Shown: positions 1 to 64,000 of the stretch, piece after piece
How positions within the stretch are numbered: the first letter of the stretch is position 1
Layout: each line of letters starts with the position of its first letter
From: Candidatus Competibacteraceae bacterium
GTDB lineage: Bacteria; Pseudomonadota; Gammaproteobacteria; Competibacterales; Competibacteraceae
Length of the DNA: 64,000 bases
Assembly (NCBI GenBank): GCA_046347555.1
Contig: JAXMFY010000008.1
Location: 60,022 to 124,021, forward strand
Direction: 5' to 3'
The notes under the pieces: generated by a model
What the model saw: the letters and a program-made list of their open reading frames with translations, nothing else
What the model was told of the DNA's origin: nothing
Databases searched by the model: none
Translations under genes and position numbers: made by a program

Positions 1-460
1 GCGAGCCGAGCGCCAGCGCCCGAGCGATCGCGCCGCGCTGGCGCATCCCGCCGGACAGCTCCAGCGGGTATTTGTCGGCGGCCTCCTCCAAACCCACTTG
101 CGCCAGATACTCCCGGGCCAGTATCCGACGTCGCGCCGGAGCCAGTGCCGGATGCGCCTTGGCGATGGCCAGGGCGACGTTGTCCGCCACGCTCAGCCAG
201 GGAAACAGCGAGTAATCCTGAAACACCACTCCCCGGTCGATGCCGGGACCGGCAATCGGCCGATCCCACCAGCGGATCGCGCCACACTGCGGGCTTTCCA
301 GTCCCGCCAACAGGCGCAGCAAGGTGGATTTGCCCGATCCGGACGGACCCAGCAAGCACAGGAATTCTCCCTCCCGCACCGTCAGCCGGATATCGTCGAG
401 AATGGGGACGCCGTCGTAGGCGAAGGAGACGGCGTCGAGAGTGAGGGCCGCCGGGTTCAC
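1..460 (-). CDS. ABC transporter ATP-binding protein, NitT/TauT (nitrate/sulfonate/bicarbonate) family. N-terminal part only: the gene starts at a GTG at 460 and runs off the window edge
   Basis: Minus-strand translation gives Walker A GPSGSGKST, the Q-loop and the ABC signature LSGGMRQR. The GTG start overlaps the upstream gene stop (GTGA). Confidence 0.8.
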   Translation of the reverse strand, partial: MNPAALTLDAVSFAYDGVPILDDIRLTVREGEFLCLLGPSGSGKSTLLRLLAGLESPQCGAIRWWDRPIAGPGIDRGVVFQDYSLFPWLSVADNVALAIAKAHPALAPARRRILAREYLAQVGLEEAADKYPLELSGGMRQRGAIARALALGS

Positions 461-1497
461 AGCACGTCCCGCTGCTGGAAATCGCGTTGCCGCTGCTTCC
501 AGAACGGTTCTCCCGGCTCCTCGGCGGCCAGGCGATCCAAAGTCTGCTTGTACAGTTGGGTATCGATATAGGCGGTGATGTCCAGCTTGGAATCGACGAA
601 GCCGCTGTTCTGCATGATGGTCCAGAACGTCTGAACTCCGCGCACGTTGGGATCGGATTGCTGGTCGAGGTGCGGCTGGTAGTAGCCGCGTTCCAGCAGG
701 TCGCGATCCAGCTTCACGTACTTCTGAATGGCGTCGATGGTTTCCTTATGGTTCTGGGCGGCGAACTTTTCGGCGCGCAGGATGGCGCGCAGGAATTTGC
801 TCCAGGTTTCCTGGTCGTCGAATTTCTGGGGAGTAACGACCAGCCGGCAGCAGGGATGGCCCGGCTGCAAGTCCGAGGAACGAATGACGATCTTGAGTCC
901 CTGATCCTCGGCGCGCAGGTCGTGCGGTCCCCACACCACCCCGGCGTCCACCTGACCCGACTTGACCGCCTCGATCACCGCCGGGGGATTTTTCAGCTCG
1001 AAAATCTGCACGTCGGCTTTCCAGTCCACTTTGGCGTCGGTCAGGGCGCCGCGCAGCACCGCATCGCCGGTGGCCATCCGCACCGTCGCCACCTTCTTGC
1101 CTTTGAGGTCGGCGACGGTCTTGATCTGGCCCGCCTTCTCGGGGGTGGCGATCAGCGAGGCATCCTCGCCCATGATGCCGCCGATGATGCGCAGATCGGT
1201 CCCCTTGGCGATGTGCGCCAGCGGGGCGGTGGTGCCGAAGGCGCCGACGTCCAGCTTGCCGGCGACGACGGCGTTGAGACCGTCCGCCGAATTGACGAAC
1301 TCGATCAGTTCGACGTCGAGTCCCTCCTGCGCGAACAAGCCCTGCTCCTTGGCCACGAAGAACTTGGCGTGGCCGGTGACGGGCAGATAACCCACCTTCA
1401 AGGTGTGCGTGGTGTTGTCGGCCAAAGCGCCCAGGGACAGGGTCAGTCCCAGAGCGGCGGCGGTCATGGATTTGAGGAATCGCGATAATGGAACCAT
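457..1497 (-). CDS. NitT/TauT-family (NMT1-like) periplasmic substrate-binding protein
   Basis: ORF with signal peptide MVPLSRFLKSMTAAALGLTLSLGALA. An AGGAGG RBS precedes the ATG at 1497. SsuA/TauA-like fold motifs. The listed 390-aa ORF is trimmed to the internal Met. Confidence 0.75.
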   Translation of the reverse strand: MVPLSRFLKSMTAAALGLTLSLGALADNTTHTLKVGYLPVTGHAKFFVAKEQGLFAQEGLDVELIEFVNSADGLNAVVAGKLDVGAFGTTAPLAHIAKGTDLRIIGGIMGEDASLIATPEKAGQIKTVADLKGKKVATVRMATGDAVLRGALTDAKVDWKADVQIFELKNPPAVIEAVKSGQVDAGVVWGPHDLRAEDQGLKIVIRSSDLQPGHPCCRLVVTPQKFDDQETWSKFLRAILRAEKFAAQNHKETIDAIQKYVKLDRDLLERGYYQPHLDQQSDPNVRGVQTFWTIMQNSGFVDSKLDITAYIDTQLYKQTLDRLAAEEPGEPFWKQRQRDFQQRDVL

Positions 1498-1755
1498 GTC
1501 CTCCTCCCGAAAGGTACAGTGATGATCGGTTGCGAAGCCAACTCGGGGCGTCCACCAACCTGGAGAGGAGTTTTGTATAGCGCGGGCGCGTTCAAACTCA
1601 AAAGAATAAAAATTGCTGATGAAATTCACCCAAAGAATTAAGGCCGACTTCCGCTTTTGCAGAAAAATGTATAAGGATTTCGCAATAGATTATTTTCAAT
1701 TATTACTATCCGTTTTTAAAATTTGATTTAGTTATAACTTTATCGGAGCCTAACC
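1498..1755. promoter_or_regulatory. AT-rich divergent promoter/operator region between the sulfonate-type ABC operon and sbp-cysTWA. Likely CysB-controlled.
   Basis: AT-rich (~30% GC) island in a 65% GC background, flanked by divergently transcribed sulfur-uptake genes. Confidence 0.35.
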
Positions 1756-2760
1756 ATGATTTTTTCGCCCGGCCTCGTGCGCGTCCTCCTTGCGGGCGCT
1801 ACCGCTTTCATGCTCGGGACCGCGCACGCCGATGTCGCGCTCCTGAACGTGTCCTACGACGTGACCCGCGAGTTATACAAGGACATCAACCCGGCTTTCA
1901 TCGAGCACTGGGCCAAAACCACGGGCGAGAAAGTCGCCGTCGAACAGTCTCACGGCGGATCAAGCAAGCAGGCGCTCGCGGTGGCCAACGGCCTGGAAGC
2001 GGACGTGGTCACCATGAACCAGGCCACCGACATTGATTTGCTGGCCGCTGGCGGGTTAGTGCCGAAGGACTGGCGCCAGCGCCTCCCTCACGACAGCGCG
2101 CCGTATACCTCGACCACCATATTTCTGGTGCGCAAAGGCAACCCCAAGCACGTTCGCGACTGGGACGACCTGGTGAAACCGGGCATTGCGGTGATCGTTC
2201 CCAACCCCAAAACCTCCGGTAACGGCCGCTACGCCTATCTGGCGGCCTGGGGCTACGCGATCAAGAAGGGCGGCGACGAAGCCAGGGCGCGCGATTTCGT
2301 GACCCGCCTGTTCCGCAACGTGCCGGTGCTGGATGGCGGCGGACGCGGTGCCACCACGACCTTCACCCAGCGCGATCTGGGCGACGTGCTGGTGACCTTC
2401 GAGAACGAGGCGGTGCTGATCGGCCGCGAGTTGGGCAGCGAAAAATTCGAGGTGATCTATCCCTCGATCAGCATTCAGGCCGAAGCGCCGGTCGCCGTGG
2501 TGGATCGAGTGGTGGACAAGAAAGGAACCCGCAAGCAAGCCCAGGGCTACCTGGAATTTCTCTATTCCCCCGCCGGTCAGGAAATTGTCGCCCGGAATTT
2601 CTTCCGGCCCCGGCTGGAGACGATCCTGAAACAGCACGCCGGGCAGTTCAAACCGATCCAGCTTTTCACGGTGGACGAGGTCTTCGGTGGCTGGGCGAAA
2701 GCGCAACAGACGCACTTCGCCGATGGCGGCGTGTACGACCAGATCGTGGTGAACCGCTGA
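1756..2760 (+). CDS. sbp: Sulfate/thiosulfate-binding periplasmic protein
   Basis: 334 aa with signal peptide. Strong similarity to Sbp/CysP (e.g. GNPKTSGNGRYAYLAAWGY). Confidence 0.85.
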   Translation: MIFSPGLVRVLLAGATAFMLGTAHADVALLNVSYDVTRELYKDINPAFIEHWAKTTGEKVAVEQSHGGSSKQALAVANGLEADVVTMNQATDIDLLAAGGLVPKDWRQRLPHDSAPYTSTTIFLVRKGNPKHVRDWDDLVKPGIAVIVPNPKTSGNGRYAYLAAWGYAIKKGGDEARARDFVTRLFRNVPVLDGGGRGATTTFTQRDLGDVLVTFENEAVLIGRELGSEKFEVIYPSISIQAEAPVAVVDRVVDKKGTRKQAQGYLEFLYSPAGQEIVARNFFRPRLETILKQHAGQFKPIQLFTVDEVFGGWAKAQQTHFADGGVYDQIVVNR

Positions 2761-3593
2761 TGCGCGCCGGCAAACCGCATCGCGTCCTGCCGGGGTTTCC
2801 GCTGGCGTTGGGCTATACCCTGGTGTATCTGGCGCTGATCGTGCTGATCCCGCTCGCCGCGGTTTTTCTGAAGTCCACGTCCCTGACCTGGGAACAATTC
2901 TGGGCGGTGATCAGCGCGCCGCGCGTGGTGGCGTCCTATCGGGTGAGTTTCGGGACCTCGCTGCTGGCCGCCGCCATCAACGCCGTGTTCGGGCTGATCT
3001 TCGCCTGGGTGCTGGTGCGCTACAGCTTTCCGGGCAAGCGGATCGTCGATGCACTGGTGGATTTGCCGTTCGCCCTGCCCACCGCCGTCGCCGGCATCGC
3101 GCTCACCGCCATCTACGCCGGCAATGGCTGGCTGGGCCAGTGGCTGGAACCCCTGGGCCTCAAGGTCGCCTTCACCCCTCTGGGCATCCTGGTCGCGCTG
3201 ACCTTCATCGGCCTGCCCTTCGTGGTGCGCACGGTGCAACCGGTGCTCGATGATCTGGATACCGAGTTGGAGGAAGCCGCCGCCAGCCTCGGCGCGGATC
3301 GCTGGCAGACGTTCTGGCGCGTGTTACTGCCCGTGCTGATGCCGGCCTTGCTCACCGGCTTCGCCCTGGCCTTCGCCCGGGCGGTCGGCGAGTACGGCTC
3401 GGTGATCTTCATCGCCGGCAACGTGCCGATGGTGTCGGAGATCACCCCGCTGCTGATCATCACCAAGCTGGAGCAGTATGACTACGTCGGCGCCACGGCC
3501 ATCGCCGTGGTGATGCTGGTCGTCTCGTTCGTTCTGCTCTTTCTGATTAACGGCTTGCAGTTCTGGGCCAACCGCGGTCGCGCGAGGAGCTGA
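2760..3593 (+). CDS. cysT: Sulfate ABC transporter permease CysT
   Basis: 277-aa polytopic permease with ABC-2 permease signature. Adjacent to sbp and cysW. Confidence 0.85.
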
Positions 3594-3595
3594 GC

Positions 3596-4498
3596 ATGGG
3601 CGCCGCTGTCGCTACCCATTGGACCGCCCACGCGCGGCGGTTCGAGGCCAAAGCCGCCACCCGCGAACCGGCCTGGATCAAGGGGACGCTGATCGTCATC
3701 GCGCTGGCGTTCTTCGGGCTGTTTCTGCTGCTGCCGCTGGTGACGGTGTTCGCCGAGGCGTTCCGCAAGGGCTGGCAGGTCTATTTGGCCGCCCTGGTGG
3801 AGCCTGACGCGCTGTCCGCCATCGCTCTGACCCTGTTGGTGGCGGCCATCGCCGTGCCCCTCAACCTGGTGTTTGGCGTCACGGCAGCCTGGGCGATCGC
3901 GAAATTCAATTTTCGCGGCAAGCAGTTGTTGACCACTCTGATCGATCTGCCGTTCTCGGTCTCGCCGGTTGTTGCCGGCCTGGTGTTCGTGCTGCTGTTC
4001 GGGGCGCAGGGCTGGTTCGGCCCCTGGCTGATCGAACACGACGTGAAGATCATTTTCGCCGTGCCCGGTCTGGTGCTGGCGACGATCTTCGTCACCTTCC
4101 CGTTCGTCGCCCGCGAGCTGATTCCCCTGATGGAAGCCCAGGGCCGTGAGGAAGAAGAGGCGGCCATCGTGCTGGGGGCCTCCGGCTGGCAAACCTTCTG
4201 GCACGTCACACTGCCGAACGTCAAATGGGGCTTGCTCTACGGCGTCATCCTGTCCAACGCCCGCGCCATGGGGGAATTCGGCGCGGTCTCGGTGGTGTCC
4301 GGCCACATTCGAGGACGGACTAACACCCTGCCGTTGTACGTGGAGATCCTTTACAACGAATACTATTTCGCCGCCGCGTTCGCGGTGGCCTCGCTGCTGG
4401 CGCTGCTGGCGTTGCTGACCCTGATCGTCAAATCCCTGGTGGAACGGCGGGGCCGGCAACAGTTGAGCGTCGGCGAGGAATCGGGAGCATCCACATGA
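3596..4498 (+). CDS. cysW: Sulfate ABC transporter permease CysW
   Basis: 300-aa permease paralogous to CysT, in the operon. Confidence 0.85.
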
Positions 4499-5628
4499 GC
4501 ATTCGCGTGCAAAGCATCGCCAAACGGTTCGGCCCGTTCGTCGCGCTCGACGACGTCACCCTGGATTTTCCGACCGGCCAACTGGTGGGCTTGCTGGGTC
4601 CGTCCGGCTGCGGCAAAACCACCCTGCTGCGGATCATCGCCGGCCTGGAGTCCGCCGATGGCGGGCAGGTGTTTCTCGACGGCGAGGACGCTTCCACCGC
4701 CCACGTCCGCGAGCGGCAAGTCGGCTTCGTGTTCCAGCATTACGCCCTGTTCCGGCACATGACCGTGTTCGACAATGTCGCCTTCGGGCTGCGGATCAAG
4801 CCGCGCGGGCAACGCCCCGGCGAGAGCGCGATTCAATCCCGCGTTCGCGAGCTTCTGGACCTGGTGCAGTTATCAGCGCTCGCCCAGCGTTATCCCACGC
4901 AATTGTCCGGCGGCCAGCGGCAGCGGATCGCCCTGGCCCGCGCCCTGGCGGTCGAGCCGCGCGTGCTGTTGCTTGACGAGCCGTTCGGCGCGCTGGACGC
5001 CAAGGTCCGCAAGGAATTGCGCCGCTGGTTGCGAAAACTGCACGACGTGCTGCACATCACCAGCATCTTCGTGACCCACGACCAGGAAGAAGCGCTGGAA
5101 GTATCCGACCAGGTCGTGTTGATGAACCGTGGTCGGATCGAGCAGATCGGCACGCCCGACCAGGTGTACGAACAGCCGGCCACGCCATTCGTGTACGGCT
5201 TTCTCGGCGCGGTCAACCTGTTTCGCGGCCGGGTGCGCGACCAGCAGCTACACGTCGACGACGGCAGCTTGCCCTTGGGTCGCGCCGGCTTTCAGTCCGG
5301 CGCCGAGGCGCTGGGTTTCGTCCGCCCTCACGAGCTGGAAATCGAAACCGACTTGTCCAATAACACCGGCATCATCGCCAAAGTCGAACGGGTGTTGGCG
5401 TTCGGCTCGACCGCCCGGGTCGATCTGACCGGCGCCAACGGCGAATCGGGCCGGCTTTACGAGGTGGAGCTATCGCGCGAGCGCGTGGCCGCGCTGAACC
5501 TGGCCAACGGGCAACGGGTGCGCCTGAAGCCGGCGCGGATTCGCCTGTTCGCGCCTGAACCCCGGCCGGCGGGACCGGCATCCCTTCCGGCGCGGAGTCT
5601 GATCGGCCTTGATGGAGAGGGGATTTGA
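4495..5628 (+). CDS. cysA: Sulfate/thiosulfate import ATP-binding protein CysA
   Basis: Walker [10 protein letters not shown], signature LSGGQRQR, Walker [12 protein letters not shown], and a C-terminal TOBE/MOP-like domain. Confidence 0.85.
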
Positions 5629-6596
5629 ACTTTCAGCAACTGCGCATCATCCAGGAAGCGGTGCGCTGCAACTTCAACCTGACCGAGGTCGCCAATGCGC
5701 TGTTCACCTCGCAGTCCGGGGTGAGCAAGCACATCAAGGACCTGGAGGACGAACTTGGCATCGAGCTGTTCGTCCGCCGGGGCAAGCGGTTTCTGGGGCT
5801 GACCGAGCCCGGCAAGGAATTGGTCGAGATTGTCCGGCGGATGCTGCTGGACGCCAGGAACATCCGCCAACTCGCCGAGCAATTTTCCAACCGCGACCAG
5901 GGCCAGCTCCGAGTCGCCACCACCCACACTCAGGCGCGCTACGCCTTGCCGCCGGTGGTCGCCCAGTTCAAGGCCGCCTTTCCCCGCGTCCACCTGGCGC
6001 TCCATCAAGCCAGTCCGGCCGAGATCGCCACGATGTTGCTGGCCGGCGAGGCCGACATCGGCATCGCCACCGAAGCGCTGGCCAGCGTGGCGGAACTGGC
6101 CTCCTTCGCATTTTACGAGTGGCATCACGCCGTGATCGTGCCGGACGGGCACCCGCTGGTCTTGGTCCAGCCGCTCACGCTCGACGCCATCGTCGAACAT
6201 CCGCTCATCACCTACCACGAGGGCTTTACCGGCCGTTCCAGGCTCGACGCCGCCTTCGCGCGGGCGGGGCTGGCGCCCGACATCGTGATCTCGGCTCTGG
6301 ACGCCGACGTGATCAAAACCTACGTCGAGCTGGGTCTCGGCATCGGCATCATTGCCTCGGTGGCTTTCAACCCAGTCAAGGACATCGGCCTGCGCCTGCT
6401 CGACGGCGCCCGGCTGTTCGAGAAGAACATCACCTGGATCGCCGTCCGCCGGGGCCACTACTTGCGAAACTTCGCGTATCGGTTCATCGAATTGTGCAAC
6501 CCGGAACTGAGCGAATCCCTCGTGCGCAACGCCAGTTCCGCCGCCAGCCTCCCACCGGCGCGCGGCGAAACGTTCGAGGCTGGCGCTGGCATCTGA
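5625..6596 (+). CDS. cysB: LysR-family transcriptional regulator, CysB-like
   Basis: 323 aa. The N-terminal HTH and the whole length align closely to CysB (MxxQQLRxIxE...TSQPGISK...[12 protein letters not shown]...). Start overlaps the cysA stop. Confidence 0.75.
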
Positions 6597-6668
6597 AGAC
6601 CATACGGTCGCCGACCTTTGCCAGACGGGCCGCTTCTCCAAGCCAACTTGCAAACGATTTGGACTTCT

Positions 6669-8048
6669 TCAAATCGCCGCGCTTGCGGCGAGGGGCAATG
6701 GCGACCCGACCACGGTCGGCGCCGGCAACCCGGCGGGCGGGCGCAAGGCGCCAGCGCGCAACTCGGCCAGCAGGGTTTCCCCTTCGGGCCAGGGTCCAAA
6801 CCCCGATTCGACGTTGATGTGGCCAGCCTGGCCGAGATTGACCAGGCGGCTGCCCCAGTGCTGGGCAAACCACTTCGCCCGCTCCAGTTCGAGGTGTGGA
6901 TCGTTCTCGCTGGCGACGAGGATGCTCGGGAATGGCAGGGGCCGCAGCGGCACCCCGTCGAAGAACGGACGGTGGTCGGTGTCGGCGGGCGCCACCAGCA
7001 AGGCCCCTCGGACATCGGCCCAGCGGCGCCTGGCCCACTCGGCGATGGTGATGCAGCCCAGGCTATGTCCAACCAGGATCACCGGACTGGGCGCGCGGCG
7101 GATTTCCCGATCCAGGGCCTCGACCCATTCGTCGACTTGCGGTTGGCGCCAGTTTCGCTGGCGGACCCGCCGGTACGCCGGGTGATCCCGACCCCACAAG
7201 GTTTGCCAGTGATCCGGCCCGGAGTCGCCCAAACCCGGCACGATGAGGACGGTGGTCTCCTCGACCGGATGGCGGACGCGATCCTGATAGCCGTCGGCGC
7301 CGACCCAACGGGCAATCTGAGCCTGATGCTCGGTGGCAACGCCAAGCAGAAACACCCGCGCGCCATGATTCTTGATCCGCTGGACGCGTTGGGCCAGTGC
7401 GCGCAGTTCGTCGGCGCTCATTTCCGCCGCTCGCAGATGCGAATAGCCCAGCTTGATGATATCCGGTTGCAAGGCCAGCGACCGATCCAGCTCGCTGGGA
7501 TCAACGCCGCGCTGGTGCAGGGCGATGCCGAAGCCCCGCGCCCGGAAACTGGCGATGGCCTGGACCAGGTGGCCACTATCCAGTACGACGGCTTCGGCGA
7601 TTTCCAGAACCACATCGCCCGGCGCCCGGCCGCAGTCGCGCAGAATACCCTCGAACACCGCTCCGTGATCGCCGGACACCCGGGCAATATGCCAGGGATG
7701 GACCTCCAGCAATAACAATCCGCTCAGCCGCCAGGCGGCGGCGTTAAGGACGTGCAGGGTGCGAACCAGGCGGTCGAGGTAAACGATGGAATCCTCGTCG
7801 AGGGCGACGGCGTAAGGCGCCCTAGGCGATACGCTATTGCCGCGCGGGCTGAAGGCGTGAAGCCAGGCCTGATAGCCGAGCACCTCATCCCCGGCATCCA
7901 GAAGCGCGTCGAAGACGCTCTCCAGCCGCATGCCGTAAAATCCGGCCACCACGGCGCCTTCTTCCAGGGCGAAGGGCGCCCGCGCGCCCGCCCAGGCCGC
8001 TTGTTGGAATTGCTGGTTGAAGTGGGCGACAAGCGGTGCGAGCGACAT
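6669..8048 (-). CDS. Fusion protein: degenerate (probably inactive) EAL-like domain plus a C-terminal YdeN/RBBP9-like alpha/beta serine hydrolase
   Basis: N-terminal half has EAL-domain topology (LLLEVHP, VVLEIAE, PDIIKLGYSHL, GVATEHQ...GYQD). It lacks the EAL and DDFGTG catalytic motifs: QAW replaces EAL, HQRG replaces DDFG. C-terminal half has GHSLG, D and H, typical of Ser_hydrolase PF06821. Confidence 0.5.
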   Translation of the reverse strand: MSLAPLVAHFNQQFQQAAWAGARAPFALEEGAVVAGFYGMRLESVFDALLDAGDEVLGYQAWLHAFSPRGNSVSPRAPYAVALDEDSIVYLDRLVRTLHVLNAAAWRLSGLLLLEVHPWHIARVSGDHGAVFEGILRDCGRAPGDVVLEIAEAVVLDSGHLVQAIASFRARGFGIALHQRGVDPSELDRSLALQPDIIKLGYSHLRAAEMSADELRALAQRVQRIKNHGARVFLLGVATEHQAQIARWVGADGYQDRVRHPVEETTVLIVPGLGDSGPDHWQTLWGRDHPAYRRVRQRNWRQPQVDEWVEALDREIRRAPSPVILVGHSLGCITIAEWARRRWADVRGALLVAPADTDHRPFFDGVPLRPLPFPSILVASENDPHLELERAKWFAQHWGSRLVNLGQAGHINVESGFGPWPEGETLLAELRAGALRPPAGLPAPTVVGSPLPLAASAAI

Positions 8049-8330
8049 GTTGATCTCCTCGATAAAAGCGGTTTCGGCAAGAAAAGTCAGAACCTTTCGC
8101 CGCCCGGCGTCATGCTCGTCACGCTGGCGCGCAACTCGCTTCCCGCCATCGTCAACAGTGTAGGAAGATCAAAATAAAATTAGAAAGAATAAAAAGATCA
8201 TTGGTTATTACCCATACATATTATTACCGGCCGGAGATTTCTCCGCGCGGTGACAAGAAAACCAGACGATGGGATTTGGCAAACCGCGCCTGACCGACCA
8301 CAGGGGAAATCTCACGAAGCCAAACGGATT

Positions 8331-10089
8331 TCACGACCTCTCGGTCCATGCTTTGACATATAACTCCTCCAGCGCCTGGGTGAATCCCGGTTCATCGCGC
8401 AGCGGCGAGGCGGCCACCCGATGACGGAGGTTGGCGCGCAGAGCGGCCAGGGTCGGGATATCCGTCGCCAATTCGGCCGCGACGCGCAGGTACTGGGCCT
8501 CGTCCCTGGCGATCAGTTGCTCCAGTCCAACGGCATGAAGCAGGCTGGATACCATTCTCCCCGCGTGGCTGCTCCCTTCCAGGGTGATGACCGGCGCCCC
8601 CTGCCAGAGGGCGCAACAGGCGAGGGTATGACCGCTCCACGGAAACACATCGAGGAAAATATCGATATCCTCGAACTGTTCGAAGAAGCTGCGGGTGGGA
8701 TCGTTCAGCGACCGCAACAGAAGCCGCCCAGGATCGATCCCCAAGGCCGCGAATGCCCCCTCCAGCCGCTGCTGGTGCCAAGCATCGATCTGGTCGCGGG
8801 CAATGAGCAGACGCGCGCCCGGGAGCGCCTGGAGCAGCCGGCTCCAAAGGCGAATCACCGCGGGGTTGATTTTCTCCAGCTTGTGCAAGGCGCCGAAAGT
8901 GACCTGGCCGGTCTTCGCCGCTGGCGCCGGGCTGACCGGGGGAGCATGGTCGGGGGGACGGAAACAGGCGAATAGCCGTGGCAATCGCAGCGGCGCTTCA
9001 CAACCGGGAAAACCCTCTCCCTCCGGCGCGGTGAACGCATCGACGATCCGATAATCCATCGCCGCGAGCCCGGTGGTGTTCGGGTAGCCCAGCCAACTGA
9101 TTTGCAACGGCGCCGGCTTGCGGGCAAAGAGCATGAGGCGGTTCTTTTCGGTGTGGCCGCCCAGATCCACCAGAATGTCCACGCGGTCCGCGCGGACCTG
9201 CTCGTCGAGACGGTGGTCGGACCAACCGGCGATGTCGCGCCATTGGTCGGCGAGACTTTTGAGCCGCGCCGTCACCGCATCCGGGCTCTCCACGTCGGAA
9301 TAACAGCAGATGCGAAAGCGCCGGCGATCGTGGTGGGCCAGCACCGGTTCGAAAAAGTAATTCACCGCGTGGGCGCGAAAATCCCGGGAAACGTAGCCGA
9401 TTCGCAGCAACCGGTCGGGTCGGCGGCTCGGATTTTTTCGAGGCGGCCTGGCGAGTTGGTCCAGGTGGCCACAGACCCGCCGGTGTTCGGCGGCCACTTC
9501 CCACGGGTCGAGTCCTGGAACCAGGTTCAGCAGGTAGAGCAGATTGTCCGCCGCGACTGGATAGTCGGGGCGGCGCTGGAGCGCCGCGCGAAAGGCGACG
9601 ATGGCGTCCTCCAGTCGCAACTGGTCGAACAACGCGCGCCCGAGATTGTAATGCGCTTCCGCCAGTCCCGGGGCCAACCGCGCGGCCGCCTCGGCATGGC
9701 GCAGCGCTGCCTCATGGGCGTGGATATCCCCGTAGGCGGCGCCAAGATTGAGATGGGCGCCGGCGTGATCGGGACGCAAGGCGAGAGCGACCTGCAACTG
9801 CTCGATCGCGGCCTGGGGCTCCCCAGCCCGGCGTAAGGCATCCCCCAGGTTACTGCGCAGCACCGGATTGTCGGGGACCAGGTCCACCGCGCGCCGAATA
9901 TAGGCCGCTCCCTCGGCGTGAGCGCCCTGCTGGTGGCGGACCAACCCGAACAGATGAAGCGCGTCGGGGTCCGCCGGCGACAATCGCAACACCCGTTCAT
10001 AGAGTTGCGCCGCCCGCGCCAATTCCCCCGCCTGGTGGAATTTTACCGCCGCCTGGAGAAGCGCCCGAGGATCGTTTACTGTTGGCACC
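8331..10089 (-). CDS. TPR-repeat protein with a C-terminal GT41 (O-GlcNAc transferase/SPINDLY-like) glycosyltransferase domain
   Basis: Several TPR units (AAQLYERVLRL..., AHYNLGRAL...), then the OGT-like catalytic region (RIGYVSRDF...WLGYPNTTG...). The listed 741-aa ORF has a junk N-terminus, so the start is set at a GTG near 10089. Confidence 0.6.
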
Positions 10090-10151
10090 GCCCTACCCCA
10101 TAAGCTCGCGAACGGAGCCGATTCTACTTCACTGGGACCACCAGACCGGAG

Positions 10152-10718
10152 GTGACCATGAACCTCGTGCAAGCGCAAGCCGCCAGCGACATCGATACCG
10201 CGCGGACGCTGTTCCGCGAGTACCAGCGGTTCCTGGGCGTCGATCTGTGCTTCCAGGGGTTCGAGGAGGAACTTGCGACCCTGCCGGGGCGCTACGCGCC
10301 ACCGAGGGGCCGGTTGCTGCTCGCGCTGGATGGACCCCGCGCGGCGGGCTGCGTGGCCCTGCGCCCGCTGGACGACAAGATCTGCGAGATGAAACGCCTG
10401 TTCGTCCGGCCAGCGTATCGCGGTCGAGGGCTGGGGCGCGTCCTGGCGACCCGGATCGTGGACGAAGCGGCGGCCTTGGGCTATGCCGCGATGCGGCTGG
10501 ATACCCTGGAGGGGCTGGAAGATGCGATGCGCCTTTACGCCTCGATGGGTTTTCAACGCCGCGCGCCCTACTACGCCAATCCGCTGCCGGGCGTGGTGTA
10601 TTGGGAGCGGGCGCTGTCGAATTTCCCATCCGCTTCCACCACCATGGAGCCGGACGGTTCGCTTCCCGGCCCGGTTGGAGATTCACGATCCAATCATCTC
10701 AATTATCATCGCTGCTGA
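10152..10718 (+). CDS. GNAT-family N-acetyltransferase
   Basis: Acetyl-CoA-binding motif RPAYRGRGLGRVL. Confidence 0.7.
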   Translation: MTMNLVQAQAASDIDTARTLFREYQRFLGVDLCFQGFEEELATLPGRYAPPRGRLLLALDGPRAAGCVALRPLDDKICEMKRLFVRPAYRGRGLGRVLATRIVDEAAALGYAAMRLDTLEGLEDAMRLYASMGFQRRAPYYANPLPGVVYWERALSNFPSASTTMEPDGSLPGPVGDSRSNHLNYHRC

Positions 10719-11139
10719 CGATGAACACCTCGTCCACCTCGTTGATGTGGTAACGCCGGGGCTTGGCGGCCACCGCGAGATCCGCCTCGCTCAAGCCGGA
10801 TTGACCGAGCATGTAGGCACGGATGGCCGGATCGTTCGGATCGGCTTTTTCATTCTCCAGCCATTGCCGGACCTTCGGGTCTTGCGGCTGAAAGACATGC
10901 AGCTCCCGATGGCCGCGTTGCAACAGGGCGTAAACCGGCGGGTCGCCTAGCTCGACCAGCTTGGTATAACCCATCTCCTCGTACATTCGCGCGGTCTGCC
11001 TGACGTTGGCCAGCACCTTACCGTTGCCTTTGTAGTCGGGGCCGTACTCGAAGCGGTTGCCTTTCTCCAGCAGGTGCTGGCGCAGCGCCGCGACCGCGCC
11101 ATCAAGGCCGGTTATCGATTTGACGGTTTTCTCGCTCAT
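10699..11139 (-). CDS. Hypothetical protein (146 aa)
   Basis: Clean ORF with normal codon usage. No recognisable domain. Confidence 0.4.
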   Translation of the reverse strand: MSEKTVKSITGLDGAVAALRQHLLEKGNRFEYGPDYKGNGKVLANVRQTARMYEEMGYTKLVELGDPPVYALLQRGHRELHVFQPQDPKVRQWLENEKADPNDPAIRAYMLGQSGLSEADLAVAAKPRRYHINEVDEVFIVSSDDN

Positions 11140-11238
11140 GGGTAAATGCTCCGCAAAATTATTCCACGTGGCATATTCTAAGAAATACTTGCTGAAAAAC
11201 CGTTTTTATTCTCACCTCTCTATCCCAGGAGTTATCGC

Positions 11239-12204
11239 ATGGCTGGCACCAGTCTGTTAGCTCTGATCGATGATATCGCCACCGTATTGGACGACGTGGC
11301 GCTGATGACCAAGGTGGCGGCGAGAAAGACCGCCGGCGTCCTGGGCGACGATCTGGCGCTGAACGCCGAGCAGGTCTCAGGGGTGCGCGCTGAGCGCGAA
11401 TTGCCGGTGGTGTGGGCGGTCGCCAAGGGCTCGATGAAAAACAAGCTGATCCTGGTCCCGGCGGCGTTGTCGATCAGCGCGGTCGCGCCGTGGGCGATCA
11501 CACCGTTGTTGATGGTGGGCGGCGCCTATCTGTGTTTCGAGGGCTTTGAAAAAGTTGCGCACAAATTCCTGTACGGCAAGACCGGCACGGATGCCGAGCA
11601 CGCCGCGACCGTCCAGGCGCTCAGCGACCCCGCCGTGGATCTGGTGGCGTTCGAGCGGGAAAAAATCCGGGGCGCGATCCGCACCGACTTCGTGCTCTCG
11701 GCGGAAATCGTCGTGATCGCCCTGGGCACCGTGCAAAATGCCCCCTTCTCGGTCCAGGTGGCCGTGATCGCCGGCATTGCTGTCCTCATGACGGTGGGTG
11801 TGTACGGCTTGGTGGCTGGTATCGTGAAGTTGGACGATGCGGGACTTCACCTCATCAAGGATGACGCGGCCCACGCCTGGGCCGGTTTCAAGCGCATCCT
11901 GGGCCGGGGCCTGTTGCGCGTCGCGCCGTATCTGATGAAAGCATTATCCGTCGTCGGCACGGCCGCCATGTTCATGGTCGGCGGTGGAATTCTGCTGCAT
12001 GGCCTGCCTTATTCCCATGCGGTGTTGCACCACGCGGAAGCCGCCGTTGGCGGCGTGCCCGGCATCGGCGGCGTGCTGGCGGCCCTCACTCCGATGTTGC
12101 TCAACCTGCTGGTCGGCATCATCGCAGGCGGGCTGACGCTGGTCGGCGTCAACAAAGCCACAGCTTGGCTTAGCAAGCGCGACCAACGGCCGGATTCGAC
12201 CTGA
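11239..12204 (+). CDS. DUF808 inner-membrane protein (YedI-like)
   Basis: N-terminus [21 protein letters not shown]...[14 protein letters not shown]...[13 protein letters not shown] is near-identical in pattern to E. coli YedI. Confidence 0.75.
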
Positions 12205-12213
12205 TCGCTCCCC

Positions 12214-12765
12214 ATGCCGACCGTTGCCCTGAGTTGTCATCCCGCCACGCCTTGCCCAGCCATCCGGCGCTTCACGGTCGAGGCTCATCGGACTCCCGCT
12301 GGATCGCTCGCGTTGCGCTACGTGATCGAGGGCGACTTGGCCGGCGTGCGCCTGCCCGACCCGCGCCCGTCGCGCCAAGCGGACGAGCTTTGGCGGCATA
12401 CCTGCTTTGAGGCGTTCCTGGCGGGAGGCGCCCACGCGGGTTATTATGAATTCAACTTCGCGCCATCGACTGAATGGGCCGTTTATCGCTTCACGGCGTA
12501 TCGAACGGGAATGACGGCTGTTGAACCGATCCCGCCACCCACCGTCACCTTGCGCGTTGGCGCGGATCGGCTCGAATTGGAAGCCGTGGTGGAGTTGGCC
12601 GAACTGACGAAGAAACCGGGCGGCGCGAAGTCGCGGCTGGCCTTGGCCGCCGTCATCGAGGCACAGAATGGTCAACGCTCGTATTGGGCGTTGCGGCACC
12701 CACCGGGGCCGCCGGATTTCCATCACCCCGACGGTTTCGCGCTCCCGCTCGATCCTTTCACCTGA
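12214..12765 (+). CDS. Hypothetical protein (183 aa). Start uncertain.
   Basis: ORF only. Confidence 0.3.
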   Translation: MPTVALSCHPATPCPAIRRFTVEAHRTPAGSLALRYVIEGDLAGVRLPDPRPSRQADELWRHTCFEAFLAGGAHAGYYEFNFAPSTEWAVYRFTAYRTGMTAVEPIPPPTVTLRVGADRLELEAVVELAELTKKPGGAKSRLALAAVIEAQNGQRSYWALRHPPGPPDFHHPDGFALPLDPFT

Positions 12766-12800
12766 CCGTGGAATTGACCTAACCGCAGGATGACCCCCCG

Positions 12801-14030
12801 ATGCAACCGATCCTCAAATCCGCCAAGCTCGCCAACGTTTGCTACGACATTCGCGGCCCGGTGCTGGCGCGCGCCAAGCAGATGGAAGACGAAGGGCAAC
12901 GGATCACCAAGCTCAACATCGGCAATCCGGCGCCGTTCGGCTTTCTGGCGCCGGACGAGATCGTCCAGGACGTGATCCACAATTTGCCAGACGCCTCCGG
13001 CTACTGCGATTCGAAAGGGCTGTTCGCCGCGCGCAAGGCGATCATGCACTACACCCAGCAAAAACAGATTCGCGGGGTGCAGGTCGAGGACATCTACGTC
13101 GGTAACGGCGTGTCCGAGTTGATCACGATGGCCTTGCAAGCCCTGCTCAACAACGGTGACGAGGTGTTGATTCCGGCGCCGGACTATCCGCTGTGGACGG
13201 CGGTGGTCAGCCTGTCGGGCGGCACCCCGCGCCACTATCTGTGCGACGAGCGGGCCGGCTGGTTGCCGGACCTGGATGATATCCGGGGCAAGATCACCCC
13301 GAACACCCGCGCCATCGTCGTCATCAACCCCAACAATCCGACCGGCGCGCTGTACCCGGCGGAGCTGCTGCGGGAAATTCTGGAGATCGCCCGCCAGCAC
13401 CAGCTCATCGTCTACGCCGACGAAATCTACGACAAGGTGCTCTACGACGGCGCCCAGCACACCTCCATCGCATCCCTGGCCGACGACGTGCTGTGCCTGA
13501 CCTTCAACGGCCTGTCGAAAAATTACCGGGCTTGCGGTTATCGCGCCGGCTGGGTGGTGGTGTCGGGCGAACGAAGTCATGCCCAGGATTACATCGAGGG
13601 CCTGACCATCCTGACCTCGATGCGGTTGTGCGCCAACGTCCCCGCCCAGTATGCGATTCAGACCGCGCTCGGCGGTTATCAGAGCATCGGCGATCTGGTG
13701 CTGCCCACCGGCCGGCTGGGCAAGCAGCGCGACCTGGCGTTCCAGTTGCTCACGGCCATTCCCGGCGTCAGTTGCATCAAGCCCCAGGCGGCGCTGTATC
13801 TGTTTCCGCGCCTCGACCCCAAGTTCTATCCCATTGCCGACGATCAGCAGTTCGTGCTTGAACTGCTGTTGGAGGAAAAGGTGCTGCTGGTGCAGGGCAC
13901 CGGCTTCAACTGGCCCCAGCCCGACCACCTGCGGATCGTGTTCCTGCCGCACGAGGACGACCTGGCGGACGCGATTGGGCGCCTCGGCCGCTTTCTGGAG
14001 CGTTATCACCGGCGCCATCACGGCGCGTGA
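12801..14030 (+). CDS. alaC: Class I/II PLP-dependent aminotransferase, AlaA/AlaC (YfbQ/YfdZ)-like alanine transaminase
   Basis: 409 aa with motifs KLNIGNPAPFGF, NPNNPTGALY and SKNYRACGYRAGW. Confidence 0.8.
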   Translation: MQPILKSAKLANVCYDIRGPVLARAKQMEDEGQRITKLNIGNPAPFGFLAPDEIVQDVIHNLPDASGYCDSKGLFAARKAIMHYTQQKQIRGVQVEDIYVGNGVSELITMALQALLNNGDEVLIPAPDYPLWTAVVSLSGGTPRHYLCDERAGWLPDLDDIRGKITPNTRAIVVINPNNPTGALYPAELLREILEIARQHQLIVYADEIYDKVLYDGAQHTSIASLADDVLCLTFNGLSKNYRACGYRAGWVVVSGERSHAQDYIEGLTILTSMRLCANVPAQYAIQTALGGYQSIGDLVLPTGRLGKQRDLAFQLLTAIPGVSCIKPQAALYLFPRLDPKFYPIADDQQFVLELLLEEKVLLVQGTGFNWPQPDHLRIVFLPHEDDLADAIGRLGRFLERYHRRHHGA

Positions 14031-14258
14031 CGGCCCCCGCCGGGCGCGTGCCCGCCCAGCCAAATCACCACGCGCCCGGCTTTCCGATTGATACCCACCC
14101 CTTCGTTGTCACCGCGCGGCGGGAACTCGCGTCCCGCCGCGCAATGTCGCGGGAACCGCGAAATAACATGGTTCCCCTTCGGCCCTCCCGTTTTACCTAA
14201 TTCGCCTCGATTACAATAAGTAATTGATTGGTATTTATTTATTTTTTGCACCGTGACT

Positions 14259-14273
14259 TGGCACGGGGTTTGA
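14259..14273 (+). promoter_or_regulatory. Weak sigma54-like -24/-12 element (TGGCACG-N4-TTGA) embedded in a CCGTG...CACGG palindrome. A possible IHF site (AATCAATTACTTA, minus strand) lies ~25 bp upstream.
   Basis: Sequence match except at -12, where GC is replaced by GA. Located ~200 nt upstream of bufA. Confidence 0.2.
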
Positions 14274-14471
14274 AATAGTTCACGCGGGTCACCGCCGCAG
14301 GTCGAAGCCCCCCGACAAACTCAACCTAGCGGGCTCGGATCGGTTCGGCGGTATATCCAGACGCGCCAGGGCAATTGGCCAAACCAGGTCGCCCGGCAAT
14401 CGCGGGGAGGTTACCTCCCGTAAATCGTTCAATGTCGTGAATTGTTGTCAACCCTGATAGGAGCCCTGCTC

Positions 14472-14738
14472 ATGAACAGCAAAACCCTCGTCAATTCCGC
14501 CCTCGCCAGCGTTTTCGCCCTGGGTCTGGTCGCCACCGCCGGTCAAGCCGTCGCCGCCGAGGAAAAGAACGCCGAAAAGTGCTACGGCATCGTCAAGGCC
14601 GGCAAGAACGACTGTCAAACCAGCGCGCACGCCTGCGCCGGCCAGGCCAAGAAGGATGGTCAGGGCGATTCCTGGGTCTATGTCCCCAAGGGCACCTGCG
14701 AAAAGATCGTCGGCGGCAGCTTGCAGCCGAAGGCCTGA
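14472..14738 (+). CDS. bufA: DUF2282 (BUF1-type bufferin) precursor peptide. Sec signal peptide plus four conserved Cys.
   Basis: GGAG RBS 7 nt before the ATG at 14472. Signal peptide ...ATAGQAVA|AEE. Mature region Cys in EKCYG, NDCQT, HACAG and GTCEK. Followed by DUF692, DUF2063 and DoxX. Confidence 0.7.
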
Positions 14739-14748
14739 GGCAATTCCG

Positions 14749-15624
14749 ATGACCACCAAGCCGGCCCTGTCCAGGCTTGGTCCCAGCTCGATTCCGGCTC
14801 GCGCCGGAATCGGCCTGCGGGCCGAACACTACGCCGCGGTTCTGGAAACTCCCCCGCCGGTCGGCTGGCTGGAGGTCCACAGCGAGAACTATTTTGGCGC
14901 CGGGGGCAAGCCCCTGGACTACCTGGAACGCATTCGCGCCCATTATCCCCTGAGCCTGCACGGCGTCGGGTTGTCCATCGGTTCGACCGATCCGCTCGAC
15001 CAGCGGCACCTCGCCAGTCTCAAGCATCTGATCCGGCGATTCGAGCCGGCGCTGGTTTCCGAACATTTGTCCTGGAGCTCGGTCGGTGGGCGTTATTTCA
15101 ACGACCTGCTGCCACTGCCCTACACCGAAGAAGCGCTTGACCACATGGTCGCGCGGGTGGCCCAGGTGCAGGACGTTCTCGGTCGGCAAATCCTGATCGA
15201 GAACCCGTCCAGCTATCTGCAATACGTCGATTCGGCCATTCCCGAAGGGGAGTTTCTGGTCGAATTGGCCGACCGTGCCGGCTGCGGCGTGTTGCTGGAC
15301 GTGAACAACATTTACGTCAGCGCCCGCAATCACGGCTTCGACGCCAGCGCCTATCTGCGGGCGATTCCGCGCCACGTCGTCCAGGAAATTCATCTGGCCG
15401 GATTTACGGTGAACCGGTTCGACGACGGTGAACTGTTGATCGACACCCACAACCGGCCGGTCTGGCCGGCGGTCTGGGCGCTTTACCGCGAAGCCGCGCA
15501 CCGCTTCGGCCCCATTCCGACGCTGATCGAGTGGGACACCGACCTGCCCGAACTGGCGGCGTTGGTGGACGAAGCGCATCGGGCCGACGCGATCCTGGAG
15601 GAACGTCATGCTCGGGCTGCGTGA
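14749..15624 (+). CDS. bufB: DUF692 / MNIO (multinuclear non-haem iron oxidative enzyme, MbnB-like)
   Basis: TIM-barrel xylose-isomerase-like DUF692 motifs (GIGLRAEHY...LEVHSENYF...SEHLSW...ENPSSY...EWD). Confidence 0.8.
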   Translation: MTTKPALSRLGPSSIPARAGIGLRAEHYAAVLETPPPVGWLEVHSENYFGAGGKPLDYLERIRAHYPLSLHGVGLSIGSTDPLDQRHLASLKHLIRRFEPALVSEHLSWSSVGGRYFNDLLPLPYTEEALDHMVARVAQVQDVLGRQILIENPSSYLQYVDSAIPEGEFLVELADRAGCGVLLDVNNIYVSARNHGFDASAYLRAIPRHVVQEIHLAGFTVNRFDDGELLIDTHNRPVWPAVWALYREAAHRFGPIPTLIEWDTDLPELAALVDEAHRADAILEERHARAA

Positions 15625-16390
15625 ACTGCAACTGGGTTTTGCCGCCGCGGTGCTGGACGGCGCCGAGGGCGATTTCGACCGCCACGTCCGGGCGGCCGGA
15701 CTGAGCGGCGCCCGTCGCCTGCAAGTCTACCGCAACAACGCCCTGCTGAGCCTGACCGGCGCGCTCGAAGCGGTTTATCCGGTGGCGCGTCGCGTGGTCG
15801 GGGATGGGTTCTTTCAATATGCGGCGGCGCAATACATCGCGCGCCATCCGTCCCGTTCGGGTGATTTGCACGCATTCGGCGAGCATTTCCCAGCGTTTCT
15901 TGAGTCGTTCGCGCCGGCCGCCGATCTGGTTTACCTGCCCGATGTCGCCCGGCTGGAATGGGCGTATCACCGGGCTTTTCACGCCGCCGATCATCGGCCG
16001 CTCGATGTGGCGGCCTTGGCGCGCGTGCCCGCCGAGCGACAAGGCGATCTGCGGTTCGAACTTCATCCCGCCACCCGCCTGCTGGAATCGGCCTTTCCGA
16101 TCCTGCGGATCTGGCGGGTCAACCAGGACGATCACGACGGTGATTCGACGGTGGATTTGAGCGAAGGCGGCGTCAAGCTGCTGATCGTCCGCCGCCAGAA
16201 TCTGGAGATCGAGTTTGAACCCCTGGAGGACGGGGAATTCGCTCTGCTGCGCGCCCTGGCCGGAGATTGCGACTTCGTCACGGCCTGCGAACGGGCGATG
16301 ACCGAGCAACCGACGCTCGATTTGCCAGCCTGCGTTCAACGGCATGTTTCCCAAGGCGTCCTGGTCGCCTTTCACCTGCCAGGTTCTTGA
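15608..16390 (+). CDS. bufC: DUF2063 MNIO partner protein (MbnC-like)
   Basis: 260 aa. Overlaps the bufB stop by 17 nt. Typical N-terminal region LQLGFAAAVLDG...RLQVYRNN. Confidence 0.7.
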   Translation: MLGLRELQLGFAAAVLDGAEGDFDRHVRAAGLSGARRLQVYRNNALLSLTGALEAVYPVARRVVGDGFFQYAAAQYIARHPSRSGDLHAFGEHFPAFLESFAPAADLVYLPDVARLEWAYHRAFHAADHRPLDVAALARVPAERQGDLRFELHPATRLLESAFPILRIWRVNQDDHDGDSTVDLSEGGVKLLIVRRQNLEIEFEPLEDGEFALLRALAGDCDFVTACERAMTEQPTLDLPACVQRHVSQGVLVAFHLPGS

Positions 16391-16426
16391 TCAACCGACT
16401 GATTTCAACCACCCGAGGAGAACCTC

Positions 16427-16981
16427 ATGATGACCGCCACCGACATGCTCGATAACCCACCCCAGCGTTCGTTCTGGGCGAAACTCGCTCCCGCGCTCAA
16501 AAAAGCCGACGCCTTGTTCCACAAAGCGGCCGATTGGCTGACGCCCGTCGCCGATTTGCTGGCCCGCTACTGGGTCGCCGCCGCGTTTTTCGGTTCGGGG
16601 CTAACCAAGACCGTCACCGGCAGCTTCACGCTGTTCGGGCAGACCTTCACCTACCCGCTGAGCGTGTTTCCGGCGGAGAGCACCTTCACGCTGTTTGAAT
16701 ACGAGTACCACGTGCCGCTGCTCCCGCCGATGCTGGCGGCCTATCTGGGGACGGCGGCGGAGTTGCTGTTGCCCGTCTTTCTGTTGCTGGGGCTCGGAAC
16801 CCGCTACGCCGCGTTCGCACTGTTCGTGTTCAACATCATGGCCGTCGTTTCCTATCCGGACCTGATGGAGGCGGGGTTGAAGGATCATCAGGTTTGGGGA
16901 TTGCTGCTGTTGATCACGCTCTGCCATGGTCCCGGCAAACTGTCCATGGATCATCTGATCGGCCGCCTGGTTCGCCGCTGA
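16427..16981 (+). CDS. bufD: DoxX-family membrane protein
   Basis: Four TM helices with DoxX pattern. Last gene of the buf-type operon. Confidence 0.7.
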   Translation: MMTATDMLDNPPQRSFWAKLAPALKKADALFHKAADWLTPVADLLARYWVAAAFFGSGLTKTVTGSFTLFGQTFTYPLSVFPAESTFTLFEYEYHVPLLPPMLAAYLGTAAELLLPVFLLLGLGTRYAAFALFVFNIMAVVSYPDLMEAGLKDHQVWGLLLLITLCHGPGKLSMDHLIGRLVRR

Positions 16982-17020
16982 TCCGCCGTCTTCTCCACCA
17001 GCCGACGAGATCGATATCTC

Positions 17021-17605
17021 ATGAATAATCCCGCTCAACTTGTCGGCGAGGACGCAGTGACCTCCGTGGTCGCTCCATCGGATTTTCCAGCGGCCGAGGA
17101 GGTTGAATTGCTGTGGCGAATCGGCCTGTTTACCTCGGACGACGAACGGGTCTTGCGGAAGCTTTGGCGGATTTTAAAGGGACAGACCGACGATTATCTG
17201 GACATGGTGCTTGGCATGGTGGCCGCCTATCCGACGCTGGCGGCGGCCTGCCAGGAAAGCCTGGGGAGTTCGGTGGACGGTTCGGCGGTCGTTCGCCCTC
17301 TGTTTCGAGAGTGGCTGTTCGAAACCTGTCTGACCCCGCGTGAGCCATCCTGGCTCAAGCGGCTGTATTCGCTGTGTTCCGATCCTTCATCGGAACGGCC
17401 GATGCAAACCCTGTTGGCGAAACTGCCGGGGTTTCGCTATCTCATCGCCCTGTCTTTTCCGCTGGTCGCTACCCTGCGTTCTCTGTTGGTTGGCGTGGGT
17501 CTCGCGCATCAGGACATCGAACGGATGCAGTCGGCGCTCCTGAAGGCAATCCTCCTGCAAGTGGCCCTGTTGAGTAAGTTTTATGTCAAGGAGGGAATTT
17601 GGTGA
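17021..17605 (+). CDS. Protoglobin / globin-sensor-like domain protein (tentative)
   Basis: 194 aa, all-helical. Weak resemblance to sensor-globin/protoglobin folds. No confident motif. Confidence 0.3.
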   Translation: MNNPAQLVGEDAVTSVVAPSDFPAAEEVELLWRIGLFTSDDERVLRKLWRILKGQTDDYLDMVLGMVAAYPTLAAACQESLGSSVDGSAVVRPLFREWLFETCLTPREPSWLKRLYSLCSDPSSERPMQTLLAKLPGFRYLIALSFPLVATLRSLLVGVGLAHQDIERMQSALLKAILLQVALLSKFYVKEGIW

Positions 17606-17833
17606 CGATGGCTCCATGAAAAATCCGACTGACTATCCAATGAATGGGTTCCAGTTTTCTGTGAATGGCGATTTTTGTTGATGGATAGTGTTTCCGACGT
17701 GGATAACCAAATTCCGAGGCCCCCGATGATCGAGAGCTTGACGGAGACGATATCCACGTCCGAAGCGCTACCGCCAAGCGGGCGGCGGCATGATCACCCA
17801 TGATTCGAATCCTTTTAAAGTGAGGCACTTGCA

Positions 17834-18073
17834 ATGAAAACCTTGACCAAACTGACCGTAACCTTGCTAACCAGCCTAGCCCTGAGCGCGGCGTTCGCCC
17901 AAGGCTTCAACATGAAGACGGCGGAAATGATGGACGAAAACCATGATGGCATGATTACCAAGGAGGAGTACATGAAACACAGCAAAGACATGGCGGCTTT
18001 TGACAAGATGGATACCAACAAGGATGGGGTACTAGATGCGAATGAAATCAGGATTGGTTTTAACCAGAAATAA
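17834..18073 (+). CDS. Secreted EF-hand calcium-binding protein (79 aa)
   Basis: Signal peptide, then two canonical EF-hand loops: DENHDGMITKEE and DTNKDGVLDANE. Confidence 0.65.
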   Translation: MKTLTKLTVTLLTSLALSAAFAQGFNMKTAEMMDENHDGMITKEEYMKHSKDMAAFDKMDTNKDGVLDANEIRIGFNQK

Positions 18074-18136
18074 CTCCAGCCATCGCTCAACGCCATTGGA
18101 GTTGTTTCCAAAAAATCGGCAATAGCAGGCTAGAAT

Positions 18137-18172
18137 GGAGTGGAATAGCACCACTCCATTTCTTTGTTTTTG
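18137..18172 (+). terminator. Rho-independent terminator after the EF-hand gene
   Basis: GGAGTGG-aatagca-CCACTCC followed by ATTTCTTTGTTTTTG. Confidence 0.45.
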
Positions 18173-18416
18173 TCATTAACCTTCCATCCGTTGCCTTTTG
18201 GCATTCAATGTCGCATCTGTCAATCTTCCGAAGCATCCATCGTGACTGGTGCTATGGAATTAAGTTCCACCCGCCAGGATCAGTCGCGACAAACCCCGCT
18301 TGGGCTTGAATAAAGACATCGTGGGTAAATCGTGGAACCCGTCGTAATTGGATCGAAAATAGCCGCGAAACCTGCTATACCTGATTTCAGCAGCTCTTCT
18401 CAAAAGGACCCTGGGC

Positions 18417-20384
18417 ATGAATGAAACCGTTTCACAGCCCGCTGATAGACGATCCGCCTCACGAAGCGACCCCGCGTTCCTGCCTCCAGACGAGCGGGAC
18501 GTCATGCATGTGGCCTTGCGTTCCATCGTCGAAGGCACGGCCACCGCCACGGGCACCGAGTTCTTCCATGCGCTGGTGCGAGAACTGGCGCAGGCACTAA
18601 ACGTGCGCCATGCCTTCGTGAGCGAACTCCTTGAAAGCAGGACGCGCGTGCGCACATTGGCGTTCTGGTTCGGTGGCAAACCCACCGACAACATCGAATT
18701 TGACCTGGACGGTACGCCTTGCGAAGTCGTCATTCGCGGCGAGACGGTGTATTACACGCACAAGGTTTACGACGAATTTCCCCAAAACCTCTATCTCAAA
18801 CAGGCGGGCATCGAGAGCTATTTCGGCGTGCCGCTGGTGTCCGAGTCGGGCAACGAAATGATGGGTCACCTGGCCGTGGAGCACGACCAGCCGATGGCCA
18901 AGGAATTTCGAGGAATGTCGCTCCTGCGCATTTTCGCCACCCGCGCCCGGGTCGAACTGGAGCGCAAGCGCGCCGAGCAGGCGCTGCGTAAAAGCGAGGA
19001 GCGATTGGCCAGCATACTGGCCAGCGCCATGGATGCGATCATCGCTCTCGACGCCGAGCAGCGCATCACCTTATTCAATTCCGCTGCCGAAAAGGTATTC
19101 CGCTGCCAGGCGGCCCACGCCATCGGCCAGTCGTTCGAGCCGTTGCTTTCCAAGCGCTTCGGCAATCTGCTCAAGGGTTATTGCTTGGCGGTCCAGCCCG
19201 CCACGGTCAATTCGCGGCAGCTTTGGGCGCCCGAGGGGCTGACCGCCCGTCGCCGTGACGGCGAGGAGTTTCCGGTGGAAGCCACGATCTCTCCCCTGGA
19301 GATCGACGGTCGACGATTCTTCACCGTGATTCTGCGGGACGTGACCGAGCGCTGGCGGTCCGAGGAAACCCTCAAGCAGTTGCAACTGGAAAACGTCTAT
19401 CTTCAGGAAGAGATCAAGACCCGGCAAAGCCCCGGCCACATCGTCGGCGATTCACCGGCCATGCAAGATGTATTCGCTCACGCCGAACAGGTGGCGGGCA
19501 CCGATTCCACCGTACTGTTGACCGGGGAGACCGGCACCGGCAAGAGCGTCATCGCGCGGGCGATTCACGACTTGAGCGACCGGCGGGACAAGCTGTTCGT
19601 GCCCGTCAATTGCGCCGCCCTGCCGGGTGATTTGGTGGAAAGCGAGTTGTTTGGCCACGAGAAGGGCGCGTTCACCGGCGCGATTGCCCAACGCAAGGGT
19701 CGTTTCGAACTGGCTGACGGCGGCACCTTGTTCCTGGACGAAGTCGGCGAGATGAGCGCCGGCGCCCAGGCCAAGCTGTTGCGGGTGTTGCAGGATCAGG
19801 AATTCGAGCGAGTGGGTGGCACTCAGACCTTGAAGGTCAATGTCCGGCTCGTCGCCGCCACCAACCGCGATTTGGCCCGAATGGTTAAGGAAGGCGGCTT
19901 TCGTGCCGATCTGTATTATCGGCTGAACGTATTTCCCATTCGTCTGCCGTCCCTGTGCGAGCGTTCGACCGACATTCCGTTGCTGGCCCGGTTTTTCCTG
20001 GACAAGTTCACGCGGAAGATGGGCAAGTCGATTCACGATCTCTCGCCCAGGGCAAGCGAGCGGCTCCTGCGTTACTCGTGGCCCGGCAATATCCGGGAAT
20101 TGCAAAACGTGATCGAGCGCGCAGCCATTCTGACCCGTGGTTCCCTGCTGGAAATCGACAACGCGCTCGAACTTCGTTTGGAAGATCAGGAAACCAAGAG
20201 CGCTCCCGAACAATGGGTATCCTTCGAGGAGATGGAACGGGCTTATCTCCTCAAGGTATTGGAGCGCACGCGCTGGGTGATCGAGGGCGAGCAAGGCGCG
20301 GCGGCGATCCTGGATATGAATCCCAGCACCCTGCGTTCGCGGATGCAAAAACTGAACATCCGCAAACCAAAAACTCTCCCCTGA
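18417..20384 (+). CDS. Sigma54-dependent transcriptional activator (GAF + PAS + AAA+ sigma54-interaction + Fis-type HTH)
   Basis: GAFTGA motif, Walker [24 protein letters not shown], and a C-terminal HTH. N-terminal GAF and PAS regions. Confidence 0.85.
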
Positions 20385-20656
20385 GTTAAATCCTATCCCG
20401 CTCCCTCGGCTATCGGTCTTTGACCGGTCGCTTTTACCGCTTCTTCCCATTCCCACGCTCCAGCGTGGGAATGCCGTCAGCAAGGCCGTCACCAAGCCAT
20501 CGGCGGCAATCCTCTTTGAATCATGACGATAACCCGCCGCGTCATTCAGCGGCCTTGCGATATATCGTGGGATCGATTGCTCTTTCAATTGGCCACGATT
20601 GAGGGGAAATAATTTAAATTATTGATATTCAACATAATATTTCGATTTTTCCGTAG

Positions 20657-20672
20657 TGGCACGGACATTGCT
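20657..20672 (+). promoter_or_regulatory. Sigma54 promoter, -24/-12 element TGGCACGGACATTGCT
   Basis: Exact GG-N10-GC with consensus context TGGCACG-N4-TTGC. Sits in an AT-rich leader 56 nt upstream of the 20728 start, directly downstream of the sigma54 activator gene. Confidence 0.6.
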
Positions 20673-20727
20673 GGATAAGGATCGACAAACGATGTCATCC
20701 CTAAACCAGCCAATGAGGAGTTACCCC

Positions 20728-21123
20728 ATGAACAAGACCATCGCGACCACCCTGTTGATTCTGGCTTCCGGCCTGACCCTGAGCACGACCGCGCTGGCGG
20801 AGCCTTTCAATCGCAGCGGTTCCCATGTGAACGCCATCAGCAATGCTCATTCCAGCACTAATACTCCGAGCGTACAGAGTGTTCGGCAAACCGACATGCT
20901 GGCGACGGTCGGCGGTTTCAACGATCGGACTGAATACGAGGTGACCACGGTCAATTCCAGTCCCGTTGTCGAATCTTCTCTTTCCAGAATGCTATCGATC
21001 ATTACGCGCGGATTTAATGATCGCGGTAAATGCCGACAGGCCGAGATCGCCCGCCGAGTTTTCCAGCACGGACGACTTGGCGGCGACTCGATCATTCATC
21101 GCGTTTCATTGGGTATGAGGTGA
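20728..21123 (+). CDS. Small secreted protein of unknown function (131 aa). Signal peptide and a repeated GFNDR motif.
   Basis: ORF with N-terminal signal peptide MNKTIATTLLILASGLTLSTTALA, immediately downstream of the sigma54 promoter. Confidence 0.45.
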   Translation: MNKTIATTLLILASGLTLSTTALAEPFNRSGSHVNAISNAHSSTNTPSVQSVRQTDMLATVGGFNDRTEYEVTTVNSSPVVESSLSRMLSIITRGFNDRGKCRQAEIARRVFQHGRLGGDSIIHRVSLGMR

Positions 21124-21343
21124 TGTCATGCGCCAGCCATCTGTTTCCGCTCCCACCGATGCCACTCAGATTTATTCAAGGAAATGGAGAATAGGGGGCG
21201 TGGTGAGTTTGGATTTATCACCCGCCTTGCTCAGCCTGGCCGCTCGAAATAAAACCAAGTTGTTTCCGTTGCGTCCCCCGGCGGTCAAGACCGCCTTGTC
21301 CCCTTGAATCATTCCTTAAATCCTTGCCTTAGGGAGAATCCCC

Positions 21344-22165
21344 ATGTCGACAAACCATGCTTGCGATCCCGTTCTGAAAGACCAGCGCGCCCTGGTGACC
21401 GGCGCCAGTTCCGGTATTGGCGCGGCCATCGCCAAGGCGTTGGCGGCGGCTGGCGCGAAAGTCGTCGTCAACTACGCCGGTGGCGCGGACCGGGCGCACG
21501 CCGTGGTCGAACACATCCGGGCGGCTGGCGGCGAAGCAATGGCGATTCGCGCCGACGTGAGCCGGGAAGACGAGGTCGAAGCCATGTTTGCCCAGATGAT
21601 CGAGACCTGGGGCAGCATCGATATCCTGGTCAACAACGCTGGCCTGCAAAAGGATGCCCCCCTGGTCGAAATGAGCCTGGCCGACTGGCAAAAGGTTCTC
21701 GACATCAATCTGACCGGTCAATTCCTGTGCTCCCGCGCCGCCGTGCGTGAATTCCTGCGGCGCGGCGTCGTGCCGGAACTGTCGCGCGTCGCCGGCAAGA
21801 TCATCTGCATGTCCTCGGTCCACGATGTCATTCCTTGGGCCGGACACGCCAACTACGCCGCGTCCAAGGGCGGCGTCAGCCTGTTGATGAAGACCATGGC
21901 CCAGGAACTCGCGCCACGCTGCATCCGAGTCAACGCCATCTCGCCCGGCGCGATCAAGACCCCGATCAATACCGCCGCCTGGATGACGCCCGAAGCCGAG
22001 GCGGAACTGCTGAAGCTGATTCCCTGTCGTCGGGTCGGGGAGCCGGAGGACATCGCCCGCGCCACCGTGTGGCTGGCCTCCGATGCGTCCGATTACGTCA
22101 CCGGCGCCACTTTGTATGTGGACGGCGGCATGACCCTGTATCCGGGTTTCGATCAGGGGGGCTGA
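21344..22165 (+). CDS. SDR-family oxidoreductase (glucose-1-dehydrogenase-like)
   Basis: TGASSGIG Rossmann motif, NNAG, and catalytic S...YxxxK (YAASK). Confidence 0.8.
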   Translation: MSTNHACDPVLKDQRALVTGASSGIGAAIAKALAAAGAKVVVNYAGGADRAHAVVEHIRAAGGEAMAIRADVSREDEVEAMFAQMIETWGSIDILVNNAGLQKDAPLVEMSLADWQKVLDINLTGQFLCSRAAVREFLRRGVVPELSRVAGKIICMSSVHDVIPWAGHANYAASKGGVSLLMKTMAQELAPRCIRVNAISPGAIKTPINTAAWMTPEAEAELLKLIPCRRVGEPEDIARATVWLASDASDYVTGATLYVDGGMTLYPGFDQGG

Positions 22166-22166
22166 T

Positions 22167-23214
22167 ATGAAGCGGATCGTAGCGCGCCATGCCATTGCCC
22201 TGCGGGTGGTGGTGTTGGGCCTGTGTCTGGTCCAACAAACCGGGCTTGGGCCGCTGGCGAGCCGGAACGCCGACCCGTTCGGATTCTCGCGCTGACCGCA
22301 CCGGCTTGCCCACCGACGTACAGCCCTGGTGGCCAAGCCGCTATGGCGCGGACGATCAGCTCGGTACTTCAACGAAATTACGCCTGAAGTGGCGCGAGCA
22401 GCGGCCGCTCTGGTGAAAACCGGAACCGTCGTCGATCTGGGTCGGGTGCTGGATGACGACACGCCCAAGTTTCCCGGCCGCTACTGGCACCAGACCGTCG
22501 ATGTTTCGCCTCATTTCACCAACCTGCGCCGCCCGGATGTCGATGGCAAGGGCTGGGGCAAGAACCAGATCAACTGGATTACCGAGATTCAGGTGGGTAC
22601 CTTCCAGGTCGGCACCCAACTGGATTCCATCGGCCACATCCAGATCGGCGACCGGTTCTACAACGGCTGGACCACGCGCGACGTGGTGGAGTCGTGGGGC
22701 CTGAATCGCTTCGGCACCGAAACCGTGCCGCCCATCGTCACCCGGGGCGTGCTGATCGACATCGCCGCTTACAAGGGCGTGGAGCGCCTGGCCAAGGGTT
22801 ATGTGATCACCCTGGCCGACGTGCAAGGCGCGTTGAAAAAGCAGGGCGTTAGCCTGCAGGCCCGGCGATGCGGTGCTGTTTCACACCGGTTGGGGCGGGC
22901 TGGGGCAAGGACAACGCCGAATTTCTTCCGGCGAGCCCGGTCCCGGCCTGGAGGTCGTGAACTGGCTGTACGCGCAACGCATCGCGCTGACCGGCGCCGA
23001 CACCTGGAGCTACGGACCGGTGCCCGGCGAAGACCCGGAACGTCCCTTCCTGGTGCCACAGACCATGTACGTGAAGATGGGATTGTTTGGCCTGGAGAAT
23101 CTGGCGACCGAAGAGCTGGCGCGGCGCGGCGTCCACGAATTCCTGTTCACCCTCACCCATGCCAAGACCCGCGGCTCGACGGCGGCGGTCATCGCCCCGG
23201 CGGCGGTTTATTGA
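22167..23214 (+). pseudogene. Cyclase-family (kynurenine-formamidase-like, PF04199) gene disrupted by two or more frameshifts
   Basis: Homologous segments sit in different frames: signal-peptide-like MKRIVARHAIALRVVVLGL... ending at a TGA; then WWPSRYGADDQLGT; then FNEITPEV...KKQGVSLQ; then PGDAVLFHTGWGG...GADTWSYGP. Apparent 1-nt indels near 22368 (T-run) and 22857 (extra G). Confidence 0.5.
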
Positions 23215-23229
23215 GAAGGAAACACCACC

Positions 23230-24672
23230 ATGAACGAACGCTATGACGCCCTCATCGTCGGTTCCGGCGCGGGCGGATCGGCGGCGGCTTACGCTTTGGC
23301 GCGGGCTGGTCGCCGGGTGCTGCTGCTGGAAAAGGGGCGGGAACTCCCGCGCGACGGCAGCACAATGGACGTGGACAAGGTGATCCGGCAAGGGATTTTC
23401 AAGAGCAAGGAGCACTGGCTCGACAAGAACGGCCGAACCTTCGAGCCGGAGGAATATTTCAATCTGGGCGGCAAGACCAAGTGGTACGGGGCGGCCCTGG
23501 CCCGATTTGAACCGCACGAGTTCGAGGCCGAACCGGCGCATCAATGCTTGCCTTGGCCGATGTCGTATCGGGAATTGCTGCCTTACTACGAGCAAGCGGA
23601 AACTTTGCTGAGCGTCCATCAATTCGAGCCGGAGCCAGATCTGCAAGCCATTGTTGGCAAGTTGACCCGCAACGGCGCCGGCTGGAACGCCCGACCCCTG
23701 ACGCTGGCGCTGGATTCCAGCATCGTCGAACATCCCGAGGAAGCCGCGCACTTCGACGCCTTCGCCTCGGTCAAGAACCTGAAAGCTGACGGCCAGCACG
23801 CTTTGTTGGAGCGGGTTCAACATCGGCCCAACCTCACCATCCTGACCGGGCAGGCGGTACGCGATTTCGTCGCCGACCCCGAGCGGCCTGAGCGGTTACT
23901 CGGCGTTCGCACCGAGAGTGGCGACGAATTCGAGGCCAATACGGTGTTGCTGGCGGCGGGAGCGTTGCACTCGCCGCGTTTGTTGCAAGGCTATCTGAGC
24001 CGCAGCGGTCTGGCCGAGAAGCTGCCGTGCGCTGACGCGGTGGGACGCAATTACAAATGCCACCTGCTCAGCGCCGTGTTGGCCTTTTCCGCTACCCCCA
24101 AGACCGACCTGCTGCGGAAGACTCTGTTGCTGTTGAACGACCGGTTGCCGCACAGCAGTATTCAGCCCCTGGGTTTCGATGGTGAACTGCTCAGCACCCT
24201 GATTCCGGGGTTCGTGCCACGCGGGTTCGCCCGTGCCCTCGGCCATCGCGCCTACGGTTTCTTCTTGCAGACCGAGGACGGTTCCGATCCCGCCAACCGC
24301 GTCGTCGCCCAGACCAACGGCGCCCGCTATCCCCAGCTCGACTACGATCCCGCGCGCTTGCCAGCGGCCCGTGAGGAGCATCGGCGGCTGGTGCGCGACT
24401 TCAATCGCTCGCTGTGGAAAATCGGTCTGCCGGCGGCGGCCAAGGGGATTCCGCTGGCCGGTACCGCGCACGCCTGCGGCACGCTGGTCGCGGGCAGCGA
24501 TCCCCGCACCTCGGTGGTGGACGCCGATGGCAAGGTACACGGCCTAGACAACTTGTACGTGGTGGACGGCAGCGTGCTGCCGCGTTCCAGCCGGGTCAAT
24601 CCGTCGCTGACCATCTACGCCTGGGCGTTGCGGGTGGCGGAGCGGTTGCAACAAGGAGAGCGGCCGGCATGA
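23230..24672 (+). CDS. GMC-family FAD-dependent oxidoreductase
   Basis: N-terminal DALIVGSGAGGSAAAYALA FAD motif. C-terminal GTAHACGT...NLYVVDGSVLP GMC signature. Confidence 0.75.
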   Translation: MNERYDALIVGSGAGGSAAAYALARAGRRVLLLEKGRELPRDGSTMDVDKVIRQGIFKSKEHWLDKNGRTFEPEEYFNLGGKTKWYGAALARFEPHEFEAEPAHQCLPWPMSYRELLPYYEQAETLLSVHQFEPEPDLQAIVGKLTRNGAGWNARPLTLALDSSIVEHPEEAAHFDAFASVKNLKADGQHALLERVQHRPNLTILTGQAVRDFVADPERPERLLGVRTESGDEFEANTVLLAAGALHSPRLLQGYLSRSGLAEKLPCADAVGRNYKCHLLSAVLAFSATPKTDLLRKTLLLLNDRLPHSSIQPLGFDGELLSTLIPGFVPRGFARALGHRAYGFFLQTEDGSDPANRVVAQTNGARYPQLDYDPARLPAAREEHRRLVRDFNRSLWKIGLPAAAKGIPLAGTAHACGTLVAGSDPRTSVVDADGKVHGLDNLYVVDGSVLPRSSRVNPSLTIYAWALRVAERLQQGERPA

Positions 24673-26762
24673 GCGACAAACTGCCGAGCTTTATCCGTTT
24701 TGGGCGGGCGATCTGCAGCGATCTCGACCAAGCCGAGCGGCGCGAGTGGTGGCTGGGCAACGGCTTGGGCGCCTACGCCGCCGGCACGATTGCGGGAACG
24801 CTGACCCGCCGCTATCACGGCTTGTTGATCGCGCCGGTCGATCCGCCGCTCGGCCGCTGGCTGGTGTTTTCCAAAGCCGACGCCACGTTGCTCGACGGCG
24901 ACCGGGAAATCCCGCTGTTCGCCAACCGCTGGGGCGGGGGCGTGGTGGTTCCCGAAGGGCACGTCCATCTTGAATCCTTTCACCTGCACGGCCGGATGCC
25001 GGTCTGGCGCTATGCCCTAGGCGACCGGGTGGTTGAGCAACGCATCTGGCTGGAGCCGGGGGCCAATACGGTTTATATCGCGTACCGGCTGGAAATCCCC
25101 CCTAACCCCCCTTTGCAAAAGGGGGGTGGCAAAGCCGGGGGGATTTTCGCACTGCGGGTCCGTTTGCTGGTCAACGCCCGCGACCATCACGTCAGCATGG
25201 CGCCCGGTGGATTCAGGCCGCAAGTGGAAATGGCGGGCGAGCAACTCCAGGTCACCAGTCCCGACCGGTTCACGCTCCGCTTTCAAGCGGCTGGCGGCGC
25301 GTTGCAAACCGAGTGGGACTGGATCGAGAATTTCGATTTGCCGGTGGAACGGGAACGCGGCCTGCCGGATCGGGATGCCCATCTCAGCGTCGGTTACGCG
25401 CTGTTGACGCTGCGTCCCGGCTGCTGGGTCGGAATTGCCGCCAGCCTGGGCGACGACGCTTCCGCCGACCTGGACGCGGCGCTGCAACGGTTTTTCGACC
25501 GAGAACAGGCATTGCTCGACCGCGCCCGGCCATCCCTTCAAATCCCCCCCAACCCCCCTTTGCCAAAGGGGGGTGGCGAAGCCGGGGGGATTTCGCCGCC
25601 CGACTGGATCGAACAACTGGCGCTCGCCGCCGACAGCTTCTTGTTCGCCCGACCACTGCCCAGTTTACCCGACGGCGAATCGGTGATCGCCGGCTATCCC
25701 TGGTTCGGCGACTGGGGCCGCGACACCATGATCGCTCTGCCGGGCCTGACGCTGGCGACAGGCCGGCTCGACAGCGCACGCCGTATCCTGCTGACTTTCG
25801 CCCGCTTCGTGGACCAAGGTATGCTGCCCAACGTGTTTCCCGGCGCGGGCGAGACGCCGGACTACAACACGGTGGACGCCGGGCTGTGGTACTTCGAGGC
25901 GTGGCGGGCCTATCTGGAAGCCAGCGACGATTGGTCGGCGCTGGCCGAGGTGTTTCCGGTGCTGGCCGACATGATCGACTGGCACGTCCGGGGCACGCGC
26001 TATCGGATCGGCATGGATGCGACTGACGGATTGATTCATGCCGGCGAGCCGGGCGTCCAACTCACCTGGATGGACGCCAAGGTGGGCGACTGGGTAGTGA
26101 CGCCGCGCATCGGCAAGCCGGTCGAGATTAACGCGCTCTGGTACAACGCCCTGATGATTATGGCCGATTTCGCCGAGCGGTTGGGGCAACCATCCGCGAC
26201 CTACGCGGAACTTGCGGCCAAGGCGCGGCAAGGCTTCCGGCGTTTTGTTCGTTCCGATGGCGCCGGCCTGTTCGACGTGCTGGATAGCCCCACCGGCGAC
26301 GATCCCACCCCGCGTCCCAACCAGATTTTCGCCGTCAGCCTGCCGCACAGTCCGCTGGATGCGGAAATCCAGCAGATCGTGGTACGAGTTTGCGGGCGGG
26401 AGTTGTTGACCTCCTACGGTCTTCGTTCCCTGGCGCCCGGTCATCCCGATTACCGCCCCCGTTACCTCGGCGGCGTGTGGGAACGCGACGGCGGCTATCA
26501 CCAGGGTCCGGTCTGGGCCTGGCTGCTGGGCCACTACGCCCTGGCCGAGTATCGCGTGCATGGCGACGCGGCGGCGGCCCAGGCCCGGTTGCAACCCGTC
26601 CGTGATCACCTGCTGGACGCTGGCTTGGGCACGGTCAGCGAAATTCTCGACGGCGCTCCACCGCACGTCCCGCGCGGCGCGCCCGCCCAGGCATGGTCGG
26701 TGGCTTGCGTCCTGGAGGCGTGGCAGCGACTGGAACGGCTGAAGCGGCTGAAACGGCAGTAA
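24670..26762 (+). CDS. Glycogen debranching enzyme-like (GH133 amylo-alpha-1,6-glucosidase, GDE_N+GDE_C). Carries two in-frame repeat-element insertions.
   Basis: Start ATG overlaps the GMC stop (ATGA). C-terminal GDE_C motifs (GYPWFGDWGRDTMIALPGL...NALWYNAL...). The listed 782-aa ORF's N-terminal 85 aa is out-of-frame read-through. Confidence 0.75.
25093..25147. repeat. Palindromic C6/G6 repeat element inserted in-frame within the GH133 CDS (copy 1). Translated as PPNPPLQKGGGKAGGI.
   Basis: AAATCCCCCC-TAA-CCCCCC-TTTGCAAAA-GGGGGG-TGGCAAAGCC-GGGGGG-ATTT: nested inverted repeats. A near-identical second copy lies 447 bp downstream. Confidence 0.55.
25540..25593. repeat. Palindromic C6/G6 repeat element inserted in-frame within the GH133 CDS (copy 2). 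Translated as PPNPPLPKGGGEAGGI.
   Basis: AATCCCCCCC-AA-CCCCCC-TTTGCCAAA-GGGGGG-TGGCGAAGCC-GGGGGG-ATTT. Confidence 0.55.
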
Positions 26763-26941
26763 CTTTTTCCTTGGAGATTGGAAAATTCCGCCTAGGCCAT
26801 CTTCGGCAGATAGCCGAATTTGCGCGGGGTTGCCTGATCCAGCGCGGTGCGTGACGTTGCACCGCGAGGGCTTCGTAATCGACCGTGGAATCCTGGTAAG
26901 GCACCTGGCGCGACAGCAACACGAACACTGTCTTGAGGACT

Positions 26942-28354
26942 TTATGGCTGATGGCGACGATCGCCCGCTGGGTCCTCCGACGACCGACCAAGCTCTGAAA
27001 GTGGCTCTTGAATCGACGGGTGGTTTGAACCGCGACCCAAGCAATGTGGGTCGGCCTCGACCGGGGTCGCGGTGGTTTCGGTCGCCACGGACTGCACCGG
27101 GGCGGGTTCCACCGTCGTGGGTTCTTCCGCCGTCGTGGGTTCTTCCACCGCCGCAACGCCGGTCCAGTGGGACCCCAGCATCGCCTTGGCTTCGCCCAGA
27201 TGCCAGGCGACATTGTCCAGATCGGCGTGGGATTTGTGAACCCAAGCCTCGCCCCAGTAAAAGTTGCAACTGGTTTCGGCCCGCAGCAGGTGCCAGTGGG
27301 CCTCGTTCAACACCCGCACCAATTCCGGATTGGGATCGTGGGCGCGCGCCACCGCTTGCGCCACCGCGTGAAATTCCCGGCTGATGTCGTGCACTCGAAC
27401 CATGGTGTCGCGCTGGACCCAGGAACCTTGCCACTGGTGGAAATCCCAACCGTGATGCTCATCGGTGTTCCAGGCCCCGCGCCGCACCGTGACCCGGCCG
27501 TGCGCGCCAAACCGATCCAGATAATCGCTGATGAAGATCGGCCGCAGGGTCGAATGCCCGGCGCGGATTTCCTCCATCGCCTCGTGATAGAAGTAGGTCC
27601 AGAAATTGGACTTCGCGGCGACGTTGCGGAACCAGCCGCCGTTGTCGCCGTCGGTGGCGGTGGTCACCAGCGGAGGAAAATCACACCATTTGGTGCGTTC
27701 GTGCAGTTCGTGGTAGAACCAGCCATAGTCCATGCCGGCCAGTTGGGCGTCGGACAGTTCGCGGTCGCGGACGATGATGACGATCTCCTCGCCGCCGTAC
27801 TCGGCGATATGCGGCCGGTAGCGTAGCTCCTGCCAGTGCATCGAATCCACCGGATCCACGTACTCGCAGTCCACCATCACATAGCGGTAGCCGGCCTTTT
27901 TCAGGTGCGGGATCATCCGCATGTCGAAACCCATTTCCGGCGGCCAGAAGCCATTGAACTGGTTTCGCCACAGCAGATGGCGGGCGGTGGCCTGCCAGCG
28001 GGCGATGTGCTCGTCCCAGTCGGCTTCGGGGATCAGCGCCAGCACCGGATGGTAGTAGCCGGTGCCGAGAATTTCGAACAACTGTCGATTTTGCAGATGC
28101 CAGAGCAGCTTGCCGCAGTCGACGATGCCGTAGGCGCGTTCCTGGAAACTGGGGTTGGACAATGTTTCCAGCAACGTCCCAGACAAGGATAGGTGCACGC
28201 GAGCGATATCCTGATAGTCCCACAACGCGCGCGGCATGCGGTCGTAGGCGAACAGGATTTCCTTGGCTTCCCACTCGTTGGTTTCAAGCAGGTGATCCAG
28301 GTTGCTGGGAGGCTGGTGCATGTTCAGCACCAGCGCATGGTGAATCTCTCGCAT
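26942..28354 (-). CDS. Glycoside hydrolase family 57 protein (alpha-glucan processing/branching-type)
   Basis: N-terminal HALVLNMHQP and GH57 catalytic region. C-terminus is low-complexity EEPTTAEEPTT from a 15-bp direct repeat. Confidence 0.75.
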   Translation of the reverse strand: MREIHHALVLNMHQPPSNLDHLLETNEWEAKEILFAYDRMPRALWDYQDIARVHLSLSGTLLETLSNPSFQERAYGIVDCGKLLWHLQNRQLFEILGTGYYHPVLALIPEADWDEHIARWQATARHLLWRNQFNGFWPPEMGFDMRMIPHLKKAGYRYVMVDCEYVDPVDSMHWQELRYRPHIAEYGGEEIVIIVRDRELSDAQLAGMDYGWFYHELHERTKWCDFPPLVTTATDGDNGGWFRNVAAKSNFWTYFYHEAMEEIRAGHSTLRPIFISDYLDRFGAHGRVTVRRGAWNTDEHHGWDFHQWQGSWVQRDTMVRVHDISREFHAVAQAVARAHDPNPELVRVLNEAHWHLLRAETSCNFYWGEAWVHKSHADLDNVAWHLGEAKAMLGSHWTGVAAVEEPTTAEEPTTVEPAPVQSVATETTATPVEADPHCLGRGSNHPSIQEPLSELGRSSEDPAGDRRHQP

Positions 28355-28434
28355 CGCGCGTCTCCTCGGTTATCGTTTATGGGCGATGACGCAAACCCTA
28401 GCGAAAGGGGGCCGGTGGTGGGTCGGGGGGAGGT

Positions 28435-29493
28435 TCACAGTCGTCGGATAATCTCGTCCGCCATCTGCTTGGTGGTCAGCTTCCCGCCCAGATCGGCGGT
28501 GCGCGCCCCGGCGGTGATGGTCGCATCCACCGCCTGCTCGACGGCGGCGGCTTCCGCCTCCAGTCCCAGCGAGTGGCGCAGCAGCAGGGCGGTGGACAGA
28601 ATCATGCCGATCGGGTTGGCGATGCCCTTGCCGGCGATATCGGGGGCCGAGCCGTGAATCGGTTCGTACAGCCCGACCCGGCCCTCTCCCAGACTGGCCG
28701 AGGGCAGCATCCCCATCGAGCCCGCCAATACCGAAGCTTCGTCGGTCAGAATGTCGCCGAACATGTTCTCGGTGACGACGACATCCATCCAGGCCGGCCC
28801 CGTGATCAGCCGCATGGCGGCGGTATCAACGAGAACATGCTCCAACTCCACGTCCGGGTTCGACTTGCCGACCTGCACGGCGATCTGCCGCCACAGTCGC
28901 GAAGATTCGAGCACGTTGGCCTTGTCCACCGACGTGACCTTGCTTTTGCGGCCCTTGGCCAGCCTGAACGCCAGCTCCATCACGCGGCGGATTTCGTAAT
29001 CGTAATATTCCAGGGTATCGACGGCGCGCTCGCGGCCATCCTTGCTGTCGCGCCCCTTCGGCCAACCGAAGTACAGGCCGCCGGTCAACTCGCGGATGAC
29101 GAGGATATCCACGCCCTGGAGCTTTTCCGGCTTGAGCGGCGAGGAGTCGATCAGCGCCGGATGCACCTTGACCGGGCGCAGGTTGGCGAACACGCCCAAG
29201 CCCTTGCGCAAGGCCAGCAAGCCGCGTTCGGGACGGTCCTTGGCGTTCGGGTCGTCCCACTTTGGTCCGCCCACCGCGCCCAGGAGCACCGCGTCCGCCA
29301 CCTGGCAATCGGCCAGGGTTTCATCGGTCAGCGACGAACCGAAGCGGTCGATGGAGCAGCCGCCCATCAGGTGTTCCTGATAGACCCATTGGTGATCGTA
29401 TTGCCCGGCCACTGCGTCCAATACGCGGACGGCCTCGCCGACCACTTCCGGGCCGATCCCGTCACCGGGGAGTAAGACGATAGTTGCTTTCAT
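28435..29493 (-). CDS. leuB: 3-isopropylmalate dehydrogenase
   Basis: [17 protein letters not shown]...NLRP...[14 protein letters not shown]. Start trimmed to the internal Met. Confidence 0.85.
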
Positions 29494-29616
29494 GACGATT
29501 CCGTGAAGAATCCTCTGTTTTTCAGGCACTTTGCCATGAAAGAGCAGAGGGAGGCTTTAAGGAAGGCGATTCCACTCAGGATCCAGAAGCGCTTTATGTC
29601 TAACGTACTCATTCAG

Positions 29617-29720
29617 TCCCCTCTCCCCCTGCCAAGGGGGAGAGGGTTAGGGTGAGGGGGTAAGCCCTTGCATCCACGACCCTCATCCCCAACCCCTCTC
29701 CCGCCTGCGGGGGAGGGGAG
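29617..29720. repeat. Composite intergenic inverted-repeat element: two inverted ~40-bp modules (C5-loop-G5 hairpin plus GGTTAGGGTGAGGG) flanking a ~20-bp spacer
   Basis: CTCTCCCCCTGCCAAGGGGGAGAGGGTTAGGGTGAGGGGG ... CCCTCATCCCCAACCCCTCTCCCGCCTGCGGGGGAGGGGAG. Same architecture at 51011-51133 and 53194-53287. Confidence 0.55.
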
Positions 29721-29734
29721 TGAACGGTTACTGT

Positions 29735-30154
29735 CTAACGACGATTGGAACAGGTCCCACGTCCCCACTGACCGTCAAAATTCACTGAAACCTGTCCGCC
29801 AGGTGGGGGCTGAAAGAATCTCGACAAATTGATCAACGTGACATTCGCCATGCCGCTGACATTGCCGCGATAAATCCGCTGACCCTTATCGTTCTTGCGG
29901 TCAAAGCGCAAACGAGAGGATTGGGAGATACCCGCGCCGGTCCGGGCGTTGCGAAATTCCACTTTCCGTTCGAAGCCCGTATTGGGACTCCAGGGCACGG
30001 AAAACGCGATGTCGTCGGCATGAGCGCGATTAATGGTTCCTCGGCACACGATATCCGCCGCCAAGACTTTGGAAGGAACCGTCATCGCCAAGGCGCCAAG
30101 CCCAACGAGCGCGGGGCCAGCGGCAATCAACCTGAGAACATGGATCCACTGCAT
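29735..30154 (-). CDS. Hypothetical secreted protein (139 aa, signal peptide)
   Basis: ORF with a hydrophobic N-terminal signal sequence. Confidence 0.4.
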   Translation of the reverse strand: MQWIHVLRLIAAGPALVGLGALAMTVPSKVLAADIVCRGTINRAHADDIAFSVPWSPNTGFERKVEFRNARTGAGISQSSRLRFDRKNDKGQRIYRGNVSGMANVTLINLSRFFQPPPGGQVSVNFDGQWGRGTCSNRR

Positions 30155-30216
30155 TTGAACACCTGCCGGAATAAAAAGATTAAGAAATAGAATGGGCTAC
30201 ACCAAAGTAGACCCGC

Positions 30217-31776
30217 TCAATGCGCCACCGACAGCCCGTATTCCACTGCGTCCACCAGCGCCTGCCAGGAGGCTTCGATGATGTTGGCGCTGGCGCCGAC
30301 CGTACTCCACAGCCGGGTGGTGTTGCGGGTGTCGATCAATACGCGGGTGATCGCTTCGGTGCCATCCTTGCCATCCAGAATCCGGACCTTGTAATCCGCC
30401 AGATGGAAGGTGGCGATTTCCGGGTAGTGCCCTAGCAGCGCCTTGCGCAGGGCGATGTCGAGGGCATTCACCGGACCATTGCCCTCGGCGGCGGTGTGCA
30501 GCACCTCGTCGCCCACCTTCACCTTGACCATGGCCTCGGCGAAGATGCCCCGGCCCTGGCGATGCTCGACGTTGACCAAAAAATCGACCAGCTCGAACGG
30601 TGGTTTGTAACCGGGCTGCTGGCGCTTGAGCATCATGGCGACCGAGGCTTCGGCGGCCTCGAAGGAAAAGCCTCGCGCCTCCAGTTCCTTCACGTCGTTG
30701 AGCACGCCCACCACGTCCGCCACGTCGCCGACTTCGACGCCGTGCTCCTCGGCCTTGCTGAGGATGTTGGCCCGGCCCGACAGCGCGGAGACCACCACCC
30801 GCATCTTGTTGCCCACCCGCTCCGGCGCGACGTGCTGATACGACTGCTCCGAGCGGCGCATGGCCGCCACGTGCACGCCGCCCTTGTGGGCGAACGCGCT
30901 CTTGCCGACGTAAGGCAGGTGATCGTTAGGGGTGACGTTGGCGACTTCATCGACTACGTGGGACAACTCGTACAGTTTGTGCAAGCGGCCTTCCGGCAGG
31001 CACTGGCGCCCCATCTTCAATTCCAGATTGGCCATGATCGAGCACAGGTTGGCGTTGCCGCAGCGCTCGCCCACACCGTTGATGGTGCCCTGCACTTGCA
31101 CGGCGCCCTCGCGCACGGCCAGCAGCGCGTTGATGACCGCGCACTCGCCATCGTTGTGGGTGTGGATACCGAACGGGTGCTGGATGGACTCCTTCATCTC
31201 GCGGATGATTTTCTCCAGTTCCCAGGGCATGGTGCCGCCGTTGGTGTCGCACAACGCGACCGTCTCGGCCCCGCCGCGAATGGCGGCCCTGAGCGTTTCC
31301 AGCGCGTACAGCGGATCCGCCTTGTAGCCGTCGAAAAAGTGCTCGGCGTCGTAAATCACGCGGCGGCCGGCGGCGCGCAGGTAGCCTACTGACTGCTCGA
31401 TGACGCGCAGGTTGTCGTCCAGGGTGGTTTGCAGCACGTCGGTGACGTGCAGGGTCCAGGTCTTGCCGAAAATGGTGCAGACCGGCGCCCCTGAGTCCAA
31501 CAGCGCCTGGATGTTGGCGTCGTCCTCCGGCCCGCCCTTGACCCGGCAGGTGGAGCCAAACGCGGCAACCAGCGCGGTTTGCCACTCCAGGTCGCGGGCG
31601 CGCTCGAAAAACTCGGCGTCCTTCGGGTTGGAGCCCGGCCAGCCACCCTCGATGAAGGCCACGCCCAGATCGTCCAATCGCTTGGCCACGCGGATCTTGT
31701 CGTAACCCGAGAGGGTGAAACCTTCGCTCTGCGTTCCGTCGCGCAAGGTGGTGTCGTAAATCTGAATGAATGACAT
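30217..31776 (-). CDS. cimA: (R)-citramalate synthase, CimA type (LeuA-like; GGWPGSNPKD signature)
   Basis: MSFIQIYDTTLRDGTQSEG...IEGGWPGSNPKD...HTHNDGECAV aligns along its length with Geobacter-type CimA. ~520 aa including a C-terminal LeuA-dimer regulatory domain. Confidence 0.75.
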   Translation of the reverse strand: MSFIQIYDTTLRDGTQSEGFTLSGYDKIRVAKRLDDLGVAFIEGGWPGSNPKDAEFFERARDLEWQTALVAAFGSTCRVKGGPEDDANIQALLDSGAPVCTIFGKTWTLHVTDVLQTTLDDNLRVIEQSVGYLRAAGRRVIYDAEHFFDGYKADPLYALETLRAAIRGGAETVALCDTNGGTMPWELEKIIREMKESIQHPFGIHTHNDGECAVINALLAVREGAVQVQGTINGVGERCGNANLCSIMANLELKMGRQCLPEGRLHKLYELSHVVDEVANVTPNDHLPYVGKSAFAHKGGVHVAAMRRSEQSYQHVAPERVGNKMRVVVSALSGRANILSKAEEHGVEVGDVADVVGVLNDVKELEARGFSFEAAEASVAMMLKRQQPGYKPPFELVDFLVNVEHRQGRGIFAEAMVKVKVGDEVLHTAAEGNGPVNALDIALRKALLGHYPEIATFHLADYKVRILDGKDGTEAITRVLIDTRNTTRLWSTVGASANIIEASWQALVDAVEYGLSVAH

Positions 31777-31780
31777 CGTC

Positions 31781-32362
31781 TTATCTTCGCGCTTCAAACG
31801 CCGCGATCTCTTGCTCAAAGCTCAGGATATAACCCAGTTCGTCCACACCATTGAGCAGACAGGCTTTGTTGAACGGGTCGATGGGGAACGCGACCGAGCC
31901 GCCGGGGAAGGACAGGGTCTGGGACGCCAAGTCGATGGTCAGTTCAGCGACAGGGTTTTCCGCGGCCAGATCCAACAGCTTCCGATGGGTTGGCTCGTCC
32001 ACGATGATCGGCAGCAGACCGTTCTTGAGCGCGTTGTTGCGGAAAATGTCGGCGAACGAGGTGCTGATCACGGCTCGGAACCCAAACCCGGTCAGCGCCC
32101 AGGGAGCATGCTCGCGGGAGGAACCACAGCCGAAATTGTCTCCCGCCAGCAGGATTTGGCAACCCGCCGCCTGGGGCTGGTTGAGCACGAAATCGCCCTT
32201 GGGCGAACCATCGGCGTGGTAGCGCCAGTCGGCGAAAAGATTGTCGCCCATGCCCTTCTTGTCAGTGGCCTTCAGGAATCGGGCGGGGATGATCTGGTCG
32301 GTATCGATATCGTTGACCGGCAACGCGATGACGCGGGAGGTGAGAGCGATGAATTGGGCCAT
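31781..32362 (-). CDS. leuD: 3-isopropylmalate/(R)-2-methylmalate dehydratase small subunit
   Basis: LeuD motifs ([19 protein letters not shown]). GGAGG RBS before MAQFI. Confidence 0.85.
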
Positions 32363-32363
32363 G

Positions 32364-33773
32364 TTACCGACCTCCATTCACGGTGCGCGGATCGGCCACG
32401 GCGCCGGCCAACGCGCTGGCGGCGGCGGTCAGCGGCGACGCGAGGAAGGTGCGTCCGCCCTGACCCTGACGGCCTTCAAAATTGCGGTTGCTGGTGCTGA
32501 CGGCGTACTGGCCGGGCTGAAGCTGGTCGCCATTCATGGCGATGCACATACTGCAACCCGGTTCGCGCCACTCCGCGCCCGCCGTCTTGAAGATTCGATC
32601 CAGCCCCTCGGCTTCCGCCTGTTTCTTGATCGCCTGCGAGCCGGGGACCACCATGACACGCACGCCGGCGGCGACCTTGCGGCCATCCAGCAACGAGGCG
32701 GCCTCGCGCAGGTCGGAGATGCGCGAATTGGTGCAACTACCGATGAAGACCACATCCACCTTCTGGCCCAGCAGGGCTTGACCGGGCTGGAGACCCATGT
32801 AGCGCAGCGCCTTGTCGAGCGCGGCTTTCTGGTTGGCGTCGCTCAGACTGGCGGGATCGGGTACGCGCCCAGTGACGCCCATGCCCATGCCGGGATTGGT
32901 GCCGTAGGTGATCATCGGTTCGAGCGCGGCGGCGTCCAGGGTGACGGCATGATCGTAACCCGCGCCTTCATCACTGGCGAAGGTTCGCCAGTGGGCGACG
33001 GCCCGATCCCATTCCGCGCCCCTGGGGGCGTGTTCGCGGCCCTGGAGGTAGTCGAAAGTGATGTCATCGGGCGCAATCAGGCCGGCCCGCGCGCCGCCCT
33101 CGATGGACATGTTGCAGACGGTCATCCGTTGCTCCATCGTCAGCCCACGGATGGCGGAGCCGGTGTATTCGAAGACGTAACCGGTCCCGCCGCCCACGCC
33201 GATCTTGGCGATCAGCGCCAGGATGATGTCCTTGGCGGACACGCCGGCGGAGAGCGTCCCCTCCACGCGGACTTCGCAGGTCCGGGGCCTGGTCTGAAGC
33301 AGGCATTGGGTGGCGAGAACGTGCTCGACCTCGCTGGTACCGATCCCGAAGGCCAGCGCGCCAAACGCGCCGTGGGTGGCGGTGTGGCTGTCGCCGCAGA
33401 CGATGGTCATGCCGGGCTGGGTCAGGCCCAGTTCCGGGCCGATGACATGGACGATACCGCGATTCGGGCTGGCCATACCGTGCAGGGTGACGCCAAACTC
33501 GGCGGCATTGATTTCCATTTGCCGGATTTGGGCGGCGGCCAGGGGATCGGCAATCGGCACGTCGAGCGGCGTGGTCGGGATGGAATGGTCCATCGTGGCC
33601 ACGGTGCGCTCCGGGCGGCGGACTTTCAAGCCACGCTGGCGCAGGCCGGTGAAAGCCTGGGGCGAGGTCACCTCATGCACGAGATGCAGGTCGATATACA
33701 GGATGGCCGGGGAATCGGGTTGTTCAGCAACGACATGCGATTCCCAGATTTTTTCGAAGAGCGTTTTGGGCAT
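32364..33773 (-). CDS. leuC: 3-isopropylmalate/(R)-2-methylmalate dehydratase large subunit
   Basis: Aconitase-family LeuC ([15 protein letters not shown]...CGDSHT...[14 protein letters not shown]). Confidence 0.85.
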
Positions 33774-34294
33774 GACAAACCAGTAATGATCGAGTGAATG
33801 TTAAGTTCCAACCGGATGTTGGATGTTTTGACGATGGAGATGATGAAATGCGTCCCGGGCGGTAAGCCAGGTTGATGGGCGCTTTTGGGGCGTCTTTAGC
33901 TTTAAGCGATGATTTCATGAAGGGACGGGGAATTCAACCGCCCTGGTGAGCCTATCGATCCGCGCCCGCGGCACGGTGACCGTCACCGGCGTGGCCCCAG
34001 CCCGGCGATGCCCGGCGGGTGGTGTAGTCCAGTTCCGTGCTGTCCTGGACGCAAAGACCGCCGGATGACAGCACATTCGCTTCACGCCACAGTCCCAGTG
34101 GCGCCAGCACCCCTCCCAGGTAGCCGCCTCGTGGGCCAGCAACCGATACGCCGCCCGCGTCTCCGCCCAGATGTATCTCGACTTCGTGTTGGGGCCGTGA
34201 AGACTGTTGCAACCCGATTCAAGAAGCGCCCATCACGTCAAGGCGCGAAACCGGTTCAATGCAGCCGCGCCCCGCTAGAAAGGCACGCACAACT

Positions 34295-34335
34295 TGCTTG
34301 CTCGCTCGCTTGCTTGCTCGCTTGCTCGGTGGTCG
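34295..34335. repeat. Simple tetranucleotide tandem repeat, (CTTG/CTCG) x ~10
   Basis: cttgcttgctcgctcgcttgcttgctcgcttgctcgg in the leuC upstream intergenic region. Confidence 0.4.
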
Positions 34336-34367
34336 CGGCAAAATGCTCGTCGCCCACCGCCAGCGCC

Positions 34368-34970
34368 TTAGTTTAGATCGGGATCCCGGAAGTAGCGGGC
34401 GCCCCAGTCACCCTGCGTTGATACACCCTTTTCGTTCAGCTTGTAGACCTTGATGGTGGGATCGTGGGAGGCATCGGCCGGCGAGCCGGTCGCCATGAAC
34501 TGGCCCAGGCGGTGGGGATCGCTGAATACCAGCACTTGCCGGTACGGGCTTACCGAGGCGCCGGGACCAACGTCGGTCCGGGCCAGCCGCATGTAGGTGG
34601 TTCTGCCGCTTTTCCTTTCCAGCACCACGCCGCGTCCGTGCGCCTCGGCCAGTACGGCGTTCAGGCCATTGATCTCGAACACCCCATAGCCAGCGGCCTG
34701 TTCGATCTCGATCCGGGTCGGTGGCTTGAGTTTGTAGAGTTGGTTCAAGGTTTGGGTGCGAACCTTGAGGATGGCCTGTCGCTGCTCTTGTCGGGCTTTC
34801 TCGCTCAACTTGCCAGTCGGCGGCGTAAGATCGGTTGGTTTGGTTTTGGGGGTGTCGGCGCACCCAGCCAGGAACGCCGCCAGTAGCAGGCTGCCAGTAA
34901 CTAGGGCAACACGACGCCAAGGAGACGGATTCGCTTGCGGTGGGACAGAGGCAGAGGGTTCAATCATCAT
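34368..34970 (-). CDS. Lipoprotein, SYLF/DUF500 (Ysc84)-like (tentative)
   Basis: Lipobox LAGC after the signal peptide. Gly-rich beta-strand region AAGYGVFEINGLNAVL...GRGVVLERKSGRTTY. Confidence 0.5.
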   Translation of the reverse strand: MMIEPSASVPPQANPSPWRRVALVTGSLLLAAFLAGCADTPKTKPTDLTPPTGKLSEKARQEQRQAILKVRTQTLNQLYKLKPPTRIEIEQAAGYGVFEINGLNAVLAEAHGRGVVLERKSGRTTYMRLARTDVGPGASVSPYRQVLVFSDPHRLGQFMATGSPADASHDPTIKVYKLNEKGVSTQGDWGARYFRDPDLN

Positions 34971-35154
34971 CAGCGGATTGCAGGTAAACCGTCACGTCGT
35001 AGTGGTCGCGCGGGTACAGCTCCCGCGCCTTTTGGTAGGCCTCGTCCTCGTCGCCGGCCGCCACGGTGTCCGCGACGGTCGAGCCGCCGGCCAGCGGCGT
35101 GGCATAAACCAGGTACAACGTCGGCCGGCGTCTGGTCGGGTGTTTTCCGCGCAT
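34960..35154 (-). CDS. Small protein (64 aa), translationally coupled to the downstream lipoprotein gene
   Basis: Strong RBS GGAGGTG 5 nt before the ATG. Its stop overlaps the lipoprotein start in ATGATGATTGA. Confidence 0.4.
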   Translation of the reverse strand: MRGKHPTRRRPTLYLVYATPLAGGSTVADTVAAGDEDEAYQKARELYPRDHYDVTVYLQSADDD

Positions 35155-35501
35155 GGATTCACCTCCGTCGCGGTTGGCGTCCATCCCTGAATCGGGTTGA
35201 ACTGATGCTATAGTATGCGTGGCTTCGCAACCATGACCAAAAAAGTTAGGCGAGACTGGGCGGGTTCGCTCGCGCGCCAAGCAATGTTTCCGAATGCCTG
35301 AGTGTCCTCATCCATGGATGGCGGGAGGGTCCATCACTGGCCACGGCGGCGCGTCGGCTCGGGTTTGTCGCCGCCACGGGCCAGCCGTGGCGGTCGATTC
35401 TTGGCTTCGTTGCTGAAACGAAACCGTCCGGCCAGCACACAGCCTTTCATGCCGGGATCGCAGGGCCGATCCTGAACACGCTGGCAAATCTCGTTAAATT
35501 C

Positions 35502-36338
35502 ATGCGGACAACCCCAACCACCGGCCATGTCGTCACCTCTGGAACAGCTATTCCGCCGGGCCTCGCGCGCGCCCGGTGTCTGAATTTCATGGGGAAGGAT
35601 GATAGCGAAGAATCGGCGGTTGACACTACCGGTAGCCCCCGACCGATCGATATACGCTGCTTTGGGATCGTTTCATCGAACAACCGCCCCGATGCCCAAC
35701 AGTCCAGCCATCTTGAGGATTCCAAGTTGGACCGCCTTTTCATCTTCCTGATCGCCGGATGGTCCGGGTTTTTCGTGATGGCCCTCGAATTGTTGAGCGG
35801 GCGAATTCTCGCGCCAAGCTTCGGCAGCAGTATCCACGTCTGGGGCGGAATCATCACGGTCTTCATGCTGGCGCTGGCGCTTGGCTATCTCCTGGGCGGC
35901 CGATGGTCGTTGCGCGACCCGAGTTTGCGCCGGCTGGCGCTCATCCTGATCGCTGGAGCAACGACCACGATCCCGGTGGTTCTCCTGGGCGATCCCCTCC
36001 TCGACTGGATTTTCGACCGGGCCCAGGACCCTCGTTATGGTTCCCTCCTGTCGGCGACCTTGTTGTTCTTCGTCCCAACCACCCTGGCGGGCATGGTTTC
36101 TCCCTACGCCGTTCGCTTGCTGGTCAACCAATCCCAACTCAGCGGCCATCTCGCGGGACTTCTTTATTTTTGCTCGACGTTTGGCAGTGCGGCGGGAACG
36201 CTGCTGACGTCGTTCTATCTCGTTCTGTATTTCGAGATCAACCAGATTTTGATTGGCCTGATCGGCATTTCCCTACTTCTTGGTTTGTTGACAACTTTTC
36301 CTGGAAGCTCCAACAATGTGCCAAGGTATCCAGTTTAA
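35502..36338 (+). CDS. Polytopic membrane protein: N-terminal membrane module of the fused membrane / spermidine-synthase-like family
   Basis: About 7 predicted TM helices. Ends 23 nt inside the next ORF. Confidence 0.5.
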   Translation: MRTTPTTGHVVTSGTAIPPGLARARCLNFMGKDDSEESAVDTTGSPRPIDIRCFGIVSSNNRPDAQQSSHLEDSKLDRLFIFLIAGWSGFFVMALELLSGRILAPSFGSSIHVWGGIITVFMLALALGYLLGGRWSLRDPSLRRLALILIAGATTTIPVVLLGDPLLDWIFDRAQDPRYGSLLSATLLFFVPTTLAGMVSPYAVRLLVNQSQLSGHLAGLLYFCSTFGSAAGTLLTSFYLVLYFEINQILIGLIGISLLLGLLTTFPGSSNNVPRYPV

Positions 36339-36387
36339 GACACTGCTCGCCTTCCTTGCTTCGTTCGTGACCCTGCCATCCACCGCA

Positions 36388-37215
36388 ATGAACATCATTC
36401 ATACCGAAAAATCGCTTTATCGCAATATCCTCGTTTATGAAGAGGACGAGCAGAGATGCATGAGTTTCACTCGCCACAATCAAACCGCTCGACAAAGCTG
36501 CCAATCCCTGGATGATCCCAATCAATTCGTATTCAGTTATACCAAGATGATGATGGGCGCGCTGTATCTGAACCCTCATCCCAGGAATATCCTGATTGTC
36601 GGACTGGGAGGCGGCATCTTACCGACGGCGCTGTCCCGGATGCTGCCCGAAGCCAAGATCGACATCGTCGAAATCGACCCGGCCGTCGTCAAGGTCGCCC
36701 GACAATTCTTTGGCTTCAATCCAAATCCAAATGTCCAGGTTTTCGAGGAGGATGGGCGCGTCTTCATAAAACGCGCCGGTAAGTCCGACCGGCGCTACGA
36801 TTTGATCATGTTGGACGCCTTCGATCACGAATACATACCAGAACATCTATTGACCCGGGAATTTTTGCTCGAAGTCAAGGCTCTGTTGACCGCGGATGGC
36901 GTTTTGGCGGCCAACACCTTCTCCAGCAGTCGTCTCTACCACCACGAATCGACGACCTATCAATCAGTGTTCGGTCAATTCTACAATCTCAGGGTCGAGC
37001 TGAAGAATCGCGTCGTCCTGGCGAAAATGGATGGACTTCCCTCTCATGACGCGATCAAGAAAAACGCCGATTTGTTGGAGGAGCAGTTGAAAGTGCTGGG
37101 TTTTGGCGGCGACTGGCTGACGCCGCTGTTCTCGACCGACCGCGACTGGAATCCCGACGCGCGCGTTCTGACGGATCAGTATTCGCCATCGAATTTGCTA
37201 AATTCAGCGTTTTAG
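36388..37215 (+). CDS. Spermidine/spermine-synthase-like aminopropyltransferase-fold protein. Start could be at 36316.
   Basis: PF01564-like motifs (ILIVGLGGGILP...IVEIDPAVV...LIMLDAFD). Confidence 0.6.
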   Translation: MNIIHTEKSLYRNILVYEEDEQRCMSFTRHNQTARQSCQSLDDPNQFVFSYTKMMMGALYLNPHPRNILIVGLGGGILPTALSRMLPEAKIDIVEIDPAVVKVARQFFGFNPNPNVQVFEEDGRVFIKRAGKSDRRYDLIMLDAFDHEYIPEHLLTREFLLEVKALLTADGVLAANTFSSSRLYHHESTTYQSVFGQFYNLRVELKNRVVLAKMDGLPSHDAIKKNADLLEEQLKVLGFGGDWLTPLFSTDRDWNPDARVLTDQYSPSNLLNSAF

Positions 37216-37311
37216 CCACCGCTCGAACGAATCTGGCTGGGAAAAACCCAGGACTGACTTGTCGATCACCGTTTCGCCACGATTCAATCCGTCCCTTGTT
37301 TTCATAGCGCC

Positions 37312-40300
37312 ATGTCCGCGACCAACGACCAGAAAATACGCCAATCCCTCCTTGATGCCTACGAAGTTCTGCCCCCGCTCGAACAAGCGGTTTTGCAATT
37401 GCTGTCGGTGATTTACGAGGAAGTGGGGAAAACCGCGCTGGCCGACTGCGCGCGCCGCTGCGACGCGCCGCAAATCAAATCCAAGGGTTTCCCGCAACCG
37501 GGCCTGGTGCCCCTGCTGGACCGGTTGGTCAGCAAAAAATTGGTGGTCAAGGCCAACAACCAGTGGCTTTGCCATCGCCTGATCGTCGAGGACATCACCC
37601 GCCGGGCGGTGCGGGAAGGCCGCTTCGAGAGCATGGCCAAGGCCGTACAGGAAGTGATCAGGAACACTGGCTGGAGCGATTCGTATTTCCGCAGCTATCG
37701 GCAGGCGCTGGCCGGGTTGCGCATCGCCTTTTACCGGGGCGATGTGAAGCGCATGCAACACATTCTGGAGGTTTGCGCTAGAAACTACCCGACCGACCTG
37801 GCGCAATATCCGCCCTGGTTGCTGATCTTCAACAACCCGTTCGACCCCGACGGTTTACGCGCGCTGTCGGATGATCTGTTGGTGGAGGCACTGGCCGCCA
37901 TTTTCGCGGCGGCGGCGCGGCATTTCGAGCCGGTAGGCGAACTCATCACCCTGGGAGAAAGCCTGCTGGCCGGGAACCGCTGCGCCGACCCGTTGCGCTA
38001 TTACCTGGCGGAACAGGCGCTGCTGCGCGGCGACCGGGCGAAAGCCAGCCAGTACCTGGCTCCGCAGCCGACGGATTACAGTGAGGCCCTGCGCGGCTGG
38101 CTGGCGTTTCTGGACGGGAAGGATGAGGACGCCATCCAGCATTACGAGGCCGCGCTGAAGCTGCTCCGCAAGCGGACCGGCAAGCGCAAGATTTTCTTCG
38201 ATCATCTGGCCGGGGTGTTTTTCATTCTGGCGCTGCTGGCCAGCAACACCCCCGCCCGGTTGCGCCAAGCCCTGGATATGATGGCGCCGGTGTTCGACAA
38301 GGGCGCGCGCTATGCCTATCCCGGTCTCTATCGGAATCTGTGGCAGGTGGTGGAAGTCCAACAGGGCCAACTTCAGAGAATTGCCCCACCAGATCTGAGC
38401 GCACCGCTGCCCGCGCTCGACCGCTTTTTCCAACTGCTGGTGCTGTTCTGGCTGAACGTCGCCGACCGGCAAGCCTTGCGCGACCTGGCGAAGCCCCTGC
38501 TGAATATCGCCCAGGAGAATGGCTATCGCTGGTTCGCGGCGGAGCTGGGCGAACTGCTGCAGCGCCTGGTCGGCCCGACCTACAATTCTCCTGAACCCTC
38601 CACCCTCTCCCACAAAGGGGAGGAGGAACTGGACGGCGGGCGTCATCTCGCCCGCCTGTTCCAACTCAGGGAACCCTGGGAGCACGCCCTGAACGCGCTG
38701 CTGGAACTGACCCAGACCGGAGCGGAACCCACGGCGGCGCCGGCGACGCGGCTGGTGTGGTGGATCAGTTGGCACAAGAGCGGAAGTTGCGCGGTCAGCC
38801 CGCGCGAGCAGAAACGCGATGCCCGAGGCCAATGGACCCAGGGCCGGCCGGTGGCGCTCAAGCGGCTGCACCACGCGGAAAAGCTGGATTTTCTCACCCC
38901 TCAGGACCGCGAAATCTGTTCCACCGTGCGCGTCGACTACAGCGGCTATTACGGCCAGACCAGCTACGAAATCGATACCGCCCGGGCGCTGCCGCTGCTG
39001 GTGGGACACCCCCTGGTTTTTTGGGAGGATACGCCGGGCGTGCGGGTGGACCTGGTCAAGGGCGAGCCGGAATTGCTGATCACCCCGCAGGGTTCGCAGT
39101 GGCGGCTGGAACTGTCGCCCCAGGCAACCGCCATCGAGTCGGTGAAGGTGGTCAAGGAAACGCCGACCCGGCTCAAGGTCATCGTATTCAACGAGGCGCA
39201 CAAGCAAGTCATGGCGATCCTGGGCGACGGTCTGCTGGTGCCCGGCGCGGCCAAGGCCCGCGTGCTGGAAACGGTGGCGGCCCTGGCGAATCTGGTGACC
39301 GTGCAATCCAGCATCGGCGGCGGCGTGGAGAATCTGGAGGAAGTCGCCGCCGATGCCCTGCCCCACGTCCATCTGCTGCCCTTCGGCGAGGGGCTGAAAA
39401 TCGAACTGCGGGTGCGGCCGTTCGCCACCGGCGGTCCTTCGTATCGGCCCGGCGCGGGTGGCGAGTGGGTGATCGCCGAGATCGACGGCAAGCGGGTGCA
39501 GGCCCGGCGCGACCTGACACTGGAGCGCCGACGGGTGGCGCAAGTCGTGACCGCCGTGCCCAGCTTGTCCCGCCAGCCCACCGTCGGCGGCGAGTGGATT
39601 TTGCCCGATCCGGAAGTCTGCCTGGAGGCGCTGCTGGAACTGCAAGCCTTGGGCGACCAGGTGGTACTCGAATGGCCGGAGGGCGAGAAATTCAAGGTCA
39701 GCCACCCCGCGACCCTCGGCCAGCTTCGCCTGAGCATCAAGCGCCACCGGGACTGGTTCGACCTCGACGGCGAACTGCGCCTGGACGAGCAGGTGTTCAA
39801 CATGCGTCAGTTGCTGGAACTGCTCGAACGGGCGCCGGGCCGGTTCCTGCCGTTGGGCGATGGCCAGTTCCTGGCCCTGACCGACGAATTTCGGCGGCGG
39901 CTGGAGGAACTGCGCGGCTTCGGCGAGCCGGGCACCAAGGGTGTGCGGTTTCACCCGCTGGCGGCCCAGATGCTGGAGCCGCTCACCGCCGAAGCGGGAT
40001 CGGTGCGCGCCGACGCCGACTGGAAGGCGCAAATCCAGCGGTTGCGCGAGGCCGAGGCTTTGCAACCGGCGATTCCCTCGACCTTGCAAGCCGAACTGCG
40101 GGACTACCAGTCGCAAGGTTTCGAGTGGCTGGCGCGGCTGGCGCATTGGGGCGTGGGCGCCTGTCTGGCCGACGACATGGGGCTGGGCAAGACGGTGCAG
40201 GCGCTGACGCTGATCCTGAGCCGGGCGCAGGATGGGCCAGCCCTGGTGGTCGCGCCGACCTCGGTCTGCTTGAACTGGGTGGACGAGATTCGCCGCTTCG

Positions 40301-41469
40301 CCCCGACGTTGAACCCGATCGTGTTTGGCGGCGGCGACCGCGAGCAGACCCTGGCGCGGCTGGGACCGTTCGACCTGCTGATTTGCAGCTATGGCCTGTT
40401 GCAGCAGGAAGCGGAGCGGCTGGCGGAGCGGGAATGGCGGACTATCGTGCTCGACGAGGCGCAGGCCATCAAGAACATGACCACCAAGCGTTCCCAGGCG
40501 GCCATGGCGCTGCGCGGCGACTTCCGCATGATGACCACCGGCACCCCGATTGAGAACCACCTGGGCGAGTTGTGGAATCTGTTTCGCTTCATCAATCCGG
40601 GCTTGCTCGGCTCCCTGGAGCGTTTCAACCAGCGGTTCGCCACGCCCATCGAGCGGGATCGGGATATTCAGGCCCGCCACCGGCTCAAGCAACTGATTCA
40701 ACCCTTCATCCTGCGCCGGCTGAAATCCGAGGTGCTGGAGGCACTGCCGGCGCGCACCGAGATTCTGCGGCGGGTGGAACTGGGGCCGGAGGAAGCGGCT
40801 CTGTACGAAGCCTTGCGCCAGAAGGCGCTGGAGCGACTGGCCAAGGTGGACGACGCCGACGGCCAAAAATCTTTCCAGATTCTCGGGGAGATCATGAAGC
40901 TGCGCCGGGCCTGCTGCCATCCGAAGCTGGCGCTGCCGGAGACCGACCTGCCAGGGGCTAAGCTGGCGGCGTTCGAGGAGATTCTCGACGAGTTGCTGGA
41001 AAACCGGCACAAGGCGCTGGTGTTCAGCCAGTTCGTCGATCATCTGGCTATCCTCCGCGAGTTGCTGGACCGCAAGAAAGTGGCCTATCAGTATCTGGAC
41101 GGCAGTACGCCGGCCAACGAACGCAAGCGGAGCGTGGACGCCTTTCAGGCTGGTCGGGGCGACGTGTTCCTGATCAGCCTGAAGGCGGGTGGCCTGGGGT
41201 TGAACTTGACCGCCGCCGATTTCGTCATCCACATGGACCCGTGGTGGAATCCGGCGGTGGAGGATCAGGCGTCGGATCGGGCGCACCGCATCGGCCAGCA
41301 GCGGCCGGTGACCATCTACCGGCTGGTAGCCCAGGGCACCATCGAGGAGAAGATCGTCGCCCTGCACCACCAGAAGCGGGACCTGGCGGAACAGTTGTTG
41401 GAGGGGACCGGCACGGGCGGCCGGATTTCGGCGGAGGATCTGCTAAGGCTGCTGCAAGAGGCCGGGTAG
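37312..41469 (+). CDS. SNF2-family DNA-dependent ATPase/helicase with a ~900-aa N-terminal extension
   Basis: SNF2_N motifs DYQ, GLGKT, DEAQ.IKN and helicase-C motifs in the last 500 aa. N-terminal region has no recognised domain. Confidence 0.8.
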   Translation: MSATNDQKIRQSLLDAYEVLPPLEQAVLQLLSVIYEEVGKTALADCARRCDAPQIKSKGFPQPGLVPLLDRLVSKKLVVKANNQWLCHRLIVEDITRRAVREGRFESMAKAVQEVIRNTGWSDSYFRSYRQALAGLRIAFYRGDVKRMQHILEVCARNYPTDLAQYPPWLLIFNNPFDPDGLRALSDDLLVEALAAIFAAAARHFEPVGELITLGESLLAGNRCADPLRYYLAEQALLRGDRAKASQYLAPQPTDYSEALRGWLAFLDGKDEDAIQHYEAALKLLRKRTGKRKIFFDHLAGVFFILALLASNTPARLRQALDMMAPVFDKGARYAYPGLYRNLWQVVEVQQGQLQRIAPPDLSAPLPALDRFFQLLVLFWLNVADRQALRDLAKPLLNIAQENGYRWFAAELGELLQRLVGPTYNSPEPSTLSHKGEEELDGGRHLARLFQLREPWEHALNALLELTQTGAEPTAAPATRLVWWISWHKSGSCAVSPREQKRDARGQWTQGRPVALKRLHHAEKLDFLTPQDREICSTVRVDYSGYYGQTSYEIDTARALPLLVGHPLVFWEDTPGVRVDLVKGEPELLITPQGSQWRLELSPQATAIESVKVVKETPTRLKVIVFNEAHKQVMAILGDGLLVPGAAKARVLETVAALANLVTVQSSIGGGVENLEEVAADALPHVHLLPFGEGLKIELRVRPFATGGPSYRPGAGGEWVIAEIDGKRVQARRDLTLERRRVAQVVTAVPSLSRQPTVGGEWILPDPEVCLEALLELQALGDQVVLEWPEGEKFKVSHPATLGQLRLSIKRHRDWFDLDGELRLDEQVFNMRQLLELLERAPGRFLPLGDGQFLALTDEFRRRLEELRGFGEPGTKGVRFHPLAAQMLEPLTAEAGSVRADADWKAQIQRLREAEALQPAIPSTLQAELRDYQSQGFEWLARLAHWGVGACLADDMGLGKTVQALTLILSRAQDGPALVVAPTSVCLNWVDEIRRFAPTLNPIVFGGGDREQTLARLGPFDLLICSYGLLQQEAERLAEREWRTIVLDEAQAIKNMTTKRSQAAMALRGDFRMMTTGTPIENHLGELWNLFRFINPGLLGSLERFNQRFATPIERDRDIQARHRLKQLIQPFILRRLKSEVLEALPARTEILRRVELGPEEAALYEALRQKALERLAKVDDADGQKSFQILGEIMKLRRACCHPKLALPETDLPGAKLAAFEEILDELLENRHKALVFSQFVDHLAILRELLDRKKVAYQYLDGSTPANERKRSVDAFQAGRGDVFLISLKAGGLGLNLTAADFVIHMDPWWNPAVEDQASDRAHRIGQQRPVTIYRLVAQGTIEEKIVALHHQKRDLAEQLLEGTGTGGRISAEDLLRLLQEAG

Positions 41470-41518
41470 GCTGGGGATTCTCTCCCTTTTCGCGAACGAA
41501 CGAACGGACGACACCCTC

Positions 41519-42319
41519 ATGAAAACCATCCTCATCACCGGCGCGACCGACGGCATCGGTCGGGAAACCGCGCGGCAATTGCTGGCGCAAGGTCATCGGG
41601 TGTTGCTGCACGGGCGCACCCTGGAGCGGGCGCAACAGACGATCCAGTCCCTCGATACGCCAACCGCCGTGCCGGTCTGGGGCGACCTGGCCGAGATGCG
41701 CCAGGTGTTGGCGCTGGCCGACCAGGTCCGCCAACAGGTTCCGGCGCTCGACGTTCTGATCCACAACGCCGGGGTGTACGAACACCAGCGCCGCCTGACC
41801 CCGGATGGATTCGAAATGACCATGGCGGTCAATCACTTCGCACCCTTTCTGCTGACCCAGGCGCTGCTGGCGACGGTCCAGGCCAGCCCCCAGGGTCGGA
41901 TCGTCACGGTCAGCTCCGTCGCCCATCAGGGCGCCCGGCTGGATCTGAACGACCTGACCTTCGCCCGCCGCTTCGACGGCTACACCGCCTACGCCACCTC
42001 GAAGCTGGCCAACATTCTGTTCACCCAGGCGCTGGCCAAGCGGCTGGCCGGCACGGCGACGACCGCCAACTGCCTGCATCCGGGGGTGATCGAGACCAAG
42101 TTGCTGCGCAGTGGGTTTGGGATAGACGGCGCGTCCATCACCGATGGCGCCCGAACTTCGGTCTATCTGGCGACGGCGGACGCCGTTCGCGCCGTGACTG
42201 GCCAGTATTTCGTCGACAGCAAGCCGGCCCGACCTATGGCCATCGCCCGTGATACGCGGCTGGCCGAGGCGCTTTGGCAAGCGTCCATGACAGCCTTGGA
42301 ACCCTTTCTGGCCCGGTGA
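41519..42319 (+). CDS. SDR-family oxidoreductase
   Basis: TGATDGIGRE Rossmann motif and YxxxK (YATSK). Confidence 0.75.
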   Translation: MKTILITGATDGIGRETARQLLAQGHRVLLHGRTLERAQQTIQSLDTPTAVPVWGDLAEMRQVLALADQVRQQVPALDVLIHNAGVYEHQRRLTPDGFEMTMAVNHFAPFLLTQALLATVQASPQGRIVTVSSVAHQGARLDLNDLTFARRFDGYTAYATSKLANILFTQALAKRLAGTATTANCLHPGVIETKLLRSGFGIDGASITDGARTSVYLATADAVRAVTGQYFVDSKPARPMAIARDTRLAEALWQASMTALEPFLAR

Positions 42320-42343
42320 GGAAGCCTCCCGATTGCCATGTCG

Positions 42344-45310
42344 TCACCCGTTTCGCGTTCGGCGGCGGCGCGGCTTTTCGGTCGGTTCGGGAAAATCCCG
42401 GATGCGCCGCACCCACAGCGCGATGTCCGGGTCCATCCGCGCTAGCACCGCCTGCGGGTTCTTCGCTTCGTCTACTTGCGCGAGCGCCTCTAATAGGGAT
42501 GCCTGCTTGGGCGCATCCAGGGCCAATTCCGGGGTCAACAATCCCGCCACGTCGCGAATCAGGCCAGGGTCCCGGCAATCCCGTGCGAAGGTGGACACGA
42601 TATCGGAAAGCGCGGAATTCAGGGCAAGGTTGTGATTCCGGCGCAGGCCACAGAGGCGAACCACGCGCGGCAATACACCTCGGGCGGCCTCGAATCCCGC
42701 CGCCCGGCCTTCCGCCGCAGCGACACGCGCGATGGCTGCACCGACGGCGGGCCAGCGGGGAAAGCTTAGATAGCCACCACCTGCGAGTCGATCCGCTTGA
42801 CTCTCAATCAGCTTGTCCAGCGCATCCCAAGCGTGCGCCCGCACTGCGGCGGCATACAGCTCGACAAGAAAGTCTCTCCAGTCCGTTTCGTCCTCTTTTT
42901 TTGCCGCTGTCGTGTCTGATTCAACCCATTTCGCGAAGACCGCAACGGCCTCCGGAGAGGCTACATGTCTGGCAGCTATGATGGCCTGTGCTGCTGCCGA
43001 CACCGATTGTGCGAGCGCGAAAGATTGCAGCGCCCCGGACAAAGCGTCCTCGTATCGACCAGACAAGATGAGCAAACCACCTGCTTGTAGCAGGGCCTGG
43101 GCTTGCTTGCCGATACTTCCAACTTGGGCGAACAAAACGGCGGCTTGCTGTGCCATGGCGGTCGCCTCCTCGTACCGGCCCAACTGGCCTAGCGAAAACG
43201 CAGCAACTTGCAGGGCCATGGCTTGTAAGAGGGCATCTCTGGCTTGGGCAGCCAGGGCGGCAGCCTCCCGCGCCGTTCCAATCACCTCCTCATGCCGTCC
43301 CAACTCGCCGAGCGAAAAGGCGGCAACTCCCAAAGCTACGGCCTGTTCACGGACATCCCCTGTCTGGGCCGCCAGGGTGGCAGCGTCCCGCGCTGTGGCA
43401 ATGGCCTCTTCATGCTGTCTCGACTGGCCGAGAGACCAAGCGACATATCGCAAGGCTACGACCTGTTCGCTGACATCCCCTGTCTGGGCCGCCAGGGTGG
43501 CAGCGTCCCGCGCTGTGGCAATGGCCTCTTCATGCTGTCTCGACTGGCCGAGCGAAAAGGCGCGACAACACAGCGCGAAAGCTCGCAAAGGTTTGGGTAA
43601 TTCGGCTGGGATGGCATTGCCTGCCTTGTCCCAACACAGGATGGCGGCAACTTTGTCAACCCTCAGGCTGTCTAGCAAATCACCCCACTCGTACTGAAGC
43701 AGCACTTGAGCCGCCGGATTCGTATTGGCCGCAATTTCTTGGATGAGCCGCTCGTTGGCCTGGTCCATCAACTCCATACGGGCGAGCGCCTGAGCCCCAA
43801 TGATAGCGGCGGCGGCCTTGGCGATGGGCGTTGCTGGCTTCCATTGACCTATTTGATGAGCGATATCTTCGGGATGATCTTTTAGCTCGCGCAGAATCTG
43901 CTCGATGGGCACCGGAATCACCTCGTCGCAACAACTTGCAATCCGCTTCAGTCGCCAGTCGAAATACCCAAAGTAGCCGTTAAACCCATTGCCCGCCGGC
44001 ACGCCCTCACAGGCCAAGTCAGCGAAAATTCGGGCTTCGGCGGGCTGGCCCGCGTTCAGGTGCCGCATCGCTTGCACCCCTTGCTCCTCGCGTGAGTAGA
44101 AGGCGCGCAGGAAATCGAGAATGGTGGCGAGCGGCGTTTGCAGCGCGAGTTGCTGGCCCTGGCGCAGCCGGTAGAAGTGCGCGAACACCCGGTCGGTGAC
44201 GCGGTAGAGTGTCTCGCGGCCGTCCAGCGCGGGCAATCCCCGGATGATATCGGCGCGCTGCAAATCCTGCATCACCCGGGCGATGGTGTTTTGCCCCCCC
44301 GCACCGACGCGCTGGGCCAGCTCGGTCTGCGACGCCGGTTCGCCACCCCGGATCAGCGCATCGAACAGGCCCTGGGCCAGGGCGGGCAGATCGTCGATAC
44401 GCCGCCGGTAATAGTCCGCCAGCTTGTCGGCCAGCGCGTTCATGGTGGCGGCGACCGACAACGCATCCTGCGTCTCCAACACATCGGCCAACAATTGTGC
44501 CAGACGCGGGTTGCCGCCGATGAAGTCGGCTACGGCCCGCGCCTTGGCCTCCGCCGCCGCGTCCAGCGGCGCCAGCGCCTCCGCCTCGCGACGACGGTTG
44601 AAGTAGCGGATGCAGGTATCCTGCGACCAGGGTTCCAGGCGGATCGACTGAAAGGCTTGGAACAGGGGGCGGTCGTAGTCCATATCCACCGAGCCGGTCG
44701 CCGTGGCGATCAACATGATCCGGTTGCGCGGACGATCCAGCCACTTGCGCAAACGCTGCTCGGCGGCATCTTCCTTGAAGACGCCGGCGAGGAGAACATC
44801 GAAGTTTTCGATCACCACCACGACCATGCCCCGGCCCGCCGGCAAGGACTGATCGAGTTCGCGTTCAAGCTGATCCACGGCCTCGTCCCACTGGCGGGCT
44901 TCTTTCACAGGATCGGGCCACTGGAACATCGCCCCCGCCCAGCTTCGATCCTCGCTGGTGCGCAGATCGACGACCTTGTGGGCGATATAAGCCGGGAGCG
45001 CGTGGGGATTGCGCGTCAGGTTGTGCTGCTCTTCCGGCAACAGCACGAAGGGAATGGGCACGCCCCGCGCGGCGGCCAAGTCCGCAGTCTCGATCTGCAC
45101 CAGACGGGCCACGAAGGATTTGCCGAACCCGCGCGGGCCGTAAATCGCGACGTGTTGCAACGCGCCCGGCGCGGCCCCGAGGCTGCGCCGAACGGCCTCC
45201 ATGATCCGCCCGGTTTCCTGCTCGCGGCCGGTGGCGAGCGCGCGGATGGCCGCGTCGGTCATCCGATGGGTCATGAAGGTCTGGACGAGCGGAGAAGCGG
45301 GCGCGTTCAT
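42344..45310 (-). CDS. STAND-type P-loop NTPase with winged-helix and C-terminal TPR-like repeats (~988 aa)
   Basis: Walker A GPRGFGKSF, Walker B VVVVIENFD, wHTH-like segment, then repeated ~40-aa TPR-like units. True start is MNAPAS at 45310, overlapping the upstream stop by 1 nt (TGATG). The listed 1254-aa ORF has a 266-aa out-of-frame N-terminus. Confidence 0.6.
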   Translation of the reverse strand: MNAPASPLVQTFMTHRMTDAAIRALATGREQETGRIMEAVRRSLGAAPGALQHVAIYGPRGFGKSFVARLVQIETADLAAARGVPIPFVLLPEEQHNLTRNPHALPAYIAHKVVDLRTSEDRSWAGAMFQWPDPVKEARQWDEAVDQLERELDQSLPAGRGMVVVVIENFDVLLAGVFKEDAAEQRLRKWLDRPRNRIMLIATATGSVDMDYDRPLFQAFQSIRLEPWSQDTCIRYFNRRREAEALAPLDAAAEAKARAVADFIGGNPRLAQLLADVLETQDALSVAATMNALADKLADYYRRRIDDLPALAQGLFDALIRGGEPASQTELAQRVGAGGQNTIARVMQDLQRADIIRGLPALDGRETLYRVTDRVFAHFYRLRQGQQLALQTPLATILDFLRAFYSREEQGVQAMRHLNAGQPAEARIFADLACEGVPAGNGFNGYFGYFDWRLKRIASCCDEVIPVPIEQILRELKDHPEDIAHQIGQWKPATPIAKAAAAIIGAQALARMELMDQANERLIQEIAANTNPAAQVLLQYEWGDLLDSLRVDKVAAILCWDKAGNAIPAELPKPLRAFALCCRAFSLGQSRQHEEAIATARDAATLAAQTGDVSEQVVALRYVAWSLGQSRQHEEAIATARDAATLAAQTGDVREQAVALGVAAFSLGELGRHEEVIGTAREAAALAAQARDALLQAMALQVAAFSLGQLGRYEEATAMAQQAAVLFAQVGSIGKQAQALLQAGGLLILSGRYEDALSGALQSFALAQSVSAAAQAIIAARHVASPEAVAVFAKWVESDTTAAKKEDETDWRDFLVELYAAAVRAHAWDALDKLIESQADRLAGGGYLSFPRWPAVGAAIARVAAAEGRAAGFEAARGVLPRVVRLCGLRRNHNLALNSALSDIVSTFARDCRDPGLIRDVAGLLTPELALDAPKQASLLEALAQVDEAKNPQAVLARMDPDIALWVRRIRDFPEPTEKPRRRRTRNG

Positions 45311-46488
45311 CAGGCCAGCCGCGACCGCTTCCACCACAACCGGGCCAGCCGCGACGCCGGCACCCAGGTCCGGTTCGCGTCGGCGTCCTCGGTGAAGTGG
45401 ATGAAGCCATCCTCGACCAGCATATCCAGGAACTCCGCCAGATCGATGCGGGAGTAGCCGTTGGCCAGTTCGAGGTCGTCCAGCCGGGTTCCGTCCGCCG
45501 CGTCCATGATCCGTTTCAGGACCGGAACCACCAGCTTTCGTTGACCGTCCTTGTCGATTTCGCCGTAGAACTTGAACCGCTTGTTGAACTGGTTGTAGAA
45601 ATCCTCGTGCAGGACCGGACGCACGTTCTTGGCGAAAACCTCGGCGAAGGCGTCCGCTGGCGGAGGCGATTCGACGCCGACTTCCAGCAGACCCTTGACC
45701 AGAAAACTCGGATAGAGCACGCCGGATTGCTTGAGAAATTCGCTCGTGTGCTCGTCGGTCCAGCGGCCTTGCGACGGTTCCGCCGTCGCTTGGCGGATGA
45801 ATTCGCGCGCTTCGTCCTCGGTCAGTTCGGGTACGTCGAAGGGCAGCAAGTCGTTGAGATGCTCGCGGCCAAGCCCATAGCGGCGCGACAGGGCGGTGAC
45901 GCCGATGGAGCCGGTCAGCAGCATCTTCATGCCCGCTTCGCGCCATTCGCGCATGGCGGCCAGCAGTTGATCGATTTCCTCTCGCCCCTCCTTCGGGTTT
46001 TGTTCCAGGATGTTCTTCAACAAAAACGAGAATTCGTCGATGACCAGCAGCGGCGGCGTCTTGGTCGCGCGCAAGGCGTCGCGGATACCGTTGTACGCCT
46101 CCCGCCAATACGCCGATACCAGCGCCTCGCCGGTCTTGGTGCCGCTCGCCAACGCCTCCAGCACCTTTCGGATCGGACTGTCCTTGGCGACGAAACCGAG
46201 CACACGGCCTTTCAGGTCCGACTCCCTGGGCAGCGCGCCGAGCAGTTCGCCCAGCAAATCCTGAATCGATTTCAGGCCCTGGGCGTCGACAAACGCCACA
46301 GGTTTTTTAGCCGCCTGCATCTGCTCGACGACGTAGAGACGCAGGGTCGATTTGCCGATGCGGCGCAGGCCGAACATCTTGACGCCGCCGCTGCTCGCCA
46401 GCGTGCGCAGGAGCTTGTTCTGTAGCGCGGGCCGGTCGAAGCGTTGGTCGCCGGCAACGGCATTGCCGTAGAAGGGGACGAGCGCCAT
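45310..46488 (-). CDS. AAA+ ATPase of the PF01637 (archaeal/bacterial ATPase_2) type, 392 aa
   Basis: Walker A GLRRIGKST, Walker B LLVIDEFSFL, and a C-terminal wHTH-like region. First gene of a two-gene operon. Confidence 0.6.
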   Translation of the reverse strand: MALVPFYGNAVAGDQRFDRPALQNKLLRTLASSGGVKMFGLRRIGKSTLRLYVVEQMQAAKKPVAFVDAQGLKSIQDLLGELLGALPRESDLKGRVLGFVAKDSPIRKVLEALASGTKTGEALVSAYWREAYNGIRDALRATKTPPLLVIDEFSFLLKNILEQNPKEGREEIDQLLAAMREWREAGMKMLLTGSIGVTALSRRYGLGREHLNDLLPFDVPELTEDEAREFIRQATAEPSQGRWTDEHTSEFLKQSGVLYPSFLVKGLLEVGVESPPPADAFAEVFAKNVRPVLHEDFYNQFNKRFKFYGEIDKDGQRKLVVPVLKRIMDAADGTRLDDLELANGYSRIDLAEFLDMLVEDGFIHFTEDADANRTWVPASRLARLWWKRSRLA

Positions 46489-46598
46489 GGCTTCATTCCT
46501 ATATGCCAGAAGAGATATCTGATTTATAGCATATCAAAATCCTGGCCGCAACTTTGCTATACTATAAAAAAGATATCTGAAAGAAAGGATAACACAAT

Positions 46599-46725
46599 GA
46601 TGGGTTTCGCTACGCTCAACCCATCCTACGAAAAACCAATGGGTTGTAGGATGGGTTTACGAAAAACCAATGGGTTGTAGGATGGGTTTACGAAAAACCA
46701 ATGGGTTGTAGGATGGGTTGAGGAA
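46599..46725. repeat. 31-bp tandem direct repeat (ACGAAAAACCAATGGGTTGTAGGATGGGTTT) x ~3.3, each unit with internal dyad symmetry
   Basis: Exact tandem copies at 46628, 46659 and 46690, plus a partial leading copy. No spacers, so not CRISPR. Confidence 0.6.
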
Positions 46726-46867
46726 CGAAACCCATCGATGCAGGGCGAAACCACCAGGAGATTTGAGCGGTTACGGATAGGCATCCCGCCAAGCGATGGT
46801 ATTCGTGGGCGATGAAGCCGAGCGGCATATAATGTTCCATAACATGGCGACATCGGGGAATCTCCCT

Positions 46868-47470
46868 ATGAATACGACAGCGACACTTGGCGACATCTGG
46901 GCATTGTTCCAAGAAACCGACCGCCTGCTGCGGGAGCAGTCTCAGGAAACCGACCGCAAGTTCCAGGAAACCGACCGCAAGTTCCAGGAAACCGACCGCA
47001 TGATCAAGGCACTGGGTCAGCAAATCGGTGGCTTGGGCAACAAGTTTGGCAGTTTCACCGAAGGACTGGCTCTGCCCTCGATGCAAAAGATTCTCCGGCA
47101 ACGCTTTGGCGTCGATACGATCAGCCCCAGCGTGCGACTGTCCCGCGAAGGGCAACACCTGGAAATCGACGTGCTGGCCTATGCCAACGGGACCGTCAAC
47201 GCCGCCTATGTCGTGGAAGTCAAAAGCCATCTACGGGAGAAGGATATCGAGCAGTTGCTGAACATCCTGCAACGGTTCCCGGACTGGTTCCCCGAACACC
47301 GGAACAAGGCGCTCTATGGGATACTGGCCGGGGTGGACATCCCCGACGCACTGATTCCGCAAGTATTGGCGCGGGGGTTGTACCTTGCGTACATTCACGA
47401 CGACCTGTTCGAACTACAAGTCCCCGAGGATTTTCAGCCGCGTCGGTTCGATGTCATGACCGTGACTTGA
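46868..47470 (+). CDS. PD-(D/E)XK-fold (restriction-endonuclease-like) protein with an N-terminal QETDRKF heptad coiled coil (DUF3782-like)
   Basis: EIDVLAYANGTVNAAYVVEVK matches the E-x-D...E-x-K nuclease core. N-terminus has QETDRKFQETDRKFQETDR repeats. Confidence 0.45.
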   Translation: MNTTATLGDIWALFQETDRLLREQSQETDRKFQETDRKFQETDRMIKALGQQIGGLGNKFGSFTEGLALPSMQKILRQRFGVDTISPSVRLSREGQHLEIDVLAYANGTVNAAYVVEVKSHLREKDIEQLLNILQRFPDWFPEHRNKALYGILAGVDIPDALIPQVLARGLYLAYIHDDLFELQVPEDFQPRRFDVMTVT

Positions 47471-47528
47471 AAAGACGCGAAAGCGGTTGCCAAGGTGGCA
47501 ACGCGATGACCCGGAAGAGAGATCAGCC

Positions 47529-48587
47529 ATGACGATCCATGACCGGCCCATGCAGCAGCAACTGGCCAGCGACAACTACGCCGGCCTGTGCCCAGAAGCC
47601 CTAGCGGCGCTGGAACAGGCCAATCAGGGCCACGCGCCGTCCTACGGTCAGGACCGTTGGACCACCGAGGCCTGCGACCAGTTTCGGGCGTTGTTCGAGA
47701 CGCCCTGCGAGGTGTTCTTCGTCTTCAACGGCACGGCGGCGAATGCCCTGGCGCTGGCCAGCCTATGCCAGTCCTATCACAGCATCATCTGCCACCGCCA
47801 TGCCCACGTCGAAACCGACGAGTGCGGCGCTCCGGAGTTTTTTTCGCACGGCGCCAAGTTGCTGCTGGCCGACGGGCACGACGGCAAGCTCGATCCGGCC
47901 AGCGTCGAAGAGATCGTCACCCGACGTGGCGACATCCATTATCCCAAGCCCCGGGTCGTCAGCCTGACCCAGGCCACCGAGCTGGGCACGGTCTACACCC
48001 CCGCCGAATTGCAGGGTATCCACCAGGTCGCGCGCCGACATGATCTGAAGCTGCACCTGGACGGCGCCCGCTTCGCCAACGCGGTGGCCGCGCTCGGTCT
48101 GCCGCCGCGCGCCCTGACCGTGGAATGTGGGATAGACGTGCTCTGTTTCGGGGGCTCCAAGAACGGCCTGGCGGTGGGCGAGGCGGTGCTGTTCTTCGAT
48201 CTGGCCGCCGCCGAGGAATTCGCCTATCGCTGCAAGCAGGCCGGGCAGTTGGCGTCGAAGATGCGGTTCCTGGCCGCGCAATGGCTGGGGCTGTTGAAGG
48301 ACGGCGCCTGGTTGCGCCACGCCGCGCACGCGAACCATTGCGCCGCCCTGCTGGAAGAAGAATTGCGCGCCTTGCCGGAAGTGGAATTGATGTTCCCGCG
48401 CCAGGCCAACGCGGTGTTCGCGCGGTTGCCGGAAGCGGCGATCGCGGCGCTGCGCCAGCGGGGTTGGCTGTTTTATACCTTCATCGGCGTGGGCGGCGCG
48501 CGACTGATGTGCGCCTGGGATACCGAGGAAACGACCGTGCGCGCGTTCGTCGCCGACGTCAAGGCCGCCCTGCGGGCGACCCGGTGA
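47529..48587 (+). CDS. ltaE: Low-specificity L-threonine aldolase (beta-eliminating lyase family)
   Basis: LASDNYAGLCPEA N-terminus and the PLP-lysine region GGSKNGLAVGEAV. Confidence 0.7.
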   Translation: MTIHDRPMQQQLASDNYAGLCPEALAALEQANQGHAPSYGQDRWTTEACDQFRALFETPCEVFFVFNGTAANALALASLCQSYHSIICHRHAHVETDECGAPEFFSHGAKLLLADGHDGKLDPASVEEIVTRRGDIHYPKPRVVSLTQATELGTVYTPAELQGIHQVARRHDLKLHLDGARFANAVAALGLPPRALTVECGIDVLCFGGSKNGLAVGEAVLFFDLAAAEEFAYRCKQAGQLASKMRFLAAQWLGLLKDGAWLRHAAHANHCAALLEEELRALPEVELMFPRQANAVFARLPEAAIAALRQRGWLFYTFIGVGGARLMCAWDTEETTVRAFVADVKAALRATR

Positions 48588-48612
48588 AGGCGAAAAGCGA
48601 CGTTTGATCGGC

Positions 48613-49071
48613 TCAGCCGGGATCGAGCACCGGAGCAACCCGCCGCCGCTGGCGGGTCCGGCTGACCTTCAACTGGCTCTTGTACTGACCGAGGAGTCTC
48701 AGGGAGTCCTCGACATACTCGCGCGAGGAAATCTCAGCGGTGGCGTAGCGGCGCAACAGTTCCAGCCACCGCGCGTGGATCGCGCACGGCGTCGTTCGGT
48801 TGCCGCCGGTCAGCGGACAGTCGGGACAGCGCGCGTGGGTCAGAACCCCGACCGCCGCTTGCTTTTGCCACTGCTGGCGATAGTGACGGGCGTGCCTTTC
48901 GATCCATTCCAGCGCCCGCGTTTCCCGCTCCTCGGCGGGAAACGATGCCACGTATCGTTCGATAGCCGCGATCTGCTGGAGCAGGAATTCCGCATCGGAC
49001 AAATCCAGATTCTCGGCCTCCCCCACAAAACGGGTGATCAACGCCAGGGTTGGATCATCAGCGATGTACAT
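48613..49071 (-). CDS. Hypothetical protein with a CPDCP...C..H zinc-ribbon-like motif (153 aa)
   Basis: ORF trimmed to Met MYIADD. Cys cluster HARCPDCPLTGGNRTTPCAIH. Confidence 0.35.
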   Translation of the reverse strand: MYIADDPTLALITRFVGEAENLDLSDAEFLLQQIAAIERYVASFPAEERETRALEWIERHARHYRQQWQKQAAVGVLTHARCPDCPLTGGNRTTPCAIHARWLELLRRYATAEISSREYVEDSLRLLGQYKSQLKVSRTRQRRRVAPVLDPG

Positions 49072-49221
49072 GATTTTTCTCGCGGGTCGATCCCGTGGAT
49101 AACGAACGATTAAAATAATAGCAAGAAATTGTGCGGCGCACAAAATTCTCCCGCTCATCGAATGCCGATGCGTCCTATTCGTCAGAGCGGTTTCGCCAGC
49201 CACCCGCCAGGGATAAAAACC

Positions 49222-50883
49222 ATGCTCCAGGGAATTCAACGTTCGACTTGGCGCTTGATTGCGCTGCTTGTCAGCATGCCGACGGCGGTTCTGATCTTCG
49301 GCTGCATTTACATGCTCGGCTCCACCTACCTTGAAGGCAGATCGACCAATTTTTGGGAGAGCCTGGAATGGGCCTCCGAAACGCTGACCACGACCGGCTA
49401 CGGCGCCTACGCGCCCTGGAGCCACCCGGTCATGATTCTGCTGGTCATCCTGACCCAGTTCGTCGGCATGTTTTTCCTGGTGCTAGTCTTTCCCATCTAC
49501 GTGCTGCCTTACTTTGAGGAACGATTCGAGGCGCGCTTGCCGCGCGTGTTGCCACCGATGAGCGGACGGGTGCTGTTCTACCGCTACGGTCCGGCGATTG
49601 ATTCCCTGCTGGAGGAATTCCAGCGGGTTGGTTCGCCGTTTGTGATCCTGGAGGAAGACATGACGTTGGCGCGTGGTCTACGCGATCGCGGCTACCCGGT
49701 GGTGCTGAGTAGCCTTGATGAAAATCCAGCCGCCCTGGCGGGCGTGCAATCGGCGCGAGCGGTGGTCACCAACGCCGACGATCACGCCAACGCCATTTGC
49801 ATCCTGATGGCCCGTGAATTGGGCTTCGACGGTCCGATTTACTCGCTCGCTGACAATCCTTTGTACCGGCCGCCGATGGTGAAGGTGGGCGCGTCGGCGG
49901 TATTCACGCCGACCCATGTTTTGGGCGCGGCGCTGGCGGCCCGCGCCAGCGCCCGCATCCGTCCCCCGGCGGAAGGCTTGCATCTGCTCGGCGGGCAGGT
50001 GGGCCTGGCCGAATTTCGGGTTCGCGCCGACAGTCCGCTGGCTGGGCAACGACTCGGCGATTTACGGTTGCGCGAACGCCACGGCGTGACCGTGATCGGG
50101 CAGTGGCGGGGCGGAAACTTCGCCGTCGCCGCTGGCACGGATACGCGCATTGAGCCAGGCGCGATCCTGGTCGCGGTCGGCGCGCACGCCAACCTGGCTC
50201 AGGTCGAGCGCCTGGCCGCGCCGATTCGCCGCACCGGCCCCATCGTGGTGGCCGGTTACGGCACGGTCGGCAGCAAGGTGGTGGAAATGCTGCGCGACGC
50301 CCACGAAATAACCGTCGTCATCGATCAACAGCTTGCGCCGGGCGTTGACATCGTCGGCAATCTGCTTGAGCACGCCACACTGGAGCGGGCCAACGTGCGC
50401 GCGGCGAGCGCGGTGGTGCTGGCGTTGAGCAACGACAGCGAGGGCGTCTTCGCCACGGCGGTGGTCCGCGACTATGCGCCCGAGGTGCCTCTGATTGTCC
50501 GGGTCAACCGGGCGCCGAACGTGGCGCGGCTGTACCAGGCCGGGGCTGACTTCGCGCTGTCGGTCGGGCAGATGGCCGGGGAAATCCTCGCCTACCATCT
50601 GCTCGGCGAGCAGGCGGTCGCGGTCGAGCAACGCATCAAGTTCGTCCGACTGGCGGCGGGCACGTTGGCGGGACTGCATCCATGGCGTGCCCAGGTGCGC
50701 GAGCGAACCGGCGCGGCGGTGGTGGCGGTGGAGCGGGAGCGGGAGGTGTTCGTCAAATTCGATGACGCTTTCCGGGTGCGTCCGGACGATATTTTGTTCG
50801 TCTGTGGAACCCTTGGCGGTCTGGATCAATACGTGCGCGAATTTCAGGCCGCGCCGGTCGAAGGTTCGCGAGCCGTCTTATGA
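49222..50883 (+). CDS. Potassium channel with tandem RCK/TrkA-N and TrkA-C domains (MthK/Kch-like)
   Basis: Two TM helices flanking the selectivity filter TTTGYG, followed by two RCK (NAD-binding-like) domains. Confidence 0.75.
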   Translation: MLQGIQRSTWRLIALLVSMPTAVLIFGCIYMLGSTYLEGRSTNFWESLEWASETLTTTGYGAYAPWSHPVMILLVILTQFVGMFFLVLVFPIYVLPYFEERFEARLPRVLPPMSGRVLFYRYGPAIDSLLEEFQRVGSPFVILEEDMTLARGLRDRGYPVVLSSLDENPAALAGVQSARAVVTNADDHANAICILMARELGFDGPIYSLADNPLYRPPMVKVGASAVFTPTHVLGAALAARASARIRPPAEGLHLLGGQVGLAEFRVRADSPLAGQRLGDLRLRERHGVTVIGQWRGGNFAVAAGTDTRIEPGAILVAVGAHANLAQVERLAAPIRRTGPIVVAGYGTVGSKVVEMLRDAHEITVVIDQQLAPGVDIVGNLLEHATLERANVRAASAVVLALSNDSEGVFATAVVRDYAPEVPLIVRVNRAPNVARLYQAGADFALSVGQMAGEILAYHLLGEQAVAVEQRIKFVRLAAGTLAGLHPWRAQVRERTGAAVVAVEREREVFVKFDDAFRVRPDDILFVCGTLGGLDQYVREFQAAPVEGSRAVL

Positions 50884-51010
50884 AAATCTTTTCCTTGCTG
50901 AAGGGGACGACAGCTATTGAAAATTGTTTCCACTGGCGGATCGGGTGGACACACCCTGCTCGACCACGCCGCTCTCGCCCCCGTTTCGAGCCCTGTCGAT
51001 TACACACAAG

Positions 51011-51133
51011 TCTCCCTCCCCCCTTGCGGGGGAGGGTTGGGGTGGGGGTTGACCGATCAGCCCGCCATCATTCAAGGAGTTGCGATTCAACCCTACCCCC
51101 CTCCCTCGCCCTCCCCCGCAAGGGGGGAGGGGA
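51011..51133. repeat. Composite intergenic inverted-repeat element (same family as 29617-29720)
   Basis: CTCCCTCCCCCCTTGCGGGGGAGGGTTGGGGTGGGGG ... CCCTACCCCCCTCCCTCGCCCTCCCCCGCAAGGGGGGAGGGG. Confidence 0.55.
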
Positions 51134-51200
51134 TTTCCTGGTTTTAATAATAAAATCAATTGTTTGGAGATACGCGTAATGGACAGGTTTCGAGCCACGC

Positions 51201-53075
51201 TTAAAAATACATCCGCAGCCCAATTTCGAATTCCTCGATTCCTTCCCAATGGCGCCAATCGATCCCGAGCGATATGTCCCGGTTCAACGCCCAATTCTGC
51301 CGCAACACCGCTCGCACCGCCGTACCAGTTTCGCCCAGTCGATAGTCCAGCCAGCTTGCGCTGGCCAACACCTTCCAGCCCGCCGCCGGTTGCAGCAGCG
51401 CCCCGGCGGACAGCGCCAGCCCAGCTCGATAACCGGCGGTGAATTGATCGCTGGCGTCAAACTCCAGCCCCGGCAACGCGAACCAGACCGTTCGCCACGG
51501 CCAGCCGGTTTCGGCCGCCAGCCCCAATCCACCGCCGAGATTGAAGGCCATGCAGGTTGGGCAATCCGGCTGGGGAACCGCTTCCCAGCCCGCGTGAATC
51601 CGCCAGGCCGGGCGTGGCGTCAAGGCGTCGACCGGTGGTAACGAGGTGATATCGAGCAGCGTCAACCGGTCCAGTTTCAATCCCCCGAGCGCCGGGTAAT
51701 AACGCATGGCGACGTGCAACAACTCGATCTGGGCATTGGGGGTGTAACCGGCGTCCGGCTCCAGCAGATCGTGGGTGCTGGCCCGGGCGTTCAACTCCAC
51801 GAACGTCGCCCCGTCCCGTTGTCCGATTCCGACGCCCATCCGCCGCGAGGCGTGGCCGACTTCCGGGCGAGTGGCGTAGGGTTCGACCGCGACCGGCGCG
51901 GCGGCGACCGGCAACCGGGTGCGGGTGGTCAACCATCGATGCGCGATGGCGTCGGGTGGCGCAACCGTCCCCGCTGGCTTGGCCTTGTCCGCGCGCCGAT
52001 GCTGGCGCTCGTCCAGGGCCAGTTCCAGCAACAGCGCCTGCCGTTCCGGGGTCAGCCGGACGAAATCGGGCGCGTCGATCACCGCTGGATCGTTGCGCAA
52101 CCGCCGCGCCAGCCGCCGTTCGTCCACGGTCAGCGCTTCGTAGCGGCGGTTGATGGTCGTGCCGCGCGCCGGACGGGCGGTCACCTCGCCGATCAGCCCC
52201 GGTTGTCGGGCCAGCAGCCGGATCGTGTCGGCCGGCAGGGTCCAAAGCAGGTATTCATCGCTCAGCCGCAACTCCGGGTCGGCGACTTCCAGCAGCGTCA
52301 ACAACTGCCAGGCGCAATTCTCCCGGAAAAAGTAGTAATCGAACTCGATGCCGCGCAGTTCCCAGACGTGTTCCAACAAGCGTTGCAACTGGCTCTCGGA
52401 CAAATTCAGCCGGTATTCCCAAAGATCGCGGCTTTCCAAATCACTGTAGGCGCGCACCAGCTTGTAATAGGGCTGGACATCGAACTTGCCCTTGAAGCCG
52501 CCAGCGATGCCATCTAGCGCATACATCAGCGGGTTACTGCCGGTATCGTCGGCGGCGTAGTTGATGGCGTAGGCCAACAGTCGGGTTTGGTCGGTCTGGC
52601 CGCGTTGATCCAGCCGCAGCAGGGTATGGCCGAACAGCGAGGCGGGATTGTTGAGATAGGCGGAGGCGAACACCAGCGTCGCCGCTTCGACGTTCAGTGT
52701 GCGGAACCATTGCTGGAACCGCGCGCAGTCCTGCGGTCGCAGGCGACGGTCGTCGAAGTTCAACTCACCTTTCAGCCAGCGGTAGCGGGCGATGAAGGCG
52801 CACTGGGCCGGCTGCGGGTCGCCGCCCACTTGATCGGCGCTGAAGAAGGCGCGCAGAGTCGCGGCGAGTTCGGCGCGCGGATCGGTTTTACCGGCCGGGG
52901 CGAGGAAAAAACGGGGATCGTCGGCGTCGCTGACCACTCCCTCGCCACCGACCAGGGGTCGGTAATGCAGCAGCGTTTGCCACTCGCGCCGCGCGGCCAG
53001 ATCGACCGCCTCGGCCCGGTCCAGCAGTTCGGCAAGATAGCGAGCGTCGGCGCGGGCGTCCGCCGCGCCGATCAA
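51201..53075 (-). CDS. Large secreted/outer-membrane hypothetical protein (DUF4105-like, uncertain), >624 aa
   Basis: C-terminal aromatic-rich region ending in ...IGLRMYF (beta-barrel-like terminus). A signal-peptide-like stretch PRLTGVLLLGLLIGAADA sits in-frame upstream of the first ATG with no canonical start codon. Confidence 0.45.
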   Translation of the reverse strand: MIGAADARADARYLAELLDRAEAVDLAARREWQTLLHYRPLVGGEGVVSDADDPRFFLAPAGKTDPRAELAATLRAFFSADQVGGDPQPAQCAFIARYRWLKGELNFDDRRLRPQDCARFQQWFRTLNVEAATLVFASAYLNNPASLFGHTLLRLDQRGQTDQTRLLAYAINYAADDTGSNPLMYALDGIAGGFKGKFDVQPYYKLVRAYSDLESRDLWEYRLNLSESQLQRLLEHVWELRGIEFDYYFFRENCAWQLLTLLEVADPELRLSDEYLLWTLPADTIRLLARQPGLIGEVTARPARGTTINRRYEALTVDERRLARRLRNDPAVIDAPDFVRLTPERQALLLELALDERQHRRADKAKPAGTVAPPDAIAHRWLTTRTRLPVAAAPVAVEPYATRPEVGHASRRMGVGIGQRDGATFVELNARASTHDLLEPDAGYTPNAQIELLHVAMRYYPALGGLKLDRLTLLDITSLPPVDALTPRPAWRIHAGWEAVPQPDCPTCMAFNLGGGLGLAAETGWPWRTVWFALPGLEFDASDQFTAGYRAGLALSAGALLQPAAGWKVLASASWLDYRLGETGTAVRAVLRQNWALNRDISLGIDWRHWEGIEEFEIGLRMYF

Positions 53076-53193
53076 CAGACCGAGCAGCAGGACGCCCGTC
53101 AGGCGTGGGAGAGGAACGATGGACGGTTCAGAGCCTATACGAAAATTAACACTATGAATTGCTTTGGAAAACCATCAAAGATTTCCCGACGGA

Positions 53194-53287
53194 TCCCCTC
53201 TCCCTTTGGGAGAGGGTTAGGGTGAGGGAACGAACCCATTGAAAATAAACCCTCACCCCCCGCCCCTCTCCCAAAGGACGAGGGGAG
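53194..53287. repeat. Composite intergenic inverted-repeat element (same family)
   Basis: CCCCTCTCCCTTTGGGAGAGGGTTAGGGTGAGGG ... CCCTCACCCCCCGCCCCTCTCCCAAAGGACGAGGGGAG. Confidence 0.55.
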
Positions 53288-53302
53288 TTTTGGTATAGGC
53301 TC

Positions 53303-53701
53303 TCAGTTCAAGGTCAGCCGCTGGCCAAACCGGGGATCGGCCCGCAGTTCTCGCTCCAGCGTCGTCAGCATTTCGGCGGCGGTGGTCTGGTCGGTCGGGA
53401 ACAGCACGGCGAACTTGTCCTGGGTGAAGGCGAAAAACGCCGGCTGGCGGCCGGGTTCGATGTTCAACAAGGTCGCCAGCGAACCAAGGTATTCGCCCTG
53501 GCCGGCCGCCATGTCGTTTCGCAGTCGCTCCAGATTGACCTTGGCGAACTCGGCGGTCTGCTGCTGGCGATTCATGAACGCGGCGCTGCTCGAACCGCCG
53601 GTGGTGGCGCTGGAGCCGGAACTGGGATCGGTGACCACGGTGCAGGCGCCGATTCCCAAGCCCAGTGCAGCGGTTAAGGCAACATTCAGCCATAATTTCA
53701 T
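53303..53701 (-). CDS. DUF3015-like lipoprotein (132 aa)
   Basis: Signal peptide with lipobox LGIGAC, then a Ser/Gly-rich linker. Confidence 0.5.
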   Translation of the reverse strand: MKLWLNVALTAALGLGIGACTVVTDPSSGSSATTGGSSSAAFMNRQQQTAEFAKVNLERLRNDMAAGQGEYLGSLATLLNIEPGRQPAFFAFTQDKFAVLFPTDQTTAAEMLTTLERELRADPRFGQRLTLN

Positions 53702-53783
53702 AATTCACTCCTCATCAAGCGGCCCAACCTATTTGGGCGCGAATCAAGGTTCAAGGCCGAAGGTTATCAAGGTTACCACTCTC

Positions 53784-54932
53784 ATGAAAAGCCACTTGTC
53801 GCTGATCCTGCTGTCCACCCTGCAATGCAACGCCGACTGCGAGTACTGCTTCGAGATCAAGACGGCTGATCGGCTGACGCTCGACCGTCTGGGCGAGATG
53901 ATCCGCAAGGTGCTGGATTACATGGTGGAAAAATCGTTGACCTCGCTGACCATCTACTGGCAGGGCGGCGAGGCGATGCTGTTGCCGCCAAGCTGGTACG
54001 AGCAGGCCAACGAATTGATCCAGCGCGAGGCCGAGGCGCGCGGCAAGGAGGTCTTCCACAGCCTGCAAAGCAACATGCTGGCCTATAGCCCCCGCTGGAA
54101 CAAGGTCGTGGCCGAAATGTTCGGCAACTCCATCGGCACCTCGCTGGACTATCCCAACCTGCACCGCAAATTGCTGGGGCAGACGCCGGACAGCTACAAC
54201 GAAATCTGGGCCCGGCGGGTACGGGAAGCGCGGGCGGCCGGCATCGAGGTGCAGGTCATCGCCGTCCCCAACCAGGCCACGCTGGAGATCGGCGCTGAAC
54301 GGTTTTACACCTACTTCGCGGAGGAACTTGGCATCACCGAGTTTCAGGTCAACACCCCTTTTCCGGGGGGCGAGGCGACCGCCGCCAAGCAGGAATTGCC
54401 GGTGGCGGAAGTGGAAAAACTCAGCCGCTTCTACGCCGATCTGGCCGAGGTTTGGCTGGAGCGCGGCCATGGCCACGGGGTGCGGGTCGGCCCCTTCGAC
54501 GCCCTGCTCCGGCATTTCAGCCACGAGCCGACCACCCTGCCCTGCATCTGGGGCGATAACTGCGCCAGCGCCCTGGTTTCAATCGACGCCCGAGGTTACG
54601 TGGCCCAGTGCGATTGCTGGGTCACCAGCTACCCCGATTACCACTACGGCAACATCTTCGAGTGCGACAGCCTCGGGGACTTGCTGAAAAACAGCCCGGC
54701 GCGGAAAAAGTTCAACGAGCGACCCATTCAGCTCATCCAGCGCGACTGCCTGAGTTGCGACTATCTGTCGCTATGCCATGGCGGCTGTCCAGTGCGGACC
54801 TATACTGTGCACGGCACGCTGTTCGAGAAAGACCCCAATTGTGAACTTTACAAGACCGTGTTTGGACGGATGGAGCGGGCAGCGCGGGAACTGGCGCGCG
54901 CGGCGGTCACGGCGCGCGGCTTGGCCGCCTGA
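53784..54932 (+). CDS. Radical SAM / SPASM-domain peptide-modifying enzyme (383 aa)
   Basis: N-terminal CxxxCxxC (CNADCEYC) radical-SAM cluster motif. C-terminal Cys-rich SPASM region (CIWGDNC...CDCW...CLSCDYLSLCHGGCP). The listed 516-aa ORF is trimmed to Met MKSHL at 53784. Confidence 0.8.
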   Translation: MKSHLSLILLSTLQCNADCEYCFEIKTADRLTLDRLGEMIRKVLDYMVEKSLTSLTIYWQGGEAMLLPPSWYEQANELIQREAEARGKEVFHSLQSNMLAYSPRWNKVVAEMFGNSIGTSLDYPNLHRKLLGQTPDSYNEIWARRVREARAAGIEVQVIAVPNQATLEIGAERFYTYFAEELGITEFQVNTPFPGGEATAAKQELPVAEVEKLSRFYADLAEVWLERGHGHGVRVGPFDALLRHFSHEPTTLPCIWGDNCASALVSIDARGYVAQCDCWVTSYPDYHYGNIFECDSLGDLLKNSPARKKFNERPIQLIQRDCLSCDYLSLCHGGCPVRTYTVHGTLFEKDPNCELYKTVFGRMERAARELARAAVTARGLAA

Positions 54933-55082
54933 GTAACCCCGACCGCCCGGTCTTCCGAAAATATTCCACGTGGAATAAAACGCCAGGATGAGGACTGTCA
55001 GTCCGCGGCCCCGAAATATGTGCGAATGGCCACGTGACCTGTTCCTGGATCGATCCAGAGATGAAAGTAGCGGAGAATCGAA

Positions 55083-55604
55083 ATGACAGACCAAGATAGC
55101 GAACAGCTCCATGACATGACGCCCGGCCCCCTTGAAGAGGAATCAACCCAGGAAGAGCGCCGAGAGTTTCTACGTAGCCTGGGCAAGTGGTCGCAGGCGG
55201 TGATCGGTGGGGTGGTGGTGGGTGGCGCCCTGACCACGCCCAACCCCGCCGAGGCATGGTACAACGGGGGGGGTGGCATGGTTGTCCCCCCTGGAGAGCG
55301 TGATTGGTACTATCGAGGTGGCGGCTGGGGCAACCGGGGTGGTGGTTGGGTCAACCGGGGCGGCAGTTGGGGCAACCGGGGTGGTGGTTGGGTCAACCGG
55401 GGCGGTGGTTGGGTCAACCGGGGTGGTGGTTGGGCCAACCGGGGCGGCGGGTGGTACAACCGGGGTGGCTGGGGTAACCGGGGTGGCGGGTGGTATAACC
55501 GGGGTGGCTGGGGTAACCGGGGTGGCGGGTGGTATAACCGGGGCGGTGGTTGGCATAACCACGGCGGCGGGTGGTGGAACCGGGGTGGCTGGGGTAACAA
55601 ATAA
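55083..55604 (+). CDS. Tat-signal precursor peptide with ~15 tandem G-G-G-W-x-N-(R/H/K)-G-G repeats. Candidate RiPP substrate of the adjacent rSAM/SPASM enzyme.
   Basis: Twin-arginine motif ERREFLRSLG with hydrophobic segment and AEA cleavage site. The rest is almost pure W-x-N-R plus Gly. The 27-bp DNA unit repeats tandemly, producing mirror ORFs on all other frames. Confidence 0.65.
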   Translation: MTDQDSEQLHDMTPGPLEEESTQEERREFLRSLGKWSQAVIGGVVVGGALTTPNPAEAWYNGGGGMVVPPGERDWYYRGGGWGNRGGGWVNRGGSWGNRGGGWVNRGGGWVNRGGGWANRGGGWYNRGGWGNRGGGWYNRGGWGNRGGGWYNRGGGWHNHGGGWWNRGGWGNK

Positions 55605-55765
55605 GCAAAGCCAGGGCTCCTTGACCGGGCGGGTTTCGCTCGGGCTTGTAAGAAAATTCAATCCTCCAAGTAAAAAGCCTCTCTCCCACGCGGGAGAGAG
55701 GCAAAGGGGTGGGAGTCATTTTCCCACCGACCTGCCATACCAGGGTATGGCAGGACCATCAACGC

Positions 55766-56914
55766 TCAATGCGCCGGCAGGTCGATGCGCACCGTGTCGC
55801 GCAGCACGCCATCCAGGCCGCCGAACACGGTCAGCCGCTCGACCTTATCCACCACCTTCTCCAGCGCCTCCAGTTCCTTGAGCCGCAGCAGCAGGGGGTT
55901 CTCTTCCATGAGCTTCGCCGTGTTGAGCAGCGAGCGGGTGGCGGCGGTTTCCTCCCGCCGACGGATGACGTTGGCCTGTGCCACCTTTTCCGCCTGCACC
56001 ACCTGGTTGAGAATGTCCTTCATCTCGCCCGGCAGGATCACGTCCTTCAAACCGACCGTTTCCACCTCCAGTCCGTGCGGGCGAACCTTCTCGACCGCGT
56101 AATCCCACACCGCCCGATCCAGTTCGTCCTTGTCGCCGAGCAGCACGTCCAGCGTGCGGGTGCCGATGGTCTGGCGCAGACCGAACTGCAAGGTCCGGTA
56201 CAGGTAGTCGCCGCTGTTGCCCAGTTCGGCGCGAGCCTTCACCGGATCGGTGATCCGGTAGACCGCCGACAGATTCACCCGCAGGCTGACCTTGTCCTTG
56301 GTCAGGATTTCCTGGCCGGAAACCTCCAAGGTCTGCAAGCGCAAGTCCACCGACTCTACCTTGACCGCACGGTTGAACCGCCAGAAAGCGTGCAGGCCAG
56401 GCGGCAGGGTGCGCGCCAATTCGCCGTCCACCAGCAACAGGCCGACATGGTTATCTTCCACCTCGGCGACTTGAATGAAGCCGGCCAGATTCTTGGCCAA
56501 GGCCGCCGACGGCCGCGCCAGCAGAGCCGCGTGCGCCCGCGACAGGGCGTAATCGGTGGCGATGTCGATCAACTCGACCCGCACCTCCACCGGACCCCGC
56601 CAGTAGACCCGACGGGTCGCGGGCGGCAACACGCCATCCAGACGACCGTTCTTGTGGATCAGGCCAACTTGCCGGTCGCCGGTCTCGACCACCTGAAAAT
56701 GGCGCTCGATCAGTCCCGCGTCGGCCTTCAACAGCACGTCCAGCCAGGGGTGATCGAACTCGGCCACGGTCAGGTCGTAACGCTGCACCTCGTGGCGGTT
56801 CAGGGGATCGAGCCAACGGTAAATACCCGGTTCCAGAATGGCCGCCAAACGGCGGTCGTACAGGTGGAGCCCACGCTCGTTCTGGGCGATCACGATTCGC
56901 TTGTAACCCAACAT
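55766..56914 (-). CDS. SPFH/band-7 (stomatin/flotillin-like) domain protein
   Basis: GGAGA RBS before MLGYKR. SPFH core plus a C-terminal coiled coil. Confidence 0.7.
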   Translation of the reverse strand: MLGYKRIVIAQNERGLHLYDRRLAAILEPGIYRWLDPLNRHEVQRYDLTVAEFDHPWLDVLLKADAGLIERHFQVVETGDRQVGLIHKNGRLDGVLPPATRRVYWRGPVEVRVELIDIATDYALSRAHAALLARPSAALAKNLAGFIQVAEVEDNHVGLLLVDGELARTLPPGLHAFWRFNRAVKVESVDLRLQTLEVSGQEILTKDKVSLRVNLSAVYRITDPVKARAELGNSGDYLYRTLQFGLRQTIGTRTLDVLLGDKDELDRAVWDYAVEKVRPHGLEVETVGLKDVILPGEMKDILNQVVQAEKVAQANVIRRREETAATRSLLNTAKLMEENPLLLRLKELEALEKVVDKVERLTVFGGLDGVLRDTVRIDLPAH

Positions 56915-57360
56915 CTTGGTTCTCCTTGTGAAGTTGTTTGCAGTCTTCCTGTTCCGCCGCAATTCGGCGGGCGAGCGTGGCGTGTTGCTGGTCGGCGCCG
57001 TTTCCGGCCCGCCACCGCCGAGCGTCAGGATGTCATCGAGACCTGCTCCTGCCGGTTGGTTGATGAAAGGGTTGAATGGGTTGGGAGCGCACCCCACGCC
57101 CGCGCAGCGGACGACGGGTTGAGGCCGGATCGATGACCAGCGGGCCGCGCGCGGCGGCCGGCATCCTTGCCGACCAACACCGCGCGCGGCTGGCCGATCA
57201 TGACTTCAGCCCGATTCCCCGCCGTGCGAAACCGCGCGGGCGTTGCGGGTCGGGTCACGACGATGCCGAAACATCGCCATGGCTATCGCCCGCCGGGGTG
57301 GCTCCCTGGGGTACTGCACTTAGAGCGGAGTCGAACCGCAGGCCTGTTAGGGCCTTACCA

Positions 57361-57436
57361 TGGTGGAAAAGGAGGGAGTTGAACCCTCGACCGTCTGATG
57401 ATGAGTCAGATGCTCTACCCATTGAGCTACTTTTCA
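57361..57436 (-). tRNA. tRNA-Met (anticodon CAT)-like gene, 76 nt with encoded CCA. Position 1:72 is a U-C mismatch.
   Basis: Minus strand: TGAAAAG-TA-GCTC-AATGGGTA-GAGC-A-TCTGA-CTCATCA-TCAGA-CGGTC-GAGGG-TTCAACT-CCCTC-CTTTTCC-A-CCA. Clean cloverleaf except the first acceptor pair. Confidence 0.5.
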
Positions 57437-57590
57437 GGCTCCAAAGACCTCTCATCCGCCCGATACACGCCGTGCGATGGTTAGCATTGGCGCGTCAGTC
57501 CGGTATCCAGAACCGGAACCGCTGTGCGGTGACAGGGTTACTTCGGATCGTGCCGACGGGGATTTGCAAATCTTTCCGCCGGACGCCAGA

Positions 57591-57627
57591 CCACAAAAAA
57601 CCCCGGAAGGCTCACCGCCGACCGGGG
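57591..57627 (-). terminator. Rho-independent terminator downstream of the hybrid kinase gene
   Basis: Minus strand CCCCGG-(15-nt loop)-CCGGGG followed by TTTTTTTG. Confidence 0.45.
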
Positions 57628-57882
57628 TTCGGTATTCCCGCTCGGAAGGTCGCCTCGCGCGGACCTTCCAAGCCTGTATGCTCGTCAGGTCCGCATCGAA
57701 TCCATCGTGGGCGCGCAGGGGCGCGCTGCCGGCGCAAGCCGGTCGACAATGGATGAAAGGTTGAATGTATGCTGGTTTCTATTCATGGGGCGCGCAGTAT
57801 AAACCGGAAAAAGAGCGAGTCAACCCTTGTTTCAAAGGATGTACAAAAATGCCCCCAAGAACGCCCAGCCCTGGGCAATTGC

Positions 57883-62793
<4,911 letters not shown>

Positions 62794-63132
62794 GACGCAC
62801 CTGCCTAAATTTGAAAAATTTAATTTATGGATATCCTCGACTTTGACCTGTTCGGGCGGTACCCCCTATCCTCGACTCGATCCGCCCCAAGCTCTCGCCT
62901 TCCCCCTTTCGTCACAGGGGATTTGGTTAGATTACTCGTTTCCCACCCGCGTGGGAACGACGAAAGTTACATCCACACCCCCACACCAGCCCTCCTCCAC
63001 ACGGGGGGAGGAAACCTTACGAAACAGTCCGTTGTTAAACTCCCCTCCCCTCGCGGGAGTGGCGCGGTCGTTCCGCGAGCGGGGGGCGTGAGCCCCCTGT
63101 TTCCCGGAACGCGGCCAGGCGTCGGCGATGTC

Positions 63133-63246
63133 GGCGAGCGCGGAAACAGCGGACTCACGTCCGCCGCTCGCCAGTGATTCAACTATGTTGCCCTCGACGG
63201 CGGCATCGGTACGGAAACAGCGGACTCACGTCCGCCGCTCGCCAGC
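63133..63246. promoter_or_regulatory. Two copies of a 36-bp direct repeat (CGGAAACAGCGGACTCACGTCCGCCGCTCGCCAG) spaced ~74 bp apart, upstream of the response-regulator gene. Candidate regulator binding sites.
   Basis: Exact repeats at 63133-63172 and 63207-63246 in the divergent kinase/regulator intergenic region. Confidence 0.4.
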
Positions 63247-63335
63247 GATCGCGTTCGTCAAAAAGCCATCCCCCTTGAGACGAACGGTATAAGCTGTCAA
63301 TCACTCATCAACGCCGTATTCGCCGGATCGAGACC

Positions 63336-64000
63336 CATGCCCACCATTTTGGTCGTTGACGACGATCCTCACATCCGTGAGGTGATCTGTTTCGCCCTGA
63401 GGAAAGACGGTTTCGCCACCGTGGAAGCCGAGAACGGCGAACAGGCGCTGGCGCGATTCCAGGAAACGCGCCCGGATTTGGTGGTGCTGGATATCGTCAT
63501 GCCGGAATTGGACGGCACTGAGGTGTGCAAGGCGTTGCGGCGAGTCAGCGCCGTCCCCATCGTGTTCCTGTCGTCGCGCGACGACGAAGTGGATCGTATT
63601 CTCGGCCTGGAACTGGGCGGCGACGATTACGTGACCAAGCCGTTCAGTCCCCGCGAACTGACCGCGCGGGTACGGGCGATTCTGCGGCGCGGCAAGGGCG
63701 AAACGCGCGAATCCAAGGTTCCGGGCGAACATTGGCTCGAACACGGCCGGCTGCGGCTGGACCTAGATCGCTACGCCGCCTTCTGGCAGGGCCAGGAGAT
63801 GATCCTGACCCTGACCGAGTTCGGTATCCTGCGCACGCTGATGAGTCATCCCGGCAAGGTGTTCAACCGCGACCAGTTGATGGACGGCAGCTATCAGGAC
63901 TACCGCGTGGTCAGCGACCGCACCATCGACAGCCACGTGCGCCGAGTGCGCGCCAAGTTCAAGGCTCTGGGCGCGGACCCCATCGAAACCCTGCACGGCA
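63336..64000 (+). CDS. OmpR/PhoB-family response regulator. C-terminus runs off the window edge.
   Basis: MPTILVVDDDPHIREV...LVVLDIVMPELDG receiver, then a winged-helix trans_reg_C region (LTLTEFGILRTLMSHPGKVFNRDQLMD). Confidence 0.8.

Follow-up and report, generated by a model that had tools for sequence, protein, structure and literature searches.

The locus raises two questions: what kind of peptide is made by the cysteine-peptide operon of this Candidatus Competibacteraceae metagenome-assembled genome, and which signal calls for it. Four genes lie on the + strand in the order bufA-bufB-bufC-bufD (14472-16981) within the 64-kb stretch of DNA that was analysed (hereafter the window), as identified by Pfam and NCBIfam profile matches. 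Judging from the sequence, it is highly probable that they form an intact BUF1-type (BufA1) bufferin biosynthetic gene cluster served by a sigma-54 promoter and a GAF-PAS activator. The initial annotation had proposed a bufferin-type operon of DUF2282, MNIO, DUF2063 and DoxX genes, and all four families are indeed found in that order and on one strand. Its description of the genes as tight and partly overlapping is correct, since bufA and bufB are 10 nt apart, bufB and bufC overlap by 17 nt, and bufC and bufD are separated by 36 nt. The start at 14200 was wrongly placed, as this position is 272 nt short of the bufA ATG, within the promoter region. The A-B-C-D order is kept in most of 80 related loci, and no second copy of bufA or bufB was found within the window. 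The radical-SAM gene also reported for the window is present at 53382-54932, 36 kb away.

The precursor gene bufA (14472-14738, +) has an AGGAG sequence upstream of its ATG at 14459-14463 and encodes an 88-aa protein of the BufA1/DUF2282 type. It matches Pfam PF10048 with an E value of 4.8e-26 and 90.9 bits against a cutoff of 22.4, covering profile positions 2 to 53 of 53. By inspection, the N-terminus consists of MNSK, a 20-residue hydrophobic stretch, and the site AVA|AEE with Ala at -3 and -1, and homologues show the same signal-like layout. The predicted signal peptide spans 14472-14555 and the 60-aa core 14556-14735 (both +). The core holds exactly four Cys, at positions 9, 20, 27, and 48, so the proposal of a Sec-signal DUF2282 peptide with four spaced Cys holds. 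Their spacing of 11/7/21 is the commonest in the family, occurring in 117 of the 120 closest BufA homologues and in 46 of 69 loci, which also bears out the expected Cys register; spacings of 11/8/21 and 11/9/21 occur among homologues as well. The Caulobacter BufA1 is not among the best 120 homologues, and the register was compared with Caulobacter Buf1 through its published Cys positions (PMC11626156). There the core Cys lie at 12/23/31/52, giving 11/8/21, so that the two spacings differ between CysII and CysIII (7 here and 8 in Buf1), and the core is 60 residues long here compared with 68 in Buf1.

The chemistry attributed to the operon, conversion of Cys to 5-thiooxazoles, is known, but the modification of the characterised Buf1 is confined to its two central Cys, CysI and CysIV being joined by a disulfide (PMC11626156). 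It had further been placed in both Caulobacter and Bordetella; the former is right, whereas Bordetella is mentioned only as carrier of a BvgAS-regulated operon (PMC11626156). For the bufA product we infer thiooxazole formation and copper binding solely by homology. The 88-aa precursor would be translated and, in the cytoplasm, BufB, held on its substrate by BufC, would use O2 to oxidise core residues Cys20 and Cys27. By homology with Caulobacter buf1, both would become 5-thiooxazoles with a loss of 4 Da each. The peptide would then be exported by Sec and cleaved by signal peptidase after AVA, a Cys9-Cys48 disulfide would form in the periplasm, and the 60-residue product may chelate copper, and possibly other soft metals, there. 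The computed core mass is 6251.03 Da unmodified and 6240.95 Da for the predicted mature form.

The maturase gene bufB (14749-15624, +; 291 aa) encodes an MNIO, a TIM-barrel multinuclear iron oxidase, matching MbnB_TglH_ChrH with an E value of 6.5e-111 and passing the NCBIfam equivalog NF050167 MNIO_BufB with 406.7 bits (cutoff 310). The iron-ligand residues on which an MNIO assignment depends are all present: H71, H106, E151, D184, N187, H215, D232, H234, and E261 show no variation across 39 homologues and correspond in the alignment to H54, H90, E133, D163, N166, H192, D208, H210, and E239, the ligands of MbnB (PMC9060507). The N/D/H equivalents of site 3 are essential in HvfB (10.64898/2026.07.17.739211). 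The closest PDB entry by profile is 3BWW (E 2.4e-69). The partner gene bufC (15608-16390, +) encodes a 260-aa DUF2063 protein (E 6.2e-24) with an RRE-like region, of the PME1 type, that also matches NCBIfam HvfC over residues 35 to 234 (E 1.7e-13). Sequence searches of the PDB gave no phmmer match and only a marginal profile match to 3DEE (E 0.36). The AlphaFold model (pLDDT 89.7) has a C-terminal half of β-sheet and three helices, and its best Foldseek matches in the PDB are 3DEE (E 1.3e-5) and TglI (8HCI_A/8HI7_A). This high-confidence model thus identifies BufC as a predicted partner protein of the kind known for MNIOs, represented by 3DEE and TglI. The last gene, bufD (16427-16981, +), encodes a 184-aa DoxX-family membrane protein (Pfam DoxX E 1e-13) with hydrophobic segments, and most related loci have it after bufC. 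DoxX is a conserved accessory of the bufferin cluster and is dispensable for modification in Caulobacter.

These matches also bear on whether the cluster might belong to another MNIO RiPP class, such as Buf2/BUF_6/12Cys, oxazolin/HvfABC with its EGKCG repeats, or methanobactin. There are weak sub-threshold NCBIfam matches to BufA2 (35.6 against a cutoff of 60), HvfB, HvfC, and HvfX, as expected for related families. However, the precursor matches DUF2282/BufA1 from end to end and has four Cys rather than six and no EGKCG repeats, while BufB passes the BufB cutoff and stays below those of HvfB (246.5 of 360) and MbnB (66.1 of 325). The DUF2282 match, the four Cys, and the BufB cutoff together refute these other classes at the sequence level, and an assignment to any of them is extremely improbable. 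Oxazolin (HvfABC of Haemophilus influenzae) and fontiphorin, of the 'captophorin' class, resemble the cluster in combining an MNIO with a PME1 partner and often DoxX, and in their Sec-signal precursors, 5-thiooxazole formation, and copper link (PMC13097082, PMC11252979). Their precursors are built on EGKCG or Cys-Lys repeats in which many Cys are modified, whereas a folded four-Cys DUF2282 domain is found here. Methanobactin MbnABC relies on an iron enzyme that is homologous to BufB and has an identical ligand set, and Cys oxidation likewise yields a copper ligand. MbnB, however, makes oxazolone/thioamide pairs, MbnA has a leader in place of a Sec signal, the partner MbnC is a different protein, and methanobactin is secreted for copper uptake rather than periplasmic buffering.

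The BUF1 assignment therefore places the operon among systems already described; the cluster is of a known kind because Pfam now labels PF10048 'BufA1' and an 82%-identical BufA homologue carries the NCBI name "BufA1 family periplasmic bufferin-type metallophore". Bufferin clusters, now recognised by both Pfam and NCBI, number in the thousands, and about half of the Pseudomonadota reference genomes carry them (PMC13097082). The closest described parallel, buf1 of Caulobacter vibrioides (CCNA_03363-03366; Leprevost et al. 2024, PMC11626156), has the same four gene families in the same order, with a Sec-signal four-Cys DUF2282 precursor, an MNIO with a DUF2063/RRE partner, and DoxX last. The gold-induced genes (gig) of Cupriavidus metallidurans and their Legionella and Bordetella homologues form the same four-gene type of cluster and are now regarded as bufferin clusters (PMC11626156). 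The operon is thus an ordinary member of the known bufferin family, and in itself it adds little to what is known of bufferins.

Regulation is where the locus departs from these relatives. A sigma-54 promoter-like element, TGGCAC-GGGGT-TTGA (14259-14273, +), lies 213 nt upstream of the bufA ATG, and the pattern TGGCAC-N5-TTGM has only two matches in the window, this one and a second promoter described below. The -24 element is perfect, while the -12 element reads GA and not the canonical GC. Located 42 nt upstream of the -24 element is an IHF consensus site (AATCAATTACTTA = WATCAANNNNTTR; 14217-14229, minus strand). The IHF consensus has three matches in the window against 0.66 expected, and two of the three precede the window's sole pair of sigma-54 promoter matches by exactly 42 nt each. 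Further upstream, 122 nt from the -24 element, is a candidate enhancer, or UAS (14137-14160, +), made up of the palindrome CCGCG-CAATGT-CGCGG (14137-14152) overlapping CGCGG-GAA-CCGCG. The core pattern YYGCGNNWTNTCGYGG, which was derived post hoc, is found twice in 64 kb against 0.17 expected. A simpler enhancer motif, CGCGGNAACCGCG with mismatches, was rejected as no more frequent than chance, and for this reason only exact, conserved enhancer sites were used.

The layout as a whole resembles the classical nifH/NifA and Pu/XylR designs, in which a UAS about 100 to 120 bp upstream, an IHF site in between, and a -24/-12 promoter are served by a GAF-containing GAFTGA AAA+ activator. It differs from these classical promoters in that the activator here falls below every NCBIfam equivalog cutoff and in that the promoter serves a RiPP metallophore operon. 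The annotated ORFs of the window showed no rpoN. The long bufA 5' leader yielded no known RNA element in Rfam; it contains a window-specific insertion of about 100 nt that is not repeated elsewhere in the window.

Comparative data indicate that this arrangement has been maintained. The sigma-54-like element upstream of bufA is kept in L001-L003, L081, and L083-L096, the IHF site recurs at -40 to -43 in related loci, and the bufA-type palindrome is found at -121 to -123 in nine Competibacteraceae loci. When the locus is aligned with L001-L003, no intergenic block is more conserved than the UAS. The Methylomonas locus L034 has CCGCGAAATATCGCGG at -102. Throughout Competibacteraceae the promoter layout is kept, even where identity of the adjacent protoglobin-like protein falls to 49%, and L034 has it too. 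All Competibacteraceae loci have the TTGA variant, whereas TTGC is found in the Methylomonas loci and at the second promoter.

The second promoter (20555-20671, +) is of the same design, with the UAS TTGCGATATATCGTGG at 20555-20570, an IHF site at 20615-20627 (minus strand), and TGGCAC-GGACA-TTGC at 20657-20671. It is a perfect consensus, and its IHF-promoter spacing of 42 nt is identical to that before bufA; the GCG-N6-CGC palindrome lies 122 nt upstream of the bufA -24 element and 102 nt upstream at the second promoter. Downstream is a gene for a 131-aa secreted protein with two GFNDR motifs (20728-21123, +) that has no Pfam or NCBIfam match. The second promoter is kept in L001, L084, L088, L092, and L096, and homologues of the GFNDR protein stand behind equivalent promoters in L001, L084, L086, L088, L090, L092, and L096.

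The perfect second promoter bears on whether the element before bufA functions at all, as the activator could control only the GFNDR promoter while bufABCD is read from an unrecognised sigma-70 or ECF promoter. The GA in place of GC at the bufA -12 position fits such an arrangement, as does the long distance to the ATG, which is 213 nt in the window. Against it, a search of the + strand of the bufA intergenic region gave no sigma-70-like site, and many species retain the TTGA variant, an IHF site at -42, and a palindrome at -122. In addition, L081 and the Methylomonas loci have no second promoter of the same type, so that the bufA promoter is the only candidate target of the activator there. 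A non-functional element is thus quite improbable.

The preferred reading, a working sigma-54 promoter before bufA, comes with a candidate regulator encoded three genes downstream. This 655-aa GAF-PAS-AAA+-HTH sigma-54 activator, or bEBP (18417-20384, +), has Pfam matches to Sigma54_activat (E 2e-73), GAF, PAS, and HTH_8, carries the GAFTGA motif, and shows an invariant Cys (GTPC) and an invariant His (GHL) in its GAF domain. It reaches the cutoff of no NCBIfam equivalog. The sigma-54-like element occurs 85 to 145 nt upstream of bufA in all six genome loci with an orthologous activator, compared with 4 of 55 loci that lack the activator (Fisher p 3.8e-6). Orthologues sharing the sensor domains adjoin buf1 operons in Methylomonas and in L014. 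All 10 close metagenomic relatives with enough upstream sequence are preceded by buf genes and then the protoglobin-like gene; bufABCD is present in eight, and in the other two the contig starts within bufB or bufC. More distant relatives (38 to 51% identity, 64 loci) are not beside buf but beside OsmC-like and other genes, and because of this the activator family is not specific to bufferins. The idea of a dedicated bufferin regulator was rejected in this metagenome scan, in which only close relatives, Methylomonas, and L014 were buf-linked. The GAF-PAS protein most likely activates bufABCD and probably also drives the second promoter before the GFNDR protein. It would appear that a sigma-54 activator turns the operon on, in place of a copper-responsive regulator of the kind described so far. 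This pairing is absent from the supplements of two published bufferin/MNIO gene-neighbourhood surveys, and no DUF2282/DUF692-sigma-54 link was found among the 15 best-ranked of 500 full-text literature matches.

Between bufD and the activator lie two further genes. The first (17021-17605, +) encodes a 194-aa cytoplasmic protoglobin homologue (Pfam Protoglobin E 1.7e-9) and is found after bufD in each Competibacteraceae locus whose sequence extends far enough. Its family profile matches the Methanosarcina acetivorans protoglobin 2VEB with an E value of 1.9e-30, making it a clear homologue at 28 to 30% identity, and a globin fold is indicated by Foldseek (E 7e-6, TM 0.66). The proximal His120 of 2VEB has no counterpart, aligning to a variable, His-free segment, and no invariant His occurs in the 39-sequence family alignment, which makes canonical haem ligation unlikely. 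The second gene (17834-18073, +) encodes a 79-aa secreted protein without Cys that contains an EF-hand pair (Pfam EF-hand_5 E 1.7e-11) and is found at the same place in L003, L081, L083-L085, L089, L093, and L098. A terminator-like hairpin with an 11-bp stem and the T-run CTTTGTTTTT follows at 18133-18161 (+) and is likely the end of a bufABCD-pgb-efh transcript. The stretch from bufD to the protoglobin-like gene showed no comparable site; this gene is probably co-transcribed with bufABCD, and transcription from bufA probably runs on through the periplasmic EF-hand protein. The operon belongs to a conserved module with the protoglobin homologue, the EF-hand protein, and the GAF-PAS activator. 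The BUF1 reading of the initial annotation, while sound in all its sequence-testable defining features, had missed the sigma-54/enhancer architecture and three extra conserved genes. Caulobacter buf1 differs on both counts, as it is controlled by the ECF sigma factor SigF with NrsF in place of a sigma-54 promoter and GAF-PAS activator and does not have the protoglobin and EF-hand genes conserved downstream here.

What the operon responds to is a separate matter from what it makes. The 'copper' label has been transferred from Caulobacter, and nothing copper-specific was found in the locus. The link to copper is weaker here than in Caulobacter because the scan of flanking ORFs (11239-14030 and 17021-26762) revealed no copper-responsive regulator (ECF sigma/NrsF, CopRS). 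The gig, Legionella, and Bordetella operons respond to transition metals or are under BvgAS control, and no such regulator was found in these flanks either. It is possible, though tentative, that the same cluster and peptide chemistry serve another role, with an oxidant, redox, O2, or other-metal signal acting through the GAF-PAS activator, possibly with the protoglobin homologue, and copper at most one ligand among several. The lack of ECF sigma/NrsF or CopRS-type genes in the scanned flanks is consistent with such a role, and published co-occurrence tables give those regulators and not sigma-54 activators. The invariant Cys and His of the GAF domain also point this way, as does the finding that distant activator relatives most often stand beside OsmC-like peroxiredoxin genes (13 loci); elsewhere, gig/buf operons respond to gold, cadmium, and other metals (PMC11626156). 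On the other hand, each thiooxazole peptide characterised to date, namely Buf1, Buf2, fontiphorin, and oxazolin, either binds copper or protects against it (PMC11626156, PMC13097082). Copper stress itself brings thiol and oxidative stress, so the copper and redox readings are not exclusive.

A more speculative and rather unlikely extension is that Competibacteraceae and, independently, Methylomonas have placed the bufferin operon within a sigma-54 regulon. The GAF-PAS activator would then work with the haem-ligand-less protoglobin homologue as co-sensor or anti-activator (cf. NifL-NifA), and production of the periplasmic metallophore would be triggered by a redox, O2, or thiol-stress signal and not by copper itself. 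If true, the same regulon would export the EF-hand and GFNDR-motif proteins, suggesting a coordinated periplasmic metal/stress programme not yet described for bufferins.

An intact BUF1 system is now documented in Competibacteraceae; these glycogen-accumulating bacteria live in wastewater plants, a setting in which copper and other metals are relevant. The module also points to a lineage-restricted protoglobin homologue that lacks the haem-binding His and is always operon-linked. Its regulatory design of palindrome, IHF site, sigma-54 promoter, and activator is testable and could reveal a non-copper signal for a bufferin.

The forward strand of the window carries four closely packed ORFs between 14472 and 16981. 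The precursor gene bufA (14472-14738) encodes an 88-residue protein that is matched over its full length by the Pfam DUF2282 family (E 4.8e-26), and its ATG lies eight bases 3' of an AGGAG. This is followed by bufB (14749-15624), which encodes a 291-residue member of the MNIO family (E 6.5e-111), bufC (15608-16390; DUF2063, E 6.2e-24), and bufD (16427-16981; DoxX, E 1e-13). The first two genes are 10 nt apart, bufB and bufC overlap by 17 nt, and 36 nt separate bufC from bufD. BufB scores 406.7 bits on the NCBI MNIO_BufB equivalog model, against a cutoff of 310, and is below the cutoffs of the HvfB, ApyH, MbnB, and ChrH models. Four successive strong family matches in the canonical order cannot be due to chance, and the bufferin-type four-gene operon proposed in the initial annotation is thereby confirmed, although its proposed start at 14200 falls within the promoter region and outside any gene. 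Pfam now names PF10048 "BufA1" and PF09836 "HvfC_N," NCBI already calls a homologue with 82% identity a "BufA1 family periplasmic bufferin-type metallophore," and most of the 80 genome loci retrieved keep the A-B-C-D order, so that the cluster joins a well-populated and already named family. The closest genome matches of BufB are from Ca. Contendobacter/Competibacteraceae MAGs (85-86% identity), and BufC and the protoglobin-like protein encoded after bufD each have a 100%-identical NCBI counterpart on a single 124,021-bp contig of a "Candidatus Competibacteraceae bacterium" MAG. By its sequence, this is an intact BUF1-type bufferin BGC of the ordinary kind. Elsewhere in the window, a glycogen debranching enzyme (GDE_N/GDE_C) and a GH57 glycoside hydrolase at 24414-28354 fit the genome of a glycogen-accumulating member of the Competibacteraceae.

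The characterized reference for the product is Buf1 of Caulobacter, which is exported by Sec via its signal peptide and has Cys residues at positions 12, 23, 31, and 52, a spacing of 11/8/21 (PMC11626156). In that system, BufB and BufC are both required, and together sufficient, for the conversion of CysII and CysIII to 5-thiooxazoles, with a loss of 4 Da each; a disulfide links CysI to CysIV, and DoxX is not needed for modification (PMC11626156). Later work also backs the 5-thiooxazole assignment for this group of enzymes (PMC13097082). Predicted cleavage of the window BufA at AVA|AEE leaves a 60-residue core with Cys at 9, 20, 27, and 48, so that CysII and CysIII are separated by 7 rather than the 8 of Caulobacter Buf1. 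This register is conserved, as 11/7/21 is the commonest spacing both among 69 independent loci (46 loci, compared with 14 for 11/9/21, four for 11/9/22, and three for 11/8/21) and among the closest database homologues (117 of 120). By homology with Caulobacter, the window product would be a 60-residue periplasmic mini-protein in which Cys20 and Cys27 have become thiooxazoles and Cys9 is disulfide-bonded to Cys48. Its predicted mature monoisotopic mass is 6240.95 Da, which is the unmodified 6251.03 Da minus 10.08 for the two thiooxazoles and the disulfide. The Caulobacter product binds copper as both Cu(I) and Cu(II) and helps cells grow when copper is in excess (PMC11626156), and by analogy we infer a putative copper function for the window peptide. 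No copper-specific features were found among the scanned ORFs flanking the operon.

The metal site of the modifying enzyme is also conserved. Across 39 aligned homologues with 52-86% identity, nine BufB residues do not vary: H71, H106, E151, D184, N187, H215, D232, H234, and E261. In a PDB profile search, the first eight align with MbnB H54, H90, E133, D163, N166, H192, D208, and H210, while E261 aligns with the MbnB E-x-D motif that holds E239. The aligned MbnB residues are the reported Fe1-Fe3 ligands (PMC9060507), and in HvfB the site-3 equivalent residues are essential (10.64898/2026.07.17.739211). The pairing of E261 with E239 is taken from the 7DZ9 and 3BWW alignments; in that with 7TCR, which follows the published MbnB numbering, E239 is paired with D263 where the local alignment ends, and both E261 and D263 are invariant. 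With the Cys register and the iron ligands both conserved, neither of the two findings that would have refuted the initial annotation is seen, and its bufferin interpretation is supported.

BufC is less easily recognized, as the Pfam domain covers only its N-terminal third and searching the PDB by sequence gave negative or marginal results. A confident AlphaFold model built with 44 homologues as input (pLDDT 89.7) contains a helical N-domain and a C-terminal domain made up of a β-sheet and three helices. Its sole significant PDB matches, at E about 1e-5, are NGO1945 (3DEE), which is the solved MNIO partner of PME1 type, and TglI, which partners the MNIO TglH. These matches identify the modeled BufC as an MNIO partner of the DUF2063 plus RRE type, and on the strength of the model it is a bona fide partner of the kind described for bufferins and captophorins (PMC11626156; PMC13097082). 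The public annotation of BufC (P0204) is "DNA-binding domain-containing protein," an outdated name inherited from DUF2063 for what is actually an MNIO partner.

Upstream of bufA, the 440-nt region has no sigma-70-like sites on the + strand. It does contain a sigma-54-like element, TGGCAC-GGGGT-TTGA, at 14259-14273 (+), and the pattern TGGCAC-N5-TTGM occurs only twice in the whole 64-kb window, the other match being at 20657. The window holds only three matches to the textbook IHF consensus, WATCAANNNNTTR, against 0.66 expected, and two of these (14217-14229 and 20615-20627) are each located exactly 42 nt upstream of a promoter match. A candidate enhancer palindrome, YYGCG-N6-CGYGG, a pattern derived post hoc, is found 122 nt upstream of the bufA promoter (14137-14160) and 102 nt upstream of the second (20555-20570), giving two units of similar spacing. 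In an otherwise diverged intergenic alignment with three related species, the palindrome, the IHF site, and the promoter stand out as conserved islands, and units with the same distances are present in a dozen more Competibacteraceae loci. The Methylomonas locus L034 has CCGCGAAATATCGCGG at -102, IHF at -42, and TGGCAC-N5-TTGC. This comparative conservation provides independent support for the sigma-54 design. The -12 element of the bufA promoter is GA rather than GC, a variant that is itself conserved, and rpoN lies outside the window. The bufA leader contains some 100 nt (14345-14450) that are missing from three related loci (L001-L003) and that lengthen it to about 190 nt; this segment contains the hairpin GGGAGGT-T-ACCTCCC, and it has no Rfam match and no second copy within the window. 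The second unit (20555-21123), with its promoter at 20657, precedes a gene for a secreted 131-residue protein that has two GFNDR motifs and matches no family. Its homologues sit behind equivalent promoters in related loci, some of which have several copies, with up to two or three promoter-gene units in loci L092 and L096.

A candidate for the cognate activator lies three genes downstream of bufD. This 655-residue GAF-PAS-AAA+-HTH sigma-54 activator (18417-20384, +) contains the GAFTGA motif and scores below every NCBIfam equivalog cutoff. Orthologs of its sensor region (E 1e-39 to 1e-43) occur in buf1-adjacent activators of two Methylomonas species and one uncultured gammaproteobacterium. A sigma-54-like element is found 85-145 nt upstream of bufA in six of six genome loci with the activator and in 4 of 55 without it (Fisher p 3.8e-6). 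When metagenomes were scanned starting from the activator, each of the 10 close relatives whose upstream sequence was long enough had buf genes followed by a protoglobin-like gene; bufABCD is complete in eight, and in two the contig begins inside bufB or bufC. Our reading of these sequence associations is that bufABCD would be sigma-54-dependent and switched on by the neighboring bEBP. The 64 distant activator relatives (38-51% identity; loci L099-L162) have no buf neighbors, with one possible exception, and their commonest neighbors are OsmC-like (13 loci), AurF-like di-iron (9), and STAS-ECF sigma (9) genes. Judged by its sequence relatives, the bEBP family is not bufferin-specific. In locus L100, weak MNIO-like (E 5e-7) and DUF2063-like (E 1e-14) matches at 6661-7758 (-) are divergent from an activator relative at 8005-10128 that is 51% identical to the window activator, and this locus may represent a further MNIO cluster controlled by this regulator family. 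Within the GAF domain, a Cys (GTPC) and a His (GHL) are invariant, and these, together with the OsmC neighbors, hint, speculatively, at redox or thiol stress as the signal.

The conserved module extends beyond bufD. A gene for a 194-residue protoglobin homologue (17021-17605) starts 40 nt after bufD with no terminator between them, and it directly follows bufD throughout the Competibacteraceae loci examined, including where identity falls to 49% and the flanking genes differ. The protein is clearly related to Methanosarcina acetivorans protoglobin (profile E 1.9e-30, fold TM 0.66), but the proximal His120 of the latter lies opposite a variable, His-free segment, and the 39 family members share no invariant His, while Cys103 is nearly invariant. 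Canonical heme binding is therefore unlikely on sequence grounds. All 83 database matches have at least 49% identity, and those bearing organism names are labeled only Competibacteraceae, Competibacter, Contendobacter, or something broader. In many related loci, as here (17834-18073), a gene for a secreted EF-hand protein lies between the protoglobin-like gene and the activator. Its 79 residues contain a pair of EF-hands and no Cys, and its match to the NCBIfam lanmodulin model is weak and sub-threshold (E 5.8e-8; 32.9 bits, with the cutoff at 135). Fusions of EF-hand domains to MNIO substrates have been described, as in EfhP (PMC12452194), whereas the window protein is encoded by a separate gene. 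A good terminator-like hairpin follows at 18133-18161. In the related locus L081, the seven-gene module has flanks wholly unlike those of the window, with XDH-type molybdoenzymes upstream and DUF2252, NifB-like, and NifQ genes downstream, and its retention there indicates that the module behaves as a unit. The same locus has a DDE_3/HTH_33 transposase gene (8622-9650) between the protoglobin-like and EF-hand genes.

At 53382-54932 lies the only radical-SAM gene found in the window (516 aa; Pfam match at E 7.9e-8), presumably the "rSAM locus" of the initial annotation, and the two ORFs that follow it (55083-55604 and 55709-57136) have no family matches. Further on, 57883-62793 (-) encodes a 1636-residue hybrid protein in which a CheR methyltransferase is joined to several PAS domains, a histidine kinase, and a receiver domain.

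Published gene-neighborhood tables for bufferins list NrsF/ECF sigma, PhoB-like, and CopS-like regulators. Among the 15 best-ranked of 500 matching papers, none tied bufferin, DUF2282, or DUF692 loci to sigma-54, which is also absent from supplements of two bufferin/MNIO survey papers. Beyond the known cluster type, this locus adds the conserved sigma-54/IHF/enhancer design, its association with a GAF-PAS activator, and a protoglobin homologue devoid of the heme ligand, all of which are well supported by sequence comparison.

What the first reader, a model, noticed from the sequence alone, without database searches (positions are those of the whole stretch)
25093..25593. Two copies of a palindromic C6/G6 mini-element inserted in-frame in the glycogen-debranching gene
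Two 54-bp, nearly identical segments (CCCCCC-TAA-CCCCCC-TTTGCAAAA-GGGGGG-TGGCAAAGCC-GGGGGG flanked by AAAT/ATTT) lie 447 bp apart inside one CDS. Each keeps the reading frame and adds PPNPPL(Q/P)KGGG(K/E)AGGI to the protein. Nested DNA dyad symmetry plus kinship to the C5-loop-G5 intergenic repeats suggests a mobile palindromic element, like Rickettsia RPEs or Neisseria Correia-type insertions, tolerated within a protein loop.
Basis: seen in the sequence. Interest (0 to 1): 0.55.

Follow-up and report, generated by a model that had tools for sequence, protein, structure and literature searches.

The report
Tiny palindromic repeat inside enzyme gene
Two copies of a 54-base hairpin-forming repeat sit in frame inside a glycogen-debranching enzyme gene of a Competibacteraceae bacterium, and the same kind of mini-element turns up, often inside ordinary protein genes, in bacteria from many phyla, so it looks like a very small mobile DNA that proteins tolerate as an extra proline/glycine loop.

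Summary
Two 54-nt segments (25093-25146 and 25540-25593, 51/54 identical) lie in frame in one GH133-type amylo-alpha-1,6-glucosidase gene (24669-26762). Each folds into a Y-shaped double hairpin.

Both segments are lineage-specific. Orthologues at or below 75% identity lack them. Among 80-90% identical Competibacter orthologues, each site is either empty or filled, and the fillings include both orientations, compound copies and an unrelated G/C hairpin repeat.

In an AlphaFold model the inserts fall in low-confidence loops: a beta-hairpin loop of the N-terminal domain and the linker to the catalytic domain.

The element belongs to a wider family, wAAT-C6-N3-C6-TTT-N3-AAA-G6-N3..12-G6-ATTw. I found it in MAGs labelled as Nitrospirota, Desulfobacterota, Nitrospinota, Proteobacteria, Chloroflexota and others, and in a few viral contigs. 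In low-GC loci about half the copies lie inside long ORFs (AcrB, PurL, GltX, HypF, P-type ATPase), roughly the rate for random positions.

I found no target-site duplication, no GTAG/CGTC tag and no associated transposase, so how it moves is not known.

Best reading: a selfish, non-autonomous mini-palindrome translated as a Pro/Gly loop. This is a new variant of the known kind represented by Rickettsia RPEs and intragenic REPs. I found no published description in the searchable library.

The parts
24669..26762 (+). Host gene: GH133-type amylo-alpha-1,6-glucosidase (glycogen debranching enzyme family), 697 aa, intact reading frame
   Evidence: ORF listing. Identical to database protein P0001, annotated from a Candidatus Competibacteraceae MAG. 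Pfam GDE_N covers residues 25-253 and GDE_C residues 333-683.
25093..25146 (+). Copy 1 of the C6/G6 mini-palindrome. Encodes IPPNPPLQKGGGKAGGI (residues 143-159), in a beta-hairpin loop of the GDE_N domain.
   Evidence: nhmmer E = 7e-20. Absent from orthologues P0003, P0009, P0012-P0024 and others. pLDDT below 50 at residues 146-157, between strands 134-142 and 160-172.
25540..25593 (+). Copy 2 of the C6/G6 mini-palindrome. Encodes IPPNPPLPKGGGEAGGI (residues 292-308), in the linker between the GDE_N and GDE_C domains.
   Evidence: nhmmer E = 8e-20. Absent from orthologues P0006-P0008, P0011, P0014, P0017 and others. pLDDT below 50 at residues 292-308, between helices 268-290 and 312-325.
25093..25102 (+). 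Copy 1, outer stem, left arm AAATCCCCCC. Pairs with 25137-25146 (GGGGGGATTT).
   Evidence: DNA and RNA minimum-free-energy structures.
25106..25126 (+). Copy 1, inner hairpin CCCCCCTTTG-CAA-AAGGGGGG (10-bp stem, 3-nt loop in the predicted fold)
25128..25136 (+). Copy 1, side mini-hairpin GGC-AAA-GCC. This is the 7-nt expansion of the right-hand spacer that marks this sub-variant.
   Evidence: Fold. Alignment with canonical 47-nt family members, which lack these 7 nt.
25540..25549 (+). Copy 2, outer stem, left arm AAATCCCCCC. Pairs with 25584-25593.
25553..25573 (+). Copy 2, inner hairpin CCCCCCTTTG-CCA-AAGGGGGG
25575..25583 (+). Copy 2, side mini-hairpin GGC-GAA-GCC, which contains GCGAAGC
   Evidence: The same TGGCGAAGCC spacer is present in 103 metagenome stretches.

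Best explanation
The two segments are copies of a very small, non-autonomous, palindromic repeat element: a C6/G6 double-hairpin element of 45-54 nt. It entered two permissive loops of the GH133 gene in one sub-lineage of Competibacteraceae and is now transcribed and translated as part of the enzyme.

It is tolerated for three reasons. First, its fixed positions contain no stop codon in any of the six frames. Second, runs of C and G encode proline and glycine in every frame, giving NPPxPPFxKGGxGGI, IPPxPPLxKGGxGGF or KSPLxPLxxRGxxGDF, so it adds a flexible Pro/Gly-rich loop. Third, only insertions that restore the frame and fall in surface loops or linkers survive selection. After insertion the copies decay neutrally.

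Shown here: the inserts are lineage-specific and polymorphic; they occur in both orientations and as compound copies at the same sites; near-identical copies are dispersed in unrelated genes and many phyla; the inserts lie in loops; stem mutations are uncompensated.

Inferred: the element is selfish, and the inserts are translated without harming the enzyme.

Not shown: how it moves. My best guess (about 0.25) is that a hairpin-recognising single-strand DNA transposase of the HUH/Y1 type, encoded elsewhere in the genome, acts on the folded strand. The alternative is copy-in by template switching or short-patch conversion at sequences that resemble the element ends.
For: (2) The 42-orthologue alignment shows both sites empty in all sequences at or below 75% identity. 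Both sites are polymorphic among 80-90% identical Competibacter orthologues. Sister pairs differ: P0026 vs P0028, P0011 vs P0024, P0009 vs P0017/P0020, P0027 vs P0035.

(3) At the DNA level, P0011 and P0026 carry the same element at site 1 in reverse orientation and in two different frames. The P0026 core is the exact reverse complement of the P0007 core. P0004 has compound copies at both sites. P0012 and P0013 carry a different G/C hairpin repeat at site 2.

(4) The sub-variant with the TGGCRAAGCC spacer occurs in 103 metagenome stretches. These include in-frame copies in a Methyltransf_28 protein, a Mu-type portal protein, an MmeI-type restriction-modification enzyme, the SucB E2 linker and a 2951-aa GH94 glucan synthase.

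The flanks were not part of the search pattern, yet they are wAAT and ATTw in 111-123 of 126 copies.

(6) In loci with GC below 0.5, 34 of 65 copies lie in ORFs open for at least 80 codons on each side, against 46% for random 45-nt windows in the same loci. All three frames are used, 22:14:7. Pfam confirms the host genes AcrB, P-type ATPase, PurL and GltX.

(7) HypF of one Nitrospirota MAG has three copies, while its 85%-identical orthologue has none.

(8) Both inserts are loops with pLDDT below 50, lying between secondary-structure elements.

(9) Orthologous copies differ by single uncompensated changes in the stems.
Against: No transposase lies in the window. No protein family that looks like a transposase recurs near the roughly 230 fetched copies.

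No target-site duplication of 3 nt or more was found.

The inserts are not simple additions. About 19 nt of the ancestral loop at site 1 and 13 nt at site 2 were replaced, for net gains of +30 and +48 nt. Classical cut-and-paste or peel-and-paste transposition does not predict that.

The only two copies in 64 kb are in the same gene, and the same two loops were hit repeatedly in related strains. This could reflect targeting or a benefit rather than selection acting as a filter.

Translation of the inserts and activity of the enzyme were not tested. The structure model is of moderate quality (mean pLDDT 64).
Confidence: 0.8

Rival explanations
1. The element does not transpose through a dedicated enzyme. 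It spreads by copy-in from other genomic copies, through template switching during replication or repair, or through short-patch gene conversion, at places that already resemble its termini. Orientation changes arise in place by template switching within the quasi-palindrome.
For: In the empty GH133 allele, GAATCC and GGATTT each occur exactly once in 2007 nt. Both are at site 1, 20 nt apart, in the orientation of the element ends. The filled alleles replace the sequence between them.

Net gains vary (+30, +33, +39, +42, +45, +48 nt), with loss of loop residues in both GH133 and HypF. No target-site duplication and no transposase were found.

In the GH94 gene the same junctions, GCTGAAAT|..|ATTTCA, hold the element in opposite orientations in two relatives.
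Against: Site 2 of GH133 shows no comparable similarity to the element ends.

Near-identical copies in phyla as distant as Nitrospirota and Proteobacteria, and in viral contigs, are easier to explain by an active horizontally transferred element than by repair accidents.

In one HypF site the gain is exactly the 39-nt core, between AAT and ATT, which looks like a clean site-specific insertion.
Confidence: 0.3
2. The inserts are kept because they are useful to the host. The very stable mRNA hairpins might pause ribosomes at a domain boundary to aid folding, or tune mRNA stability. Alternatively the Pro/Gly loops might act as functional linkers.
For: As RNA the copies fold at -43 and -36 kcal/mol. 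Copy 2 sits exactly at the GDE_N/GDE_C boundary. The same two loops are occupied again and again in related strains, and decayed copies persist in orthologues at 77-78% identity, P0031 and P0034.
Against: Many close orthologues work without either insert. Unrelated repeat families and both orientations fill the same sites. Stem mutations are uncompensated, and the older copies have lost the palindrome. The host genes elsewhere are unrelated in function. In other phyla the copies sit inside genes at about the random rate.
Confidence: 0.08
3. The segments are an assembly or binning artefact of the metagenome-assembled genome, or an ancient conserved motif of the enzyme family.
For: The source is a MAG. 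Poly-C/poly-G junk is common at contig ends, as the loose viral scan showed.
Against: The same inserts at the same codons occur in independent assemblies from NCBI, ENA, JGI and Logan. They lie in the middle of a 124-kb contig and keep the frame. At 54 nt they are shorter than a sequencing read. Distant orthologues lack them, which excludes an ancient motif.
Confidence: 0.02

Closest known systems
Rickettsia palindromic elements (RPEs; Ogata et al. 2000, 2002, as summarised in PMC10969869 and PMC3733652)
   Same: Both are palindromic repeats found in frame inside many unrelated, apparently functional protein genes. Both are lineage-specific, compatible with protein structure, and about as common inside genes as outside.
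   Different: RPEs are about 100-150 bp, belong to an AT-rich obligate intracellular genus, and encode longer peptides. This element is 45-54 nt, built of C6/G6 runs, encodes a 13-18 aa Pro/Gly loop, and occurs in free-living bacteria of many phyla. I did not test sequence relatedness to the RPEs.
REP/REPIN elements, including the intragenic GTAG- and CGTC-tagged REPs (Di Nocera et al. 2013, PMC3733652; Bertels and Rainey 2011, PMC3116915)
   Same: Both are short, GC-rich, imperfect palindromes present in many copies. Some REPs lie inside known protein genes and encode extra residues.
   Different: This element has no GTAG or CGTC tag and ends in wAAT/ATTw. It has a two-tier or three-way stem rather than a single stem. 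It shows no extragenic bias. It forms no inverted doublets in the window, and no RAYT gene was found.
Very small dispersed repeats of cyanobacteria (Elhai et al. 2008; recalled from memory, paper not read here)
   Same: Both are tiny palindromic mobile repeats that can insert into one another and into coding DNA. Compound copies are seen here in P0004.
   Different: The sequences and host phyla differ, and those elements are shorter (about 21-27 nt). I did not test membership.
Correia elements and other bacterial MITEs (review PMC10969869)
   Same: Both have terminal inverted repeats, are non-autonomous, and are sometimes found inside genes.
   Different: MITEs are 70-300 bp and have target-site duplications (TA for Correia) and a related insertion sequence. 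Here no duplication of 3 nt or more was found, no parent insertion sequence was found, and the size is 45-54 nt.

Membership tests
REP / REPIN (RAYT-mobilised) | Short GC-rich imperfect palindrome present in many copies per genome | tested here: met
   The folds are stable. Several genomes have multiple contigs with copies, for example VGWY01 with 4 loci and JANRJF01 with 3. At 45-54 nt the element is longer than the usual 20-40 nt, and it has two stacked stems.
REP / REPIN (RAYT-mobilised) | Conserved GTAG or CGTC tetranucleotide at one end (PMC3733652) | tested here: not met
   The ends are wAAT and ATTw in 111-123 of 126 copies, with no GTAG or CGTC.
REP / REPIN (RAYT-mobilised) | Predominantly extragenic, usually just downstream of genes | tested here: not met
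   34 of 65 copies in low-GC loci lie inside long ORFs, against 46% of random windows. The two window copies are intragenic.
REP / REPIN (RAYT-mobilised) | A RAYT (Y1 transposase) gene flanked by the repeats in the same genome | tested here: inconclusive
   None is present in the window, and no recurrent transposase-like cluster appears in about 230 loci. Whole genomes could not be searched.
MITE (e.g. Correia) | Terminal inverted repeats | tested here: met
   The outer arms AAATCCCCCC and GGGGGGATTT are inverted repeats.
MITE (e.g. Correia) | Target-site duplication flanking each copy | tested here: not met
   No direct repeat of 3 nt or more exceeds the shuffled expectation in 126 copies. 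A 2-nt AT duplication cannot be separated from the conserved ends.
MITE (e.g. Correia) | A related autonomous insertion sequence with the same termini | tested here: inconclusive
   None was seen in the fetched loci. Whole genomes were not searched.
Rickettsia palindromic elements (RPE) | In-frame insertion in functional protein genes, at positions compatible with the fold | tested here: met
Rickettsia palindromic elements (RPE) | Length of about 100-150 bp and sequence families specific to Rickettsia | tested here: not met
   The element is 45-54 nt and the hosts are Competibacteraceae, Nitrospirota, Desulfobacterota and others. It was not compared with RPE consensus sequences.
Intrinsic (rho-independent) terminator | GC-rich hairpin followed directly by a run of T | tested here: not met
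   The consensus scan does not flag either copy. The tails are ATTTTCGC and ATTTCGCC.
Rfam RNA families | A match to a curated covariance model at its gathering score | tested here: not met
   The best hit on the element is mir-3154 at 20 bits against a gathering score of 64, which is a chance match.

The most novel reading that the evidence does not exclude
The window copies may be the visible tip of an undescribed class of mobile DNA found across bacteria. It would be a 39-45-nt C6/G6 palindrome whose sequence is in effect built to be readable: open in all six frames and encoding Pro/Gly in every frame. It would therefore colonise protein-coding DNA as freely as intergenic DNA. It would move between phyla, perhaps on phages, and would be installed by an unknown mechanism that swaps out the sequence between two short end-like motifs, with no target duplication.
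Probability: 0.3. Interest if true: 0.8.

Novelty: new variant of a known kind. Interest (0 to 1): 0.62.

Why it matters
In-frame selfish palindromes have been treated largely as a curiosity of Rickettsia, with scattered intragenic REPs elsewhere. This element would extend the phenomenon to free-living bacteria of many phyla, including an abundant wastewater organism. It would also give a simple rule for why it is tolerated: homopolymer C/G arms that read as Pro/Gly in any frame.

There are practical consequences. The element is a recurrent source of 10-18-residue insertions in housekeeping enzymes such as tRNA synthetase, PurL, HypF, AcrB and E2 linkers. These insertions can mislead alignments, structure prediction and strain typing. 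They also mark naturally permissive loop positions that protein engineers could use.

The absence of a target duplication and of a known transposase makes the mechanism a tractable open question.

Tried and rejected
**Literature searches that found nothing on this element**
- Searching the literature for the DNA strings returned only HIV polypurine-tract papers and the like.
- Searching for the insert peptides returned nothing.
- Five concept searches found no description of the element. They returned only RPE, REP and MITE literature.
- The Geobacter "multicopy sequences within genes" are other motifs.

**Database and pattern searches that were uninformative**
- Rfam gave only chance hits below the gathering scores.
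- A loose C6/G6 pattern on viral contigs returned mostly poly-C/poly-G assembly junk, so the pattern was tightened.
- My first exact look-up of the protein reported no record, although the identical protein P0001 turned up in the homologue search.
- A 33-residue peptide search against 1.8 billion representative proteins returned one hit and was uninformative.
- PDB holds no structure covering the insert sites. Only eukaryotic debranching-enzyme C-domains match, from residue 316 onward.

**Tests for mechanism that gave no answer**
- All-against-all clustering of ORFs near about 230 copies, looking for a recurrent transposase, found only abundant paralogues: Bug/TctC receptors, histidine kinases and ABC ATPases.
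- Tests for an extended palindrome or a target-site duplication in the flanks were negative.
- DNA comparison of the HypF filled and empty alleles at 85% protein identity was too diverged to fix the junctions at two of three sites.

**Ideas considered and rejected**
- Terminator.
- Conserved protein motif.
- Kinship with the window's intergenic C5/G5 hairpins.
- Intragenic duplication as the only source of the second copy: orthologues carry either site alone.
Full report
**Observation.** They are 447 nt apart start to start, which is 149 codons, and 51 of 54 bases are identical. The 46-nt core matches only these two places in the window with up to three mismatches, and no match occurred in 100 dinucleotide-preserving shuffles. 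Profile HMMs built from family members find no further significant copy in the 64 kb; the next hit has E = 0.1.

Each copy folds as single-stranded DNA into the same Y-shaped structure. It has an outer stem AAATCCCCCC/GGGGGGATTT, an inner hairpin CCCCCCTTTG/CAAAGGGGGG with a 3-nt loop, and a 3-bp side hairpin GGC-RAA-GCC. Free energies are -22.4 to -24.5 kcal/mol, with z-scores of -3.8 to -5.6 against shuffles. As RNA the energies are -43.2 and -36.5 kcal/mol.

**Host gene.** Both copies lie in one frame of an intact gene, 24669-26762. Its 697-aa product is identical to a database protein from a Candidatus Competibacteraceae MAG on a 124-kb contig. Pfam finds GDE_N (residues 25-253) and GDE_C (333-683), the amylo-alpha-1,6-glucosidase architecture.

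The neighbours are a GMC oxidoreductase, a convergent GH57 gene and leucine-biosynthesis genes. There is no transposase in the window.

The inserts encode IPPNPPLQKGGGKAGGI (residues 143-159) and IPPNPPLPKGGGEAGGI (292-308). I built an AlphaFold model from 42 orthologues; its quality is moderate (mean pLDDT 64, pTM 0.69). Both inserts are segments with pLDDT below 50. The first is the loop of a beta hairpin, between strands 134-142 and 160-172. The second lies between helix 268-290 and helix 312-325, which is the linker between the two domains. No solved structure covers these positions.

**Orthologues.** In an alignment of 42 orthologues, every sequence at or below 75% identity lacks both inserts and has short loops of constant length (YRLEx-7 residues-LRL, and RARPxLA-DSPPDW). 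Those loops are therefore the ancestral state.

Among Competibacter orthologues of 80-90% identity, each site is independently empty or filled. P0003 and P0009 have only site 2. P0006-P0008, P0011 and P0026 have only site 1. P0017 and others have neither. On a neighbour-joining tree the pattern is patchy, and sister sequences differ: P0026 vs P0028, P0011 vs P0024, P0009 vs P0017/P0020, P0027 vs P0035. The empty alleles keep the ancestral loop. They therefore cannot be excision products, which means the sites were filled several times, or filled alleles were exchanged between strains.

The DNA of eight orthologues adds detail:
- P0011 and P0026 carry the same element at site 1 in reverse orientation, in two different frames (PPASPPPFEKGGAGGD and NPPGFATPLLQRGVGGD). 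The P0026 core is the exact reverse complement of the P0007 core.
- P0004 has compound copies at both sites, with a new copy starting right after the ..GCAAA of an older copy's loop.
- P0012/P0013 and P0030/P0033 carry a different G/C hairpin repeat at site 2. It is the family seen in the window's intergenic DNA at 29617-29720.
- More distant orthologues (P0031, P0034) keep decayed versions such as SIPPRTSLAKGSGKAGKIS.
- Copies at the same site in different strains differ by single uncompensated changes in the stems. I therefore see no selection for the hairpin once it is inserted.

**Junctions.** The inserts are not simple additions. At site 1 the empty allele reads CTGGAATCC-GCCGATACCGACCA-GGATTTGCG and the filled allele CTGGAA-ATCCCCCC...GGGGGGATTT-TCGCA. 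About 19 nt of loop are replaced, for a net gain of 30 nt. At site 2, 13 nt are replaced, for a net gain of 48 nt.

In the empty allele of P0017, GAATCC and GGATTT each occur exactly once in the 2007-nt gene. Both are at site 1, 20 nt apart, in the orientation of the element's ends. Site 2 shows no such resemblance.

**The wider family.** I scanned one genome per species (GTDB representatives) for C6-N3-C6TTT-N3-AAAG6-N3..12-G6. The search pattern itself fixes the C/G runs, so their conservation proves nothing. The flanks were not specified, however, and they are wAAT on the left and ATTw on the right in 111-123 of 126 copies. Beyond four bases the flanks are random, with no extended palindrome and no direct repeat of 3 nt or more above expectation. 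A 30-base pattern is not expected by chance even in 596 Gb.

The record titles name many groups: Nitrospirota/Thermodesulfovibrionia, Nitrospinota, Desulfobacterota (Syntrophaceae, Desulfarculaceae, Geobacter), Beta- and Gammaproteobacteria (Sulfuricella, Methylomonas, Crenothrix, Marithrix, Tenderia), Dehalococcoidia, Patescibacteria, Methylomirabilis, an anammox bacterium, Acidobacteriota, Bacteroidetes and one Promethearchaeota-labelled MAG. Locus GC content ranges from 0.32 to 0.72. MAG binning errors may inflate this list, but the GC range alone shows very different hosts.

The canonical form has 3-nt spacers on both sides and measures 45 nt from AAT to ATT. The window's form has the right spacer expanded to TGGCRAAGCC. 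That sub-variant occurs in 103 metagenome stretches from sludge, soil and groundwater and in a Gammaproteobacteria MAG (L160). Nine viral contigs also carry canonical copies, most of them inside ORFs.

**Coding context.** In loci with GC below 0.5, long spurious ORFs are unlikely. There, 34 of 65 copies lie in an ORF open for at least 80 codons on each side. Random 45-nt windows in the same loci do so 46% of the time. The element therefore shows no avoidance of coding DNA.

All three frames are used, 22:14:7. Element lengths that are not multiples of three also occur inside genes, so the frame is restored at the junctions, presumably under selection.

Pfam confirms that the hosts are ordinary genes: AcrB (two copies), a P-type ATPase, PurL and GltX. 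For the window's sub-variant the hosts are a Methyltransf_28 protein, a Mu-type portal protein, an MmeI-type enzyme, the SucB E2 linker and a 2951-aa GH94 glucan synthase. In the GH94 gene, two relatives hold the element at identical junctions (GCTGAAAT|..|ATTTCA) in opposite orientations.

HypF of one Nitrospirota MAG has three copies, while its 85%-identical orthologue has none. Other orthologues carry family members in the same loop region. At one HypF site the gain is exactly the 39-nt C6..G6 core between AAT and ATT.

With strict criteria, 16 of 95 copies of the GC-rich sub-variant are confidently intragenic. Many of the rest lie next to Bug/TctC receptor genes.

**How it most likely works.**

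*Shown here.* It is a dispersed, recently active repeat. It enters protein genes, in both orientations and sometimes on top of older copies. It ends up in loops and linkers and then decays.

*Read directly from the sequence.* The fixed positions contain no stop codon in any of the six frames, and they encode Pro and Gly in every frame. Any frame therefore yields a Pro-Pro..Lys-Gly-Gly type loop.

*Inferred.* The element is selfish. Selection keeps only frame-restoring insertions in permissive loops, and that filter explains why the same two loops are hit repeatedly.

*Not shown: the means of movement.* Three facts fit poorly with classical transposition: there is no target duplication, no GTAG/CGTC tag and no nearby transposase, and loop sequence is replaced at the junctions. 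They leave two options. One is a hairpin-recognising single-strand transposase encoded elsewhere. The other is copy-in by template switching or short-patch conversion at end-like motifs.

The side hairpin contains GCGAAGC. From memory (Hirao and colleagues, 1990s; not checked here), this sequence is known as an unusually stable DNA mini-hairpin. That would fit a single-stranded DNA intermediate, but it is only a lead.

**Comparison with what is known.** The behaviour matches Rickettsia palindromic elements and the intragenic GTAG/CGTC REPs described by Di Nocera et al.. Membership in those families fails on defining features: tag, size, extragenic bias and host range. Membership among MITEs fails on target duplication.

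Nine full-text searches by sequence string, by peptide and by concept, plus reading of four papers, found no description of this family. Subscription journals are largely outside that library, so an earlier report cannot be excluded.

**Verdict.** The element is not a Correia-type MITE, and it is not demonstrably related to the window's intergenic C5/G5 hairpins. It is best filed as a new variant of a known kind, the in-frame palindromic repeat. It stands out for its small size, its cross-phylum spread, its lack of coding avoidance and its unknown mode of insertion.

Noticed in passing
window 29617-29662, 29677-29720, 51011-51050, 51096-51136, 28396-28431: A second family of G/C-run hairpin repeats lies in intergenic DNA. 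The form is CCCTCTCCCCC-loop-GGGGGAGAGGG followed by a TTAGGGTGAGGGGG-type tail, and the copies often come as inverted pairs. They do not match the C6/G6 family HMMs (E >= 0.2). The same family fills GH133 site 2 in other Competibacter strains (P0012, P0013, P0030, P0033).
   Followed up: partly
L225:301-2307 (empty GH133 allele of P0017), nt 424-449 of the gene: GAATCC and GGATTT each occur once in the whole 2007-nt gene. Both are at insertion site 1, 20 nt apart, and mimic the two ends of the element. They may act as pseudo-ends that guide insertion.
   Followed up: partly
L261 and L298 (GH94 glucan synthase genes from two metagenome contigs): The same codon position and the same junctions (GCTGAAAT|..|ATTTCA) hold the element in opposite orientations. 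This suggests flipping in place or repeated insertion at one target.
   Followed up: partly
L304:5234-5355 and L234:7148-7268: There are tandem arrays with a 47-nt period made of a partial element: inner hairpin, TGGCGAAGCC and GGGGGGATT, joined by CCTACTT. The modules of the element can therefore be rearranged.
   Followed up: no
Alignment A2 (HypF orthologues of Nitrospirota), columns 533-564, 666-732 and 946-957: Other lineage-specific low-complexity inserts, such as ISNLKSQTNH, QYPSPITHHPLPVFY and MNAHSPIHPST, recur at a few loop positions. They may come from further repeat families that enter coding DNA.
   Followed up: no
window 22329-23246: The cyclase-family gene seems to change frame near 22870. 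The N-terminal part is in one frame, and the C-terminal part (Pfam Cyclase positions 97-140) is in the frame of ORF 22873-23214. This is either a pseudogene or a MAG sequencing error.
   Followed up: no
window 55278-55619: About 13 tandem copies of a 21-nt (occasionally 18-nt) unit, GGTGGTTGGGTCAACCGGGGC. It is glycine-rich if translated.
   Followed up: no
window 43019-43562: Four tandem copies of a 120-nt unit, 61-72% identical to the reference copy.
   Followed up: no
window 46627-46725: Three tandem copies with a 31-nt period, TACGAAAAACCAATGGGTTGTAGGATGGGTT, two of them identical.
   Followed up: no
window 63141-63178 and 63212-63249: Two 38-nt direct repeats, 97% identical and 71 nt apart, lie just upstream of, or at the start of, an OmpR-type response regulator gene.
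   Followed up: no
L246 and L256 (Mu-type portal gene); viral loci L013, L026, L063, L075, L083, L099: Copies of the element sit inside phage or prophage genes and in IMG/VR contigs. This is a possible route for transfer between hosts.
   Followed up: partly

Follow-up and report, generated by a model that had tools for sequence, protein, structure and literature searches.

The locus at positions 42344-47470 of the 64,000-nt stretch of Candidatus Competibacteraceae bacterium DNA that was analysed (GCA_046347555.1 JAXMFY010000008.1:60022-124021; referred to as the window) contains a conserved, self-contained, and horizontally mobile two-gene module. The two genes are paralogous and code for P-loop NTPases that have one NBD-helical-winged-helix module in common. 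The reading that we favor, at a little less than an even chance, is that the pair consists of a sensor and its helper, two paralogous STAND/ORC-type NTPases encoded by a mobile operon with its own predicted operator.

Gene 1 (45310-46488, minus strand) encodes a 392-aa sensor-less NBD-helical-winged-helix ATPase (PF01637/MNS-like), and gene 2 (42344-45310, minus strand) encodes a 988-aa STAND-type NTPase. The two genes overlap by 1 nt in the stop/start sequence TGATG (45308-45312, minus strand). The junction reads CCTGATGAA, in which a single A is common to the TGA stop and the ATG start. This overlap implies that the genes are translationally coupled. An earlier note on this DNA had described two overlapping minus-strand genes forming a coupled operon of two P-loop NTPases, and both the coordinates and the junction sequence agree with that description. 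Loci L001-L011 have either the same 1-nt overlap or a gap or overlap of 2-11 nt, as inferred from tblastn coordinates. Elsewhere, the spacing is a 4-nt overlap (L048), a 2-nt gap (L049), or an 11-nt overlap (a Clostridium plasmid). The Walker motifs given in the same note were located at 46345-46371 (Walker A GLRRIGKST) and 46030-46050 (Walker B LLVIDEF) in gene 1 and at 45113-45139 (Walker A GPRGFGKSF) in gene 2, which also has VVVIENFD. Residues K46 and D151 of gene 1 and K64, E168, and D171 of gene 2 are invariant among homologues.

The gene 1 protein is an NBD-helical-winged-helix module with nothing further, and its C-terminus (...SRLARLWWKRSRLA) is conserved. Its match to Pfam PF01637 (ATPase_2) scored 21.5 bits, below the gathering threshold of 33.2. 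Some of its homologues have a precomputed PF01637 match, and the Clostridium homologue scored 32.8 bits. The fold of gene 1 agrees with those of the solved PF01637 members 2FNA and 2QEN. A comparison of the gene 1 profile with the gene 2 N-module profile gave an E-value of 3.8e-5 over 270 colinear columns.

The gene 2 protein consists of an NBD (residues 1-250), a helical domain and winged helix (251-440), an arm or linker (441-560), a TPR-like sensor (561-770), and lastly a C-terminal helical domain that is specific to the family and ends in a basic tail (771-988). The residues ahead of Walker A form the usual N-terminal helix of such ATPase domains; the AAA_16 match begins at residue 28, and the residues up to that point are conserved. 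Judged by the STAND superfamily criteria of Leipe, Koonin & Aravind 2004, the pair displays P-loop motifs (in both genes), and gene 2 has a NOD composed of an NBD, a helical domain with a GxP-type motif (GGNPRLA), and a winged helix, followed by a C-terminal repeat sensor. The best Foldseek matches of gene 2, 6mfv (STAND-TPR) and Avs3, bear out the previous assignment as a STAND-type NTPase with a winged helix and a TPR sensor.

The winged helix-turn-helix of gene 2 (QTELAQRVGAGGQNTIARVMQDLQRADIIRG...LYRVT; 44195-44329, minus strand; residues 328-372) is MarR-like and was placed by AF2 secondary structure in a model with a pLDDT of 87. The segment that contains it is the most conserved of the protein (close homologues are 92-97% identical there), Q340 and A344 never vary, and gene 2 homologues have Pfam MarR_2/HTH_20 matches. 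This winged helix of the NOD is the only HTH in gene 2; neither Pfam nor the model revealed a C-terminal LuxR-type or N-terminal ArsR-type DNA-binding domain. A winged-helix histidine, H378 (VFxHFY), is conserved in at least 90% of the sequences and has no equivalent in gene 1; it is a candidate for the MHD-type His that touches the ADP phosphate in STANDs.

An array of 40-residue TPR-like units with the consensus AWSLGQLGRHEEAIATAREAAALAAQAGDVGEQAVALRLA occupies 43001-43630 (minus strand), in which TRF reported a 120-bp unit repeated 3.3 times at 43165-43558. The array includes the recent internal duplication that had been noted before: between the units at residues 584-623 and 624-663, identity reaches 90% at the DNA level and 85% at the protein level. 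Positions 2, 6, 15, 16, 22, 25, 26, 30-32, 35, 38, and 39 of the unit are hypervariable and follow a helical periodicity. Lengths of homologues change in steps of about 40 aa (851/871/911/952/991). The NBD and winged-helix parts of close homologues are 86-97% identical, whereas their TPR arrays are 26-66% identical and have gained or lost units. In the C-terminal half of gene 2, dS and dN each increase 3- to 5-fold. Because both are raised, recombination appears to be responsible, making the sensor a mosaic. The dN/dS ratio is 0.06-0.39 everywhere, indicating purifying selection on both genes.

The array is followed by an all-helical C-terminal domain and the basic tail KPRRRRTR (42347-43000, minus strand). 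The domain has conserved columns with the motifs GRAxGF, CRDPGLLRDVAGLL, and LARMDPDxAxxxRRxRDxPEP, and this motif signature is kept in distant members. A profile of this domain found only 167 matches among 1.84 billion representatives; all full-length ones (about 850-1290 aa) align in their C-terminal region, and the others are shorter proteins or fragments. It had no match among PDB sequences, and in the model it is all-helical and resembles a continuation of the solenoid. In one subfamily (L032, L033, L037, and L038), an extra 225-aa C-terminal domain of no recognised kind is fused. The two ATPases of the window have Pfam AAA domains only and no match in PADLOC, NCBIfam, or PHROGs, in keeping with the earlier view that the pair has no obvious effector domain and no assignable match to a named defence system. 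For distant members, PADLOC gave no family or nothing beyond weak matches to winged-helix, TPR, or ATPase (mad8) models.

Evidence for a module comes from its distribution. Gene 2 lies directly 3' of gene 1 in 41 of the 47 genome loci, down to 25% identity, and the loci span alpha-, beta-, and gammaproteobacteria, Acidobacteria, and Gemmatimonadaceae. A plasmid of Clostridium tagluense carries a minimal pair, in which the gene 2 homologue matches at E 4e-23; there were only two plasmid matches, both very distant, and no copies were found in INPHARED phages or IMG/VR contigs. The distribution is patchy, and transfer has occurred between Competibacter and Accumulibacter, whose gene 1 copies are 82% identical. 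No third gene is conserved: in summary counts covering two genes per side at about 40 loci (118 nearest neighbours), no family occurs more than twice, and the flanks are nowhere conserved. These neighbours are mostly housekeeping genes, two are transposases (DDE_Tnp_1), and the loci sit inside ordinary chromosomal gene arrays. For these neighbours, PADLOC listed only UvrD-helicase (GajB/RTasHel) models, each in at most two of the 118, with two UvrD helicases accounting for the only multi-model matches; within this limited test, Pfam and PADLOC together gave no enrichment of defence genes beside the pair. Residence in housekeeping operons with conserved synteny had been named beforehand as grounds for rejecting a defence role. 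Housekeeping neighbours are indeed the rule, but the synteny is not conserved, and since the flanks differ from locus to locus these grounds do not hold. Copies are truncated or disrupted in L016, L017, L019, L031, and L045; in L031, an EcoRV restriction-modification cassette has taken the place of the central part of gene 1. Gene 1 and the gene 2 N-module have a host-like GC3, there is no composition break at the locus, and the pair was not seen to be flanked by terminal repeats.

A divergent gene (46796-47470, plus strand) had been proposed as part of the module. It matches Pfam DUF3782 (30.7 bits) in its N-terminal coiled part, and a perfect 21-bp repeat (x2.8) encodes the QETDRKF units reported for it. 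The PD-(D/E)XK fold assigned to it is plausible, given an E..D..ExK-type motif in the translation (EID...VVEVK) and a weak PADLOC match (CARF_PDDEXK, E 0.0017); there was no match among PDB sequences. Of the 47 loci, just three, all from close Competibacteraceae relatives (L001, L002, and L031), have this gene next to the pair; the remaining 44, among them a Competibacter copy with 94% identity, lack it. The proposal is therefore dropped, and the DUF3782 neighbour is incidental to the pair. The intergenic region is repeat-rich as previously described, with a perfect 31-bp repeat (x3) at 46627-46719. It also contains a conserved pair of predicted operators, which was absent from the earlier note.

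The composite operator is new here. It consists of the palindrome-based arrangement CAGATATCT-N8-GATAG, present in two copies around a putative promoter. In the proximal copy, CAGATATCTCTTCTGGCATATAGG (46498-46521, minus strand), the palindrome AGATATCT begins at -32 from the gene 1 ATG; this copy and the predicted transcription start overlap, as do its half-site and the Shine-Dalgarno sequence. The proximal block is conserved in L001-L004 and L007. In the distal copy, CAGATATCTTTTTTATAGTATAGC (46556-46579, minus strand), the palindrome begins at -90 and abuts the -35 element. The promoter-like element between them (46523-46551, minus strand) consists of TTGCGG (46546-46551), 17 nt, and TATAAA (46523-46528). 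This putative promoter was read from the sequence and is kept in the alignment; a consensus scanner passed over it, as its -35 agrees at only three of six positions. Upstream of gene 1, a stretch of about 115 nt hardly differs between Competibacter, Contendobacter, and Accumulibacter.

Counts of the exact AGATATCT are 46 in the 9.2 kb made up of 200-nt windows ahead of gene 1 and five in the other 715 kb, an enrichment of about 700-fold. It is found in 24 of 46 loci; 21 of these have it two or three times, with 57-58 nt as the commonest spacing. In most loci, a promoter-like element just ahead of gene 1 is flanked by two copies of the composite palindrome. The five occurrences in the 715 kb of flanks are isolated 8-mers, two of them within a repetitive coding region, and the 64-kb window has no composite operators beyond the two sites. 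Variants of the operator track the protein subfamily (TGATATCA..TGATAG; YGATATCT..YGATAG), and distant members and the Clostridium pair have other palindromes upstream.

Which protein would read these sites? The enrichment of the palindrome upstream of gene 1, together with its change from one protein subfamily to another, points to autoregulation of the operon by a winged helix that it encodes. A host factor binding the palindrome fits poorly with this co-variation across phyla. Of the two encoded winged helices, that of gene 2, which is MarR-like, is the better candidate, although its recognition-helix motif (Q-S/N-x-I/V-A) is unchanged where the operators differ. It also counts against this reading that in canonical STANDs, the winged helix clamps ADP instead of binding DNA.

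One possible mechanism for the favored sensor-helper pair is as follows. One operon-encoded winged helix, probably that of gene 2, would bind the operator sites, and the resting ADP-bound protein or complex would keep operon expression low. A protein or peptide ligand on the variable TPR face would then lift autoinhibition, as in PH0952/MalT, leading to ATP binding and co-assembly of the gene 2 protein with the gene 1 protein, comparable to an Orc1/Cdc6 heterodimer or to sensor/helper NLR pairs. A gene 1-gene 2 complex is suggested by their coupling and co-inheritance. The output would most likely occur at the DNA level, in the form of altered transcription or occupancy by an ATP-bound oligomer, because no enzymatic effector is present. 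The most likely biological context appears to be a conflict or surveillance (immunity-like) role, given the mosaic and exchangeable sensor, the rarity of the family, its inter-class transfer, and its frequent decay, and a role in defence is plausible. Speaking against such a role, an effector domain, any PADLOC/NCBIfam/PHROGs match, and a phage copy are all absent, plasmid matches are limited to two very distant ones, and the neighbours are mostly housekeeping genes. The host-like GC3 of gene 1 and the gene 2 N-module likewise weighs against the favored reading.

Could the pair be an Avs-like antiphage STAND, in which gene 2 detects a phage protein with its TPR array and the oligomer triggers a cryptic killing activity that aborts infection? 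Candidates for the killing activity would be the C-terminal domain of gene 2, the 225-aa domain of the subfamily, or gene 1, which as an effector might coat DNA or burn ATP. The STAND-TPR architecture with Avs3 (8dgc) as the second Foldseek match (E 1.3e-7), the mosaic sensor and variable copy number, the patchy distribution and Competibacter/Accumulibacter transfer, the frequent pseudogenes, the EcoRV cassette within the L031 gene 1, and the 225-aa fusion of one subfamily are all in its favor. However, no effector is recognisable, and Lee et al. 2026 found cell death to require the effector domain in the Avs families that they tested. On present data the clade would fall outside the criteria of that study, namely effector domains or a neighbourhood enrichment over a baseline of 0.0153. 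PADLOC is silent on close and distant members, the 118 neighbours have no excess of defence genes, INPHARED phages and IMG/VR contigs lack the pair, and the C-terminal domain is all-helical and solenoid-like. This makes an Avs-like system unlikely. We consider it similarly improbable that gene 2 is a ligand-responsive transcription factor of the MalT/PH0952/LAL type that responds to a metabolite or a host protein and regulates unlinked host genes along with itself, with gene 1 as co-regulator. In favor of this, gene 2 has PH0952 as its closest structural match over the full length and a MarR-like winged helix, a sequence-specific predicted operator surrounds its own promoter, and the flanks are housekeeping or metabolic genes. 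Against this, a dedicated DNA-binding domain (LuxR, ArsR) is lacking, no adjoining target genes are conserved across the 47 loci, and the 64-kb window and the 715 kb of flanks contain no additional copies of the operator except for the five isolated 8-mers. Furthermore, a fixed ligand suits a recombining, copy-variable sensor poorly, and extreme rarity and cross-phylum transfer speak against integration into a host regulon.

Two further explanations involve DNA replication or transposition. The pair could be an ORC/Cdc6-like initiator pair with an adjoining origin-like element, left over from a cryptic replicon or mobile element or forming its core. Orc1/Cdc6 structures are matched by both proteins, among them ORC1-DNA (2v1u) and the origin-bound Cdc6-1/Cdc6-3 heterodimer (2qby), and the repeated palindromes flank an AT-rich 58-nt spacer just upstream of gene 1. 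ORB elements likewise adjoin archaeal cdc6 genes. This explanation is nevertheless very improbable: linked helicase, integrase, partition, and transfer genes are absent, transposases make up only two of the 118 neighbours, and the loci lie in ordinary chromosomal arrays with no break in composition. The spacer contains a promoter-like element and the proximal site lies over the ribosome-binding region, which an operator fits better. A pair of AAA+ regulators of transposition or recombination (TnsC/TniB/MuB/IstB type) is close to refuted, as no transposase or TniQ partner accompanies the pair (DDE_Tnp_1 in two of the 118 neighbours), terminal repeats around it were not seen, and matches to PF01637-type ATPases, NLRs, and ORC are clearly better.

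The favored sensor-helper pair resembles several known systems in part. PH0952 (6mfv) is a STAND-TPR protein and predicted transcription factor that is autoinhibited by its own sensor. PH0952 and MalT, like gene 2, have an NBD-HD-WHD core, an arm, and a TPR/SUPR sensor and are linked to specific DNA sites, which in the case of gene 2 are candidate sites, and their sensor autoinhibition is the model borrowed for the gene 2 mechanism. In contrast, their DNA-binding domain is separate (N-terminal ArsR in PH0952, C-terminal LuxR in MalT), which gene 2 lacks, whereas gene 2 has the family C-terminal domain, a sensor-less paralogue as partner, a mosaic copy-variable sensor, and its own promoter as the sole known (candidate) target. 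Gene 1 is 16-18% identical to the archaeal PF01637/MNS ATPases SSO1545 (2FNA) and PAB2304 (2QEN) but is bacterial and coupled to a TPR-bearing paralogue and a predicted operator. With Avs and bacterial NLR-like proteins, gene 2 has in common a STAND NTPase, a helical-repeat sensor, a recombining sensor half, sporadic distribution, and horizontal transfer. Unlike Avs, the pair has two NTPases instead of one and its own predicted operator, and lacks an effector, a PADLOC match, and a defence-island context. Orc1/Cdc6 (2QBY, 2V1U) also combine AAA+ and a winged helix, with two paralogues that perhaps cooperate and inverted repeats by their own gene. The pair differs from them in having no replication context, a 550-residue sensor plus C-terminal domain in gene 2, and sites that bracket a promoter-like element and ribosome-binding site, and in being bacterial and rare; as copies decay, it is non-essential. 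Plant sensor/helper NLR pairs offer an architectural analogy for a possible gene 1-gene 2 partnership, with side-by-side NOD paralogues and a variable sensor on only one of them, homology being restricted to the STAND core. The construction of the pair recalls innate-immune receptors and replication-origin binders, yet it has neither a killing domain nor a link to defence islands.

Gene 1 (45310-46488, minus strand, 392 aa) encodes a sensor-less NBD-helical-winged-helix ATPase of the PF01637/MNS type, and gene 2 (42344-45310, minus strand, 988 aa) encodes a STAND-type NTPase with a TPR-like sensor. At their junction, CCTGATGAA, one base belongs both to the TGA that ends gene 1 and to the ATG that opens gene 2, which bears out the 1-nt overlap described in the earlier note. 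Gene 1 has a C-terminal LWWKR helix. The Walker motifs described there were also found: GLRRIGKST and LLVIDEF in gene 1, and GPRGFGKSF, followed by VVVIENFD, in gene 2. The predicted model of gene 2 (pLDDT 87) is composed of an NBD (residues 1-250), a helical domain and winged helix (residues 251-372 and beyond), an arm, a TPR-like array, and an all-helical C-terminal domain. Gene 2 also carries a GxP-type motif, GGNPRLA, and a conserved His within the winged helix. In a profile comparison with hhalign, gene 1 and the N-module of gene 2 were colinear over 270 columns (E 3.8e-5). In other words, the two genes are distant paralogues with a common three-domain core.

The C-terminal domain of gene 2 displays the motifs GRAxGF, CRDPGLLRDVAGLL, and LARMDPD and ends in a basic tail. 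It occurred in 167 of 1.84 billion representative proteins; all full-length proteins among them bear it C-terminally, and the others are shorter proteins or fragments. The domain thus defines a rare gene 2 family. In a distant subfamily, the basic tail is replaced by a fused C-terminal domain of ~225 aa (...DPDLALRPCVV.P....FAGLPL...), found in loci L032 (13873-15216), L033 (5931-7271), L037 (4254-5597), and L038 (13756-15099). A separate gene for this domain in L032 and L038 was ruled out, as it is a C-terminal fusion without an in-frame stop. The ~225-aa domain had no match in Pfam, PADLOC, or PDB and a single homologue in a database of 5.8 billion protein clusters, and it is a candidate output or effector domain of its subfamily. 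For the two ATPases themselves, PADLOC, NCBIfam, and PHROGs returned no match, in line with the earlier failure to assign a named defence system. PDB sequence searches with them retrieved designed repeat proteins, a RecA P-loop match judged spurious, and nothing else, and a search of the literature and its supplements for homologue accessions found nothing.

How widely does the pair occur? A Candidatus Competibacteraceae metagenome-assembled genome encodes a protein 100% identical to gene 2, and relatives in the 5.8 billion clusters numbered 223 for gene 2 and 113 for gene 1. Almost all of these are unnamed or labelled ATP-binding, TPR, or hypothetical, and many share contigs. When one genome per species was scanned, 47 loci emerged, 41 of which had a gene 2 homologue directly 3' of a gene 1 homologue on the same strand; the remaining six were contig ends or degraded copies. 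The pairing persisted even where identity falls to 25-35%, in Rhizobium, Hydrogenophaga, Acidobacteria, Gemmatimonadaceae, and Alteromonadaceae, and across loci the two genes either overlap at stop and start or lie a few bases apart. Complete genomes with the pair include Rhizobium sp. CECT 9324 (CAKKMZ010000001.1), a Rhodospirillales member (OY770029.1), and Ca. Thiodictyon syntrophicum; Alloyangia pacifica DSM 26894 and Pararhodospirillum oryzae NBRC 107573 are culturable carriers. A minimal pair was found in a Firmicute, on the Clostridium tagluense plasmid pCM022-183 (L051; NZ_CP086156.1, 7986-10746). It is composed of a gene 1-like ATPase, 22% identical along 97% of the query, and, with an 11-nt overlap, a 530-aa gene 2-like NBD-HD-winged-helix protein that aligns with gene 2 residues 29-425 (E 4e-23) and has neither the TPR array nor the C-terminal domain. 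This pair gave weak Pfam matches to nSTAND_NTPase5, NACHT, and MarR.

Searches for carriage by mobile elements found no copy in INPHARED phages or IMG/VR contigs, and no more than two plasmid matches, both very distant. Recent acquisition, judged by composition, was rejected, because GC3 equals that of host genes in gene 1 (0.82) as well as in the gene 2 N-module (0.84). Decayed copies were present at four loci (L016, L017, L019, and L045). One of these, L019, is a second copy in Ca. Accumulibacter meliphilus UW-LDO-IC, truncated past gene 1 residue 144; the intact pair of this genome (L005) and the truncated copy carry an identical operator pair at -89 and -32. In the Competibacter locus L007, the gene 2 frame ends at 556 aa and similarity goes on in another frame, reflecting a pseudogene with a frameshift or else an error in the long-read assembly. 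In an uncultured Competibacteraceae (L031; CALGOO010000307.1, 9470-11736), the gene 1 homologue is split, with an EcoRV-type restriction-modification cassette in place of residues 84-332. The cassette encodes an EcoRV-family endonuclease (PF09233, 400 bits) and a D12/Dam-class methyltransferase (PF02086, 162 bits).

Conservation of gene 2 differs from domain to domain. Compared with the window protein, close homologues were 86-96% identical in the NBD and 92-97% in the helical domain and winged helix; the arm/linker was 65-77%, the TPR array 26-66%, and the C-terminal domain 67-78% identical. Homologue lengths differ in steps of ~40 residues, and two homologues wholly lack the arm and array. 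Tandem Repeats Finder identified a 120-bp unit repeated 3.3 times at 43165-43558, and units 584-623 and 624-663 share 90% DNA and 85% protein identity, so the recent internal duplication proposed for the array is real. Within the 40-residue unit, structural positions are almost invariant and variation falls at positions 2, 6, 15, 16, 22, 25, 26, 30-32, 35, 38, and 39. Positions 31/32, 35, 38/39, and 2 of the next unit follow the 3-4-residue spacing typical of one helix face. Nei-Gojobori estimates of dN/dS indicated purifying selection throughout the pair: gene 1 had values of 0.14-0.23, and within gene 2 the core had 0.06-0.25 and the part made up of arm, TPR array, and C-terminal domain 0.15-0.39. 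Synonymous divergence was 3-5 times higher in the C-terminal half of gene 2 (in the Contendobacter locus L001, 0.55-0.94 versus 0.13-0.32). Because synonymous sites have diverged as well, the sensor half is mosaic and exchanged by recombination, not merely fast-evolving; positive selection on the sensor, in a simple form, was rejected, dN/dS being below 0.4 everywhere.

Upstream of gene 1, a block of ~115 nt is nearly identical among Competibacter, Contendobacter, and Accumulibacter in DNA alignments. It contains CAGATATCT twice, each copy with a GATAG-like half-site ~8 nt further on. The two putative operator copies, distal (46556-46579, -90 from the gene 1 ATG) and proximal (46498-46521, -32), flank TTGCGG-17 nt-TATAAA. 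There is overlap between the proximal copy and the predicted transcription start, and between its half-site and the Shine-Dalgarno sequence. The exact palindrome AGATATCT occurred 46 times in the 200-nt upstream segments of 46 loci (9.2 kb) and five times in the other 715 kb, a roughly 700-fold upstream enrichment. At least one copy was present in 24 of the 46 loci, 21 of which had two or three, most often 57-58 nt apart, and one-mismatch forms bring in further loci. Other subfamilies keep the layout with a changed sequence: TGATATCA..TGATAG in L032, L037, and L038, YGATATCT..YGATAG in Thiodictyon-type loci, and unrelated palindromes in L024, L027, L043, and L044. Upstream of the Clostridium pair, an inverted repeat, CTTGACAAAA-caa-TTTTTGTCAAG, spans the -35 element. 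At L031, the GATATC-containing distal operator is absent and the proximal copy reads CATATATCT; thus both operator EcoRV sites (GATATC) have been lost.

Which protein reads the operator? No other gene accompanies the pair and the site follows the subfamily, so the reader would most simply be one of the pair's own winged helices. In gene 2, this domain shows a MarR-like pattern with a recognition helix that starts with polar or basic residues, and the gene 1 winged helix is acidic; co-variation of operator and winged helix singles out neither.

An Rfam scan of the locus returned nothing. A perfect 31-bp tandem repeat, TACGAAAAACCAATGGGTTGTAGGATGGGTT, occurs three times at 46627-46719 (flanks 46590-46745), between the operator region and the divergent gene, and accounts for the repeat-rich intergenic region noted earlier. 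It lies within a larger imperfect palindrome, ...GGGTTTCGCTACGCTCAACCCATCCTAC ... GTAGGATGGGTT...GAAACCCATC, whose 12-mer GTAGGATGGGTT occurs four times at the element and is absent from the rest of the window. In the aligned portion, L002 and L031 appear to have a single-unit version. The element looks like a REP/MITE-type repeat, without an Rfam match. At the same position, the Contendobacter relative carries a cyclic-nucleotide-binding K+ channel gene (L001, 8576-9880) between the divergent gene and gene 1, which makes this spacer a variable spot.

The earlier note described the genes correctly, and its inclusion of the neighbouring nuclease-like gene in the module did not hold. This divergent gene (46796-47470) matches Pfam DUF3782 (30.7 bits); its putative PD-(D/E)XK fold is backed by a sequence motif and a weak PADLOC match (E 0.0017), and a PDB sequence search of its protein added nothing. 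As described, it encodes QETDRKF units, by a perfect 21-bp tandem repeat (x2.8, 46943-47000). Aligned with its homologues in L001 and L031, this 224-aa protein takes up 232 columns, indicating an indel of ~8 residues that may fall in the repeat. A Sulfuricystis multivorans plasmid encodes a DUF3782 protein with 45% identity. The DUF3782 gene, a lyase, an SDR, and an SNF2 helicase accompany the pair only in L001, L002, and L031, and the flanks differ even in the 94%-identical Competibacter copy (L007). The nuclease-like gene, helicase, and SDR were therefore rejected as module members, being conserved only in the closest relatives.

The helicase (37312-41469, plus strand, 1385 aa) matches the PADLOC DpdE and ZorD models with up to 633 bits, but falls far under all NCBIfam equivalog cutoffs (helic_SCO1167 best, 468 versus 1200 bits; DpdE 44 versus 500). 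No dpd or zor partner gene is adjacent; the SDR gene comes next. This SNF2 protein probably stands alone, and its PADLOC match should not be taken for a defence system. The segment at 35502-37215, holding an ORF without a Pfam match and a spermidine-synthase-like methyltransferase, has a lower GC (0.52-0.58) and GC3 (0.66-0.69 versus ~0.83 in neighbouring genes) and may be an insertion unrelated to the pair.

All-against-all clustering of flanking ORFs from the 47 loci found neither a third gene nor an effector that is conserved; what looked like downstream genes in L018, L030, L035, and L040 were C-terminal ends of gene 2 homologues. Among the 118 nearest neighbours, each Pfam or PADLOC family occurred at most twice, and most were housekeeping (KdpA, TGT, QueA, MetH, XseA, UvrD, TonB-dependent receptors). 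In Rhizobium sp. CECT 9324, the pair lies between a small unannotated gene, itself next to a MarR-family gene, and a PPDK gene; on a Thiodictyon-related contig, it is preceded by two small genes and by housekeeping genes, rpe among them, and followed by PfkB. The window itself is ordinary chromosome.

The pair is thus a self-contained, putatively self-regulated module of two STAND/ORC-type ATPases, one with an exchangeable peptide-type sensor. How might it work? At rest, the ADP-bound protein or complex would occupy the operators. Capture of a ligand by the TPR array would relieve autoinhibition, as has been shown for PH0952/MalT. ATP would then be bound and the sensor would co-assemble with its sensor-less paralogue. 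The output would be at the DNA level, because the pair contains no enzymatic effector. The mosaic sensor, rarity, transfer between classes, and decay argue for a role that is most likely conflict or surveillance, with defence, as the earlier note proposed, still a hypothesis.

Two main rivals compete with this model. The pair may be a classical Avs-like abortive system whose effector is cryptic. Alternatively, it may be an ordinary ligand-responsive transcription factor. The operator sites of the window are just the two upstream of gene 1, and two extra AGATATCT sites 9 kb upstream in L011 were rejected as regulon members because they lie within a coding sequence made of tandem repeats and are coincidental. 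Neither an ORC-like initiator with an origin nor a transposition ATPase is likely; transposases made up two of the 118 nearest neighbours. A more daring reading, which we consider improbable, is that the pair is an effector-less bacterial "paired NLR". The STAND sensor of gene 2 and the sensor-less MNS/PF01637 helper of gene 1 would co-assemble on a specific DNA palindrome. The output would be the ATP-driven, DNA-bound hetero-oligomer as such, which might, for instance, block or rewire transcription or replication on sensing of a variable foreign protein.

Of 589 prokaryotic STAND clades, only 198 have been tied to defence, by effector domains or by a defence neighbourhood above a background of 0.0153 (Lee et al. 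2026). On present evidence, the clade of this pair would not qualify by these measures, and the family sits in the STAND remainder without explanation. No curated model, paper, or solved structure was found to cover it. The pair is a STAND-TPR switch set apart by its obligate MNS-type partner, lack of an effector, family-specific C-terminal domain, and co-evolving operator. Two paralogous NOD proteins that travel together (41 of 47 loci) with no effector, a recombining variable-copy sensor, and a short operator are an unusual mix.

To our knowledge, the PF01637/MNS clade has had no known function since its structures were solved in 2006-2008. The operator (AGATATCT) offers a direct experimental handle on these ATPases. 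Although distinct and open to experiment, the module belongs to a rare family and the finding is computational, so how far its impact will reach is uncertain. If the paired-NLR reading were true, it would give these long-orphan ATPases their first function, and the pair would be a living intermediate that links DNA binders of the Orc1/Cdc6 kind with NLR-type immune receptors. If the pair is immune, bacterial NLR signalling would be possible without an enzymatic effector; if regulatory, it would be a STAND that reads DNA by its own winged helix, like Orc1/Cdc6. Either outcome would inform how NLRs evolved from DNA-binding AAA+ ancestors.

Follow-up and report, generated by a model that had tools for sequence, protein, structure and literature searches.

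A Radical-SAM/SPASM Enzyme Gene Precedes a Gene for a W-x-N Repeat Protein

The stretch of DNA analysed here (referred to as the window) belongs to a Candidatus Contendobacter genome, is 64 kb long and contains two neighbouring genes of interest on the plus strand. The first gene (53784..54932, +) codes for a predicted radical-SAM/SPASM peptide maturase of 382 amino acids without an N-terminal RRE extension, according to the ORF call and a PF04055 match. The enzyme starts with MKSHLSLILLSTLQCNADCEYC, and its homologues share the start Met and the length. The CxxxCxxC radical-SAM cluster motif (C15-N-A-D-C19-E-Y-C22, residues 15-22) is encoded at 53826..53849 (+). The SPASM auxiliary Fe-S domain (residues 263-353, with CxxCx5CxxxC at C322-C335), defined by TIGR04085 and the invariant cysteines, is encoded at 54570..54842 (+). 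A spacer of 150 nt (54933..55082, +) with a Shine-Dalgarno sequence GGAG at 55073-55076 separates this gene from an ORF of 173 amino acids (55083..55604, +, stop codon included), which encodes the putative precursor. The precursor consists of a signal or leader (residues 1-58; 55083..55256, +), described below on the basis of the leader logo, the TIGR01409 score, AF2 and a codon comparison, and a predicted mature core of 115 amino acids (55257..55601, +), in which 15 W-x-N motifs are arranged in G-G-G-W-x-N-R units. Tandem Repeats Finder reports a tandem DNA repeat array at 55317..55588 (+), with a 21-nt unit present 13 times and a 42-nt super-unit present 6.5 times. A preliminary description of this DNA had listed a CNADCEYC enzyme with a Cys-rich SPASM tail, a 173 amino acid ORF behind it and about 15 tandem W-x-N repeats therein; all of this is found here, except that the enzyme had been given as 383 amino acids long.

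Two other long ORFs overlap the repeats, at 55273-55881 (+) and 55170-55661 (−). We regard them as frame shadows produced by the GC-rich repeat and discarded them, because a conserved leader and divergence dominated by synonymous changes are found only in the W-x-N frame. In a block of 24 leader codons, 9-10 codons differ from those of the closest relatives, all of them synonymously, and over 27 loci this block shows 296 synonymous versus 72 non-synonymous differences. Thus, the precursor reading frame is real and its leader is under purifying selection.

The promoter and terminator scan predicted no terminator in the enzyme-precursor spacer and no sigma-70 consensus site in 53200-56000. In an Rfam search over 53000-58000 only a tRNA-Met passed, and the spacer contains no riboswitch according to this search. 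A GC-rich hairpin with a T-run on the minus strand (55677..55702, strand unassigned), seen in the sequence and the terminator scan, is located where the precursor and SPFH genes converge and is a possible bidirectional terminator. The neighbours of the gene pair code for a DUF3015 protein, an Lnb-like protein, the SPFH protein, tRNA-Met and a CheR-PAS histidine kinase. A second CxxxCxxC ORF or a second precursor is not present within the 64-kb window. PADLOC was run on the enzyme, the precursor, the window neighbours and the partner proteins X and Y of relatives (see below), and its sole match was a generic viperin-fold one on the enzyme; there is therefore no evidence for a known defence system.

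The Enzyme Scores Below All Curated Family Cutoffs

In an alignment with 15 homologues, reaching down to 61% identity, the radical-SAM cysteines C15, C19 and C22 are invariant, as are the SPASM cysteines C254, C260, C276, C278, C322, C325, C331, C335 and C353, which make up a complete set. The SPASM model TIGR04085 matches the enzyme with 50 bits (cutoff 27). Altogether, 1078 enzyme homologues were found, the top ones belonging to Ca. Contendobacter/Competibacter.

In the HMM scan the enzyme stayed under every curated NCBIfam cutoff. The best single HMM is that for anSME (TIGR03942), with a score of 136 against a cutoff of 349.45 (39%). Among its best relatives below threshold are several crosslinking maturases, namely DynA (NF041298, 127.5 vs. 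cutoff 450), DarW (NF041300, 119.5 vs. 650), DarE (NF038005, 96.5 vs. 650), GrrM/OscB (TIGR04261, 94 vs. 310) and AmcB (68 vs. 425). The models for HxsB (TIGR03978, 53.3 vs. 370), YhhB (36.5 vs. 445) and FxsB (33.5 vs. 370) scored lower, and a relative from clade B (locus L052, see below) reached 41.8 with the XyeB model (cutoff 450). None of the curated 3-CyFE family models (GrrM/OscB, XyeB, FxsB, YhhB, AmcB) was thus passed, XyeB having been scored on L052. The closest solved structures by sequence are anSME (4k36, E=1.7e-17) and ChlB (9gm3, E=7.6e-4). As far as sequence models tell, the enzyme clade is outside all curated models and characterised subfamilies.

Identity as an anSME was considered and rejected, on the basis of the score (136 vs. 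349.45) and because no ORF in the window carries a sulfatase signature. The preliminary description had named closest homology to anSMEs together with a nearby sulfatase as an argument against a peptide-modifying pair. The first part holds to the extent that the best HMM is an anSME model, at 39% of its cutoff; the second does not, since the 64-kb window contains no sulfatase motif.

The Precursor Starts With a Leader of the Twin-Arginine Type

The signal of the precursor, ERREFLRSLGKWS, is of the twin-arginine type, lies behind an acidic N-terminus and is followed by an AEA cleavage site. E-R26-R27-E-F-L-R is followed by LGKWSQAVIGGVVVGGALTT and then by PNPAEA, which abuts W59. The leader can be divided into an acidic n-region (residues 1-25), the conserved LGKWS with a Gly-rich h-region (33-53) and PNPAEA (53-58). 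In the leader logo (n=120 sequences) the two arginines, the F, the L at +4, the L at +7 and the W-S at +10/+11 are invariant; the median net charge of the n-region is −6 in these sequences, and in 114 of the 120 a small-x-small site is located 0-3 residues ahead of the first core Trp. This agrees with the twin-arginine signal and AEA site proposed in the preliminary description. Leaders of clade B contain the canonical S-R-R-D-F-L, the window precursor contains E-R-R-E-F-L-R. In some relatives a lipobox L-T-G-C substitutes for AxA, an exchange that would be expected of a genuine export signal.

The window leader combines an S/T-R-R-x-F-L-K-type motif, an uncharged h-region and an AxA site. Compared with a Tat signal it is odd in having a Lys eight residues past the twin arginine and an unusually long and acidic n-region. 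The Tat signal model TIGR01409 gives the window precursor 14.8 (cutoff 16.7), and 23 of 45 relatives match below the threshold, the best with 16.2 vs. 16.7, so that none passes; PF10518 is essentially silent on the precursors. Conservation of the h-region is far above that of ordinary signal peptides, and for this reason the segment may be mainly an enzyme-recognition leader. AF2, run on the precursor with 45 relatives, predicts a leader helix at residues 16-50 with a pLDDT of up to 90.

The Core Is Built From W-x-N Motifs

All 15 Asn and 15 of the 17 Trp residues of the window core are located in W-x-N motifs. In 100,000 shuffles of the core this number was never reached, the maximum being eight. 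The core is 42% Gly and contains 14 Arg and no Cys, which excludes thioether chemistry for the window core; the cores of 147 relatives contain 48 Cys in total. With the 45 relatives in the input, AF2 assigned the core a pLDDT of approximately 40, suggesting that it has no autonomous fold, and a self-folding solenoid core gains no support from this prediction.

Across the family, 950 of 1177 Trp residues lie within W-x-N and 121 more are the Trp of the leader KWS. The profile search found N at W+2 871 times and D 27 times. The middle residue of the motif is variable (V/I/Y/A/H/G), while Trp and Asn are near-invariant; the residue after Asn is Arg in 74% of the motifs and Gly in 16%.

No Pfam or NCBIfam family passes its cutoff on the precursor. 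The window precursor does not match the GrrA/OscA1 model TIGR04260 even at E<=10. Among the relatives, 22 of 45 match this model sub-threshold (best 23.3, cutoff 31), and their matches cover profile positions 63-117 only, which is the repeat half. The window core matches AmcA weakly. The precursor has 619 homologues, all annotated as "hypothetical", and a search of 1.84 billion representatives yielded a family of 287 clusters at 50% identity. Its hosts are wastewater Competibacteraceae and Accumulibacter, purple sulfur bacteria and soil Acidobacteria.

Enzyme and Precursor Genes Are Linked in Relatives

We compared 80 loci from Competibacteraceae, Chromatiaceae, Accumulibacter, Methylococcaceae and Acidobacteria, in which R denotes the radical-SAM enzyme, P the precursor, X a degenerate radical-SAM-fold partner and Y a SnoaL-like partner. 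In 60 of them the enzyme is linked to the W-x-N precursor family, in two gene orders. Clade B (Chromatiaceae, Accumulibacter, Methylococcaceae and Acidobacteria, with enzymes 56-66% identical) has (Y)-P-X-R in all 36 loci with enough flank, and clade A (Competibacteraceae) has R-P or R-Y-P in 24 of the 36 loci with enough downstream flank. Since the pair is kept in both orders and in both clades, the linkage survives rearrangement across three phyla, and judged by these genomes the pairing is not due to chance. It is not obligate, since 12 clade-A loci encode the enzyme without an adjacent precursor and orphan Y-P pairs occur.

Most relatives also encode X, which has four invariant Cys, and Y, an exported SnoaL-like protein with a signal peptide. 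Both are absent from the window (tblastn), and the two-gene version found here could be incomplete or reliant on genes elsewhere in the genome. No transporter or protease gene adjoins the enzyme-precursor pair in the window, as had been pointed out before, and none is conserved in any of the compared loci. The proposal in the preliminary description that a maturase next to a precursor with aromatic-x-Asn repeats fits the triceptide architecture thus has strong comparative-genomic support.

Proposed Mechanism and Alternatives

On balance, we favour the view that the two genes together yield a ribosomal peptide or small protein that would be modified post-translationally by crosslinking and then exported by Tat. 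Modification of the W-x-N precursor by the enzyme is likely, considering the conserved linkage. In the cytoplasm, the radical-SAM/SPASM enzyme would act on the unfolded Gly-rich core. At each of the 15 W-x-N sites it would abstract the Asn Cβ hydrogen and bond this carbon to the indole of the Trp that stands two positions before the Asn, so that every crosslink would close a three-residue cyclophane and lower the mass by 2 Da. A Trp-Asn C-C crosslink of this kind is the probable modification: the variation pattern of W-x-N and the tolerance for Asn/Asp match the i/i+2 crosslink geometry of OscB/XncB (PMC11002830). The N-terminal segment would be a twin-arginine signal peptide and probably also the recognition leader of the enzyme. 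The Tat translocase would carry out the crosslinked, rigid product, and signal peptidase I would cleave after A-E-A58, so that a poly-cyclophane of 115 residues, strongly cationic and rich in Trp, Arg and Gly, would be set free in the periplasm or cell envelope. General machinery would do both jobs, making a dedicated protease and exporter unnecessary. Export by a general pathway is highly likely, and Tat is probably the pathway used.

The same enzyme-substrate pair might use another chemistry, for example a crosslink of the ether or C-N type, a link from Trp to Arg (i+3) or a modification of Asn or Trp that forms no crosslink. The enzyme falls in no characterised subfamily and its nearest sub-threshold HMMs include DarE/DarW (ether and C-C) and DynA, whose product has a Trp(i)-Asn(i+3) C-C and a His-Tyr C-N link (review PMC11002830); the frequent Arg after Asn points in the same direction. 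Such chemistry is nevertheless unlikely, since the invariant partner is the Asn at i+2 and the Asn/Asp interchange fits OscB-type Cβ crosslinking, and a Trp-Arg link is further opposed by the Gly, which lacks a Cβ, at i+3 in 16% of the motifs. We consider it very improbable that the W-x-N protein is an unmodified exported structural protein, for example a solenoid, and that the enzyme serves a different substrate, for example in the manner of an anSME. The lack of a predicted fold in the core and an enzyme-precursor linkage that outlasts changes of gene order across phyla argue against it, although anSME ranks first among both the HMMs and the PDB sequence matches and the enzyme gene occurs in some genomes with no precursor gene next to it. 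The anSME score is far below the cutoff (136 vs. 349) and the Cys/Ser-x-Pro/Ala-x-Arg sulfatase motif is absent from every ORF of the window. An alkyl-sulfatase gene does adjoin the enzyme gene in the relative L052, but this sulfatase is of the metallo-beta-lactamase type, does not use formylglycine and is not conserved across the loci.

It is also rather unlikely that the leader is not a Tat signal and is instead a Sec signal, a membrane anchor or a pure RiPP leader with a coincidental RR-x-F-L, any export then being achieved by unlinked machinery. In three phyla the twin Arg is invariant and its spacing to F-L constant; it precedes a Gly-rich h-region of only moderate hydrophobicity, and an AxA site or lipobox lies immediately ahead of the first motif. 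A rigid, crosslinked cargo moreover suits Tat and not Sec. What speaks for a non-Tat leader are the TIGR01409 scores, all of them sub-threshold, the near silence of PF10518 and the unusually conserved h-region LGKWSQAVIGG, which suggests protein binding. In addition, bufferins, the sole general-export RiPPs found in the literature searched, use Sec (PMC12452194).

Starting from the crosslinked, Tat-exported product, we tentatively put forward a broader reading that we regard as possible. The locus might represent the first natural RiPP-like system in which a twin-arginine leader doubles as recognition handle for a cyclophane synthase and as Tat ticket for an already crosslinked product, with general Tat and signal-peptidase machinery taking the place of a protease and transporter dedicated to it. 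The product would be a polycation of 115 residues with approximately 15 cyclophane rings acting in the periplasm or envelope, for instance as a barrier that, in analogy to HxsA, binds polyanions or DNA, and the family would be a previously unnamed one, most members of which have a catalytically dead radical-SAM paralogue as partner. A polyanion- or envelope-binding, perhaps protective, role in the periplasm is speculation. Full-text searches that linked Tat or export signals to RiPPs, cyclophanes or radical-SAM enzymes turned up no naturally occurring RiPP behind a twin-arginine leader.

The system is unusual in that a general export route seems to stand in for a dedicated protease and transporter. 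If Tat does carry a multiply crosslinked peptide, two genes would be a simple way of bringing cyclophane-stapled polypeptides into the periplasm, and the system would be a natural test of the limits of Tat proofreading. The enzyme clade, located beyond all curated models, would extend the triceptide sequence space, and the recurring degenerate radical-SAM-fold partner bears on the evolution of leader recognition in RRE-less maturases. Competibacter and Accumulibacter, two of the hosts, are of key importance where phosphorus is removed from wastewater.

Comparison With Known Systems

Like triceptide systems, the locus combines a CxxxCxxC and SPASM enzyme with a co-encoded precursor that contains conserved aromatic-X-X motifs. 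OscB forms three-residue cyclophanes between Trp C7 and the Cβ of Asn/Asp, and XncB links Trp C6 to the Cβ of Arg/Asn (PMC11002830). With GRRM (OscA-OscB) the window shares an RRE-less radical-SAM/SPASM maturase and a precursor with a Gly-rich Trp-x-Asn repeat as its C-terminal half, and TIGR04260 gives weak alignments with relatives' cores over its repeat half. The GRRM-type assignment made in the preliminary description could not be upheld, since the enzyme reaches 94 of 310, the window precursor does not match GrrA/OscA1 and the relatives reach at most 23.3 of 31. The leader is unrelated and here of the twin-arginine type, the motifs are Arg-rich, the hosts are Gammaproteobacteria, Betaproteobacteria and Acidobacteria, and most relatives add the pseudo-radical-SAM and SnoaL-like partners.

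XncB/XyeB, ChlB, YhhB, AmcB, DynA and DarE/DarW belong to the same anSME-like SPASM fold class as the window enzyme and carry out aromatic-to-Cβ crosslinking on short motifs, as proposed here, although the HMM scores of the window enzyme are far below their cutoffs. Each of their precursors is short and has a classical leader and one or a few motifs, and processing and export are usually provided for within the gene cluster itself. anSME (TIGR03942, 4k36) is closest by HMM and PDB sequence. The substrates of anSME/AtsB carry an export signal and are modified before export, and the precursor described here would do likewise. In contrast to anSME, the conserved partner is a W-x-N repeat protein, and the window has neither a sulfatase nor a C/S-x-P/A-x-R motif.

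Bufferins and oxazolins are Sec-signal RiPPs, the products of which act in the periplasm, an arrangement termed highly unusual for RiPPs (PMC12452194; PMC11626156). The window precursor resembles them in having a general-export signal peptide in place of a classical leader; they differ in their MNIO/DUF692 enzyme, Cys-derived modification and use of Sec, where the window has a radical-SAM enzyme and a twin-arginine-type signal. In the HXS antiphage system (HxsA/B/C/D), a basic protein of short-period repeats is matured by radical-SAM/SPASM enzymes; it carries a signal peptide, and its site of action is the periplasm (PMC13128918). A radical-SAM/SPASM enzyme and a basic short-period repeat protein with a predicted signal are likewise encoded here, whereas HXS has His-x-Ser repeats, four genes and a peptidoglycan-binding domain, and the window enzyme scores 53.3 of 370 with HxsB. 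Altogether, set apart by the curated HMM cutoffs, the gene pair looks like a previously undescribed relative of the triceptide systems and not like a member of GRRM.

A radical-SAM/SPASM enzyme outside the named maturase families

The window originates from a Candidatus Contendobacter (Competibacteraceae) genome, and its radical-SAM/SPASM enzyme is 95-97% identical to those of four Contendobacter MAGs. The enzyme ORF (53784-54932, + strand; N-terminus MKSHLSLILLSTLQCNADCEYC) and the precursor ORF are both present as the preliminary description reported, except that the enzyme has 382 and not 383 amino acids. The radical-SAM motif CxxxCxxC comprises residues 15-22, and the C-terminal SPASM cysteine set is complete and invariant across 15 homologues (lowest identity 61%). 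The SPASM domain model TIGR04085 is the only NCBIfam model passed (50 bits, cutoff 27). All matches to named maturase family models in NCBIfam are far below the curated cutoffs (score/cutoff in bits): anSME 136/349, DynA 127.5/450, DarW 119.5/650, TIGR04083 98.7/300, DarE 96.5/650, GrrM/OscB 94/310, AmcB 68/425, YhhB 36.5/445 and FxsB 33.5/370. By sequence, the enzyme matches the solved structure of anSME (E=1.7e-17) and has a weak match to that of the triceptide synthase ChlB. Together, the sub-cutoff scores and the structure matches place the enzyme in an unnamed clade within the anSME-like SPASM group, the group that holds the cyclophane synthases.

The precursor and its W-x-N core

A 150 nt spacer with a GGAG ribosome-binding site (55073-55076) separates the enzyme from the precursor ORF (55083-55604, + strand; 173 aa). 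The precursor consists of an acidic n-region (residues 1-25), the signal segment E-R26-R27-E-F-L-R-S-L-G-K-W-S, a Gly-rich uncharged stretch, P-N-P-A-E-A58 and a core of 115 residues from W59 onward, in which 15 W-x-N motifs lie within G-G-G-W-x-N-R units. These motifs take in all 15 core Asn and 15 of the 17 core Trp; when the core was shuffled 100,000 times, 15 motifs were never attained (maximum 8), which bears out the reported array of about 15 tandem repeats behind a twin-arginine-type N-terminus. The repeat DNA is a tandem array of 13 copies of a 21-nt unit. The predicted mature peptide contains 14 Arg, 17 Trp and 42% Gly; it has no Cys, which is rare in the cores of relatives as well.

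Compared with the window, the closest relatives have 9-10 changed codons in the leader block (24 codons), every change being synonymous; over 27 loci, 296 codon differences are synonymous and 72 non-synonymous. Since the divergence is mostly synonymous, the W-x-N frame is the translated one, and long ORFs in other frames across the repeat were rejected as shadows. At 55313-55349, 55376-55412 and 55538-55574 the Rfam family of the prion-protein pseudoknot matches below threshold (28.7 bits, gathering score 39). The DNA encoding GGGWGN resembles that for the PrP octarepeat PHGGGWGQ, and this likeness probably reflects mere convergent repeat composition.

A word-indexed search identified 619 precursor homologues, every one annotated 'hypothetical', and when 1.84 billion representatives were searched exhaustively with a precursor profile, 287 clusters were obtained at E<=0.001. 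No family model matched the window precursor at a useful threshold; its only model matches are AmcA, a multiple-cyclophane RiPP (15 bits, cutoff 40), and the Tat signal model (14.8 bits, cutoff 16.7). The GrrA/OscA1 model TIGR04260 did not match it and was touched by 22 of 45 relatives, with the repeat half of the profile only (best 23.3, cutoff 31). The core resembles that of cyanobacterial GRRM precursors, whereas the leader differs. Judged by these scores and that of GrrM/OscB, the system is not a GRRM member, and the GRRM-type assignment proposed earlier was not upheld.

The enzyme-precursor pair is conserved in two clades

A scan of species-representative genomes yielded 244 enzyme relatives, and the 80 loci examined fall into two clades. 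Clade A (Competibacteraceae; enzyme identity 80-97%) has the order enzyme-precursor in 14 loci, enzyme, exported SnoaL-like partner and one to three precursors in 10, and the enzyme alone in 17, 12 of which extend 3 kb or more downstream. Clade B (Chromatiaceae, Accumulibacter, Methylococcaceae, Pyrinomonadaceae/Blastocatellia and a few Competibacteraceae; identity 56-66%) shows the order precursor, degenerate radical-SAM-fold partner, enzyme, with or without a leading SnoaL-like gene, in 36 of 39 loci; the remaining three are truncated upstream. Thus, the precursor stays beside the enzyme across three phyla despite the change in gene order. In some Contendobacter genomes a pair of SnoaL-like and precursor genes lies far from any enzyme gene, which together with the 12 clade-A enzyme loci lacking a precursor suggests that the components can work in trans.

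The SnoaL-like partner (about 160-200 aa, SnoaL_3/NTF2-like domain) carries its own signal peptide and is read as exported; its gene directly precedes the precursor in most loci of clade B and in ten of clade A (for instance L043:3199-3690, L024:7418-7900 and L081:5379-5987 in relatives' loci). Both partners are absent from the 64-kb window and from the closest relatives (loci L001-L006), so the window has the system in its minimal form of two genes.

Two or three tandem precursor genes occur in several loci, among them L024:8003-9461, L031:7914-8571, L043:3726-5116 and L009:7974-8546, and differ in repeat flavour (W-I-N-R-R-G-G-Y or W-Y/H-N-R); L009 has a frameshift within the array, possibly an assembly error or a pseudogene. 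Motif number varies among close strains from 12 to 16 in complete genes, and some genes end at contig ends. The 295-aa predicted protein P0480 fuses a precursor-like W-x-N core directly to sequence like the degenerate partner, probably by gene-call read-through or a frameshift across adjoining genes.

Divergent genes upstream of the maturase encode a DUF3015 lipoprotein-like protein (53303-53701, - strand) and a 624-aa Lnb_N/DUF7840/DUF7843 protein (51201-53075, - strand). Nearly every clade-A locus, with or without a precursor, has them in this place, and clade B lacks them; the arrangement may be mere synteny or may reflect a functional link. Between them, 53181-53292 gives weak hairpin-type Rfam matches on both strands (sX13, 27.9 bits, and miRNA-precursor families), suggesting that the stretch holds a long inverted repeat or is otherwise structured. 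On the other side lies an SPFH gene (55766-57097), with a tRNA-Met gene (57361-57436, - strand) and a 1636-aa hybrid sensor with CheR methyltransferase, multiple PAS, HisKA, HATPase and receiver domains (57883-62793, - strand) just downstream. In Thiorhodococcus minor (L052) two genes come after that of the maturase, one of the alkyl-sulfatase family (PF14863/PF14864, metallo-beta-lactamase type; L052:7168-9018) and one for a DUF3604 protein (L052:9417-11372). Neither is conserved in other loci, and neither encodes a formylglycine sulfatase.

Export signal

The conserved leader reads (S/E)-R-R-x-F-L-x-(S/G)-L-G-K-W-S-x-(A/V)-(V/I)-I-G-G, with R-R-x-F-L invariant and the canonical S-R-R-D-F-L in clade B. 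The uncharged stretch after it is Gly-rich and only moderately hydrophobic, and in 114 of 120 sequences a small-x-small site lies 0-3 residues ahead of the first W-x-N. These features speak for the twin-arginine-type signal claimed before. The curated Tat model is touched by 23 of 45 relatives (best 16.2 bits) and passed by neither these nor the window precursor. In some relatives the small-x-small site is replaced by a lipobox, with which export signals cut by signal peptidase II end; in P0395, P0432 and P0187, L-T-G-C or L-S-G-C replaces AxA just ahead of the first motif, which suggests that the repeat protein also exists in forms anchored by a lipid. None of the loci compared has a conserved gene for a protease or transporter. 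The lipobox, this lack and the signal peptide of the SnoaL-like partner likewise count in favour of a true export signal.

Proposed pathway and alternatives

Among 120 homologues, W-x-N motifs account for 950 of 1177 Trp, and another 121 are the Trp of the leader KWS. The position between Trp and Asn is variable (V, I, Y, A, H, G), and Asn is followed by Arg (74%) or Gly (16%). In the profile matches, a core Trp is followed two positions on by Asn in 871 cases and by Asp in 27. Invariant residues i and i+2 with a free middle are the signature expected if both side chains were joined. This pattern agrees with published triceptide chemistry: between residues i and i+2, OscB joins Trp C7 to Cβ of Asn or Asp and XncB joins Trp C6 to Cβ of Arg or Asn (PMC11002830; PMC11499958). 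We lean, with some reserve, to a joint reading in which a Trp-to-Asn-Cβ cyclophane would be formed at each W-x-N in the cytoplasm, the modified precursor exported by Tat and cut by signal peptidase after AEA58, leaving a cationic poly-cyclophane in the periplasm. Tat export would be mechanistically attractive, since radical-SAM chemistry depends on the SAM, reductant and Fe-S clusters of the cytoplasm, and the product, once crosslinked, would be rigid. That the same pair carries out another chemistry seems rather unlikely.

It is similarly doubtful that the N-terminal segment is a Sec signal, membrane anchor or pure RiPP leader. Such a reading draws on the sub-cutoff Tat scores, a Lys eight residues past RR, the long acidic n-region (median 21 residues, net charge -6) and an h-region conserved far beyond ordinary signal peptides; against it stand the invariant R-R-x-F-L and the cleavage site or lipobox ahead of the first motif. 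The h-region conservation most likely reflects a second constraint, recognition by the maturase. An unmodified structural protein beside an unrelated anSME-like enzyme is very improbable: AlphaFold2 with 45 relatives predicts a confident leader helix and leaves the core without a fold (pLDDT about 40), which argues against Trp and Asn being kept for a self-folding solenoid. The anSME resemblance had been named as grounds for doubt if a sulfatase lay nearby; the 64-kb window contains no sulfatase signature, second radical-SAM motif or other candidate substrate, the W-x-N protein is the conserved neighbour, and a role as anSME was rejected.

Comparison with known systems

In the recently described HXS system, a basic HxS-repeat protein bearing a signal peptide is matured by radical-SAM enzymes and, in the periplasm, keeps phage DNA from entering (PMC13128918). 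It offers, as a lead only, a precedent for a periplasmic protective role; PADLOC did not support a defence role. Full-text literature searches for Tat or other export signals in connection with RiPPs, cyclophanes or radical-SAM enzymes yielded no natural RiPP with a Tat leader. As triceptides and the GRRM architecture are already known, the W-x-N system is not categorically new, and published triceptide networks may already hold an unnamed cluster matching the enzyme clade. It is set apart by the enzyme clade outside all curated models, the so far unannotated precursor family, the twin-arginine-type signal in place of a classical leader, the lack of a dedicated processing or export gene and, in most members, the pseudo-radical-SAM and SnoaL-like partners.
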